A stretch of 64,000 bases of DNA from NCBI GenBank assembly GCA_002633005.1, contig NMRA01000237.1:492092-556091 (forward strand), read 5' to 3'. Below the pieces are notes generated by a model. It worked only from the letters and a program-made list of their open reading frames with translations, was not told where the DNA came from and did no database searches. A program made the position numbers and the translations under genes. This stretch comes from Phoronis australis (Eukaryota; Animalia; Phoronida). Positions within the stretch are counted from its first letter, which is position 1. Every line of letters starts with the position of its first letter. This document shows positions 1-64,000 of this stretch, in pieces.

Positions 1-612
1 AACTGCTCTTCCAAGCTGAAGACATCTACCAGAAACAGGCATGGGTGAGAGACATCCGGGACTGCATGAAGAAATGTGGCCTTGAGCAGACGGACATCAC
101 ACCTGAACAGATTGAGAAGATGAAGACCAGTCGCACAAAGTCGCCACCAATGAAGAAGAAGCAGACGATTGTCGAGGCAATCAAGAAGGAAGAAGAATCT
201 AAGCAGTACGTGAGCACGGAAGATTTGACAGGTACCGAGTACGATACTGCTCTGGAATATCAAAGTGATGTTAGTATCAGCAGTTATCACACAGCTACAG
301 AAGATATGGATGGTTATGGACCTGCCGATGGCACGCTACCAACGTTTATTTCACCAGTCGCCAATGTCACGTGTCGGGAAGGTGAAACGGTGAAACTGGA
401 GTGCAAAGTCGATGGAACGCCAGCGCCACAGGTTCAGTGGATGAAGAACCACTTGCCTGTCTTGGAGTCGGAGAACTGTAGGCAGGTCATCGACGGCAAC
501 TTTTTCTCGTTGGTGATACAGGAAGCTTCCCCAGAAGACAGTGGTGTGTATACTGCCAGAGCTATGAATACGAATGGATTGAAAATATGCGATGCAGAGG
601 TTGTGGTCAGAG
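1..612 (+). CDS. unc-89: unc-89 exon (5' outside window): C-terminal end of PH domain, linker, Ig domain
   Basis: Frame from nt 3 reads LLFQAEDIYQKQAWVRDIRDCM (PH C-terminal helix), then PTFISP..LECKVDGTPAPQVQW..DSGVYTARA. Donor G|GTGAGT at 613, phase 1. Confidence 0.88.
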
Positions 613-3600
613 GTGAGTTAATCTGCACTTTTGAGATGTAATGACTTAAAAGTACTTAAAAGTTCTTTTGAAATTGTAAAATATTGATAAACAGTCATTT
701 TTTTCTGTTATGTAAAGTAAATGTCACAGTAAAATTATAATACCACTGTGGCTGTATTGTGAGTTTCAGTAATTAGTTGTGTTATTAGTGTTAATTAGTT
801 AATTGATAATCATTGTAATTAGCTGATATCATGTGCCAATATTTCTTGTCATTCTTGAGGTCGTAACTACTGTAATTTTACATGTGCCAAGTGATATTCT
901 ATTTTTTTTCAAAATTATCCACAAAAAGAAAAATTTTTAGTCAATTACGACATTCGGTAAGGTTTCGATTACTTGTAGAAAGGTAGTCTGCTCAGCCTTT
1001 GAAAAATATAAAACTACAATTTTGGCAATTGGTTTAAATTTGTACGAAATAAGTGAATACTTGAAATGAAGACAGTTATTATGCACTAAAAATTTTTTTT
1101 CCATATTTCGGGTTTAGCTCCTTACAACATTGGTAAATTATTTTGTTCGTCTGTTAAAACTTGCAGCACCATCTTCAGAGCCAGAACCAAGCTCTCCAAA
1201 CTTTGTCAAACGACTGGCAAGTGTTGATGTCATTGAAAACCAAGAGGTACGGTTTGACTGCCGAGTTACAGGATATCCTGAACCAGATATCACTTGGTAA
1301 GTTGTCATAAAGCCTAGGTACCTTTATTGAATGAACTGGGCAAGAAATTCTCTCAGATTAAAGTGGTATGTTTTTCTCTGCATGCTTGAGAGTGATTCTC
1401 TATTTATATTTGGCAGCACAATGTAAATTGCGTAATTGTTACCGTGTGGAATCCTAATATATCTTTTCTTAATAACTCTTGTAATTTCTGTGAATTTTAC
1501 ATGCTTTAGAAAATTTGTCCATCAAAAAACTTTTGACTTTTTGGTATCGTTAATTATATTAATGAATGCTTTTGCGGGAGAAGAGCACTTTCCTTAAACC
1601 AAAAAGTTTCACCAGTTAATTAACTGTTTTCTCCCAATCGACCAACACAGGTACAAGGATGGACTGGAAATAAAAGCAGACGATCACTTCCAGTTCCTGT
1701 TCCTGGACGATGAGTCATACTCTCTTGTCATCCAAAATGTCTCATTCAGTGATGCTGGACTGTATACGTGCAAGGCAGCCAACAAAATGGGAGAAACCAC
1801 CACGAATGCATCACTTGTTGTCAAGAGTAAGTCTTTGTTGTGTTGTAAGAGGTTGATATTAGATTTTGCCATCCACGTCCTTGATGCCAGAGTAGTTGCC
1901 TTACCAGTCAGCAGATAGTACATCGACTGTCAGGTAAGCTACTCAGAAAGACCTTACATGAAAGCTTCGTATCAGCCATCTTCTGAGTTAAAACACTTGC
2001 TGCACTTCTGTGAGAGAAACTTTTATTATTTAAATCATGTGAAAACGTACATTGTTATATGACTGGGTAGCCAGAAAAGACACGGGCCGCTAATAGCTGA
2101 CCACTGAGTAACAATTAATTGAATAGATATTAACAGCTAAGAAGAACAATATAGATAACAACAGAAAAACGTACGGTACATCTACAATGAAATAAGATAC
2201 AATGCAAGTTTATTTAAAATGGTAAATTAAATGTACTTTGCATAAATGGTAATATTCAACAAAGTAATTAGAATTCTTTCCTGTGCAAACTGAAACAAAC
2301 CACAAATTACTTCATAGAAATGGCTAAGCCTTCTCTTAGCAAAAGAGCACGTTTGCTGCTAGATTTGAGGGTTGATCATCGGTGATAGGATCTACAATCA
2401 TTTGTATAGTACTCCTAGAATAATCGGACAAAAAGACCAGAAGTCCTCTGTCATGTCAGCTAAGTGTAAGCAATGAATAGCTGGATGCCTCATCATGATG
2501 ACTGGGTGTAGAATGACCTGTTAAGATAGGTTAACACCGCGGAATTCCCCTGCCATGACGGTTGAGTGCAAACAGAATTCACCACGAGAGTTGCAAGCTT
2601 GGCCTGTCACAACAAGGAAACGGTGTTTTGTCTGATTACTTTTGACGTGCGGTGTACATTTTTTCAGGTAGGAGATAAGACAGCAGATTTGCTGTCTGGT
2701 GAGAAACCACACAAACACTGTATTAATTTCACTACTAAAACTTGCATTTGATACAATTCCAGGTGCACCCGCTGTGAAGGAACCCAAGGAACCATCGGCC
2801 CCACAGTTCACTAAGACCATCAGTGATGTTGTGGTGCAAGAAGGCAGCCATGCCACACTAGAGTGTGTTGTCCAAGGTGAACCGGAGCCTGAGATCACCT
2901 GGTTGCTAGACGACCATGTTCTCAAACCAGCCAAGGACTTCAGCATGAAGTTTGATGGTGAGACGTGCACTCTTGTCATAAAGGAAGCGTACCCGGAGGA
3001 TTCTGGAACGTATACATGCCGGGCGACCAACAAGCTCGGGGAGGTTGAATGTAGCTGTAAGCTGATGGTGGAGGAACTGCCAGCCACTCCCATTGGAGCC
3101 GCCCCACAACTGGTGGCGGAATTGACGGATGTTGATGCCAAGGCTGGTAACGATGCCAGGTTTGAGTGTGTTGTGACTGGTGATCCAAGACCTGAAGTGA
3201 TCTGGTATCACAACAAGAAACCTCTGCAGGTTTGTGAAGTCATGNGAGGTTGTGGTCAGAGGTGAGTTAATCTGCACTTTTGAGATGTAATGACTTAAAA
3301 GTACTTAAAAGTTCTTTTGAAATTGTAAAATATTGATAAACAGTCATTTTTTTCTGTTATGTAAAGTAAATGTCACAGTAAAATTATAATACCACTGTGG
3401 CTGTATTGTGAGTTTCAGTAATTAGTTGTGTTATTAGTGTTAATTAGTTAATTGATAATCATTGTAATTAGCTGATATCATGTGCCAATATTTCTTGTCA
3501 TTCTTGAGGTTGTAACTACTGTAATTTTACATGTGCCAAGTGATATTCTATTTTTTTTCAAAATTATCCACAAAAAGAAAAAATTTTAGTCAATTACGAC

Positions 3601-6600
3601 ATTCGGTAAGGTTTTGATTATTTGTAGAAAGGTAGTCTGCTCAGCCTTTGAAAAATATAAAACTACAATTTTGGCAATTGGTTTAAATTTGTACGAAATA
3701 AGTGAGTACTTGAAATGAAAACAGTTATTATGCACTAAAAAATTTTTTCCATATTTCGGGTTTAGCTCCTTGCAACATTGGTAAATCCATTTATTTTGTT
3801 CGTCTGTGAAAACTTGCAGCGCCATCTTCAGAGCCAGAACCAAGCTCTCCAAACTTTGTCAAACGACTGGCAAGTGTTGATGTCATTGAAAACCAAGAGG
3901 TACGGTTCGACTGCCGAGTTACGGGATATCCTGAACCAGATATCACTTGGTAAGTTGTCATAAAGCCTAGTTACCTTATTGAATGAACTGGGCAAGAAAT
4001 TCTCTCAGATTAAAGTGGTATGTTTTTCTCTGCATGCTTGAGAGGGATTCTCTATTTATATTTGGCAGCAAAATGTAAATTGCGTAATTGTTATAGTCTC
4101 ATTCTGTATTTGGAATCCTAATATATCTTTTCTTAATAACTCCTGTAATTTCTGTGAATTTTATATGCTTTAGAAAATTTGTCCATCAAAAAACTTTTGA
4201 CTTTTTGGTATCGTTAATTATATTAATGAATGCTTTTGCGGGAGAAGAGAACTTTCCTTAAACCAAAAAGTTTCACCAGTTAATTAACTGCTTTCTCCCA
4301 ATCGACCAACACAGGTACAAGGATGGACTGGAAATAAAAGCAGACGATCACTATCAGTTCCTGTTCCTGGACGATGAGTCATACTCTCTTGTCATCCAAA
4401 ATGTCTCGTTCAGTGATGCTGGACTGTATACGTGCAAGGCAGCCAATAAAATGGGAGAAACCACCACGAATGCATCACTTGTTGTCAAGAGTAAGTCTTT
4501 GTTGTGTTGTAAGAGGTTGATATCAGATTTTGTCATCCACGTCCTTCATGCCAGAATAGTTGCCTTATCAGTCAGCAGATAGTACATCAACTGTCAGGTA
4601 AGCTACTCAGAAAGACCTTACATGAAAGCTTCGTATCAGCCATCTTCCGAGTTAAAACACTTGCTGCACTTCTGTGAGAGAAACTTTTATTATTTAAATC
4701 ATGTGAAAACGTACATTGTTTTATGACTGGGTAGCCAGAAAAGGCACGGGCCGCTAATAGCTGACCACTGAGTAACAATTAATTGAATAGATATTAACAG
4801 TTAAGAAGAACAATATAGATAACAACAGAAAAAAGTATGGTACATCTACAATGAAATGAGATACAATGCAAGTTTATTTAAAAAGGTAAATTAAATGTAC
4901 TTTGCATAAATGGTAATATTCAACAGAGTAATTAGAATTCTTGCCTGTGCAAACAAAAACAAACCACAAATTACTTCATAGAAATGGCTAAGCCTTCTCT
5001 TAGCAAAAGAGCACGTTTGCTGCTGGATTTGAGGGTTGATCATCAGTGAGAGGATCTACGATCATTTGTATAGTACTCCAAGAATAATCGGACTTTTGAC
5101 GTGTGGTGTACATTTTTTCACGTAGGAGATATGACAGCAGATTTGCTGTCTGATGAGAAACCACACAAACACTGTATTAATTTCACTACTAAAACTTGCA
5201 TTTGATACAATTCCAGGTGCACCCGCTGTGAAGGAACCCAAGGAACCATCGGCCCCACAGTTCACCAAGACCATCAGTGATGTTGTGGTGCAAGAAGGCA
5301 GCCATGCCACACTAGAGTGTGTTGTCCAAGGTGAACCGGAGCCTGAGATCACCTGGTTGCTAGACGACCATGTTCTCAAACCAGCCAAGGACTTCAGCAT
5401 GAAGTTTGATGGTGAGACGTGCACTCTTGTCATAAAGGAAGCGTACCCGGAGGATTCTGGAACGTATACATGCCGGGCGACCAACAAGCTCGGGGAGGTT
5501 GAATGTAGCTGTAAGCTGATGGTGGAGGAACTGCCAGTCACTCCCATTGGAGCCGCGCCGCAACTGGTGGCGGAATTGACGGATGTTGATGCCAAGGCTG
5601 GTAACGATGCCAGGTTTGAGTGTGTTGTGACTGGCGATCCAAGACCTGAAGTGATCTGGTATCACAACAAGAAACCTCTGCAGGTTTGTGAAGTCATGTC
5701 TTGGGTATACAGCTGAACAGTTTGGTTAATACGAATTAAATGTGGTTGTTTTTTCTTACTACTCGTCTAATTTTTGTCTATCAGTGTACGTTATTTGGTA
5801 TCAGTAGCAAGAATGTGTTATTTTGTTGAAAGTCATGTTGCTTTTGGTACTGCCAATGAGGGTGTGAAGTATCCTAGCACTAGTTTCTGTAGTTGATTAG
5901 GTGGATGGGTATCCTTCAGCCAAATGGATATGTGCACGTCATTTTAGTAATCTGAAAGCTGTCTTATTGATAAATGCTTGTACTAGCTTTATTGTAAGGT
6001 ACATATATGTGACTGGCTTCATTAGTATCAAGTAGAGCATGTTCAATACAATATTGACTTATTTGCTGTTGAGTCTTCCAGTAAAATTGTGTATTCCTAA
6101 AGCGATATCGTGGTCATTGCATAGTTCACGTCTTTCAATTGCTTTAATTTGCAGGAGAGTGATCGCGTGAGATTCACCCAGGAAGATGACCGCTACATTC
6201 TCACGATCCTTGGCCTTCAGCCAAACGATGGCGGTGACTACACCATGAAAGCTGCTAGTCCTGCAGGTGAAGTGTCTTCGATGGCAGGCCTGCACGTGGC
6301 TGACGTCAAACAAATACCTAGGTCAGTATTACTGGTGGACTCTTGATATGAAGGTTTGCTGTAGATATCAGTTGAGTTCATTTTGTCCTAAATAAGTATT
6401 AGTTTAAAAGACTGTGCACAGATACCATGCCTGCAGTTTGTGTAATTTGAATGGATTCACAAATATTTTAACGAACAATGTTCTTCATTTTGCATAAACT
6501 ATAAAACAGATATTGTATATCTCAGTAAGGATTGGAGGGTTTTTGGTATTGTATTGAAGCTACACAAGGAGAAAAGCAAGTTCCTGGTAAAGCAGACTTC

Positions 6601-9600
6601 ACTAATAATTCTGAACTCATGAAATGTTCTTGTTTGGCATTATTGCATTGTTTGAGTTGGCAAAGTTGTACATTTACTGCAGTTTTAACAGAAATCATTG
6701 AATTTCAGCAATGAACTGGCATTTGGCTTTGCACCGACATTCACCAAGAAGATCAAGGACTGTGAAGTCGTAGAGGGGGGCGTGGCCAGATTTGACTGCA
6801 GAGTGGTGGGATCCCCTGAGCCAGACATTGTGTGGTAAGGGTTACTGCACAGCTGATGCAATGAACATTGCGAGATTTGGTGTCCACCAGGTGGCAGTGA
6901 AAATGAATGATGGATGCTCTTTTGTTAAGGCCAAAGAATTTCAAAAAAAATCATTGATTTAGACCTCTTACCCTTGTAAAACTGGTCTCCATTTTTTCTT
7001 TACTTTGATACATGATTTCTGGCCTATTAGAAGAACTGGCAGTGGTATAATTACTTATGGCCATCACACACCAAACTTGTGGAGTCTAGTCTCAAGCAAT
7101 AACAAACTCAGGTGTTCCCAAACCCAGATATCAATTTAAATTCGAGTAAAAAACAAGTTACGATAAAATGTCGCCAATGTTGAACAAAAATAATAACCAA
7201 AAATTGCCATTTTTCATTGTTCATATCCCTCTAACATTGTTGTGAATGCCCATGATTTCACATTGTGTTATAGCAACTATGGTATATAGATTAAAACTCA
7301 TAAAGCATTCATTTGATGTTATTACTCTCTTATGAAGTATCTCTTGCAAACGTTTTAAGTCTGGTCAGCACGCCATCTGTTGGCCACATCACGTAACCTA
7401 ATGAATATAAGTGGCCAACAGATGGCGTTCTGACCAGACTTAAAATGTTTAAATATTTTCCATGCCGTAATGAGACTGACGAATTCATAAAATATCTCTT
7501 GTTCACCATTTACTGTAAGACAAGTTTCATAATCATGTACGTTCACTAACTTGTATAAATCAATTTTTGACTCAATGTGTGTTCATAGCAGCTAATTGAA
7601 TTGTTTGAGAGAAGGGAAACATGATCACAAGCAAGGGGCATTCATGGGAACATGGTCCCACGTGGCTTATTGAGTGCGCATGCATTTGTGCACGTAGGAC
7701 CAGTGTTTTTTTGTAAATCACCAAGGCAAGTTCAAGCAGCTTGTAGGGTAAAACAGATTTTACAAACTGTTGCTTGGGCATCTGAAATAGAATGGATTTC
7801 AAGTCCAGTCCATCTGAGAGACATATTTTCTCTCAAGAAGCTGCGTAGAAACCATTTTGCTTACACAGATGAGAATGTTAACTTCTATATTTTTATGTTT
7901 GGTATTTCTGTATGCAACTGTCAGAGATCCAGTCATAGGTTTTGATTGCTGCTGTTCGCAGTTCTGTATATAGTGACAGTGGCAACTTTATTGGTAATAA
8001 TTCAGTTTGACTGTAACAGAATTGCGTGTAAATTCAGGTTCAAAGATGGCACCGAGATCAAACCTAACGGTCACTACCACATGCAGCATGATGGCAGTTA
8101 CTTTACTCTCCTCATCTATGATGCCACCATCTCCGACATCGGTGAATACTCATGTAACATCAGCAACCATGCCGGTCAGGCATCGTGCTCTGCTGAGCTC
8201 AGCATTGAATGTGAGTAGTTTAGAATGCTTATCTCATGACATGTAGCTGTGAAGCCCATAAAGTGCAGCTGTGTTTCTCACATCTTGGACCTACATGGCT
8301 CAGGACTTGCAGCTGTGAAACTTGTATGCTGTAGATGAGTGGTTAAGAGCTTGCAGCTATGTAGCTCAGGCAGCTGTGTAGCTCTAATTAACTTGTCCGT
8401 ATGTACTGTAGTTTACAAAAAGGATTATGAATTTTGTTGAAAATTGCCTGGCTTCGTTGATATTATGGCCTAACCACAAAAGTAAACCGGGTGAAAAATA
8501 AATCCCATAAAATCATTTGAAAAGTTACTTTTGTATCAAAATTATGACAATTTTCGATGAGAAGAAATTTTGTCAACTATTTTTGAAAATTACTGTAGCT
8601 CCCAGCTTGCTGACTTGTTCAGTCACTATAGAAAATTAAATCATGAAACAACCCATTCTCAGCTATAAGACTTCAAATCTCAGTGTACCAGTCATCACAT
8701 TTTTCTGTTTACCAATGTTTGATCATACATCAGTTTTGATTGTTTAACTACGCTACGTATGGTTTAACTCCTTCAACTCCTTTCCCTATAGTCCCTCAGG
8801 AAGACGTGTCTCCGAGGATCTCCCCTGAAAGAGGTGCCTCAACTGAAGAAACCCCTGATGTGCCAAAGCAGAGAACTCCCGAACCCAAACTGAAACGTGT
8901 CGCGCCTTGTCCTGTGATTGATAAGCCCAAGGTGTCCAACTTTGAAATAGACTCATTTACTCTCTCATGGCAGCCAGCGACAGCGGTGCCTGATTCAGAG
9001 CCATCCGCCATCTCGTATGTGATAGAATACCGTGAGTTGCCTGGCCACCAGTGGCTGACAAAGGTTCAAAACGTGCCTGGTACAACGTTTGGTGTGACTG
9101 GTTTGAAAACATCATATGACTACCTGTTCAGGGTGAGAGCAAAGAATGAGTTTGGACTGTCAGAGCCTTCGATGCCTGTCTCTGTGTCGCCAATGCTGAT
9201 GCGCAAAGGTAAGACTGTTTACCCTTTAACATTGTGCCATATGATTCATCTGGTCCTAAAATATCAATTTTTTAGGCGCCCACATATTTATATGTGGACT
9301 CATTATGCCGTCATCTCCATTTGTCCGGCGTCCGCTGCTCTATCTCCAAAACCCCTTGACGTATGTTCATGAAATTTTGCACATGTGTTCCTTCCGTGTA
9401 TGGGACGGCATGAGCGAACTTTCGGACTGCTCTGACAACCGGTGTGCTCCCTAGTTTTGCAATTTTAGTTTTTTACGCTTACCTCTGTATCTTCAAAAGT
9501 CCTTAACAGATTTTAATGAAATTTGGTGTGTAGGCACCTATTAGTGAAATGACGCGATCCTCCCGTTTTCGGATTGATTCAATGTAGTTTGCTCCACCTA

Positions 9601-12600
9601 GTGGCCGTTTTTATTGTTTTTGAGTCCATTTTTTGCGTCCACCCCTCTATCAGTCAAACTGCTCAAAGGATGATTGTAAACATGTATGTTTTTACTATGA
9701 AGTCAACGTCTGACGATGTTTTTTGATGACTTCGACTAAAGTGGTGCCTCCTAGTGGGAGTTTTGTTTTTTTTTGCCTAAGACTGTGTCTCCTAAACCGT
9801 TTGCAGGATCTTTACGAAATTTAGTAAGTTCATTTATATGATGTTAGCAACAAACGACGATGACTATCGGACAGATCTGAGTACTGGGGTGCCACCTAGT
9901 GGCAATTTCATTTTTTTACGTCTACCTCTGTATCTTCAAAGGTCCTCAATGTATTTTCATAAAATTTGGCAAACAGGCATCTGTTAATGAAATGACACTA
10001 TTGCTCTGTTTTCAAATGAATTCGACCTAGTTTGCGCCACCTAGTGGCCATTTTTCACTGTTTTCGAGTCTTGTTTTTTGGCGTCCACTCATCTGTCAAC
10101 CAAACCGTTTTCAGGATAATTGTGAAAATTGGCATGTATGCTTTTACTATGAAGTGGACAGCTGACGATGATTTTCTGACGATTTCGTCTACTGAGGCGC
10201 CTCCTGGTGGCAGTTTTTTTTGCGCTCATGGCTGTATTTCCTAAACTGTTTGCAGGATCTTTACTTTATTTAGCAAGTGTATTTATGTGATGTTGACTAC
10301 AAACGACGACGACTTCCGGAAAGATCTGACTACTGATGTGCCCCCTAGTGGCAATTTTAGTTTTTACGTTTAAGTCTGTATCTTCAAAGGCCCTCAACAG
10401 ACTTTCATAAAATTTTAAATATAGGCGTCTGTTGGTGAGGTGACACTATTTTCCTGTTTTTGGATGGAATTAAGGTATTTTGCGCCACCTAGTGGCCATT
10501 TTTTTCTGTTTTCAAATCTTGGTTTTGGCGTCTACCCCTGTATCAACCAAATAATTTTAGGGATGGTTTTGAAAATTGGCGTATATGTTCTCAGTGTGAA
10601 GAGGACGTTTGATGATGGCGACTAACTACTGTGGCACCCCCTAGTGGTCATTTTATTTTGTTTTGTGCCCATAGTTGTATCTCCTAAACCCACTGCAGGG
10701 TCTTTATTAAATTTTGTAAATGTATTTGTATGAATATAACAACAGACGACGACGACTTTCAGGCGAACCCAACGGACGCTGTGCCCACTAGTGGCAATTT
10801 CATTTATTCTGTTTTCCTTTGTTTCACTGAAGTTCCTTGACAGATTTTTATGAAATACGGCATGTTCCTGTTTTTGGATGGATTATACATTTTGTACCAT
10901 CTAGTGGCCATTTTTGTGATAAAAATAAATAACCCTAAAAGCACACTATTTGCAATGCATTCGTGGGCGCATTTCAACGCTCCGCATTGCTCTTGTTTAC
11001 CATTGGAAACAGTATATTACTTCTAAGTTTGATATGCAACTCTGTATCAGTTTTATTCTGTTTCCCGGTGTATTTCTGAGCCTCTCAATCAATGAAATTT
11101 ATTTTCAGCAGTTCCCAAAATCCAAAAAGTTTCTTCATTTGAGACATCACCTAGAGACTATGAACCGCTCCAGTATTCCAAACGGGAATCCCCTGTGGAA
11201 GTTTCTCACTTAATGCCCTCCTATCAGTCGCCAAAACTACCACATCGACTGCCATATGAAGAAGACATCCACGCCCAACATGTGCCAAAAGCAGAACCCA
11301 GGAGAACATCATATGAACGATCATATCCTGGTCAGGATCATTTTGATGGTGCTCCAGTTTCAAAATATGAAAGATCAAGCTACGAGCCTGTGAAATATGA
11401 CAGGCCATCGTATCGGTCACCGATCTCTGTTGACTCACCGTCCCTGGAGTATGCACGCTATGAAAGTCCTCGACGCCGTACCGTCAGTCCATCCTACGTT
11501 AAAGCTTCCCCAGCACCTCCGTCTCTGCCGACACGACATTCTAGGCCTCGGTCACCAAGTCCTGTCAGGCAGCGGCCATTACCGAACATAGATTACGGCA
11601 CGTATCGTCGACCCATTATCGATGAGTTTGAGCCAGATTCCCAACGACTAAGTCTCAAGTGGTCACCCAGTGTGATACCATCGTATCCTAAATATGAACC
11701 GTCTGCGTATACATTGGAGTACAGGGAACCAGAGAGTTCCACGTGGAGGAGACTTGCTACTGGCCTGCAGTCAACGGCATACACCATCACAGATTTTGAG
11801 CCAGAGCGGGACTATGAGTACAGGATCCTGGGAGAAGTTGGCAAGAGCTTCACTGAACCATCACTGCCTGTGTCTACCCATGTGATAAGAAGAACAGGTA
11901 AGTTAATGTGCATTATATCTCCATGACAAAGTGTACTCCAAACCGACCAAATACTTGGTGTCCCTGAAAAGGCCACGTTTACACCATGTCCTGTCCTATG
12001 AAAAATCATCAGTTTCAAAAGGTTTTTTTCCACTAGCTAATAGCTTATTTATATTTTCCTGCTGATGTTAAGTCCCATGATACTAGGAATGGTAATTATT
12101 GCTAAAAACCAGCATTTCTGTTTCGTTGGGTTGGAAATAATATTTTGGTCTAGTATCAAAATTTCCAACTATGATGCTGTTCTAATTTCAGGTTATGATC
12201 TTGACTACGATTTACCTGAAATTCAGGGAAGATCACTATCGCCGTCTTCCCAAAGGACATGTAAGATTATTTGCCATTTATCCACCAATGAGCTTGCTAA
12301 GATTTCTCTTCTTGTACTGTGATTCTCCACTTTATTCATACAAAATGAATTAAATGTATTTTCATTATATTCAGGATGTGTAAATTAAACCATAGATTAT
12401 AGACAACAGATTTGCGACTCCAACATTTTCTTGCATAATATCCAAGAAGAGGCGCCACCCTCCAAACATAGCAAACTCAGCTTCCAGTTAGTGTATTGTG
12501 ACGGGAAATTCTTATATCTGTTTTACTGTCCAGTACAACGAAAAAAACAATTTCAGCATTGAAATGCTGTTCAAAGTCTTCCAATAGTACAACTGTTGGT

Positions 12601-15600
12601 GTTGTGAGTACTTTTGGCAGTGCTACTGGTCAAGCACCCGACCACACAACATCCGACCATGATTAGCAGACAACGTACTTGCCGGAATAAAATGTGCTAT
12701 TAATACAATTACCGTGGCATTGGTGAAACACTCTTATGAACATATGAGTCATTAAAATTGACTGGTCACTCACCCAGGTCATCCCTTTCATTTCAAGTTT
12801 TCAACAGCATCTGTGTGCGAATTCAGTGAGGCAAGAATTAACCACCAAGTAGCCTCATGTGAAATAAGTGAGGGACAAAATATTATTTTTACAAATACAT
12901 TTGGACATGCAAAATAAATTGAGTGTATGAAATAAGTGGAGCATTACCGTGTTGTACTGATACTGACTTTGTTTGCTTATTATATTTTGGTTTGGCTCAC
13001 AAAATATTTTAACACATTCTTTATAATATTAAAAGTCATGGCTGTATTAATTTGAACAACTAAAACTTTTCTTTTTTTTCTTTCAATTTATACTATTCAA
13101 ATTCTTTATTAATAGCTTTTCTTAACTAAATGGCATCTGCTAATTTCTTTGGAGCCAATTAAGTACTGCATTGGTTTAAAGCCATTTTCACCAACTCTCT
13201 CTCTCTTTCTGTCTCTCACTCTCTTGATTTTATTAGTTACTTTAACTTTGATTGACAGCTGTTCTAACACACCCTCCATACCAACCGTGGATCGAGAATT
13301 ACCAGCCGCGATCAGGCAAGCTTGATTTGTGCTGGACCCCAAGCATAATACTCCCTGACAACACACAAATAACATATGCGATAGAAATGAGAAAGCCACC
13401 ACAACAGACATGGAAGCCAGTATCCAAGAATATCTTCGACACACGCTTCACCGTGTCGGGACTTAATCCCAACACGGAATATGAATTCCGCGTACGGGCA
13501 GAAAGTGACCGAGGTGTGACGAACCCGTCACTTCCTGTTTCAACATACGCGTTTGCCGACAAAGGTAGGTACAGGAAGTCATGATAGTCAATGAGTGTTC
13601 TTGCATGTATTGTGTATTGACTTGTGGGGTGGTGAGATTGTTGTCAGGATGCAATGCATGAAATGCGTCTACTCATTGAACGCTGTGATAAAGGTAATGA
13701 AACACAGTTATGGTAGTAAGCATCATTGGTTGCACTTGATTTACATTGAATGTTCCACCAAGACAACTGATCAGTTCTTGGTGCCAACTTCCGACTTACC
13801 AACCTATTAGATGTCTTAGCTGGCCAATTCAATCAAGTGTTCCCAGTGCAGCATCATGGACACAACTCTGGCTACAGCTCTGCGTTTTCCTGTGTTCTTC
13901 TTCCTTGTGTTACACCTTCTTCCTTAAAACTTTCTCTTGTTCAGTGCCCGAGTGCAGTAACTGTCATTCACGGGTAGCCAGGGTGGGTAAGGTTTTATGC
14001 ATTGGTGGCATTTCAGTAGCCAAGTGGCTGGGGGTGATAAGTGATACAGTGAAGTTAGTCAGTCGTACACGATATAAGCTGCCACAGGCTGAATCGCTTA
14101 CTTGCTGTTAGACAACAAGTAAGGCTGAATGAGAGAAATTTTGTAAATTAAATGCACTTAAGGTATGAGAAATTAGTGGAAGTGTTTCCACCAGAGAACT
14201 CAGTGGTACCTTTTTGATCAAAGATGCTAGAAGTTTTGGAATAATTTAATTTATTTATCGCGCTCTGAAGTTATGAGAATGACTTGCTCGTTTCCATTGA
14301 TTCTTCTTGTTTTTTTACCAAAAAAAGTGTGTGGAACTGCCTTGACCTGAAGTCTGGCTTATCACTGTTCTGTTTGTTCCATAGGCGCACTGTACCGTAG
14401 GACTGTACTCCTTGTGACACTGTGCAGTGCCCTACAGTACTATGACGTACTGTTTTATACTATTTTGTACGTGGAATGATTTTTAAGATCGTTACATTTG
14501 ATTCTACAAATGCGAAACGGGTGGATTCTGGTATTTCTTATTTCTACTTGTTCTCAGTAAACACTCTTGCCTTAGTTTTATCCCTTCTAAACACCATGCC
14601 ATCATATCTCATAATGAGTTCTCATTCCAAATAGTTCTCTGTAATGGTGCCATTTCTAGCATGTTCTCACCATCACCACTTTCCACTCTCTCTAGACCTT
14701 CCAACTTCTCTACCAGAACCTTGGATCACCAACTATAAGCCGTTGCAGGGTAGTCTTGACTTGCACTGGTCACCTAGCGTACCTAAGCTGCCTCACGATC
14801 ATTCTTTCTCGATTGATATGAAGGAACCGCACGAGTCCAGGTGGACCCCTGTTGCCCGCTCTATTGCCCTCCCACCATACCATGTGACGGGGCTTGATAA
14901 ATCAAAAAATTATGATTTCCGTGTGGTTTCCAATTTACCAACGGGTGTGACAATACCGTCTGGCCCTGTGTCCACAGAGCCACTGAGAGGTATGTGTGAT
15001 GTGAAGTGATTTTCTGTAGAAGAACTGCTTTAAGTTATCATGTGTTCTGCATTTTTTCTGAAGTTATGATGCTGTGCTGCTTTTTGTTGTTGTTATCAAA
15101 GCTCCTCTTTGATAGGTTCAAATATTTTGTTTTCTCAGTCTTATTCATTGTTGGGATGCACTCATTTTTGTTACAGAGATTTTGTTTGTGCTATAAAAAA
15201 TGATTCAAAATCTTTTCCCAGGTTGCAGTTAAAATGTTTTGAGTCACACATATTTTATGGTTGGCCAGGAAAAAGAAAACAAATAAATTTATGCCTTATT
15301 CATTTTTAGACTTTCATAATTCTTGCTTTTTAAATGCTTAATGTTATGCTTTCGATTTTATGCTTGCAACTTTATCTCTTTTAGAATTTCAATGACCTTA
15401 TTTTTAACACCTGCATTATTTGCCTTTACTTGCTTTGGAAACTATGCTTAATTGTGTTCTTATTGGTATGAATTCCAATTCAGTTTAACAGTAACCATCT
15501 ACCTCTAGTCTAATAAGTAACTTTCTATTTCTTGTATAATTTTAATCAACCTGTCAATCCTATAACCGGTGACATAACATTCTGTCTCTTTCACTTTGCT

Positions 15601-18600
15601 TACAGCCACTCGCTTGGCATATTTAACCTCTGACCTCGAGCCTTCAGACATCACATGGCGTCCTACACCGCCAGATTTCACAATCCGTCGCACTAGATTA
15701 CCTAGTCCCGAACCTTACTCCAGAAAACCCGATCTTGACCTTGACCTAGATCTCCCAAGTGTTACTTATCGTAGACGACTTCCAAGCCCCGAACCCATCA
15801 TGAGGAAGCCTATCCGGTACTACCCGACAACTCCTCAGATGAGTCATAAACCACCAATGCAAGACTCAACTTATGCTCCGAGTTACACACCAAAGAAGTA
15901 CCCAGAATCTTTTAAGCCGAGCTATCGTCCACTTAGTTCTGATGATGATGATGATGATTTCTCATGGCGATTAAGATTTCCTGGTACCAAGCCAAAAGAC
16001 TGGGACTATTTGTCACGACGTCTGCCACGTTACCAGAGATTGGCAAGTCCTGAACCCTACACGCCACGAACTGCGTATGAACCTTTGGATACAACGCCTG
16101 TAGATGGATCCCGGTTGCCGTTGAGAACACGTTTCCCTGGAACAAGTGATACTGAGCTGAGATACTGGATGACGGTACTGCCACATTACCATCAGAGGCT
16201 GACTTCACCAGAGCCATCTATTGGACCATATCGACCCAAACCCTATCCCAGACTTAGGGCTCCTGTGGGAACAGGACTTTCAGAACGTCCCGATTATAAT
16301 TTGCCACTTGCATGGACGCCATGGAGGGGCCATCTAACAAGCCAACCATTAGTAGATAGTACTGACTATCCTTATGAACCAAGAAAGAAAGGTAATTATT
16401 GACACAGTATGGGCATGTTTGAATGAAATGCATGCATGTATGGAGTATGTGAGACTTGCGGCTTTGAATAAGGAGGTCGAGGTAAGTTTGCATATTTTAA
16501 ATATTTTGAAACCCTGATGGAACAACCCCAAACCTGTTTAGAATTTTAACATTCATATGATTTGTTAACTTGTAACTCTTGTGTCTCCTCTCTCACTTTT
16601 CTTTCATCATTTTCTGTTTGGCTAATTTTGCTATGATTTCGTCTTCCTCTTTTTCTTGACCTTGATCTCTACAAACTCGTTCTCTCTTTCTCTGCTTTCA
16701 GCACCATCTGTTGGTCTTTCCTATCCCTCTCACCCCTGGATATCAAACTATCACCCCGACAGAGGCACACTCGACCTTGAGTGGTCTCCCAGCATGATAT
16801 CCTCCAATAGGCCGTCCACATATAGAGTGGAGATGCAAGACCAAATCAGTGGTCGCTGGGCACCGATTGCCTCGGGCCTCACTAGACCCTATTACAGAGT
16901 AGATGGCCTGGAGCCAGATGCTGACTACGAATTTAGGATTTATGCCAGACTAGATGACGGCACGGGGTTGGCGTCTGACCCTGTGTCAACGTTACCCTAC
17001 AAGAGACAAGGTAACAATGTCTCTGGGACTTATTTTGTTCAAGGGACATTTCTCCTCTTAGTCAATTCTTAAACAAAGCCTTATGGAGTTTAATAACATT
17101 ACAACATTCATGCAATGTTGAATTGTTACAGAAACAGCTAGCAATGCATTAATGCGTCATTTTCAAACTCAATTTCAAGGTTATGCCAACCCCAAAAAAC
17201 TCAGAAGGTTTTTTTGAGTCACTCAAATGGTTTCGATGTTCTCGTTGGTGATGAAAATAGAATCATAATAAGGAATGTTACAAGACTGATTTCATGAGAG
17301 TAATAGGCCTGATTTAATTTCTTAAGCCATAAAACAGGGCCAAATGCATTTCCAAATAGCGGAATTTTTGTGAGACTTTTGGGGCAACATGCATGATGTC
17401 TATTTGGTCTTCAAAAGCAGAAGACCCAGAAATAGATGTGATGCTCACCACGTGCTTGAATGGCCGACTGACGTGAACACCGTGTTGCTCATTCTTGTTT
17501 TCTGCTCCGTGTTTCTTACTTCACTTGTTGTACCAGACACTTTTCTATTGAAAATTTTTTTTTGGTAAAATTGGTGAGATTTTACTGCAAAGTATATAAC
17601 CCACTAAAAAATCTCACCAAGTTTAGACAATTGAAAAATGATCGTCAAAATTGATCTTTTTACCTTTTTCTAAGGCTTCTAACATTTTGGTTAATGTTCG
17701 CAATTTTTCAAAATGTTTTCTGATGGTAGCTGTGACATTAAGAACTTAAAATTGATGTATTTATTTGGTGGTAAATGAAATTTCACTCGTCTGCCATATT
17801 GTGTCCGAAATTGGTGAGATTTATTTTACTGTCGTTTCAAGATTGCCAAGTAAACCAACTCTGTTCTTTCGTCTTCTTTTTTGTGCGACGTTATTATCCA
17901 ATAAAACAATTTCCCAGCTTACAATCATACTCATTGCTTACTGACTTTTTCTATGACATTGTAGCTCTGTCATACACTCGCGTTCCTCACCATCCATGGA
18001 TCACCAGTTACCAACCAGACCGTGGAACAATTGACCTCTCATGGACTCCAGCCATCTTGCCATCGACACGTATGCCGGCATCCTACAGAATTGAGGTGAG
18101 GGAGCCACCGAGTCTATCATGGTCGCCAGTTGTGACGGGACTGATAGGGACGCATTACACCATTAGGAACGTAGTTCCAGACAAGGAGTATGAATACAGA
18201 GTGCGTGGTGAACTTGATGACGACTACACTGATCCGTCTCTGCCAGTGTCAACATATTTGTTCCAGCGATCGAGTAAGTTTATGTTGTACACTGAACATT
18301 TTTCCCCATGTAGTTGATGTCCAATGAAGAAACAATGAAAATTTTTTTGACCTGTTACTGGATTACTTTCTCACTAGACAACTTGTATTAATTGAGACTT
18401 AAACCATTCTTTCAAATGTTCCTACTGTTTCCCACTTTTTGCTTACAGTTTTTACTTTTTTCCTTCCTTTTTTGAAATTAGTCCTACTTTTGTCCTACCT
18501 TTCCCTACTTTGTTATCTGAAACTGCTTGAAAGCTTATTTACCGCTAGGTCTTCTGCTCATAACGTGGGGAAATTTACCGCTAGGTCTTCTGCTCGTAAC

Positions 18601-21600
18601 GTGTGGGAATTTAGGGAGCTGAACGGGCTTGGGCTCTTCCTCTAGTAATGACTAAAAAACGGGACTGACAGGCTATTTTTAGGACTATCACATAGATTTG
18701 TCCTTTGAAAACTATGGTCTGCTGCCCTCCTCCCAACATCCAATATCCGACAGTACGTCCAACGTCAGTGGATTAGACGGACACCGTTTCTTCACGTTTG
18801 TGATTTAGCCAGCCAATGTTTTGTGTCATAGTACTATTAGGTAACAGCCTCTCCACCATTTCTCTGTGTGTATTTCCTTTTTTCTCATCAATAGGTTAGC
18901 CTTACCCAATGAAGTTGCAGAAGGGAGAGTTTGAGTTTAGCCAATTTACAATCATGACACCAGTCAAAATCTTGGTGTGAAGTTGAAAAAGTTGTCCAAA
19001 AGTGAGATACAACGGTCAGCTTTGTTGTTTCTATTTAATTGCTGGCACCACGAAAGCAATTAGTCGTACCAACAAAGTAACATTTTAGAATATTAGTCAG
19101 GAATCATTTATCAAAGTCTTCTTACTTCATTTTATTTTTGGCATGTAAAATTTAATTCTTTATTTGGCTATTTTATATCTGCCAGTTAAGATATGGAGCC
19201 TACTTAACTCCCTTTTTGCTTGTCAAACACATCTTATTACTTATTCTAATTAGTTTAATTTGTAGAAAATTAGCATCCCTGAGACATTTAGCTAACATTA
19301 CCGAGTTGAGTATTGCTTGCAACCACTTAAACTGCAGTAGTTTAGCCTGTGTAGTAGATAAACAGAATGTTAGATAGATAGACTTGGATCTTTACCAACC
19401 AAGAATAGGTCCACAAGAAAAGACGGTGTGAGATTGGTTGGGTAGACACCATATAATCAAATGCCTCACAAAAATGAAAATTTGACCTTTTTGCATCTGG
19501 AGGGAGATGTATGTGCAGTGGAGGGATTGTGGGAAATCACCCTTCACAGTCGACAAAACACATTGCATGTCCAGTCACTGTGTGGCAAGAAGAGGATATT
19601 CAATGTATCTCCTTTGTGTGATGGACCGTTGCAGCCTCCATCAATCGGTAAAAAGGTCAATGTCCTCGCATAACTGAAAATTTGATCTTTTTGTGATCCC
19701 AAGTTCAGCACTGTCATCTTACTACGTGGCCAATCTCAGACTGCCTATGACCATGTCTGCATATCTTGGCTGTGTATCCATTTCTTTCGTCTCTCTCACT
19801 TACCAAATCTCTTCTCTCTGTCAGCCTCTACTTTCTATACTCCTTCTGCACCACACCGTCCTCCCTACCGACCATGGATCACAGAATACTACTCCAGCAC
19901 TGGCATGGTCCATCTTAACTGGGCACCAAGTTACATCCTGCCATCAACGGCTGTAACACCAATCACATATGTTGTTGAAATGCGCAAGTCTGATAGCCCC
20001 AATTGGCTTAAGGTAGTGACTGATATGGCGTCACCCTATTGTCTGGTGGACAGCCTCTTGCCGGATGTTGACTATGAGTTTCGGGTGAGAATGGTTGTTG
20101 ATGGTGTACCAACGGAACCATCTCTGCCCGTCTCCACTTACCCATACAGATTCCAGGGTAAGGCTATGAGGAGCCCTGGGAAATGCTTGCTCTATATTGG
20201 CAGCCATTTTGGATTATGCATTTATTAACAAATTTATGGCATGATTTAGTTACTAGCTTTCAATCTATTATGTAAAATTTATAAACATATTACTGCCAAT
20301 CAACAATCCTGATTTTCATCTTCAACCTTACACTCTTTTGTTTGAAAATTTTATTTCATTTTGCTGCAAGACTAATCTCTTTGGGTTTCTTATGAACTTT
20401 CTTTCTGTTGTTACTATTTCTTCAATTATCTTCTGTTCTTAATAATTCCAGCAGTTTGTTGTTTTGACGAATCTCAGATGTAAGTAAATACTCTGGTTTT
20501 CAGATACTTATGTCAAGAAACCAGCATCGACTGAGCCATATTCATATGAGCTTCCCGAGTCTGAGCGCAGCAGAGGTACAATATTTCTCTTCACCAGCAA
20601 GTTTTTCTAGATGTCTTACAGAGCATATAAACATGTTATAGAGCAACGTATTTACTTTAAAAACCGAGACAGTCCCTTTCGTCCCTATGATGGTATTCTT
20701 TCAAATTTCCACAGTGTGCTGGTCATGTTACGTTAATTCCTTATGTCAGAGTATTAGACACTGGTAAAGTGTAACATTTTGATGATAAGTTCTGAGGTTT
20801 ACAAAAAACAAGAAGGCCATTGTACAGTGAAGTATTTTTTTGATTTATCTTCATAGAGTAATTTCCTTGTTAGCTATTTGTTCTTCACTGGAGTTTGGTC
20901 CTCTTTAAAACTTGTTTTTTTGCAATATTTGATCACAAAATGCGGCTTTTGACTTTATTTGTTGGTTCACTATGGCCGAGAGTAACCGTACTTTTTATTC
21001 AATATAGCCGTCATTACCAATGCTCCTTGTTTAAAAGGATACTAAACCCTGTTTTGATAATTTCAACTAATCCTGGTTTATCTTTGGCGTTAATCTTAAA
21101 CGATAAAAGCAGGAATCAACTAAAATCTTGTACCCACTATCTCACAAATTGGACATTATGGTTCTTGGTGGGTGGTCTTTTCCCACAGTTGCTGAGTAAT
21201 TATCTACTAGCGTGGGTCATGCTTGAAAGGAGTTTTCAAATTTTCTTCCAAACTCTTGAGGGGTGTCGAGGGTTACACAGCATTATTCCGTTTCAGAGAA
21301 CTGGATGGGAAACTCTTTTTTAGTAATTTTTGATAGGCCAAAACCGGGTTTGGCTCGTTTTAAAGATGGCTTACAATGGTCATGCATCTGTTGCAGTGCC
21401 ACCACGCCCTCTGTATGAGAAACCAAGAATCAGCGACTACAACGAGTCATCCAGAACTCTACGTCTTAGCTGGCCAGAGGGACGTCTACCAGCATATGCT
21501 GCATTATCCAATCTCTATTATTCTGTTGAATCACGTGAGCCTCCAAGTCAACACTGGCGCCAACTGGCAAACAGCCTGAGAACTCCCGAATACACGGTGA

Positions 21601-22217
21601 AGGGTTTCAACCCAAACAGGACGTATGAGTACAGGATAAGAGTTGGCAATGAATACGGCATGAGTGAACCCTCTCTTCCGGTCTCGACCTATGACCTCAA
21701 GAGGTTGCAGGACAGAGACATCTATGGTGCTAAACGAGGATCATCAGTTCCACCAAAGAGACAAGGTAACGTCCAATATTTGTGTCAGCCCAGAAGACTA
21801 GTTTCCAACTATGCTATATTATAGCATTGATTTGATAGTTTCTTATTTTCACAACCAGAAAAGCATAATACCTTAACAATTTCAGCTCTTATCAGAAGCC
21901 ATCTTCCGAAGTTGTACTAGTAGGTGTGGTGATCAGGCTGTTCCAAATTTTAGACAACTTAACCCTCCATCATCCCTGTTCATGACTGAGCTTAAATTTG
22001 GAACAGCCTGATCACCATGCCTCCTAGTGTTCAATTACTTCGGAAGATGGCTGCTGATAGGAGCCGAAACTATCAAGGTAGCATGCTTTTCTGGTTGTGG
22101 TTACTTAGTGGTATAGTAGAGCATATTGTAGCATGTTCAGAAAGCCAAGTGCATTTGTAACAGAATTTTCCAGTTGTTTTCAGAAACATGCATGCATGGA
22201 TATATTTAGGCAGACCG

Positions 22218-22271
<54 letters not shown>

Positions 22272-25080
22272 NCCCCCTGTGGATTCTGAAAAGCACAGCC
22301 TGGTATGTCTCACTATTTCACATAGTTTTTTCTGTGGGGGGTCTATCTGCATAGTCATTGATTAACTTGCCCACAGCATTAGTCACACTTGATGATTTAG
22401 CAGCCAGTTTGATGAGGGTTTGTAATATATTGTTTTGTTTCAAAGATTTATTTATAGATCTGGTCATAGGTTTTATATGTGTAAATGGGCTAAACCTGGC
22501 TGCTGTGTGCTTTAACATCACTTTTTAAACTGGAGTCCGTACACTCTGTACATCAGTCTTAATTGATTTTGATACTTAAAAACATATTGTTTGAGTCATG
22601 CAAACTAAAAAATACATATTCTACAAAAATCATGGCGATTTTTACTGCAACAATGGACTCCTGAAATATGCAAGTTTTGTGGGGCTCCTGGAATGAGTGT
22701 GTGCATGTATGCTTGTATAAGGAGCTATCTATTACATGTACAAAATAAATGTTAAGAAAAATGTGGTTTGTCTTTTCAGGTTATCAAAGCCCTAGTCCCA
22801 GTCCCAAGCGTAAGACATACAGTCCGGACCACGCCCGCTACGACAGCCCTCGTAGTAGAGGCAGGGGCTATAGCGCCAGTCCCTATCGCCCCCGTGGTGT
22901 TTCACGTACGTCTCTTATCTCTGTCTGTTTTTATGAATTCTTTTAGTTTCTGTCACAGTGGGTACAGTACCAGGCTGTGTTCTGTCGATGCAAGACACTT
23001 GCAAAAAGAACGTGATCTCGCATGTCTTTGCGAGACTTCACTATGCATAACAAGCACAGCACGTGATCATACTAGTTTTTCTTGCGATCATTTTATGTCT
23101 ACGGAATGTGGCCTGGTATCATAATTATGCTAGGATGTGTATGGGTTTAATCAAATAACATTCAGAAAATTATTTGCAGCCCAGTGTTAAAGTCCCGGCC
23201 AGCCAGCATTCATTGGGTCAAGCCAAAACTGCAAACCTCAAGCAAGAATAAGTGAAGTTAACAGTGGTCAATCTTTCCAGTGAAGCACTCAATGAGCTCA
23301 TTGGTGTTATTCTGTAAACGTAGGAATAATTACTTGCAATATTAGAAAAACAAAACAAAGTGTTACACCCCACAACACGAATCAAAACAAGGATTTTCAA
23401 AGGTACCGTTTTGTGAGGCTTTGAGTTCTTGTTAAATGAATGTAAACATTATGAACTTATTTACGGTATCATGAAGGCTGGTAATTGAATTTGGTTCTTA
23501 TTTCCATCTATTTAACAGCGCAATATAGTCTACCTCATCACAGAAGAAACTTTGGCATTTCTCGCTCACGGACACCTGACTTGAGCAAGCCAATCAAATA
23601 CGAGCTGTATGACATCCCCTTTGACATGAACGGGGAAGAACCAGAGAGGCCATGTAAGAAATGTTCAATAATTTTATAAACTACCACTTTGTGTTCAAAT
23701 TAGCCATTTTGTTGAGATAATGCTGCAAGTGGTCTTAATCCACCTGCTTAACTCATTTGAAAGTTTTACCAATCGCTCGAATCTTTCTGATTTGACATTA
23801 TTTTACGGAGATGTGGCAGCATCAAATTTGGTATCAATTCTGACTACTGTGGCTCCTCCTGATGGGGGAAATTGGTCAAGAAGTCCCGTGTAATAATACA
23901 TTGTTGCCGTGGTAAAGTATGGGTTCAAACTTTTCAACGAAATGCCTCCTCGTCGTAACTCAAAGGCAGCTTATGACAATTTGTATGACTTAGATCAAAA
24001 TGGTTTGCACTCCCGAATTGGGCCACACCAGTTAGACTTGTATTGTCAAATTCATGGATTCCACGAAGTTTGGTTAAATCAAGGCATTATAATTTTTAGA
24101 CAGCGATTAAAAGGGATTGTTATTTGCAAGGATGGAGACAGAGTGTTGAGAATAATCCCAAACTGTGTAATCAATTTAAAAAGGAATTTAAATTAGAAAA
24201 ATTTTAAGTTAGCTTTGAATGTACCCCGTGCACAAATTAAGTCCATGGCACATTTTCTTTGTTCTGGCCACAGTCTCATGTTGTTGAAGATGAGTACCAT
24301 TTCCTTTTAAGCTGTAATAAGTATTCTGAATTGAGAGGAAATGATATTGAAGTGTATTACTGGAACTTTCCGTCTGTTTTCAAGTTCAAATGTGAGCAAG
24401 TGATGATTCTAAATTAGTTAATCTATGTAAATATGTATTTTATGCTTTTTGACTCCGTGATTGCTTGCTGCACTCTTAAGTATGTTTCATGTTGTTCTTT
24501 TGTACAGTGGGCCTATGACTTTTATTACAGAAATAAATTGATTGAATAATACATTGGGTGCATACCATCACTTCACGTTGCTCTTGTTTTTTGATATATG
24601 ATCATTGACCATCTGAAAAGCCATTTAAGGTAAAAATTCCGAAATTATGTAAAATTTTTGATAATATCACTATCTTCTGTTAAGTGGCTTCAAGTTTTAA
24701 TACTTTGAACTCTGCACAATTTTAGCAGGAGCGCGTTGCTAGGTAACAGCAAGTGAAAGGAAGTAGTCACGTGCTTCGATTACAATGCATGTAAATGTCC
24801 CACCAAGACTTGTGTAATCTTGCTAAACTCACTAGAAACTAGCCTGAGGGAATGCATACCAGAATGAAGCTCATTGCATTTTAATGTTGTAATCATTAAA
24901 AATTAATGCACCTTTTACTTCAGATCTGGAGCCCCGGTTTGAATGTCCCATGGGCTTGACACAGTATGCTGTCGAAAACTACGCAGCCAAGATAGAGTGC
25001 TCTCTTTTTGGTTACCCTACCCCTACTTTAAGGTAAGTCTCTTAAAATGACACTGTCCCTCACTGAGGCTGACCAATGTA

Positions 25081-25115
<35 letters not shown>

Positions 25116-28100
25116 AACTACCACTGCTGTGCTCAATAGTAAGCATTCTTACAAATTATGGGCAGGGGCAGGGGCAGCTGCCGCACATCCACACTATATT
25201 ATATTGCCATGCCATAGTTGGTCACTTGGAGTTAATCGTCTGTTAAACCAGGTAGGATCTTGTATAAGTTGTTGCTGGTACGTTCACCTCTCCAGTGGCA
25301 GATTGTGACTGTGAGAACGGAACAACTGGCATTTACAGTACCTGCACCCAGACCCTTCTCACTTGTCTCACCTTGATCCCATTTTGTTCAGGTGGTTCTT
25401 CAATGAAGAGAAACTCGAGCTAGGTGATCGATACAACGCCTACCTGGCCCCCAGTGGCTGCTGTACGCTGGAGTTTGATAATTTCACGGACGCTGATATT
25501 GGGGAGTACAAAGTGTGTGCTGAGAACCAGCCAGGACTGGCCACTCTAGTGATTAGGCTGGATAAAGCTGGTCAGTATACACTCTTTAGTGGTTCGTTAT
25601 TAACTATGGTCTTGAATCAACTGCTCTTGGCAATTTGAATTAGACGACGTAAGGTGGTAAAGTTGTACTTTGCTAAGGTTAGAATTGATTTCTGGGCTTT
25701 GTTATTGCTTAGGACTGAACTCCTGTAAATGTTGCCACACTTTTGGATTGAAAGCAATATTGCTGCCATCCAGTTGGAAATGAAGGGGTGCTTCTGATTG
25801 AAACAAATGAGAAGTGTGAATTGCCAACAAGTTAAGGCAGCTGTCCTTAAATAAACAATAGCAAATTTGTAGTGTTTTAATGTTTATAACTGGAAATATG
25901 GCAATTCTTCACTTATTTAGCACACACATGGTTGGCACATAAAACTCTATTTTGTCATATTTCTCCACAAAAATAAAGGTTAAGAAACATTTAGTCTATT
26001 ACTAGAATAGTTTGTACAGTGCAGATGCCACAAAAACTTTTTGGTAAAGTTATTTGCAGCAAAGTGATCAGTGTACGTGCCCAGAAAATTCATAGGGAGG
26101 GCAATTCTTCAGTTACATAGCACACAATACGACCGACAGGTAAAATTCAGTTATTTTGTCAAATTTCTTCACAAGAGTAAAAATATATAACATTTCAGTG
26201 TGTTACCAGAATTGATTTGCACTGTGTAGATGTCATAAACAGCATTTGGCAAAGTTTCCATCATTTGCAACACGGCAATCGACCTTTGAAAAACAGAAGA
26301 ATTACCATTTTGCTAATTATTTTTGTGCTAACTGTGGAGAATTGCCATGCTGGAAGACTTCTTCTGAACATATACCACTCCTTTTCTAGATCCACCAACA
26401 TTCCTAGAACCACTGAAGAACAAGACGGTACAAACGTACTCTCCGTGCCGACTGGAGTGCCGCATTGATGGTCTGCCCTACCCCAAAGTCACTTGGTTCA
26501 AAGACTGGCACCCGATCACGAGCACGGCGAGAGTGAAGATTGTTCAGGAAGAGCCTGACCTGTGGTCACTCACCTTGGACAATGCGTTGCCTAGGGATGC
26601 CGGACGGTATAGTGTCGCTGTGGAGAACCTGGCTGGCCGAATCACCTGTATGTCGGACGTGCAGGTGGAAGGTAAATAATGGGTCATGTGCTGATAGCTT
26701 TAGAGTCTAGTATGGAATATGTTTCACACTGTTCCTAATTGTGTGCAATAATGGAACTTCCGGTAAAATCTCACCAATTTCATTAAAAAAATTGCCGCAA
26801 TTAGGGTTTTAACATTTTAGAATTTTTGAATGGCCATATTATTGGTGCTTCACATCTTTTTTGGAAAAAAATGAGAGAATAAGATAATACTTGTGGGCCA
26901 CATGTGTCCATTGGTGAGATTTTGCTGTACTTGCCGCGGCAGTTTTATTTACTACAGTGTGAAGTTGATCGTTTTCAATCCTAATCTTAGCCGTTGAATG
27001 TGCGCAACTTCATTTTTCATGTATTGAATTTTGAAATTAAATCTTACAGATAAACTACCTGACCTGAGTGACCTAGATTTCAAACCATTCCTGTTTGAAG
27101 ATCATTATCACACGCTGGAGGAGATTGGAAGGTAAGCTGTTATGTATAGTCATTGCTAGTGTCCTGTAGTTGGGAAATTATTATGTATTGCATGGCGACC
27201 TCTTCTTGAGGAGTGATCACTTAAGCAACAAATTCTCCTAAACACTACGATATTTCTCCACTTATTTTGCACAAAATAAATTGAATATTTTTTCCTTATT
27301 GTTAGACATCATAGTTGATGAGTGTGTGAAAGGAGTAAGCAAGCATCGCCAACCACCCGTGTGTGAGATTGATAAAGTAAAGTGTAAATGTTGCCAGCGT
27401 GATCGAATTAATAGGAATTAAATTACTTTTTCCTGTTCCAATACAATATTTCATCATCATTGGTGAAACACGCTTTGAGCTGTAGCTCTAAAGGCCCTTT
27501 TTCATACAGTTAACTTCACTACTATCCAAGCTTCAATTTTAACTGTGGTTAACCACGAAGTTAAACGTGAGTGGTGACTTCAACTTGGTAGTTATAGTTC
27601 ACAAGGCAGTGCTAGTGAGTTATAGTTCAGCAAAGTCATTATAAGGCAGCGATAGTAGGACCTTTGGTCGCATGGCCTTGCTGTTTTCGACAGTGTTTGC
27701 CATTTGCAACCACTCCCCAGATCGAAACTGTCACATCAGCTTCACAAGGCAGGAAATGGTTGTAACGTTGGGATGATGACAATGTACTAGAAAAATTGAC
27801 TCTTGAACAGGATAACAGCTGATACAAACAAAAGCAGTATATCGCGTGGTGGGAACTCGTTTCGTGTACACTATCCGTTCAGTGATTTTTTAATGTAAAA
27901 AAATCAAGTAAATCCGTTTATAAGTTGAAGCAGAATGCTTACCCTGTTAAAATGATATTAATTAGAATAAAGTGTTAACTGCTGTTGGCAAATGCTGCTG
28001 ATAACTCCTATTGAAGTTAAGCGTTCCCATTGTAGTGAAGTGTCCAGGCTTAGTTGTTAAATCTACCTCTTTACTTCGAAGTTAACTTACGCTGTTAACT

Positions 28101-31100
28101 TCTATTCAAGACCAAAATGTTCCCATTGACCAAAGCTTCTGCAACGCTTAGGCTTTGGAGCCAGTGGGAAAGGGCTTTTAGTGACAGCAAGATCCCATAT
28201 TCCAATTTGGTGAATTAAGCGGCGAATACACAAGGTTCAGACCTATTTATCTCAAGCAGACTTGCTAGAATTAATAACAGTGCTTTGGGTTGATATCTTC
28301 TCTAGTGCAAAACTAACTGTGTAAATTATGTGAGGCAAGAAATTCCCGTCGAGTAGCTTTGTGCAAAATAAGTGAGGGGGCAAAATGTTATTTATCAGAA
28401 TAATTTTGGTTGTGCAAAATGAGGAGAGCGTTGTAAATAAGTGGAAAATTACCGTAACATAAATCCTGTATAAACAGACACGCTTTGGATTGAATGTGAT
28501 TCAACCACCTGCCATTCACTTTTTTACCTTTGTGGTTGTGTTAATACTGATTGATAAAATTCTTAAAATGGAAGGCATTATTTCTACTTCTATTTTATTT
28601 TGTTGTTGTTTTTCTTTAGGGGGTCATGTGGCACCACAAGAAGATGTATTGAAAAAGCGACGGGTCACGAATTTGCTGCCAAGTTTGAACGCGTTCATAA
28701 TGAGCAAGAACGTAATGATGTCATCAATGAACTAGAGGCCATGAAGCCGCTAGATCATCCCAACCTGCTCCGTCTACACGACGCGTACGAGGCTGGTCAT
28801 CGCTTAACCATTGTCACCGAACTGTATCCTGTCCACTACAGTTTTCATGACCTTGTGTGATCTCCATAACCATCTATGACCTCCATGACCTTGTATGACC
28901 TTCATGGCCTTGTGGGGCCTCCTGCATGGTGCTACTGACTGCATGTGAGGTAGAGTGTAGTTACAAGAGTAGTGGAACACTGTCATTGGCTGCTCTGTTA
29001 CACTGGATGGACAGGTCTCTGTTCCTTTGCATGGTGGAAGACTGACGTCAATAATTGTAAATATTGATGTATGCCTGTTTCACCTCATTAGGCCATACAT
29101 TCTCAATTCCCAGTGGCCAAGGTAAATGCATTTGGCAGGTTGAGATTTCAATAACTGCACCGAGTCCACAGTCGACCTGGAGTTCTGTGACCAGCTCCAT
29201 TTTGCTTGGGGATTAGGCAAGGGAGATGACTATCAGTGATAGCATCCTGCTGTTGGCAACACAACTAAACAACAGGGCACTTATATGACTGTAGGCTGTG
29301 AATATATTTTGAATAGAGCGGAAGGCATTGCCATAATGTATTTGGGTACATCATCACTTGAGAGAAATTCGTCACGAGGAATATATTTTAATTTATGTGC
29401 CATTGGAAATCCCTGGAAGCTGGCTGTGTAATTGGAGAGTTCAGTTCTTGTTACATGTGGAGGAAGTTATCTTAGTAGTAGCCTGAAATGACAAGACATT
29501 GCATGTTTTTAACTGAGTTAAGTGTTTCTAGGATAGTAGGATATCAATTACAGGTCGGGACGCATGAGCAGAAAATCAACTTCTGTGTAGCTGTGAACTG
29601 TTATGATGGCTTGGCTTTGCATTTGCAACATGGAAATCACTGTAACAGTACGGAATAGTTTTGGTACATATTAACGAGTGTTTTTTGGGATTCACACCCT
29701 CCCAAGGTATACATTTGCAAAATATGTGTGTCTATGATTTTTGTACTTCAAGTCATGTGATTTAGAGATCAAAACTCACTGTTAATCACCCCTACTTTTC
29801 TGAAGAGTTCCGACCTAGAAATCCCCAGACAGTATCTCTTGAAGATTCCAAACAACACAGCGAATTTTATTGGATTGTGAGCTCAAATGCTGTTAAAGGA
29901 AATATACTCAGACAGTCGCACTGAGGGTAAGGATAAATTCAGTCTTCAAATTAGTTGCTTTTCTTTAACAGTTGTTGAGGAGCACAGTAGAACTGAGTAG
30001 GAGGTACTCTAGTACCCCCACTGGCATTTTCCTGTTGCTCTATGGTGACCCTGCAGCAGCATGACTAGTTAGTAGATATCCTGCCAGTTGGTCAAATTTC
30101 TGTTTTTAGTATTAGCATATCAGTTGTGTGTGTGTGTGTGTGTTGACATAACTGCATTATTTACATGTTGGCTGGAATGTGAGTTGAATCCTGATAATAA
30201 AATTGAATATTAACCGCATTACTGACTCCTCATTTATTGCATGATGGAAATGAAAGTTTGATATGTTAAAAGATTGCCCTTGTTAAAGTCACAGCGCCAT
30301 CTATGATCTGTCAATCCTGTTTTGTCGGCTGGATTATATTTTAGAGCTTTAGCATCTACAAAATAACCCTCCTGATGTTACAGAGTTGAGCTGTAAGATT
30401 GCTAGCAGCAAACTTAGAAGTTGCCAATTTTGACTTGACCACTTTAACGGGTTAAAGTCATCGTTCATTGCCCGGCCAAGGACTGGGGACCTCCAGTTCT
30501 CCGAGTCAGTATACCAAAAAAACTGACTGGAGTTCTTACCGGAACTTGAACACAGCTGGGCATTTCGGCATGTGCTATTTAAATTTAGGAATATGCCCAA
30601 GCGGTGACGTCCATAAACTGTTGTGACCGTTTCGTGTAACCGACTACTAAATAATTGTAGACCTAATTGTGGAAAAATACGGCAGTCAATGATTGTGTGA
30701 CCCGCCTCTCAGCATGATCGAAAAAACTGACCTGAAATGACGAATTCACAAAAAGTGTTTTCAAGTAGAAGTTGACAATACGCGGGTACTTGTGTACTCT
30801 TCAAGATCTACGACATACGTGTTCACTTTGTTATGTCGGTAAAAGGGCAGGCATGACGTACTTTATAAAATAGTGTATGTCTTGGCCGCGTCCATGGTTG
30901 TAAATGACAATGCCCTCATGAAAACCGAATGTGCTTAGCATATTTCCATATGTACTGACATCATTATGCTGGCATAAAGTACACATGGTATCAATTTTCA
31001 TAAAAATATAATGGTGACCTCGCTTCGTATACAATGCATAGCCTATGAATTTCTACCATGATATAATGGATTGGCCTCAGTATTTTTACATTAAGTGTTA

Positions 31101-34100
31101 GAAGTATGACATCAAAACCAGGAAAACAAAAATACGGGTTGTGATGATGATGATGATGTCAGCTTGGCCGCCATCGATTTGCGCCAAGCGAATCATTACG
31201 CTTTCACAGACAGTTCATTTATTAATTATTTTTAAACGCGCATCCTGTATTGTCATGCATGATACGCATCGATCTTTTTGACTTAACACACCGTGAACAG
31301 CCTGCGCGGGCCTGAATTGATTGACGTGGCTTTAAACGGCGATCACTGGACCGAGAACGAAGTCGCATTTTACCTCAAACAACTGGCTGAAGCTATCCAA
31401 CACCTGCACAACCATGGCGTATTACACCTGGATATCAAGGTAAGATAAGTAAGACGGGCTTATATCGCTCATTATCACCTAGTACATCACTATAAGGTCT
31501 GAAAGGGCACACGAGTTGATTCTTTACTGACTTGGGTGGCAAAAGGTCACTTGTACCCGCTTGAGTTTGGACCACGTCCTCACAAAACGAACAAACTTAC
31601 CTGTATCTTAGCAAAATTACCTGCATTTTTGTCCGCACTCTCTGGGGATACTCGCACGGGTTTGATAGCATTCTCAATGAACCAGGTATTACACATTGGC
31701 AATGAAGAGACCATGAAGGGTCATTAAAAATATATTTAAGTCGCGGCACGCACTGATCGTGTCTGCTCAGTGAAATGACAGACTGTTCTTGGTCCAATGT
31801 TCTGTGGTGATAGAACGAACTATCGTAGAGTTCCAATTCATGTACGACACCAAGAGATTTGATAATTTTAGTAAAATTGGGAGTTGATTTTAATGTTTCT
31901 AACCGCTTGGGACAGGGCCCAACAAGCTTGGCTTGTCACAACGTGTCATTCCATAGTCTCAAAGAGTCACGAGTCCCTACTTCTTTGCAAACCCAGGAAT
32001 CACCTTTCATCTTAATATAGGGCAAGTTGAGACCATTTTTTTTATCGGTAAAATTAGTCTGAATAAAAAGTTTCACTAGGGACGGGACGCAAAGATTGTC
32101 GTAACGTGGCAGCGGACCAATACAGAAACCATTGCAACCAAAGCTTAGACCATAGGCCTATTTCCAGGGCTGGCTTGCAAAAGATTTCACTATTCCAGCT
32201 GATGTCTATAATTAATGCAACTGCGTTTTAATATTGATTTCGTTTGGTTCTAAACCGTCACAGTTATAACAGTGTCACTGATTTTGAAGTGACAAGGACA
32301 AATTATTGGTTCACACTAGGTAGATTTTATTTCGAAAGTGTCAGCGCCTCAATGATTTATCTATCGTGATGGCGTTTAATTATCCCGAAAGATTAATGAT
32401 AGGTAGGTCTCGAGGTGGGAATTCTCGTTTCGAAGAGATTTATGAGTTAGTTCCATGTATTATCAATCTTAACTGCCTTTGAAAGCAGACAAGAGGTGGA
32501 TGTTTTTTTTTGTTATTGAGGCCCGCAAGTTTGATGGTGGTTTTGACAATGGCGTAGCCAAAGCCAATATTAAACTGAAAAGGGACTAGGGCAGGAAATT
32601 GGATAACATTAGGATCACGAGTTGTCGTGGGAGTTCACGCATGCTCTGAATGATCGCCATCACTCTGCAAGAGACATGATCTTCGCGGGTGCACCCGGTC
32701 ATCCAAATCTTACTCGATTATTTTGCGCAAAAGATTCTCCAGCGCCATGTTACGTATGTTGTTAATTCGTTGTGCTACACTTTCATAATACTGAAATAAA
32801 CTGAGTAAAATATAAGCCCTACCCACGGGTAGGCATAAATATAAACACAGTGGCATCACTGATTAATTAATGCTATTATGCCGGAAATTAAGTACAAAGT
32901 GGACGTCCGTTTACCGAATTGCTTTCAAGGTGTACACGGCACCGTTCACCTAGTACATGTACAAAATGGTATAGGTGAATGCTAACACTAAACCTATCAA
33001 CTTAATCGTCAAATTGAAGCGTCGGATAAACTTCAAGCACGATTTCATTGTAAATAGTATACTTAAAACTCTTCAGTAAATATACTCAGCTCAGCAGACG
33101 ATAACGGGCCAGAGCAAATAAGCTGGGAATAGTGATCTGAGGTAAGATGTGTTAGGATTTTGGAGATTCAAAGATGCAGGGTCTAAATTTTCGCATAGCC
33201 AAGTACTGAAGCAAAGTATTAGCAGATAGGTTGGGGTCAAGGACGATGGCACATGCGTCGGGGGCTTCACTTTTAAAGCGACAAGATCGGCGACGATGAA
33301 GTATGAATAGGATGCATAAGACGGAACGAATTATACGAATTTACACCAGACAACAGCCTCAACAGTTGTTCCGGGCTCTTTCATAAGAAATAGGTTGATT
33401 CCCTTGTGCTTTCATTTTCGTAAAAATTTGAGAGGCCAGTGGCCCTCGACGTCCCTGTTAAATCACATGACCTACAGGCACCGACTTCCTTTAAAGAAGT
33501 ATTTGGATGTTCATAACTATGCTAATATGCAGGAACTTAACGACGATGCTATTTGAACATCATCTACGCTAAAGCAAGTTCAGTATGTTGTGTTCATTGA
33601 CAACTTCATTTTCAAGCCGACTTTGCCCGGCTTGAAATTCGTGGTGTAGCAGAATATGGTATTCTGGCAATACCCACCCCCAAAAATACATGGGTTAGCA
33701 GTTATAGTTATCAGGTTTTCAAAGCGGATTTGTCCAATTTGGATGTTAGACTCGGAGAGGAATTCAATCGATTAAGTAGTCAAACGCGGAAAACCGTCAT
33801 TACAATCTTTTCTAAAACAATATTAGGTTTACCTAAAATCGATCCAACCTAGCATTAATGTGAATGGAAATGTTCAGCTTATCTCACACGACACTCCAGG
33901 GCTCGATTTCTTTTCCCAAATACTTATTATTGTGAGGTTATTTCTCCAATGTGCTTCGGCTCTTCACTAGCCACACTAAAATATGACTTCGATAAGCTCA
34001 ACCACTATCTTGTATATGGACATCACAACATGGGCGGCGCACCATAAGGGGCTGGGGTACTATAGACCCACCGCATTTTTCAGTGCTACGCCGCCAATGG

Positions 34101-37100
34101 TCTGTGGGCGCTGCACCACAGGGGGGGCTATACCCCCATTTTTTTCAGTGCTGCGCCGCCCATGCACAACGCTACACAAATTACATGTGTTTGGTCCATG
34201 TTGCCTGATATAAATAATGTTCTACACACATAGCCATGTTGATCAATTCTCGCGAACTTTTCAATTTTCCAAATCAATAGTAGATCATTTCCGGAAATCT
34301 CTCTACTCGCGGCCATGTTTTTTTCACTTGAGGACTCCTAAAGGACTTTTGGAGAAGTGCGAGCTGTATTATTAACTATTTCATACGATGATCGGCTATT
34401 CAGTACTCAAATGCTTCAATTGACTCGTGGTGTGCATCGCTTGAAAAACTTGATATCGAGTAGCGAATTTCTCACATAAGCCGGCGACTATTTGTAATAG
34501 CAAATGAGTGCAAGCACGTTATGAAACTAATCTATGAACTGAGTAAGGAGGAAATTCTCGGCTTATTTGTGTGTACTCGCATTTGTTGCTTGTTCGATGC
34601 GGACGTTCTCGTAGTCGTCCGAATGGTAAGTGAGGACATATTTATGTGTCACCATCTTCACCTTCATACACACAGAAGCTGATTAATCCTCTGAGTCGTC
34701 TCGGCCGCCCGACCCATGTATTGGACATCAATCAATTTACTCCCACAGCTTACAACCCCACCCCGTACGCGTTTTGCCAATGACTGTAAACCTCTTCATC
34801 AAACCTCAAATATTCAAAAATGTTAAGACATTAACTAATTTCACCTTTTTACGCGTTATGTGGGTCGTTAATTTACTGACTGACAGGGACGTTTTTAAAC
34901 TGTTTCTTAGTGCCGCTTTCCACGATGTTTACGAAGTCCCTTAAAAAACTACCAGGGTCATTTTCACCGTTAAAAATTACCCAAAAGCCAAAATTTACTG
35001 CTACATCAGCATATAGTGCAACAAATTTCTTTTTAATGGTGGGTCGTGATGTGTACGGGAGTAAGTAATACTCTTGTTGTGATTTCCAGTAATCCATCTG
35101 ACATTTATTTACCATTAGTTGAAATTTCTTTAGAATATATACTGATAAGAAGCTTAACAACGTAACCACTGACACGTGATTGGGTTTTTATTTTCTTTCT
35201 CCAAGTGTAGCAAAATTCGTTTAACTTATTAACGCGGATACGTTATCTGCCTATATTCTAATTTTCCAAACTACATGAGCAATCTGTTGCTATATCAGAC
35301 AGCTGTGTGGATCTTCATGACAGCTGCTATAACTCTCAATGTCAAGTTGTAAGCTAAGCTTATCAGCACCGAACCAATATCTTTTTAATACCTTTCAATA
35401 GCCTCTATATAAGTTAATTTTTGATCTCCTATTCAGGCTGAATTGTTCTCTCAAATTCTTAAAAATAGTGGCACAAAATTTCTGTTCGTGATATCGTAAA
35501 TGCAGTGTATTTGTCGTATTCGTATGCTTCATATTTCAGGCCGTGATTCATAACAAGTGCTTATTACGTTTCGTTAATTTCTCTTACCTTCTGCATTCCG
35601 TTCCTCAAGTAAGGCTTCGTTCAAAGTTTTCTCCGTCTACTGATGCATTGCATAGTATTTCTCAAGAACAAATCCTCTCAGCAAATCTCTTGATATAAAA
35701 GATTCCGCTACAATAATCTGATTATAATGTAATTTTTTCAGCCGGAAAATTTATATCTGGCGCGACCAGGGTCTACAGTACTCAAGCTCATAGACTTTGG
35801 CAACGCCAGGAAGTTCACCAGCAAGGAACCAGCGAGCGTGACATATGGTGATCCCGAGTTTGTAGCGCCAGAAGTAATCCACGATCAAAAAGCAACACCA
35901 GCGGCTGATCTGTGGAGCTTTGGAGTTGTCACCCATGTCTTGTAAGTGCAAACTTTAGATGATAAAAGACAATGAAACGTTTAACATAATCCAGTATTGA
36001 TTACCGAATGTGTAGCGTCTTGGAACCTCAATCCTTTTCAAGGAATCCAGGATTGGAAAGTTGACGGATAACAATAAAAGTAGTGTTAGTGTACAAACGT
36101 GCGTATAGAGTTACAACATAATAAGCGACCGAATTACACCCGTGCTGGGTCTCCTGTTTCAACTTGTTGCGCTCACAACTCGTTGTTTTACAAAGCGTCA
36201 GAGGCACGAAAGAAAACAAAGATTGCGGCACCTGCATGACATTGTGTACGGCATCTGTGATATTTAATTATGTCATTCAGTCTTGTTAAGCTGAAGTGAA
36301 AAATTAACTGCTTAAGTGTCATGTACTTGAAACGAAAGAATCTGGTTGGCCGGACAACTAATTCATACTTTTTCACACAGCGTACGCGCCTTTCCTCAAC
36401 TTCGCTGCAGATAGAAACGGGGGCGAATATTGCTCTTGTTCACCCGTGATTTCAATGCAAAAGATAGCGAAAAGAACCAGGCTTAGTGGAAGTCTCGGCT
36501 ATTCAACCCTTGACTGTTGAGTAATGCGGTCCTCAGAATACACAAAAGAAAAGCAAACACTTGCGAAATGTGACTGGCGTTCACCTAGGTGGAGATTATA
36601 TAGCTATATATTTACCCGTCCTTGCAGGTTGACTGGTCTCTCGCCATTCGTCGGGTCGAGCGACTCAGAGACGGCACAGAACGTTTTGAGGAGAAACTTC
36701 AACAAGCAGCATTTGGAAGGACTTTCTGAAGACGCCAGAGACTTTGTGAGCGGCCTTCTACGACTCAATCCCAGGTAAAATCGATTTTTCGCCTTTACTG
36801 CAGTATCAACGAAATAAGGGGATTTCAAAAGTCTTTTGCTGGGTTGTACAGCACCACGAGAGTTGAATGGGCGATACCCTTTAGTATCCTTAGCCTTAAA
36901 AACTAACAAACCAGTTATACATACTGTTACGTAAATTCATACTCCGTCTATCAATTAATATTACCCAATAGGCCGAAATCAACTTCAAAGACGTCAACAA
37001 GGGTCATGGTTTAATGTCCGAAGGTAGCGACCAGACTCGACTGGATAAGAGATCACCAATAGTCGGTGTTGTACATGTACTGATGAAAATTGTTACAGTA

Positions 37101-40100
37101 GAAGAATCGCCTGGTATAAAGTGCCCGCATCATTTGACTAAGAACCAGTTTTCACCAATGAATAACGGGTATCAACTGGTTCTCAAAATTCGGGCACGCT
37201 ACATCAGATTTTTGCCCGGACATAATACCAACCTATGTAAAATTCGCTATTTAGCTGTGAGACACGCATTCTACGCCGCGAAAGTCCGGTTGTCCTACGG
37301 CAGAGCAAAATTTAATTCATTTCACCCTGTTTCAGGAGCTGGTCAAAAATACAAACTTATGCCTTTTGCACTCATAAAATCGGCCTCCCCTAGTTATCCT
37401 GATAAAATGATATTTCTGTTGTCGACAACACCATCAAGACCTTCAACGATTCAATAAAGAGCTTAACCCTACTGAAAATTTGCGAAGCGGTGTATGTACC
37501 CATTACCTGTGGCTTTAGTTGCTGTCTCATTTAGAGGCAGCAATTCAAGATCATATGAGCGTGGTAATATTTTTTAACAACAAACCGCTTCGACCCAGAA
37601 TTCAACATTGACAGCTAAACAGCGGCGAATGACCTTTGATAATTATGTTGCGCTGTGTTAGTAATAACGCCATGTTGTAATCTCACTTTATTGCAACAAG
37701 TGTCAGGTTGCAGACGAGGCTTAGTTACATAGCACACAGTGAAGTATTGTTATTCTTGTGTTGAACGTGTGAAAAGAGGTCTTTGGCTGAAACCTGAATG
37801 CTGTTAATTTTGCTTTGTAATTAACAACGCTAGGCTTCTCAGTAACCTGAATTTGGAAGGACTTTGGAATCGCACTTTCAAGGGCGGGAATCAACAATTG
37901 GCCTGACTTCAAAACCAATTACCCGGTCTTCCAAACCGGTCAGATAGACTGCAAAAAATGGCCGGTGATCAAACGTGTTGTCTGGACTTCAAAACCCGAT
38001 GGCCTCACCTAAAAAAACTAGTTGGCTGGACCCAAAACACAATGGCCTGGGATTTGTTCGTCCATTGTGTTTAAGCACCAGCCAACAGGTTTTCGGTCCG
38101 CCCAACCATTTTTTAAGTGCGTCCATCTGGTTTTGACGTAGGCCTATACCGGACATCGCGTTTTGGAGGTCCGACCACCAAGTTAGAACACCGGCCATTG
38201 GGTTTTGCAGTCCAGCCAGCTGATTTTGAAGTCCGGGCAAGTGGTATTGAAGTGCGACCAATTGCTGATTCCCCTTGTCTTTGCTTATGAAGTTCTTTTG
38301 TTAGAACAAGTGTATGGAATTAGTAGAGTTCCGCATTCGGTATGATAAATCCATAGTGAGTTTATTCAAGCATGTGGGTCACGTCAGTTTTGCGAATATT
38401 TTATGACTTTTGAGGGGGTGGTATCATTTCGTTGACGTTTGCCTGTGATACAGAATGATAGCGAATTTTATTGTTTGTCCGAGGTGAAACAAACCAGGTA
38501 ACTGCTTTATGAAACTCGTCATATTTTTTGTGTACAACCATATTTTGGAAACTGCGTGCGCTGTGTCACAGCATGATCTCTAGATTTGAAGACGCCCAAT
38601 TCCTCGCGCCAAAATCTAATAAACGAGAGACAAAGGACAAGGAGGGACGACTGAAACAGACGAAAATAATATACTTTAAAAATTGACCTGGGCCTCGGGT
38701 CTAATGTTTGTACTCGAAATTATTTTTGACATATCCCGTTCTATTTTTGTGCGAATTCAAAATAATCTTTGTCTTTCATCCATTGCTATTCTCGTTATAG
38801 TTAACGTGGGCGATCATAAAAACGTATCATGATTTTGATCTGGGTGCAAAAATAACCTAAAGCTGCATGTCTTTGTATTCTAAACCAGTATCAGCGAAAA
38901 CGTTTAATCGGTGTCCCCGAAAAAAATGGGATACGCGATTATTGCTAGAAAATTCAAGGACACACAGCTTTGGAGATTTTTTGTACTTCAACCAAAGATC
39001 ACGATTCATTTCGATGTAAAAAATGCGAAAATTCGGTTTAACTCGAATTTTATCCGTCTTATTCGCCAAACCTGGATCAAGCAACATGAAAATGACAAAT
39101 CCTTGTAATGCGATAGTCATGTGTTCTACAAGAATTAGTCATGTGATTTGTACAGGGCTTATTGTCTTGGAATGTAATCGTCACATGGCTTAATTCCAAC
39201 GACCAATCGAGTGAGTTGTGCATAGTATATTGATCTTAGAATATACATTATGATCAGATTCGGAAGACTTGTCATTTTAATAAAATGATGTATTTCATGA
39301 CGACAGGTCCACCAAGATCAATAAACTTCGTACAACTGTGAAACACATCCGACTATAGAATTCTTGGAATATACGCGATGATCACACTTAACGCAGGTGT
39401 CATTTCATCGCCTGATTAAAATTAGACTTCTTGGACACACCACGAAACCACGAAAGTACCATCAAATAGGAAATAGTCACTTACAAAAGTCCCGGATTTT
39501 AAGAGATACTTTGATACCCGTTATTCAGAAGAGAAAATTGCTTCTAGAAATACGGGACTCCTGTTGGTGACTGTTACTATGACATGCATTACGTTAACCG
39601 AACATAACTGAAGTTGACTTGGGAGCTACAGTGAGTAGTATAGGCCTGATTTCACTTCCAGCCAGTTCTCTGTACACGTTGTGTGATCGTACCTATTGGT
39701 ACTAAAAGGATTGCATATTAAATTTCAGCGAGAGATCCACCATTGAATATTGCCTGGACCACCCTTGGTTGAAATTGGCAGAAAGCCACGAGCACGGAGA
39801 ACCACTTTCTCTTGCAAGACTGCGAGACTACACAACACGGAGGAAATTTGAGGTGAGCCAAGTTGAAGACTTCGGAGCCCGTCTTTGTTACTTAACAGAC
39901 GACTCCAAAAGATTTCTTTTTTCAAATTTTTGGTCACTCATTATAGAATTCATTTCTTTTCGACAATGCAATGCTTCGGTTGTTTCGAAGCTCAGAATTG
40001 ACGTTCAAATTCAGTAAGAAACTGGGCAGGCGACTCTAGTAGCTGCAATGGCCTTATTCGAACATCGGTGCTTTTGTTACCGAAAATCGCCGAAATACGG

Positions 40101-43100
40101 TGTTTTGTGCATTTAAAGGAGTTATAGCTTTGATTCTAATCCGTTTCAATGAAAAAGAGTATTTTTCGAACATAACGAATGACTGAAATATTTGTTTCAG
40201 CGAGTTGAGAGACAGGGGAAATTCTCTCCGAAGCGCCGTCTATTGGAGAACTTCATGAAATCCCAAGAACAAGTTCCAGAAACGCGGGAAACAACAACCC
40301 AATCGGACACTGCTCTCGACGAGCCCGAGTATCCGTTTCAAGCCGAGGATCAGACGTGGATCGAGTGGCTGTCTCGATACCAGCATGGCCCTGATACTTT
40401 CCTCATTCCTCTCAACGATCCGGAGCTTCCGGTCCGCTTAAGGTCTTACAGAAGAACCGAGGGACAAAGGTCTAGTGCCGACACCAAGCTTTCCGAAGAG
40501 ATAGAATCTGACATTGAATTCATTCGGTCCCGCACAATGAAGGAAAGACGCAAGCTGACTGAATTTGACACCACTGACGTGCCTAAGTTGAAACTTACAA
40601 AATTGGAGGCGGTGACAGGCTTAAGTTCTATCGACAGCAAGCTGCTGGCCATCAAGCGCCAACTGGATAGTGGCGCTGAAATGAAAAGAGTTGCTCGCGT
40701 CGAAGGAGGTATAAGTGTAGCGTGTAAATGTTTGGAGCACGAGAGCTTTAATAAGAGTAACGAATTAACTTATAGCCATCAAGTCAGGAGATTTATTAAC
40801 TCCACTGACGTGGCGGTCGACTTGGATGTCGGCGAACTGCATGAAGTGATGTGTTTGGAGAAACTGCATGCCAGCTTAAACAAGGTTACTGAAATACTCC
40901 GTAGTTCTGAGAGAACTCTGCATGCTGAATTTGAGGCGTATGCCTTAACGAGTAGAAAATGGAAAGTGAGATGCTCTGGCTGTTTAGGCAGTAGTTACTT
41001 GCATGCAGAAACACGTGCGTGTAATAACGTGAGTGATGCACCTGAATGTACGTTTGTACTAAATTTCTTAGAAAATACTAAAGAAGTTACGCTGGAGGCG
41101 CCTCCCCCATTTCCAGATTCAGAAACTGATTCAATAACTAATCATAATGTCGTGAACCTGTTGAGCGAAGACGGCAAATCAAACGAAAAGCTCAAAGCAG
41201 ACGACAATCAGAATCTGCTGAATACACCAACAGTTCACAATGTTGAACAAGTGAACGTAGATGAGATAAATGTTCTCACACCGATGGAGCCTCAGCCCTC
41301 TCTAAAAGTCATAGAGGACAGTGTCCAATCTGTTGCCACAAAGAAGCGTGTTCAGTTTCGCAGAGGCCGAAGTTCTAACTTTGACTCTACAACTGAAGCA
41401 GAGACGCCGTCTGTAGCCACACCCATAATTGTTGAACCTATAACACTGAGCTCTACGCCAAAAATGGCGACTGTAGCCACGGAAGTGTTGCTCAGGCGCA
41501 GACGAGCCTCACAACCAGTCGTCATGGGAATGAAGCAGCCACAGCGTCTAGTTACTAGAGACGACTCAGTCCTTAAATTATTCTCAACGCCAACCGTTAA
41601 AGGAAGGATGGATTCCTTGCAAGTTCCCAGAACTAATCCATTAGGCAGACGATCAAGCGGTTCAATTGTTCCGCTCAACAGCCAACGACGCAATTCGACC
41701 GCGGAATGTCTTGATTTTTTGTTGGATAGGCATCTTGATCGTTCTTTGAACACGTTCAAGCCGATAAAACCATCAACAATATACAAAGCTGCGTTTGCTC
41801 AAGGATTAGTTGTTGGAACTTGTGCTGCTCTCGTGTTTCGCTTTCTATGCATATTTTTTTAATTTTTATTTTTGTCTATTTATTACTATTGTTCTTGACA
41901 AGCTCGTTTGTTTGGATTATATAAACTTGTCTATCTAGACAGTTTAAATAAAACGTTAAACTACTAAAAAAACTACTAAAATCGTTGTCCACATTGCGAC
42001 ATCTTTGTGTATGGAATGGCAGAAAAATTAAATTTCCATTAGTCTACATTGGGTTCCTAGACCCCGATTTCTTACAATGTGACTGAAGCATAAACACAAA
42101 TGGTGCGAAATGCTTCTCATAAGATTTGTCCAGTTTCATGGCTACTACTAAACTAACTAATTTCGTAGCTAGGTCTAACTTGTTTAACAGCACGTTGTTA
42201 AGTCCAACTCAGCACTAATTACACGGAAGGTCACACACTTTAAGCCTCAGTAAATCAGAAATCTATTAAGCGCCAAGGGGTTCTTGATCGAGTAACTTTC
42301 TGCGCGTTGAAATGTGCATAATCAATGCGTATTTTTAGATATTTAACGATCATCGTTCGCTCTTATTCAACGCGTACTTTTGCCTAGTCAACGCGTTGTT
42401 TTACTTAACCAACGCGCAGTTTTGATTATCCAACGCGTGCTTTTAGTTTTTATAGATCATATTTCAGCTTACTTTTGCTTGACCAACACGTTGTTTGACT
42501 TAATCAACGTGCTGAATTGGTTATGTCCAGTCAAAGACAAGTTTACATTCACTATGTAACGGCGCCGTCATTTACGAGGTCTCTTGATACGAATATGCAA
42601 CATTCTTTAAAAGTTGCCTTGCACCCATCTTAAAAGTCTTGCTATTTTGAGATGAGAGGACGGGCTTGATTGGCCTATATGAACTGATTAAAAATACGCC
42701 TTGGCTAACTAAAACTATGCGTTGATTAAGCAAAGGTTCGCGTTGAATAACAGTAGAACGATGATTGCCCAAGAACTAAAGGCACGTTTTGATTAAGCAC
42801 ATTTCAACGCACAGAAATGTACTCTTAAGAACCCTATGGCGCTTCTGATAGAAATCAGGTTTGTACTGGTGAATCATTCCGTTGAAGAAGTCAATGGACT
42901 ACTCGGTCTATGTTGTTATGTGTAAATAAGAGTACAAATGGACGGCAGCAAACAACCAAAACGAAGATTCCACCCCAACCGGCATGGGACTTTAGGAAAG
43001 TAGTCCTCGAATTTTTATCGACCATTTGCCTGAGTGAGAAGCCTCAGTGACCCACGTTTACTGACCGCTTCCCTTGACTTTTTGTCGAGCAACGGTTTTC

Positions 43101-46100
43101 AAAGAAAATCGGAATGTGCTACATTCACAGTTGGTACGAAACATACCTGGATTGAAAACCACCCTCTGTTCTATTCACGTGACCTTCACGAATATTCGCA
43201 GTCTCAAACTATCAAAATCTGCAGTGAAATAACGTCACTCAAAAATCCAAAACAGACAATCCTCTTTTAAACGTCCTTGTGCGTTCCCTTGACTTCAGGT
43301 CGTATCCAAATTATTTCCATTCAACTGTCCCAGCCAACAGAGACACTCGACAGGTTTCGAAGCAAACAAGTCACATGTCTACATGCTGTCGTGACTTTCT
43401 TAGGGCACACAGTAAAAAGATCATAACCTGAACAAGATCGAGCTATTGTCGAGAATCTAGAATTGTCGGTAAATACTGCAAAACGACCAGGGAGCCCACG
43501 TTTACTCTCTGTACTCGAAACTCGAATCGGAAAGTTGACAAACTGCATGGCACACTTCGAATAAAGTTACTCAAACCATTTTGTACGATTCCGGTTTTTT
43601 TCCAAAACGCTGACATCTTGATTTTTGACAATAGATTTCTCGGACTCAAAGGGCTTAAAAAAGGAAATCCCAGACACCCTTTTGTAGTTCATAGAACAAA
43701 GAAACGGCATTTGTAAGTTTCGAGCGAAAAAATCAAAATTTGTGGAAAATAGTGCGATCTCCGTGGAAAATCGCGAATTTTTAGAAAAAGTGCAGTCACA
43801 TGATCACGATCGTCTGAAATGTGTTTTCGTGCACTTAATAAGATTCTGTAATACACAAAGATTTTAAAAACATATAGTTTTATGAGTCTACTATTAATAG
43901 TTTAAAAGTTATTTTAAAAATCAAATCTTTGGTAACGAGAGTAGACAGTGACCTTAAATTCCATGTCTGAGTCCGAGATTGAAGGTTTTGCCTGGGACCT
44001 GGAGGTTGTTTCATAAAAAGTGACGCTATGCAAAAGTCAGAAATTTTGTTTTATGCTCCCACTTGCTAAGTGAAATTTCCAAGACATTAAAATTTATAAA
44101 CAATATCTATAAATTAACTGACTAATTAGCCACTTAGGCTACAGGGAGACTTCGTGCTTTGCTGCATAGATACTATTTGTGGATATGCGTGGAGCATTAC
44201 TATCGAAATTTTTTACTTTAAAAGAGAACGGCCCTCTGATCGAGGTGGAACCAACAATGATGCTATTTCAATGGAAATTCTAAATAAGCTGTGACAACAA
44301 TATGGAAAGGCATTTCTTTGCATCGCACCGTGTTGTGCATACTCCTTTGTCCCAGGGTGAAAGTAACCATTCTAAGGCAAAAATAACAGTTTACGCAACC
44401 CCATAAAAACTACCCCGTTTTCTGATTGTCTTTCATACATTCTGACTTTATCTTTACAGGAACGATCCCAGTGTTCTGTGAGAAACTGCGCGACACAGCG
44501 TACAATGTCGGCGAACCGGTCACTCTGTTTTGTCACGTGATAGGAACCCCATTTCCAAGTATCACGTGGTATAGAAACGATCAACTGTTGTCTGGCGGCG
44601 GGGACGCGTCCGATTCCAGCGAGCGCCTTGGTTTCACGCACTCACCAGATGGCCGAGCAACGCTGACGATCTTCAACACAAAGCCGCATGACGCTGGCGT
44701 TTACAAATGCGTCGCTAGAAATAAACTTGGCCGAGTAATCAGCAAAGCTCGCCTTCTCCTCGGTGGTGAGAATTATTCATAATCAGACGAAACCCAAATA
44801 GTGGGAAAGAGCGGCACCAGATTACCTTTTTTCGGATTTAGGTGGTTTAGAGTTATCTCATACGTCTGTCCATTTGGATTGTTGTTTTCTCCTCTTGATA
44901 TTCTAAATCCGCCTATCTGAGATTAGATAAATGCACTCCTAACTGGCTTCTTTTTTACGATTTAGCAAAGATAATGACGTTGTTCATGGTAATTAATGTA
45001 TATACACGGGGGCCTATTTTGACTTCTGATAAGCCGCCAAGACATTGGACGAACATTAACTAAATATTTAATATAGGAAACTTTCGCAATTGTGGTATGA
45101 ACTTTTTTACACGGGAAGTTGCATACATTCTACAACGTTGGAGCTCAAGTAACAAAGACTGGAGAGTGGTAAATAAAATTGCAGGTAAATTATTGATATA
45201 ATTAATTTAAAAAGGGACAGAGACGTTAACTTGACAACGTCTGAATTTCGTACGCATAAAATGCAACGAATTCCAGACAAGGGGGACTTACCTACAGCAC
45301 AAACTGGGACAATTAAGAATGTGAACCCAAATTTATTTCAGATGTTCCTGAACGACCTGGAAGACCGGTTGTTTCTCACGTGGGGGCACGTGACATGCTG
45401 GTTATTTGGGATGCCCCAAAATCGGATGGCAACTCACATATTGTGTCCTATAGAGTTGATTGTCGCAAAGAAGGTAACGATTTTTATGTTTTTTTATAAA
45501 CTATGATATGCTTTGTGTTTGAAGGTAATTTAGAATGTTTTCAAAAGATCCCAAGGCGATTGTTGAAGAAGTAAATTTGAATCGATTCGTGAGAAGAAAG
45601 GTTTCCGTAATCATTTTCCTTTCGCTTAAATGTCCCTTTCAGACTTTCTGTTGCAACCGCATTTATGTATTTCTGAAATTCATTGCCTTAATCATGTCTA
45701 GTAGTCATGTGGCGCTAGTCCTGTTCACCGCATTTTCTCCGAACGCGCCATCTTTCGAGCGAATGTCAATTGCGTTCTGTTGTTACCTATAGGGGATAGT
45801 CGTTGGACTACTTGTTCTTACGTCATCGACGAATGCGCGCTGGTGAGAGGTCTACACCCGGAAACAAAGTGCAGGTTTAGAGTCTCTTGCCAAAATAAAT
45901 TTGGAGTGAGCCCGTACAGTTACTCATCGATGGAAGCTATCACAAAACCAGAAGGTACCATATAGTAGATTAGTGGAAATATTTTAGCCAATCATAACGC
46001 CAAATGAAGCAAACTAAATGATCAAATGTGTGGATCGCATTACCAACCAATAATACAACTTTCTTCTTTGACCTTTTGCATATGATTCTTGGGGAACAAC

Positions 46101-49100
46101 AGCCCGTTACAGGAAGAATAGAGACATTCTTGGGGCAATATGCTAAACTATTCAAAGCAAATGTTACACGATTCTTCGAAGTGGAACAAATACATCTACC
46201 TACCTAGCCTCTCGTGGCCTTTGGGGGAGGGGTTGCATGACGTTATGCCAAAACTTTTATTATTGTGCTCTATGCAATACCTTGCCAACCAAGTCTACGT
46301 CCAGAAAACTACGTTCGCCCGCCCTTCCCCTGGTCACCTCATTTAACATAAGGCCATTTCCTCAATTATTCATTATACTTTTTCACAATAACTAATTTCA
46401 TGTATTTAAATCACTGCCTTTCCAGGTTTTCCAATGACTTCTGTCAGTAAAGAATTGAGGAGGTCACTGGTGCGCTCGAAAGCAGCCAATGAGAACCCAT
46501 CTCCGCATGAGAGTCCGACCAACAGCAGACGTGCTTCCGAGAGTGACGTAACTGATGAAGTCGTCCAGTTGAAGAACACAGATCCGAAGGAAGACTATAA
46601 CTTCTTGGCGGAAGTGACAAGGTAGGTGTGCCGTTTTACGTAAGCAAATGACAGTTACCGTTTCTCATCTTCCATAGTTATAATTGACAACCCTCTGTTG
46701 ACACGGATGGCAATACGTCAAACTTGGGAAAATAGGCACTTTCCATCGAGAGTTCATATGAAAATTTTTCTGATGTTTCTTTAAGTTTTAACAGTCTTAC
46801 CTACAATCATCGCCATTTCTGTTCTCGAAAATTGGTCAAATGCATGTCACGATTCCAGATACAAATTTATACTCAAATCAAGCGGTGTGGTTGGTCATGT
46901 TTCGAGTCCGAGTCCCGGTCAGGTCTCAGTTGAGTACGTTCTACTTTTATGTATATTCTTACAGAGAATTACACCGGACATCCATGGGCAATAACACACA
47001 TCCTGTGTGAGAACTTCTAAGAACCAGAGCATGATTGGTAACAGAGAATAATATTTGAAGTAACCTAGTGAAATCGCTGTTTCATTTTCAGAGGTGCATT
47101 CTCCACAGCCGTTAAGTGCCAAAACAAGAAAGGCGAATTAAGAATTGCCAAAGTTGTCAGATGTGACGACTCTGGAACCGAAGCAGCGCTGCACGAATTC
47201 AACTTACTGAAATCTCTAAGTCACGAACGTCTCGCGAGACTTCACAATGCTTACCAAACACAGGACTTTGTCGTGCTCGTCATGGAAAAGATGTTTGGCG
47301 GAAACGTAGTCCAGTGGCTGTCATTCAAGAACAAGTATAGCGAAGAACATGTTGTTCGCGTACTTCGACAGGTTCTCGATGGTTTACAATACCTGCAACA
47401 CGAAGGAATCGCACATTTGAATATTAAACCTGGGAATGTGATGATGGCAAACAGAAGAAGGATGGATGTTCGAATCATCGACTTTGGCTACGCCCGCAGC
47501 ATCACTGGTCCAGATGGAGAGAAAACTGACAGATTTGGTGACCCTGAATACATGGGTGAGAATCATGAAAACCTCCTGGTTTAAAGTATTATCATAAAGA
47601 CGTTTTAAGATGCACTCATTTGAATACTTATTTGTTCAATTCATTGATAACGTTTGAAAAGCAGCGAGGGACTCTTTTGGAATTTTTGAGACATTTTCGC
47701 AATCAAACGATATCAATTGAGTGTTCATACCTTTGCCTCGTTGCACGTGTATCGGTGCTGTTGACTCTGAAACGGCAATGATCACATTTTCACACGTTAT
47801 TTACAAGGGTACCAAACCCTGTTTTGACTTATGAACAAATATTAAAAATGACGTTCTCAGCTAGTTCTCAGAAACAAAATTAATGCTCTTAAATTCTCGA
47901 CAATCCTCTAATGTTTTGAGCAGAATTTGGAAATTCCTTACGAAGTCTGCTGAACGAGCAAGCATGATTGGAGTTACACGACAACTGTAGGGAAAGACCA
48001 CCCACCATGAACCACAATATTCTATCTGTGACACAGAGAGAATGAGTTTTTAGTTGAATCCCGCTTCTATCACTCAAGTGGGGCGTCAACGATGCATTAA
48101 CAGGTGACAGAACGAGGATTGGTTGATATCACCAAAACAAGGTTTGGTATCCCTTTAGTCATCATACGAGTCAGTACCTGAGCGTAAGTGCAATGGTGAA
48201 ACTCCTTACGATGATTTTGAAAACCTGTGTGTCACCAGTTCCTATTCTTATCTTCAGCTCCTGAAGTTGTACACCAAGAGAAAGTTGGCTTCTTCACCGA
48301 CATGTGGAACATTGGAGTTTTAACGTTCATTTTGTAAGTAAATTTGATGAGTCGGGGACGCTCGGTAGAGTTCATGAAGTGAATACGCTTAAGGCACTTC
48401 GCCAACCTTCTGAAGAGTGTACGAAAAGTGCGATGAGTTTTGAAAACAGCAACGCACCGAAATTCTTACTGTGAAAACAGCTATTTGCAACTCATGATTG
48501 TAACGTCATCGTTAACGGATGTTCTTCGCATAAAGTTCAATTTGTTATCAGTTGAAGCGGCTACATATCTGCCTTCCGTCAAAAATACTTAGGATTCGGG
48601 ATACTTACAGTAATGTAACTGGTCTAAACTTCCCTCTTTCTCAAATACGATTGCTGAGCTTGGGGAGAACTGTTTGAGTTCTGGTCATTTTGTGGGCCAA
48701 TTATGGCCAGCTCTTTCCTAACCCAGGAAGCAATTTATATAAGTAAGTAGTCTGAACCAAGAGATAGATTCTGTGAGGCACTCAACGAAATCAACAATAC
48801 GGTTAATAAAACAATTACTGTCTAGTAGGCTACAATTACAACGTTAAGTTCTCTTGCAGGCTGAGCGGCGAATCTCCATTCAGGGCGGATACTGCCGATA
48901 AAACTGCAACTAAGATTAGCTTCCTCAAGTACGATACTCACGAACTTTACAAGAATATCACTAAGGAGGCGCTCAAGTTCATCTTCCAGTTGTTGAAACG
49001 CGTGCCCAGGTAATACTAACTTTTTCGAAATTGTGCGTTCAGGGTTGCATTCCGTTGACTTTAAACACCTGGCCCGCGAGAAAAGCTAAGTGTGATCACG

Positions 49101-50683
49101 ACGTGCTTCAGCTGTAATACGTGAGCCCGCTTTTCTCGCCAGAAACTTAATCTACGGAACGCAGCCAGGTTACATTTGCGGGAAGCTAGCCGTAAGCTGT
49201 GGAATTCGATCAACATTTTTTGTAAAAACGATATAACCGGTGCTCAATTCGAGAGCTGTTGTGGTGAGGCGATCGCACGGTTACCTGACAACCAATAAGG
49301 TTTCCCAAGGTTTGTCTCTCTAGTCTTGCTTATCCACCACTGGTGTTCGTATGTCGCCGTATTTTTGCGAGTCGTTGTATTCTAAGATTTTGTGATCGAC
49401 TACGGAAATCTTTTAGCTGCAGCAAGTCGTGGCGATAGGTGATCACCTCTGAATTGACAAATGCCTTGCATCCCCTCTTCAAAACAAAGGTTGTTACTTT
49501 TTGATTACTGTTAGCTTTTTTGAGCTCATTCATTCAAAAAAGTTCTCGTAACCTCGGCAGATAAGAGTTGAGTTCCGTAGACCCAAAACAATCGCGAGAA
49601 CAATTACATCAAATTGTGATCTCGTGTTTCGCTTGTATTACAGGGCGATATCTCGCACAAACTTGTATAATTTTACCCGCGTTTCCGCGAGTTTATTGCG
49701 TATACAGAACGGAACCTTGGATGTAGTATATTAGCGGCGACCATGGGGATTGGTCGCAGAGTTTCAAGTAGAGGATCTTTGTTTTCACAAACCCCTGAGA
49801 TGTAGAACGTGTTGTCCAAAAACAGTGTGGAAAGCTCTGAAACGAGGATAAGCCAGCAACTTATTATTTTGAATGACTTATTCTTATTAAAATGACTTGG
49901 CCTCAAAAGTGGGGCTTCATAAGTTAATAGAGAGGCCCCTCATATAAGTGGCCTTCGGGCGAGGCTTCTATTTTTAAAATATAGGGTGCGCCGTTACTGT
50001 ATAACACAACAAGTTTATTTTTGTTGCTACGAAATATTACGTAGAGTTTGTTGAAATTTTAAATACAGTATGGCAATTGTTCTTGGGAACCGCTTGTTCT
50101 TGATAAAGCGGTAAGCATGCGCACTACCGGGGGGGGGGGGGGGGNCGAATGAGACAAAAAGTTCACTAAACAAGCACAAACGCGCCATTCACAGTGGTGC
50201 CCCCGTTTTTTTTCAGTCCGCCCGTTTTTTTTTGTTACCAAAAGGTCCACAACGTCAAGATTTTGAGCCCCCTTGTATTGAAAGCTGGGTGCGCGCATGA
50301 CAAGGGTACGATGTCTCTCCACAGGGCACACGTCAGAATCACGTCTCTGATATACTTCAAATACGCGTTTCATGAATACACTATGGAAGGTTTTCAGTTT
50401 AGCTGCAAAATTTCCTTTCAGCAATCGCTTAACGCTCGAAGAAGCAATGGATCACAAATGGTTGGAACTGTCTGAGCAGATCACACAGCGCCGCGAGCAA
50501 GCGATGTTTGGAACAACTCGCCTCCGCCATTTTGCCGACCAGTACCGAGCGAAACAACGTGGCACGCTGCCTTCGGCCAACTTCGTCCAAACGTTTGGCT
50601 CACTCTCCAGATCTTCGTCTGTAGACTCGGAGACCGCGCTGGATGACGGAGAGGTCGAAGGTGCAACTGCAAGCCACTATTAA
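1..50683 (+). CDS. unc-89: Obscurin/UNC-89-like giant muscle protein, 5'-truncated multi-exon gene: PH end - Ig x5 - FnIII x8 with P/S/Y/R linkers - Ig x2 - kinase PK1 - linker - Ig - FnIII - kinase PK2
   Basis: About 38 non-redundant GT-AG exons chain in frame to TAA at 50681-50683. The C-terminal Ig-Ig-kinase-linker-Ig-FnIII-kinase order downstream of a PH domain is the obscurin/UNC-89 architecture. Motifs such as TQYAV, WFKDWHP and GPDTFLIPLNDPELPVRLR resemble arthropod Unc-89 (from recall, not a search). Confidence 0.9.
1167..1296 (+). CDS. unc-89: unc-89 exon, Ig N-half (copy 1)
   Basis: ttgcag|CA..TG|gtaagt; PNFVKRLASVDVIENQEVRFDCRVTGYPEPDITW. Confidence 0.88.
1651..1826 (+). CDS. unc-89: unc-89 exon, Ig C-half (copy 1)
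   Basis: cacag|G..A|gtaagt; YKDGLEI..SDAGLYTCKAANKMGE. Confidence 0.88.
2763..3229 (+). CDS. unc-89: unc-89 exon, Ig plus Ig N-half (copy 1)
   Basis: ttccag|GT..CAG|gtttgt; APQFTKTISD..DSGTYTCRATN..APQLV..VIWYHNKKPLQ. Confidence 0.88.
3820..3949 (+). CDS. unc-89: unc-89 exon, Ig N-half (duplicate copy 2)
   Basis: 130-bp copy of 1167-1296 with intact splice sites. Confidence 0.8.
4315..4490 (+). CDS. unc-89: unc-89 exon, Ig C-half (duplicate copy 2)
   Basis: 176-bp copy of 1651-1826; one F>Y change (CAC TTC vs CAC TAT). Confidence 0.8.
5217..5683 (+). CDS. unc-89: unc-89 exon, Ig plus Ig N-half (duplicate copy 2)
   Basis: 467-bp copy of 2763-3229; A>V change (ELPAT vs ELPVT). Confidence 0.82.
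6155..6321 (+). CDS. unc-89: unc-89 exon, Ig C-half
   Basis: ttgcag|GAG..AG|gtcagt; ESDRVRF..DGGDYTMKAAS. Confidence 0.85.
6709..6834 (+). CDS. unc-89: unc-89 exon, Ig N-half
   Basis: tttcag|C..TG|gtaagg; APTFTKKIKDCEVVEGGVARFDCRVVGSPEPDIVW. Confidence 0.88.
7348..7450. repeat. Near-perfect inverted repeat (about 40-bp arms, 23-nt loop), MITE-like
   Basis: ttttaagtctggtcagcacgccatctgttggccac ... gtggccaacagatggcgttctgaccagacttaaaa, 1 mismatch in 35 bp. Confidence 0.85.
8038..8210 (+). CDS. unc-89: unc-89 exon, Ig C-half
   Basis: ttcag|G..T|gtgagt; FKDGTEI..SDIGEYSCNISN. Confidence 0.88.
8792..9208 (+). CDS. unc-89: unc-89 exon, linker plus FnIII-1
   Basis: ctatag|..G|gtaaga; LSWQP..YVIEYRE..GLKTSYDYLFRVRAKNEFGLSEPS. 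Confidence 0.88.
9268..10998 (+). mobile_element. Non-autonomous Helentron/DINE-1-like (HINE) element with internal tandem repeats
   Basis: Starts in a T-run with TTAGGCGCCCAC and a small palindrome (ccacata-ttta-tatgtgg). Ends with the inverted copy GTGGGCGC inside a GCAATGC..GCATTGC stem, then CTTGTTT. Body is about 145-160-bp subunits grouped into a roughly 445-bp higher-order repeat. Confidence 0.65.
11109..11897 (+). CDS. unc-89: unc-89 exon, P/S/Y/R-rich linker plus FnIII-2
   Basis: NAGNAG acceptor (11109 or 11112); donor G|gtaagt; LKWSPS..YTLEYREP..DFEPERDYEYRI. Confidence 0.85.
12192..12260 (+). CDS. unc-89: unc-89 small linker exon (69 bp)
   Basis: tttcag|GT..T|gtaaga; phase 1-1; YDLDYDLPEIQGRSLSPSSQRT. 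Confidence 0.7.
13259..13564 (+). CDS. unc-89: unc-89 exon, FnIII-3
   Basis: gacag|CT..G|gtaggt; PWIENY..DLCWTP..GLNPNTEYEFRVRAE. Confidence 0.88.
14696..14989 (+). CDS. unc-89: unc-89 exon, FnIII-4
   Basis: tctag|AC..G|gtatgt; PWITNY..DLHWSP..GLDKSKNYDFRV. Confidence 0.87.
15606..16391 (+). CDS. unc-89: unc-89 exon, Pro/Arg/Tyr-rich linker with RLxSPEP repeats
   Basis: ttacag|CC..G|gtaatt; 786-bp open phase 1-1 exon with internal peptide repeats. Confidence 0.8.
16702..17010 (+). CDS. unc-89: unc-89 exon, FnIII-5
   Basis: tttcag|CA..G|gtaaca; PWISNY..DLEWSP..GLEPDADYEFRI. Confidence 0.88.
17965..18273 (+). CDS. unc-89: unc-89 exon, FnIII-6
   Basis: ttgtag|CT..A|gtaagt; PWITSY..DLSWTP..VPDKEYEYRVRGE. 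Confidence 0.88.
18537..18612. repeat. Short tandem duplication (about 36 bp x2)
   Basis: atttaccgctaggtcttctgctc(a/g)taacgtg.. occurs twice in tandem. Confidence 0.8.
19825..20157 (+). CDS. unc-89: unc-89 exon, FnIII-7
   Basis: tgtcag|CC..G|gtaagg; PWITEY..HLNWAP..LLPDVDYEFRVR. Confidence 0.88.
20504..20575 (+). CDS. unc-89: unc-89 small linker exon (72 bp)
   Basis: tttcag|AT..G|gtacaa; TYVKKPASTEPYSYELPESERSR; phase 1-1. Confidence 0.65.
21397..21765 (+). CDS. unc-89: unc-89 exon, FnIII-8
   Basis: ttgcag|TG..G|gtaacg; RLSWPE..GFNPNRTYEYRIRVGNEYGMSEPS. Confidence 0.88.
21880..22069. mobile_element. Foldback/MITE-like inverted repeat (about 70-bp arms)
   Basis: tttcagctcttatcagaagccatcttccgaagt..ggtgatcaggctgttccaaattt versus aaatttggaacagcctgatcacc..acttcggaagatggctgctgataggagccgaaa. 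Confidence 0.75.
22222..22271. repeat. (AC)n microsatellite ending at an assembly N (22272)
   Basis: Directly visible. Confidence 0.95.
22780..22905 (+). CDS. unc-89: unc-89 exon, Ser/Pro/Arg-rich linker
   Basis: tttcag|GT..C|gtacgt; YQSPSPSPKRKTYSPD..; 126 bp, phase 1-1. Confidence 0.75.
23519..23653 (+). CDS. unc-89: unc-89 exon, linker
   Basis: taacag|CG..T|gtaaga; QYSLPHHRRNF..EEPERP; 135 bp. Confidence 0.75.
24924..25032 (+). CDS. unc-89: unc-89 exon, Ig N-half
   Basis: cttcag|AT..AG|gtaagt; LEPRFECPMGLTQYAVENYAAKIECSLFGYPTP. Confidence 0.85.
25081..25113. repeat. (GCT)11 microsatellite, intronic
   Basis: Directly visible. Confidence 0.9.
25392..25570 (+). CDS. unc-89: unc-89 exon, Ig C-half
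   Basis: gttcag|G..G|gtcagt; WFFNEEKL..DIGEYKVCAEN. Confidence 0.87.
26390..26671 (+). CDS. unc-89: unc-89 exon, pre-kinase Ig
   Basis: ttctag|AT..G|gtaaat; PPTFLEPL..GLPYPKVTWFKDWHP..DAGRYSVAVEN. Confidence 0.9.
27050..27131 (+). CDS. unc-89: unc-89 exon, start of kinase PK1
   Basis: ttacag|AT..AG|gtaagc; FEDHYHTLEEIGR. Confidence 0.87.
27246..28456. mobile_element. Degenerate TIR element (TA-flanked, Tc1/mariner-like MITE) containing a nested MITE
   Basis: TACGATATTTCTCCACTTATTT .. AAATAAGTGGAAAATTACCGTA; a related right-end fragment lies at about 12860-12950. Confidence 0.45.
27492..28177. mobile_element. Nested PIF/Harbinger-like MITE
   Basis: Imperfect TIRs AGGCCCTTTTTCAT / GTGGGAAAGGGCTT, flanked by TAA and TTA. 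Confidence 0.4.
28620..28823 (+). CDS. unc-89: unc-89 exon, PK1 N-lobe; ends at a U12-type donor
   Basis: ctttag|G; GSCGTTRRC..EFAAK..LDHPNLLRLHDAYE..IVTEL|gtatcctg. Confidence 0.9.
28824..31300 (+). other. U12-type (minor spliceosome) GT-AG intron
   Basis: 5' site GTATCCTG; branch-like TTTGACTTAAC at 31277-31287 about 13 nt before AG; no polypyrimidine tract; frame CT|C restores Leu. Confidence 0.85.
28846..28912. repeat. Degenerate 9-bp minisatellite (ATGACCTYS-like)
   Basis: catgaccttgtgtgatctccataaccatctatgacctccatgaccttgtatgaccttcatggccttg. Confidence 0.65.
31301..31439 (+). CDS. unc-89: unc-89 exon, PK1 hinge to catalytic loop
   Basis: LRGPELID..WTENEVAFYLKQLAEAIQHLHNHGVLHLDIK|gtaaga. 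Confidence 0.9.
34029..34164. mobile_element. Small MITE (head-to-tail dimer) with TIRs and 5-bp TSD
   Basis: CATGGGCGGCGCA..TGCGCCGCCCATG flanked by cacaa on both sides; two internal units of about 68 bp. Confidence 0.7.
35742..35941 (+). CDS. unc-89: unc-89 exon, PK1 DFG-APE region
   Basis: tttcag|PENLYL..LKLIDFGNA..GDPEFVAPE..ADLWSFGV|gtaagt. Confidence 0.92.
36628..36774 (+). CDS. unc-89: unc-89 exon, PK1 C-lobe
   Basis: ttgcag|G; LTGLSPFVG..LSEDARDFVSGLLRLNP; AG|gtaaaa. Confidence 0.9.
37879..38277. mobile_element. MITE with long imperfect TIRs and subterminal GGACTTCAAAAC-like repeats
   Basis: gggaatcaacaattggcctgacttcaaaacca versus tggtattgaagtgcgaccaattgctgattcccc. Confidence 0.65.
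39729..39852 (+). CDS. unc-89: unc-89 exon, end of PK1 and regulatory tail
   Basis: tttcag|C; ERSTIEYCLDHPWL..LSLARLRDYTTRRKFE|gtgagc. Confidence 0.9.
40201..40708 (+). CDS. unc-89: unc-89 exon, interkinase linker (short spliced form)
   Basis: tttcag|CGA; donor GGAG|gtataa, phase 1, joins in frame to 44460 (GTIPVFCEKLRD). Confidence 0.85.
40709..41862 (+). CDS. unc-89: Putative alternative terminal exon extension: 384 aa ending in a hydrophobic tail-anchor-like segment
   Basis: Frame stays open for 1.15 kb past the donor in AT-rich DNA; ends AAFAQGLVVGTCAALVFRFLCIFF*; AATAAA at 41947. Confidence 0.65.
41947..41952 (+). terminator. Candidate intronic polyadenylation signal AATAAA
   Basis: 85 nt after the alternative stop at 41862. 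Confidence 0.5.
42262..42852. mobile_element. MITE with about 60-bp TIRs and internal 22-bp CAACGCG repeats
   Basis: aagcgccaaggggttctt..gagtaactttctgcgcgttgaaatgtgc versus gcacatttcaacgcacagaaatgtactc..aagaaccctatggcgctt. Confidence 0.7.
44460..44765 (+). CDS. unc-89: unc-89 exon, interkinase Ig
   Basis: ttacag|GA..G|gtgaga; PVFCEKLRD..ITWYRND..DAGVYKCVARN. Confidence 0.9.
45342..45473 (+). CDS. unc-89: unc-89 exon, interkinase FnIII N-half
   Basis: tttcag|AT..G|gtaacg; VPERPGRP..WDAPKSDGNSHIVSYRV. Confidence 0.9.
45793..45954 (+). CDS. unc-89: unc-89 exon, interkinase FnIII C-half
   Basis: ctatag|GG..G|gtacca; RGLHPETKCRFRVSCQNKFGVSPYS. Confidence 0.9.
46426..46621 (+). CDS. unc-89: unc-89 exon, linker and start of PK2
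   Basis: ttccag|GT..AG|gtaggt; DPKEDYNFLAEVTR. Confidence 0.87.
47092..47555 (+). CDS. unc-89: unc-89 exon, PK2 N-lobe to activation segment
   Basis: tttcag|A..G|gtgaga; GAFSTAV..RIAK..HLNIKPGN..IIDFG..GDPEYM. Confidence 0.92.
48258..48333 (+). CDS. unc-89: unc-89 exon, PK2 APE to DxW
   Basis: cttcag|CT..TT|gtaagt; APEVVHQEKVGFFTDMWNIGV. Confidence 0.9.
48860..49009 (+). CDS. unc-89: unc-89 exon, PK2 C-lobe
   Basis: ttgcag|G..AG|gtaata; LSGESPF..ITKEALKFIFQLLKRVP. Confidence 0.9.
50116..50299 (+). mobile_element. MITE family CATGCGCGCACCC, copy A (interrupted by a G-run and the N at 50145)
   Basis: Shares TIRs and 3' body (aaaaggtccaca..gagccccc..aaagctgggtgcgcgcatg) with 56208-56459. Confidence 0.75.
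50422..50683 (+). CDS. unc-89: unc-89 last coding exon, end of PK2 and tail
   Basis: tttcag|C; NRLTLEEAMDHKWL..FGTTRLRHFADQY..ASHY*. Confidence 0.9.
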
Positions 50684-51155
50684 CGTGAGTAAAGCTGGCG
50701 TGCGTTCAGTAGACGCTAAGACCTACGCTAGGACATAGCTAAAATCTAGTCAACACCACGTGTTCTCATTTAAAACACGCAGCAATATCTCTCGTAATCT
50801 CGCGAAGTCTTGCTTTATAGCGAGGTCCTAGCGTTACTGAACGGGAGGCTGGTTCCTTCGATTATTTTTTTCTGTGCAGCTGGATTCATTATTGTTTACA
50901 CTAAAACAAAACACATGGATTTGTTTACTAAGATGCAAATGACTTTCATGAACAAGCAATTTGTGAAAGATGGCGTCATGTACAATCTACACATTTTCAG
51001 CCGCTGCCTAGCACATTATTAAAACATACTTTTAATTTTCAGGTGGCTCAAGAGAGAATAGCAAAGATTTAAGCAACGGATCATCACGCCGCAATTGAGA
51101 TAAGGCTTCTAGAAAATTCTAACAAGCACTAAACTGTAATCAGTTTATGTTCTAA

Positions 51156-51161
51156 AATAAA
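51156..51161 (+). terminator. Candidate polyadenylation signal for unc-89 (alternative at 51577)
   Basis: AATAAA downstream of the stop codon. Confidence 0.4.
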
Positions 51162-53063
51162 GCCGCCCACAAATTTTATTGCTTATACAATATACCTGCA
51201 CATACGTCATGACCCTCGACGCATCTGCACGCATATTGTAAAAACTCCATATATATATTTATTCACGTTTTTGGACTAATTTATGATATATCAATTAAAA
51301 TCCTGTTTTGATTGTTTAGAATTGTTGTGAAGAAATGGTTTTATGTCATTTCAATTTGATATCACCCCTGTTTCGTTTATTTCTACTCAAATGATATTGG
51401 AATGACCTTGAACCGTTTAGTGTGATTTGTCATGAATAGTCTGTGAAAGTGTTATGCATTTTTAAGTTCTGCGATTTGCTGATCACTTCCTTCAATTGTA
51501 GAAACACTTCATTCAGTTTCACGTGCAATATCAAAGAACATTGTTAAATTTCACATGCTTTATGAATGTCCTATACAATAAATTTATAGATGCACAGGTA
51601 ATTGTTCTGATGTACGCTGAATTGCGGCACCACAATCATTATACTGAGCCGGAATGGATTTGAGTGTAGCTTCCCGAAAAAAAGCAAAATAATAATCACA
51701 ACTTATCACTTGCTCCAACAAAAGTAATTTTGAAATGTTCTTTTACCGTAACAAAGCTCATTTTCATGGGCGTAAAAAAACCGGAGCGTGGTTACGAATC
51801 CAAAAAGTAATGAAAAGTCACCGGGCTGCTGAACTGGCCAGGTCTTTCAAAATTTGTCCGCTTCCGTGAGAAACGCTTGATCACAAACATTTTAGCATTG
51901 TGCGTGCCAAAGACGGTTTTTAAACTGACCCAATTTTTATTCCGATGCTCAAGAAACTTGCTTTCCAGGGCTCACACTCTGACATCACTGTCTAGAGGGT
52001 CTGTGTAGGAGACAGACGTACAAGACGGACCGAGGTGACCTGGACGAGACGAAATTTCTTTCACCGACATTTTTGTGTAATTGTTTGAATAAATATGGAT
52101 CTCTCACTGCTAAACAGTCACAACTTGGCGGCATGATGGTCGCGAAGAGTTATCACTGGAAAATACCCAACTGCATTAAATCCATGCAGAAACGTCAAAC
52201 TGTCCTACTACTACCCTCGCCATCTAACGGCAATGCGTATTTCATCGTTCGGAAAATGGCTATTCAATCGCAGATAAACTCTCAGTTCTACCCGAATTTT
52301 GCAACATTACTGTGATATCACATGGCGAGAAAATTGATTACCAGGTTTCTTTCACGTTGAAACATTTAGTAGAAGTAACCTCAGCCTTACCAATAAGCTC
52401 GTCGTTTTTTCCGCAATATGTTTGGTAGTTTACATGAGGAAACCCGTGTCATATTTAGAAAACTCATCGTACACGAAAGTAAGACGTCAAAACTCGATTC
52501 ATAACTAGCAACTGGAATGCGTTCCGTGCACGCAAGATACTGACAAAATGACCAACTGCGGCTAGAAATCTTCACTTATGGAACGAAGATGTGAATTCTA
52601 TCCCATCGTCCAACAATTCAACCTCACCGCGACCAATATTTCAATGGTTGACATTGCGTGGTCTAACTCATGCGCGATCTTGCGTTTTCTCCAATCTCCC
52701 GAGTCCACGGAGTCATAGGCGCGGCAGCTTTCCATAGCGTGACACTTGCGAAACATTTGCCGCGAAAATCTTGGCTTGTGAGTCTACTTTTAGAATAAAA
52801 CATTCCAGCGTCGCCAACCACTTCTGGGGCGCCCAATTTGCTAATTTACGCTCGTAAAGGTATCAAGTTCCCTTACGAAACACGTCCCTTCGATCACTGC
52901 CGCTAACAACCGGCGTTCCACGGATAGGTCAGTAAACTGGTCTCGCGCTAGATTGAACTTTTTTATTTAGACGTTGCCACTTCGAGGAACCACACAGGTC
53001 TATTAGAAATTTCATTTGGGATCTCAGCTTGAAAAAGACACTCGCATCTTTCGCATAAACAAC

Positions 53064-53069
53064 TTTATT
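53064..53069 (-). terminator. Candidate polyadenylation signal for the mucin gene
   Basis: AATAAA on the - strand about 1.3 kb downstream of the stop codon. Confidence 0.4.
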
Positions 53070-54404
53070 TGTACTTGTGCTTAATGAACAGTAACAATAC
53101 AATGCAAAACAAAATTACATAACTTACGTGAATGCATAACGTTCAAATGCGTATCGCTTAATAGCTGCAAAAATGAAAGACAATATCTTAATACTAACTG
53201 TGTTAAAAAGCAAGTTCCAATAAGATTGTTTTAAAAATGTTTCCTAGTAATAAATTAGTATTTCCGAATGACATATTCGTAAGTAGTCCCACAAATATAA
53301 ATGGGGCCAACACTTGCATAGCTAACCTCTGATTACTACTTCCTTTCCCTATAAAACCTATTCGCCATACAAAATAATCACTAGCTAAATTATTGTCTCA
53401 TATCACTAGTCACCACTGTTCTCTTTATCAGCACACACAGCAGAATTAAAAAAATACTTTCTACAAATATTAACTGTTAATGTTACTTTTGGGAGTGTAT
53501 TTTGTATCTACAGTGACTCTGTTTTAGAAAACACACTTCCGGGGATATCGCCGTTGTAGCACTTTCAAACAGCCAACGGGGCAAAAGACCAGAAAGTAAG
53601 TTATAAAGCAAACGCTTTGTAACAGTTAAAGTTATGAGCTCAACAGCGGTGGGACAAAAATGGCCAGCTTCAAAAGGAAGATAAAATAAGAACAGAGCTC
53701 TATATTGAGCCAAAAACAATACCTGCAGTACAACCATAGAAAATAAGAAGAGCTAACTAGCCATATTACACGGCTCGATTTTTAGGTTTGCAAAATAAAA
53801 TCAAAATATTAGAGATACTCGCCATTGTGTGACGGCAATGGGCGTATTTCCTGGACAGCGCTCACTATAACTTAACTTAAATGTAGGACACTAATTAGCG
53901 CGTTAAAAGGTAGTTGACATAATAAACGTAACTTCGACTCCGAGGTAATTTTTTAAATAACGAGATGCAGGAAGGATGACCAACAGGAAGGGAAAGTCGG
54001 AGAAACATATTTCCCAGAATTCTCCAAAGACAAGGCATTGGTTGTGTTCCTGATTAGACACTGCCGCGAAACGTTCAGTAGTTCGTGAGAATGATTTATA
54101 CTCAACGCCAAAGCTGACCGAGGTATTCTCTCCTCGCTCCGTAACAACGTGGACGACAAACCAGTCAGCACATATTCCAGGTTGATATGACGGAGTCCTC
54201 TAAATCGCAACTGTCACAGAAACTCAGCAACCGCTATATGGCACAGTGCATGAATATAAACGTACAAGTATATATTTTTTTAAATCACAAATCATCAATG
54301 CACGTATACCAAGTTTGTATAGTTACCAAGACAATAGTCGAAGTTATAAATGACCATTGACAAAACACAGCGTACCCCGGCGGCTATTTCCGTTGTGTGC
54401 GCAA

Positions 54405-54641
54405 TCAGTTCCAGTTGCTTTCATATCCTCTGCTGATCCTCCAGCTCTGTCGACGATGTGCATCGTCTGCCGAGAAGGTCTCCCATCTTTGGGGTAAGGT
54501 GTAGGCACCTATTTTATCTACAGTTTCTTCGCGATAACGGGCACTTCTGTATAATGCGGCGTCGCTACCGTAAGTGTTGTGGACACCGCTCAACAGTTCT
54601 CTGTTTGATATGGCCGCAAAAGGTGTTGAGGGAAAGGGCGG
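54405..54641 (-). CDS. Mucin last exon (cytoplasmic tail)
   Basis: tttcag|PPFPSTPF..GYESNWN*. Confidence 0.72.
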   Translation of the reverse strand, partial: PPFPSTPFAAISNRELLSGVHNTYGSDAALYRSARYREETVDKIGAYTLPQRWETFSADDAHRRQSWRISRGYESNWN

Positions 54642-57600
54642 CTGAAAAGAAAACCGCATACTTTAAAGAGCGTAGAACAAGTGTGTACGTCAAGGATCAA
54701 GCCAAAATTACAAACCTAGAAATGGAATAAATTGAGTTAGCACTAAACAATTTCATCCAAATGGTGAGCCAAATATCAGGCGCATTGCATGAGACACAAT
54801 CCGAGTACTTACTATAAAGTGAACCGTTGGTCAATATCTCTTTCTCACTTTTATGAAGTCGTATTACACGATTCATGCCTGAAACTTCATCATGACTGCA
54901 AGTCTACCTAACTATCATTCTGAAGATGACCGCAGCCACTGTTTCGAAAACGTTCAATCTATTGTAAGTGCTCGATTGTGTCTCATGAAATTCGACTCAT
55001 ACAACTAAGCGAGCGATGAATATTCTCGCTGTCAGTCCATGGATTTATCATGCGTAATTTAAAACGCAAAATCACGGTATTGGAGAACGAAGACACGGGT
55101 CCCACACTAAAACTTGAACCAAAACAATGGTTTTCAACGATCACACAGTAGCTTCCGTGGCTTTAAAGTGAACGACTATTGCAATGAAGAAATGAAAAAT
55201 TCTAAGCCTTAGTATTCATGTTTCTAGTTAACGTTTTTAACAAGTCTGGTCAGTAGTCAGTGCAAAACTGATCTTAGTAAGTCTTGTAAACCACCGTTTA
55301 TATTAGTCAAAAAATGGATTCACTTGATTGAGAACGCCTGTTCTGTCGAGTCAATGGGCTAAGACATCTGATTGGTTCTCGCTGACGTCTCCCATCTTAC
55401 AAACCAATCAGGTGTCTTCGTCGCTTGGTAAGGCGGAACTGGCGAAGACAATCAAGTGCATCCAGTGAGAGCTGACGGCGGTTTGAAGCTGCCGTCGTCA
55501 ATACGCGCATTGCTAAAGACTGGAATTTGTACCATACAAGAAAGACTGACTTACCGGAAAGGCAAAACACGTTAACAGAAAACTAATTTCGCGACAGCGA
55601 AAATTATTTAAAGTAACAAAACACTTGGAATCAAATGTAGTATCACGTGTTCAGGAAAGGAAACCCGCTTATTCTCTGATCTATCAATACCCATGTTACT
55701 TTTGACGCTAAAATGTGCTGGCAAACGCAGTTCAACTACATGTTCATTCCCAAACACTAAAGCATTGCCCTTTCGGTAAGCCCATGATTTTCAAGTGAGG
55801 AACAAATTAAGAACCTTTTTAACAGTAATAAGTCTAATTCTAAAGTCGGTGTTTTTGAAAATCACCGTTTTGTGGCATTATGTGGGCCGCTGCGTAACTG
55901 AGTAGTTCATCACGTGTTGGACTTTGGAAAGGGTGTTCCGTTGTAATCTATTACATTGTAATACTTACTTCTGTCTTTAATCCTAATTCTCGATCAGACA
56001 AACTTCTTTTTACTTTTGGACGAGGCTGAAAAAATAAATGACAGTGTCATAACCATATGATCACAACAAAAAAGGAGGATTTGTCCCTAAGACAAGACAA
56101 GAAAGACCGAATTTATGGATCTACTGCAGGTTGCATAAAACAATACCAAGAGGGACTCAACTATGTTCTTTAACTTTTCAGCCTATATTTGCTTATGACG
56201 CTTTCTACATGCGCGCACCCGGGGGGGCTCCGAGAGATCGAACGAGCCCCCCATTTGGCGAAGTGGGCAAAAAGGTCCCCCTCGGAGCAACAAAAGCCCG
56301 AGGAAATGACACAAAAGTCCACTAAAAAGGCGTATACGCACAATTCACAGCTCCGAACGTGGTACCCCGTTTTTTTTTAGTTTTCCAGCCTTTTGTCAGT
56401 AAAAGGTCCACATGGTCGGAAATTCGAGCCCCCCATGTTAAAAGCTGGGTGCGCGCATGTTTCTAAAAACATATTTGGAAAATGAGCCCTGATTTCAATG
56501 AAAAAAAAACATTGACCTTTTTATGCAACGCCCTCAATTTAAGGACTTAACCTCCAGTTTCGTAGCTCAACGTATACTTTACTCTCGCTATTCATCAAAG
56601 CTAAAACTTGACGAAGCAATGAAGATAAAACAACAGAAGATAATCAGTGTTTTCAGGAAGTCTACAAATGCGCTGAAAACTCGGGAAAGATATCCGAGTC
56701 CCTGTTGGGACTATTTCACGCAACCGGCCGCTGGGGCCTGTTTCACTGTAATGCCACCAGTTTACAACGTCTTTTAGACAGTTACTTACAACCAGTTGCA
56801 CGCAATGATTTTGACGTAAATCTCCGTTTAGACTTTCGATAAAAACGTCCCCAAGTTAGGATATTTTAGGCCTCTCTACAGTGACTACTATTCTTCATAA
56901 TAGGACTGTTTCACTAAAGAGTCGTAACTTTAGGACAAGTCCGAAGTATTGGCGTAAATCTCCGTTTCGACTTACAAAACGGTAGTGAAATGTTACTGAA
57001 ACACGCCCCTGCAATCAAATGCATGTCGTGACGCTCCAGAGTCCCGCAGGTTACGTTTCAAAATTCTGATCACCTTTCAATAGGGACCATGGCTCAAATT
57101 TGGCTGAGATACTTGTGCGCCCAGAGTGCCTACAGAAAACTTGTGAACCTCAAGTAAAACACAGCAAAATGTTCATAAAGAACGACAGCTGTACGATTTA
57201 GTTTTTGCCACCGAATGTTTGAATGCGTTCCGCAGACGCACAACGCTCACAAGGAAAGCTAGTGTAATCACGTCCTTCGCTTGTAATACATCTCCATATC
57301 TTGGGAAGACTTACGTGATCTTCACGAGTGTTATGTTATTACGAAATGCAGGCCTGCTAAATGAAAGGTGAGTTTTGGTAGTTATTTCAGCAAGAACGCC
57401 TATCACACTAAAATTGACCATTGTCGCAAAAAACGCAATCGAATTTGAACTCCTCGCAAAACACAAAAAGATGTCGGACAAATTAACATACCAGCTCATA
57501 TGTTCCTCCGACCGGAAATTCGTCGAGATCATAACCTTCGTAGCTTTCGATCATCTGTAATACAAAAGAACATTACTCCACTGACTGCTCGTTTATGTTC

Positions 57601-60600
57601 AAAACTGGCTATAGGAAGTGCATTGTGGGTGTTAACAGGGCTTGGGGTCATCTTATATACTAATACTGTTTCTATGGCGCCTCTTTAAGGATCTCTAAAG
57701 CCACAATTTTTCTAATACATGGCAACTTAAAGCATTAATCCAAAGGAAAATACTTTTCCTTGTCTACATCGCAACCCCATCAAGAGAAATCTTCACAATA
57801 CGAAACAGCTTCTGATTCAAACAGCTTTCAGCTTTGTTGCAACTATGTAAACACGCTGGATATACTTGATTCGTCTCTTTCTGACGACTATCTGTCTATC
57901 TGAGTATGTAAATCATCATAGTTCTAAGATTGATATGCACGTCAATATCTGCACGATTATTTGTGTAATGGCGATCGCAAGGCTGTGAGGTTTGTCACTA
58001 GATTACTAAAAAAGAACAGCGGTAGATTTGCTATTTGAACGTGCACTTGGCTGGAAAACGGTAGCAATAGACGTGAACGTTCTAGCAGGAATCACGCGTG
58101 ATCAGTGGTTAATCTGAGGACATAGGATTGCACGCCAGGAAACAAAAATTGTGGTGAAACATTATTTTCTGCCGAGACTGAATAAGTAAACCCTGCCATG
58201 AAATCGTAGACCCGCTGCTGATCTATGAGGTGTCTACCGTTCCGAAGACGTGGAGTAAAATTTTCCCTTATATGTGAATGTTATCTAGGCATACCGGAAA
58301 TTTTAGGCTACAGGAATACCCGAGGTGTTTCAGTTGGTTCTCTGCCTACAAAAAATCTATCGCAGTTGGAAAACAGAAAACAAAACCGGTGACACAATGC
58401 TAACTCACCGGGTATTCCGGGTCGTTTCTCATATTAATAAGTTGAACATTTGAATGCTTGTAAAATTTGCCGTTGAATGGAGGTGCATCATGTGAATAAT
58501 CGGAGCTGGTTGGCGATGAGGAATGCTTCCTTCGGCGACGGAGCATGTACATGCTGATGGCGACGATGGCGACAAGAACCAAAAGTAGAATGACGCCAAC
58601 GACAATGATGCCTATCGCCCAGGCTGGAAGGACTGTGGCAGAGAAACGAAGTTACGAGTTAGATATGCTATTTGCGTCCGTCAGAATAAGAGTCTAAACA
58701 ATTTACAATAAATGTAGGAATTTTAGAGTCCCGAATTGAATCTATAAGACAACGCCAGCCCAATCTGAATTCATACTGACACCGTTTCACATAAATAACA
58801 ACTGATAAGCGATCAATTGAAGCTCTAAAGACGACAGAGAGGCATAATCTGTTTCTGTTGTTTGTCACAATTTGGTGGACTAAGCTAGCACATAAAAGAA
58901 CTAAAATTTGACTTTAAGTGTGGTCATTATAATAAGCATTCCATATACCACATTCTCCCAGTCATACACCCTTTGTTTATCATAAACAGTGTTGATATCC
59001 ATACCATTCCCAATATTCCATAGGTAGTTACTGAAGTCGTACTAAACACCTCGTTTCAAATGAGTTGTTCTTATATCAATGAGTCTAAATATTATATAAG
59101 TAAACGCAATGATCTACCCTAGTGCCTTGTATCGGATAAACCGCTCAAGAGTATTTACCCATTGATGTTTATGATGGGATTTCCAGGGTAATATCTTATT
59201 AGGGTATTAGTTATAAATAAGCGCACAGTGATACAGAGGCGTAATTTTGTCACCTGACCAATTGTCAAGGGAATATGCGATTAAATATAAAAATAACGAG
59301 CATGGATAATCCTCTTTTAAGTTCCGCCATTTGTAATCAACACTGAGCGCCCTCTATTGAGATTGCAATCACACTAACAATTTCCCTTACCTTTTTCATC
59401 ACAGTTGTCTCCTGTAAATCCCTCTTTACACAAACACGTCGTGTTTTTGCCTGTGTTCGGGAGACAGTGGCCATTATTATTACACGAGGTGTCGAGACAC
59501 ATCTCTGCAAAGTACATAATACATGTTCAACTTCAAATATACAAAGGATTTAGTTTAATTTATCGTTGAATTTAAATAGTTAGATTTTATATTTTGTTTT
59601 TGCCTACTACAAATTTGCCAAAAATGTGAGAGTCACAGAATTACCGTTTCCGTTACAGCCGCCTAAACAAAAGACACCTCTCGCAAAAATATGAAATTTT
59701 CTGAAAAGCCACCTCTAATTAAATTAATCATTGAAATCCTTTTGAAAAGGGATTACTTTCGTTGTGCTATGTTAGTTTTATGTCTTAAGGAATTTAATTA
59801 TATTTCCTAGTTTAAGGTTTTAGTAACCTAAATTTTATGGATTTTGAGTACTTCGAAGTTTAGCGTTTTGGTTTCTACACAAAACGTTACTGCGTTGAAT
59901 TTATTTATTTTACGTTATATTTTGATGCTCATCGTATTTCCTGTAACAATTGTTTTTGAGTCATTTTTTCAGCGTCACATACGAATGGGCAATTAAACTT
60001 TCACAAAAACGCACCAATTTTAAAAACCACGATTACCTCTCTATTTTTCACTCGATCGCTATTATGCTGTGTTGTTAGGTGGCGAAACGAGTTACGTTGA
60101 TGGGGACAATGTAAGACAAGAACTTTTTTATAATAAATTCACAATTGTCGTTTAAATTAAGTCACATTTATTGTGTGTGCCTATTGTTTGGTGTGACGTC
60201 ATTATATTTTCATTTGTCCGTAATCTGTCAAACGAAAATGCGGATTCCGTACTGCGTTTATTTGAAAGGATTAATTGTGTAGCGAATGAATGCACATAAC
60301 GGCCACGGGAATTGACTGAAGAGAAAATAAATAACGGGAAATGCCCGAAAAGGTAACAAAAACATTTTTGAATAATATAGAAATAATATTTTTTTCTCAA
60401 AATTGAAGATAGAATGAATTGCTTGCTATTTTAATGGGTATATTTTGCAAGTTTTGCGATTTTGTAATCCACAAAAATTACTATCTGGTTGTGGCGACAG
60501 GCGAAGTTTCCAAAGACTGACAGGCTGGGAAGATGGCACAAGCAAAAATTCACACTTACGTGAAGGTATGGCTCTTAAAGAGTAGAATAAAAACCCACTG

Positions 60601-63600
60601 ACTCACGTGTACATGTTCTTCCCTTTAGCGTACTGGCAGGTTGGCTTTCGTCTTTGTAGTTGTCATTACAAGTACACGTATACGACCCCCCATCATTTTT
60701 GCACGTGGCTTCCTTTGAACAATCATCATTGCCGCTCCCGCAAAAGTCGTAACCTGAACAACAAGATTATGCAAGAATATTGCCAGTGAGTACAAAGCAT
60801 TGCTTTTCAAAAATCTGCTCGTATGTCCGTAATGACAAAAGGCAAACTAGTAGAGTTTGTCAGCGTTGAATGGCTCGAGTCGGTGACTACATACTTAACA
60901 TTCACCGATCTACTCTCAAATGACGAAGAATGCTGCTGCGGCTGTTGCTGTTCAGTGCTGCTAGTGATGGTACTGCTGCTGCTGATGGTATTCAGTGCTG
61001 CTGGTACTACTGGTGCTGAAGATGATAATGATGTGACTGACCGACTACAATCTATCAAAATGGTAGCAAATCTTGGTCGTGGTTTCTAGCGAATGATCAC
61101 CGCGTCTACATCAAAATACTGCTCTGTAACCGTTATCAACCCTCAGTTGTTTTTAGCACACCTGAAGACTCCAAACAGGCACTTCGAAATTGGCAGGCGT
61201 GACGAATGCTTTGAGCGAGTGAATCGATAAGTGCAGGGACCCCATCATGACCCAAACAGAACCCACTTTTGTACCCAATCGAGAGATGGTTTTGGCTGAA
61301 TGATATTCTTATATCCTCCTAGTGGGTGTGGTAATGGTACAATAACGTATTGTAGACAGGTTTTGAATGACAAAAACATCATTAAGTATAGTTTCAAAAA
61401 GAAATGATTTTGGCTTAACCAGCATGGCACTTAAATTTCACCTTTATTTTCTTCAAAAGTGCCTTAGATAAATTTTGTTTTTATTATTGACCTAGCGTGC
61501 AAGACAGATATTCTTTTTGGAAACTCACTTGCCACTTGAAGTTCAGCAACGGGAACATCAGTCGAGGTCAAATTCGTAAAGATATCGGATGCGCTTTTTG
61601 TTTCTTGTTTCACTTGTTGAACAAGCGTTGCCACATTCTGAGTAAGAGCGTCCTGAATATTCTGTACAGTTGGCGGCGTTTGAGTCGCAGAGCTTTCCGT
61701 TTCAACGGTGTACGTCACATCTAAGCTTCCGCATTTGCAGACGCCTGGTACAACTTTAAGAGTTGTTACCACTACCGAGGATTTTTTGTTCAATGTATTT
61801 TCAATCTGAAACGAAATTAATCCAAACGATGTTAACCAATTAGTCTTGTTAATAATGACCAAGAAAGTGAATGATGGGAAGTTACGAGCTCGACGAATTG
61901 TAAATATTTACCGTCGCCTAGACACGGTATCCGTATAAAAAGCAATCGAGCGGACCATCTTTTCCTCAGGTGAGACTTTATAAAGTAACGGCGGTTGACT
62001 TCGGGATATTGAAGAGTTTTCTTATAACTCCATACAGTTATGAAGAGATGACGCCAATCACAACAAAATCTTCCACGTTAGTTTCTCATATCATAAAAAG
62101 GTGCTTTTCCAGAAATCAAACATTTTCTCCAAATCCACTCACTGCAAAGTATCTTTAAAGACACCGGAGGGCCGCGGGGATTTTCCCTACGTGATCATTC
62201 GTCATTGCTTCGCAAAGTATCCTATCCAAATAGGTCAATTCATCCGAGTTCATTTAATTCATTTGCTGTACTATAACCCGGTATGAAACAAGCTCTGGTT
62301 TCTCAACCTATTTGCATGCAAGTGTCTAAAAAACTATACAATTTTCATTTAGTAGGCTGAAGATAAAGACCTTCATCATCAATGTATTTGCCTGTAGTAG
62401 GTATGTCTGAGATGTGAAACTTAAGAACTTCGGCACCGTGCTCTAAATTAAGAACATCGAGGGTAGAAATGGTAAACAAATGAAAACGTTGAACTTACAA
62501 GGAAGTTTGAATAAAACTTTGCAATGACATCGTTCACAGGAACAAATGCTAGCATGCCTTACAGTTTCATGTCACCTCAAAAAGATACTGAAGCTTGAAG
62601 TAACTTTAACACAAAGGCATCAGGTTATGCATCATACTTTTACACGACATTACGTCACATTCAAGGGATAAAGATAAAATAAGGAAGATGCTCACTGCTT
62701 TAAATACGCCTTTACAAACGTTTTCTCTTTCTCCTTCTGGTAAGGTGGCACAATTAGCAACACTGAATTTGGCTTTACCCTGCATGGTTCTTTTTTCTGT
62801 AAAATGAAAATATCATTAAATGGCGTCACTGACAAAGTTGCATTGGGGGTGGAAAAAGAATATTTGTGCTACAGTCATGACTCTGTGATTAAGTTGAACC
62901 TAAACATACCAACACGACCAAATTCACTGCTATAAGGTGCTGTTGTATAAGTCAAAAAGCAAAATCGAACGATTAAATTTACAGCAGAAAAATAGTTAAA
63001 CAAAGAATTTTCTTATAACCAATTAAAGTTCTCATAATCTTCTGGTTCATTTGAATTGAGAGCCATCTGCAAAGGGTACAAATTGGACAAAAGGTACAAA
63101 TTGTCCCTACACTCAAAATACGACACTGCAGGATAAATAACATATCTATATGCGTACCACCTGAAATACAGCAGAGCAAGGTGAAATTAGAATTTGAATC
63201 AGCTTTGAAGTAACTACTTAACTGTGCTACACTTTCACTAAAGAAACAGATTTTAACTAAGTACGTGAGATAGCTCTTACCAAATTCACACTGTGGTCCG
63301 CTTCGAGTGCCTAAACACACACATTGGGCTGGATTCCCTTGAGACGTGTCACATTTGGAAACACCAGATGGACAATCCGCACAGGTGCCGGAAGTAGATG
63401 TAGGAGCAGAAGTAGTAGTCGCAGTGGCTGACGTAGAAGGCAGGATTTGGGAACTGCTTAATGTAGCACTAATGATTGCAGTCAACTTCGTTGCAACCTG
63501 CGTACTTGATGATGCTACATCTGGTATACTTGATGTCACTGCAACTGGTGTGTTTGATGTCACTGCAGCTGTTGTGCTTGATGTCACTGCAGCTGTTGTG

Positions 63601-64000
63601 CTCGATGTCACTACAACAGGTGTGCTTGATGTAACTGCAACTGGTGTGCTTGATGTCACTACAGCTGGTAAGCTTGGTGTCACTGCAGTTGGTGTGCTTG
63701 ATGTCACTGCAGCTGGTGTGCTTGATGTCAATGAAACTGGTGTGCTTAATGTCACTGCAGCTGGTGTGCTTGATGTCCCTGCAGCTGATGTTCTTGATGT
63801 CACTGCAACTGGTGTGCTTGATGTCACTGCAGCTGGTGTGCTTGATGTCACTGCAACTGGTGTGCTTGATGACATTGCAGCTGGTGTGCTTGATGTCGCT
63901 GCAGCTGGTGTGCTTGATGTCGCTGCAACTGGTGTGCTCGATGTCGCTGCAGCTGGTGTGCTCGATGTCACTACAGCTGGTGTGCTTGATGTAAAACGGG
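54405..64000 (-). CDS. Transmembrane mucin: Ser/Thr repeat-EGF-SEA-EGF-EGF-TM-cytoplasmic tail (MUC13/HEG1-like), 5'-truncated
   Basis: Eight exons join in frame with GT-AG sites: 63281-64000, 62696-62796, 61529-61805, 60607-60753, 59391-59504, 58409-58632, 55969-56025, 54405-54641. Confidence 0.85.
54788..54987. repeat. Inverted-repeat element (about 28-bp arms)
   Basis: catgagacacaatccgagtacttac versus gtaagtgctcgattgtgtctcatg. Confidence 0.6.
55315..55464. mobile_element. Small foldback MITE
   Basis: tggattcacttgattg / caatcaagtgcatcca, plus inner gacatctgattggtt / aaccaatcaggtgtc. Confidence 0.55.
55969..56025 (-). CDS. Mucin small cytoplasmic exon (57 bp)
   Basis: tttcag|PRPKVKRSLSDRELGLKTE|gtaagt; phase 0-0. 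Confidence 0.7.
56208..56459 (+). mobile_element. MITE family CATGCGCGCACCC, copy B (complete, 6-bp TSD)
   Basis: Perfect 13-bp TIRs flanked by tttcta on both sides. Confidence 0.85.
56734..57008. mobile_element. PIF/Harbinger-like MITE
   Basis: TIRs GGGCCTGTTTCA / TGAAACACGCCC with 3-bp CTG TSD; internal repeats cgtaaatctccgtt. Confidence 0.6.
58409..58632 (-). CDS. Mucin exon: transmembrane helix and juxtamembrane region
   Basis: LPAWAIGIIVVGVILLLVLVAIVAISMYML-RRRRK (basic stop-transfer); ccacag| and |gtgagt. Confidence 0.9.
59391..59504 (-). CDS. Mucin exon: EGF domain
   Basis: CLDTSCNNNGHCLPNTGKNTTCLCKEGFTGDNCDEK; phase 1-1. Confidence 0.9.
60607..60753 (-). CDS. Mucin exon: EGF domain
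   Basis: YDFCGSGNDDCSKEATCKNDGGSYTCTCNDNYKD..GRTCT; phase 1-1. Confidence 0.9.
61529..61805 (-). CDS. Mucin exon: SEA-like domain C-part
   Basis: IENTL..CKCGSLDVTYTV (GS-hydrophobic SEA motif); tttcag| and |gtgagt. Confidence 0.78.
62696..62796 (-). CDS. Mucin exon: SEA-like domain N-part
   Basis: ttacag|KRTMQGKAKFSV..VCKGVFKA|gtgagc; frame-compatible with both neighbours. Confidence 0.72.
63281..64000 (-). CDS. Mucin exon: Ser/Thr-rich repeats plus EGF-like domain (continues beyond window)
   Basis: (TSSTPAAV)n then CADCPSGVSKC..CVCLGTRSGPQCEF; donor G|gtaaga. Confidence 0.88.
63520..63992 (-). repeat. 24-bp coding tandem repeat (about 19-20 units; TSSTP[A/V]A[V/A])
   Basis: Plus-strand unit gctggtgtgcttgatgtcactgca repeated. 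Confidence 0.95.

Follow-up and report, generated by a model that had tools for sequence, protein, structure and literature searches.

The window analysed here, a stretch of DNA of 64,000 nucleotides, holds a gene of the obscurin/UNC-89 type whose alternative C-terminus is real and expressed and appears to be conserved; it is quite probably produced by intronic polyadenylation and predicted to give a tail-anchored, single-kinase obscurin isoform. The initial annotation had proposed an isoform that drops the domains Ig-FnIII-PK2 and is anchored in a membrane. Its first part is borne out by read-through RNA that ends by an AATAAA and by a tail and terminal helix kept in four relatives, while the membrane stands as a prediction. 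In the mechanism we propose, a weak donor at 40709 and a poly(A) signal 1.24 kb further down the intron would compete, with cleavage at about 41965. If the donor is spliced, the usual two-kinase end (40708>44460) is made; if cleavage wins, translation would enter a tail of 384 codons that ends in a tail anchor. The last ~23 residues would then insert post-translationally as one transmembrane helix, with the rest staying cytosolic, and the ~550-residue, mostly disordered inter-kinase and tail region could act as a flexible tether from the membrane to the filament of kinase 1 and Ig/FnIII domains. The read-through isoform would likely keep PK1 and lack Ig-FnIII-PK2.

Domain order and kinase motifs of the gene

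From tblastn searches with three named proteins as queries (Owenia fusiformis P0001, Sinanodonta P0006 from a bivalve and Cordylochernes 'SPEG' P0011 from an arachnid), the order Ig-Ig-PK1-inter-kinase-Ig-FnIII-PK2 could be assigned across 25387-50563. The best identities were mostly to P0001 (58% for the Ig after the donor, 42% for PK2), followed by P0006 and P0011. The C-terminal tandem of obscurin, UNC-89 and SPEG after Ig/FnIII arrays is present, with the window colinear with P0001 and P0006, and with P0011 from the inter-kinase region onward, and an upstream FnIII array is common to the window, P0001 and P0006. On the basis of the colinear domain layout and the shared FnIII array, we assign the window gene, at the level of sequence, as an obscurin/UNC-89 orthologue. 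Its host lineage is probably lophotrochozoan, although the trees do not place the window. Of the SH3-DH-PH RhoGEF module that belongs to this family, the start of the window shows, by eye, what resembles the end of a PH domain, and the remainder would lie outside the window. We additionally observed about nine FnIII exons with Pro/Arg/Tyr-rich spacers between them at 8740-21824, an arrangement also found in P0001 and P0006; the largest C. elegans UNC-89 isoform is given only two Fn3 domains in the available text of PMC11487192. Further upstream, 597-3244 and 3246-5698 form a tandem near-copy, 96-98.5% identical, with three Ig-coding frames and an N near the seam, which is either an artefact of assembly or a recent duplication of exons.

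The exons of PK1 lie on the plus strand at about 28618-28823, 31302-31439, 35742-35941, 36629-36774 and 39729-39852, as located by tblastn with P0001 and P0006 and by exon translations, with the start of the Gly-loop in the exon near 27028-27131 of the same strand and a Pfam Pkinase match for the 28567 exon. Joints within and after PK1 were found at 36774>39729 (from loose read ends) and 39852>40201. The latter leads into the inter-kinase exon (40201-40708, plus strand), which is bounded by RNA joints, common to both isoforms and the site of all 11 phmmer matches described below; it carries the conserved motifs W..W...YQ.GPDT.L.PL and KER, and Glu-Gly at its end. The exons for Ig-FnIII-PK2 follow at 44460-50683 of the plus strand; they are part of the spliced isoform and absent from the read-through form.

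In the exon translations, the catalytic motifs of PK1 are intact (AAKF Lys, alphaC Glu, HLDIK|PEN and DFG), and PK1 of P0001 and P0006 also keeps HLD..K.EN and DFG. In PK2 (47084-50560), the corresponding motif reads HLN, with the catalytic Asp replaced by Asn, and the same holds for PK2 of P0001, P0006 and the spliced cDNA L001. For fly and worm, passages of PMC10129394, in whose available text neither 'mollus' nor 'annelid' occurs, describe PK1 as the pseudokinase and PK2 as probably active. Judged by its motifs, the window gene has the reverse order, with PK1 intact and PK2 pseudokinase-like, and the kinase kept in the tail isoform is the one predicted to be active. Since the motifs of PK1 are intact and those of PK2 are not, the switch would leave the probably active kinase membrane-bound and parted from its pseudokinase partner.

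Splicing and read-through at the 40709 donor

The alternative 5' splice site GTATAA (40709-40714, plus strand, phase 1) is used in some reads and skipped in others. In its context GAG|GTATAA it matches 5 of 9 consensus positions, compared to scores of 4-8 for the best nearby candidate donors at the other 14 exon ends; its description as weak thus holds in that it sits on the weak side of this range, but it is not unique in this. The coding extension behind it (40709-41862, plus strand) is open and covered by sense-only RNA. Counted from the split codon, it comprises 384 codons (40708-41859), followed by TAA at 41860-41862, within a stop-to-stop frame of 559 codons (40183-41862). From base composition, the probability of meeting no stop over 384 codons is 8e-11, the longest open frame in shuffled sequence (n=5000) was 128 codons and the other five frames over the tail contain 9-36 stops each. 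Read-through behind 13 other, approximately placed donors of the gene extends for 0-54 codons, in agreement with the earlier statement that none reads through as far as the 40709 donor. The coordinates given for the open frame, for the hydrophobic last 24 residues (41788-41859; best 19-residue Kyte-Doolittle mean 2.23) and for AATAAA (41947-41952, plus strand) could likewise be confirmed. The cleavage site would lie near 41963-41966, and a genomic A7 run at 41966-41972, 13 nt past AATAAA and overlooked in the initial annotation, is a possible internal-priming site.

Four runs from two studies were aligned: X1, a set of contigs that we take by guess for RNA, although spliced joints and an intron without coverage are seen in it, and X2-X4, which come from one study and consist of stranded raw reads, with 18-19% of each run sampled. 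The joints 39852>40201 and 40708>44460 are both GT..AG. Spliced reads across 40708>44460 numbered 20, 29 and 4 in X2, X3 and X4, against 1, 9 and 6 reads unspliced at 40713, so that the read-through share, on these small counts, ranges from ~1 in 21 to 6 in 10. Used and skipped donors were both seen in all four runs and in both studies. As anticipated, RNA covers 40709-41862: an X1 contig of 1284 nt runs without a gap over 40680-41963 and ends 11 nt past AATAAA, and reads on the sense strand only extend over the tail to ~41650 (X2), ~41850 (X3) and ~41900 (X4), with a dip in coverage near 40870-41170. Depth is 0 in the upstream intron (39962-40142) and at 44125-44305, and in X2-X4 also over 41902-42084, beyond which it is ~2 again at 42146-42328 in X2 and X3. 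The 3' ends foreseen near 41970 were found in the form of the X1 contig end at 41963, but not as poly(A) reads, with no non-templated poly(A) loose ends listed near 41965 in X1-X4 at a depth of 0-4. The same donor is used and read through and the RNA ends soon after an intronic poly(A) signal, as in a composite terminal exon, and cleavage and polyadenylation near 41965 are likely from the RNA end beside AATAAA.

Alternatively, the tail signal could come from unspliced pre-mRNA, oligo-dT primed on the genomic A-run, with the open frame unused. While the A7 run, the lack of poly(A) reads and the weak constraint among X1 differences described below would fit such an origin, the frame, open against a probability of 8e-11, is kept together with its terminal helix in four distant relatives, AATAAA is placed 13 nt ahead of the A-run and the intron upstream of the exon is without reads, and we consider this origin very improbable. 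Two further features of coverage were noted. At 40841 in X3, a boundary common to 6 molecules at a depth of 14 precedes the coverage dip and could reflect duplicates, a read-filter effect or a minor shorter 3' end. At 44458-44765, the depth of the X1 contig for Ig-FnIII-PK2 is 962, three times that of the contig upstream (320), which could be due to 3' bias or to a PK2-only transcript from an internal promoter.

Tail and terminal helix among relatives

A phmmer search of 1.84 billion representative proteins returned 11 matches, namely three spliced Ig/kinase forms, four fragments ending before the junction (P0007-P0010) and four tail-bearing proteins (P0002-P0005). Each of the four that cross the junction and have no Ig behind it ends in a single predicted transmembrane helix. 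The tail-bearing relatives, taken from ENA and Logan records, are 18-28% identical to the window and go on from the inter-kinase motifs into a non-Ig tail of 336-462 aa. In all five tail-bearing proteins, the window included, Glu-Gly follows 44-56 aa after KER (chance per protein about 0.08-0.19), in the window at the position of the donor, and the spliced cDNA L001 has Asp-Gly directly ahead of its Ig. From this we infer that the tail of the relatives would come from the same read-through exon. With the helix removed, tails scored above shuffles in 6 of 10 pairs; in the tail alignments, shuffles reached the observed score in 0/300 cases for window-P0002, window-P0004 and P0004-P0005, in 1/300 for P0002-P0003 and P0002-P0004 and in 2/300 for window-P0003, and the window-P0005 alignment was not significant against shuffles. 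P0002 and its cluster mate P0013 differ in 27 alignment columns, of which none lies within the first 181 residues and some are in-frame indels in the tail; in the last 209 aa they differ only by I>V.

In trees, from which P0007-P0010 were omitted as they end early, P0005 is placed together with L001 and the bivalve P0006 (97/99, on long branches), or with P0006 alone (91/95). For the window, P0002 and P0014, Owenia gives the best score among the spliced forms. Taking both affinities into account, the tail probably spans more than one phylum, with P0005 as its weakest member. P0012 (45 aa, from the P0002 cluster, with no visible likeness) stands outside all counts. No tail-bearing arthropod or nematode protein is among the 11 phmmer matches. 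Word-seeded homologue searches with the window frame among longer proteins gave 0 matches, those with the P0006 region returned only P0006 itself among 170 candidates, and no named, annotated tail isoform was found in them. Of two metagenome scans, the first produced 55 pattern matches, none of them a relative; in the second, 1 of 148 was a relative, the spliced two-kinase cDNA L001.

The records of P0002-P0005 describe proteins of 477-640 aa that begin in the inter-kinase exon, as would be expected if the tail RNA arose from an internal promoter in or near this exon and encoded a short membrane protein without kinase 1. C. elegans unc-89 does use three promoters, as stated in passages of PMC11487192, and across the 508 nt of the exon our short reads leave PK1 and the tail unlinked. 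However, the exon is entered via the 39852>40201 joint, the upstream intron has a depth of 0 at 39962-40142 and no start cluster is listed within the exon. The starts of the relatives look more like gene-caller starts on unspliced contigs, with P0005, P0007 and P0014 opening with intron-like residues that end in Gln. An internal promoter is therefore unlikely, and read-through from the upstream kinase exons is the preferred origin of the tail.

The tail is mostly predicted to be disordered and gave no match at cut-off when the tails were compared with Pfam and PDB, nor did ESM Atlas give a usable match for the tail or for P0004. The AlphaFold model (7 sequences) has a mean pLDDT of 34 and is confident only in the helix 524-552 (pLDDT 77-84 over 531-550), as would be expected of a disordered tether with one helix at its end, though low confidence also results from a shallow alignment. 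Between the X1 and window tails, 16 listed coding positions differ, with no stop and no indel. By codon, 5 differences are synonymous and 10 of 15 change the amino acid, about 0.65 of the neutral rate and too few for a stop-avoidance test. The tail linker is weakly constrained, since these differences are mostly amino-acid changing; two of them lie within the helix and exchange one hydrophobic residue for another.

The C-terminal helix itself (41788-41859, plus strand) is a predicted tail anchor with a G-xxx-G-xxx-A pattern, as suggested by hydropathy, dG, AlphaFold and four relatives. Membrane prediction was by hydropathy and by approximate dG from Hessa-scale parameters only. With a 19-residue hydropathy of 2.23 and Gln and Arg inside, the window helix is moderately hydrophobic, and its approximate dG is -0.86, compared to +4.8 for the next segment. 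Each of the five tails has one favourable membrane segment (dG about -0.9 to -2.5), with the second best above +4.3. The helix is followed by 0 residues in the window and by 11, 5 and 8 in P0002, P0003 and P0004, so these four have a single helix within ~30 residues of the C-terminus and no other transmembrane segment in the tail. P0005, in contrast, would not be a strict tail anchor, because about 57-65 residues follow its helix.

Window and relatives share the helix pattern [FL]xx[GS][LM]xxGxxx[AG][LVI][LVI], i.e. G/S-xxx-G-xxx-A/G; the pattern was built from the same segments and P values for it are therefore circular. Against core-preserving shuffles, the window helix was equalled in 0/200 cases with P0004, 1/200 with P0002, 4/200 with P0005 and 9/200 with P0003 (4 of 4 pairs above shuffles), but the relatives had been found by likeness to the window. 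Among the relatives themselves, the helix beat shuffles in only 1 of 6 pairs, P0002-P0004. It is conceivable, though decidedly unlikely, that the helix is not transmembrane and instead rests on the surface of a membrane, associates with a partner or signals degradation. The moderate hydrophobicity with Gln and Arg inside and the approximate dG of only -0.86 would suit such a role, but all four relatives have a single 23-aa segment that is equally or more favourable, and the G/S-xxx-G-xxx-A/G spacing of small residues is typical of membrane helix packing.

Membrane binding could also be brought about by prenylation at a CaaX motif, on the Cys at position -4. The window ends C-I-F-F, and the X1 allele has Leu at the third of these positions, which makes a better CaaX motif. 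Among the five tails, however, only the window has Cys at -4 (0 of 4 relatives), while the hydrophobic pattern upstream is shared. As the terminal Cys is not conserved, prenylation is unlikely, to the point of being scarcely credible in place of a transmembrane helix, and CaaX was rejected as a conserved anchor. As a species-specific addition in the window it could occur alongside the predicted transmembrane anchor.

Further motifs were considered in the tails. A short motif, C/A-T-hydrophobic...E...A/S-P-P, at 41047-41106 (plus strand) aligns in the window, P0002, P0003 and P0004; a regular expression for C/A-T...A/S-P-P, made from these same sequences, matched 3 of 5 tails, P0005 not among them. 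Clusters of RRxS/T (PKA-type) were seen upstream of the helix in the window (41400-41700) and in the tails of P0002 and P0003, with P values against shuffles of 0.001 for P0003, 0.04 for P0002 and a borderline 0.07 for the window, and P0004 and P0005 not above shuffles. RVxF (PP1-targeting) occurs in 4 of 5 tails, but at unaligned places and each time at chance level (P 0.26-0.37), and a conserved site of this kind was not adopted. In KASH proteins, a short lumenal peptide that closes with PPPX comes after the transmembrane helix; none of the five tails has this ending or a KASH Pfam match, and this class was rejected.

Candidate membranes and known obscurin isoforms

In the mammalian rules of Costello et al., as given in the available part of PMC5450235, ER targeting is favoured by a helix that is hydrophobic and has few charges after it; lower hydrophobicity or more charge shifts the protein to mitochondria. 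After the helix, the window has no residues, and P0002-P0004 carry a charge of about +1 to +2 by eye. ER/SR is therefore favoured, though not settled, as the likeliest membrane, with a probability somewhat above even. The mitochondrial outer membrane is a plausible but clearly less probable target, and any other membrane is not very likely.

Vertebrate obscurin A (OBSCN), which is without a kinase, binds a separate SR protein, small ankyrin-1, whereas the window tail itself has a predicted membrane helix and one kinase stays. In both, the kinase end gives way to an alternative C-terminus that is non-modular, in obscurin A with a link to the SR (excerpts of PMC12812942 and PMC2172649). The single gene with many isoforms and the end PK1-inter-kinase-Ig-FnIII-PK2 are shared with C. 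elegans UNC-89 and Drosophila obscurin, which differ from the window in the kinase order noted above, and worm UNC-89 is needed for SR organisation and mitochondrial shape (passages of PMC12812942, PMC11487192, PMC13242403 and PMC3388081), the latter through its kinases (PMC11487192, PMC13242403, in part). In the available text of a 2026 review (PMC12812942), fly and worm obscurins are described as having no ankyrin-binding domain, and it is called unknown whether small ankyrins mediate the nematode SR link. A direct, testable answer on the SR link, for at least one large invertebrate clade, would be a conserved isoform that supplies a membrane helix of its own; the tail isoform alone does not answer the question for fly and worm. 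Separation of PK1 from PK2 would additionally allow a test of the idea that both work as one unit, put forward in passages of PMC10129394.

The initial annotation knew of no described membrane-integral obscurin, and none was found in the accessible parts of the openly licensed literature, though one might sit unremarked in RefSeq isoform annotations. The word 'transmembrane' occurs 0 times in PMC12812942, PMC11487192, PMC13242403 and PMC3388081, and a literature match to 'C-terminal transmembrane' concerned junctophilin. As far as the literature searched shows, the isoform would be the first integral-membrane obscurin. It is a serious possibility, if one falling a little short of probable, that lophotrochozoans of annelid-like and mollusc-like lineages retain, from a common ancestor, a poly(A) switch that makes their giant sarcomeric obscurin an integral membrane protein, tying the myofilament lattice directly to SR or mitochondria without ankyrin and freeing an active kinase 1 on that membrane from its kinase-2 pseudokinase partner, with the pseudokinase/kinase order of fly and worm reversed.

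Solo/Trio8, a form of Trio, has a hydrophobic C-terminal anchor and ends far upstream of the kinase. It is similar to the tail isoform as a short, membrane-associated form of a related RhoGEF giant (PMC4536496, in part), a likeness by description, and differs in being neuronal and endosomal. DMPK A-D and E/F are comparable as forms of a muscle kinase, which alternative splicing makes tail-anchored (ER/mitochondrial) or cytosolic (passages of PMC2778554). DMPK is, however, a small protein of another kinase family, and the switch in the window is a donor read-through that removes the second kinase. Downstream of the obscurin gene, 61464-64000 of the minus strand holds a neighbour gene that by eye looks mucin-like, with tandem repeats rich in Thr/Ser and, after them, an EGF-like stretch rich in Cys.
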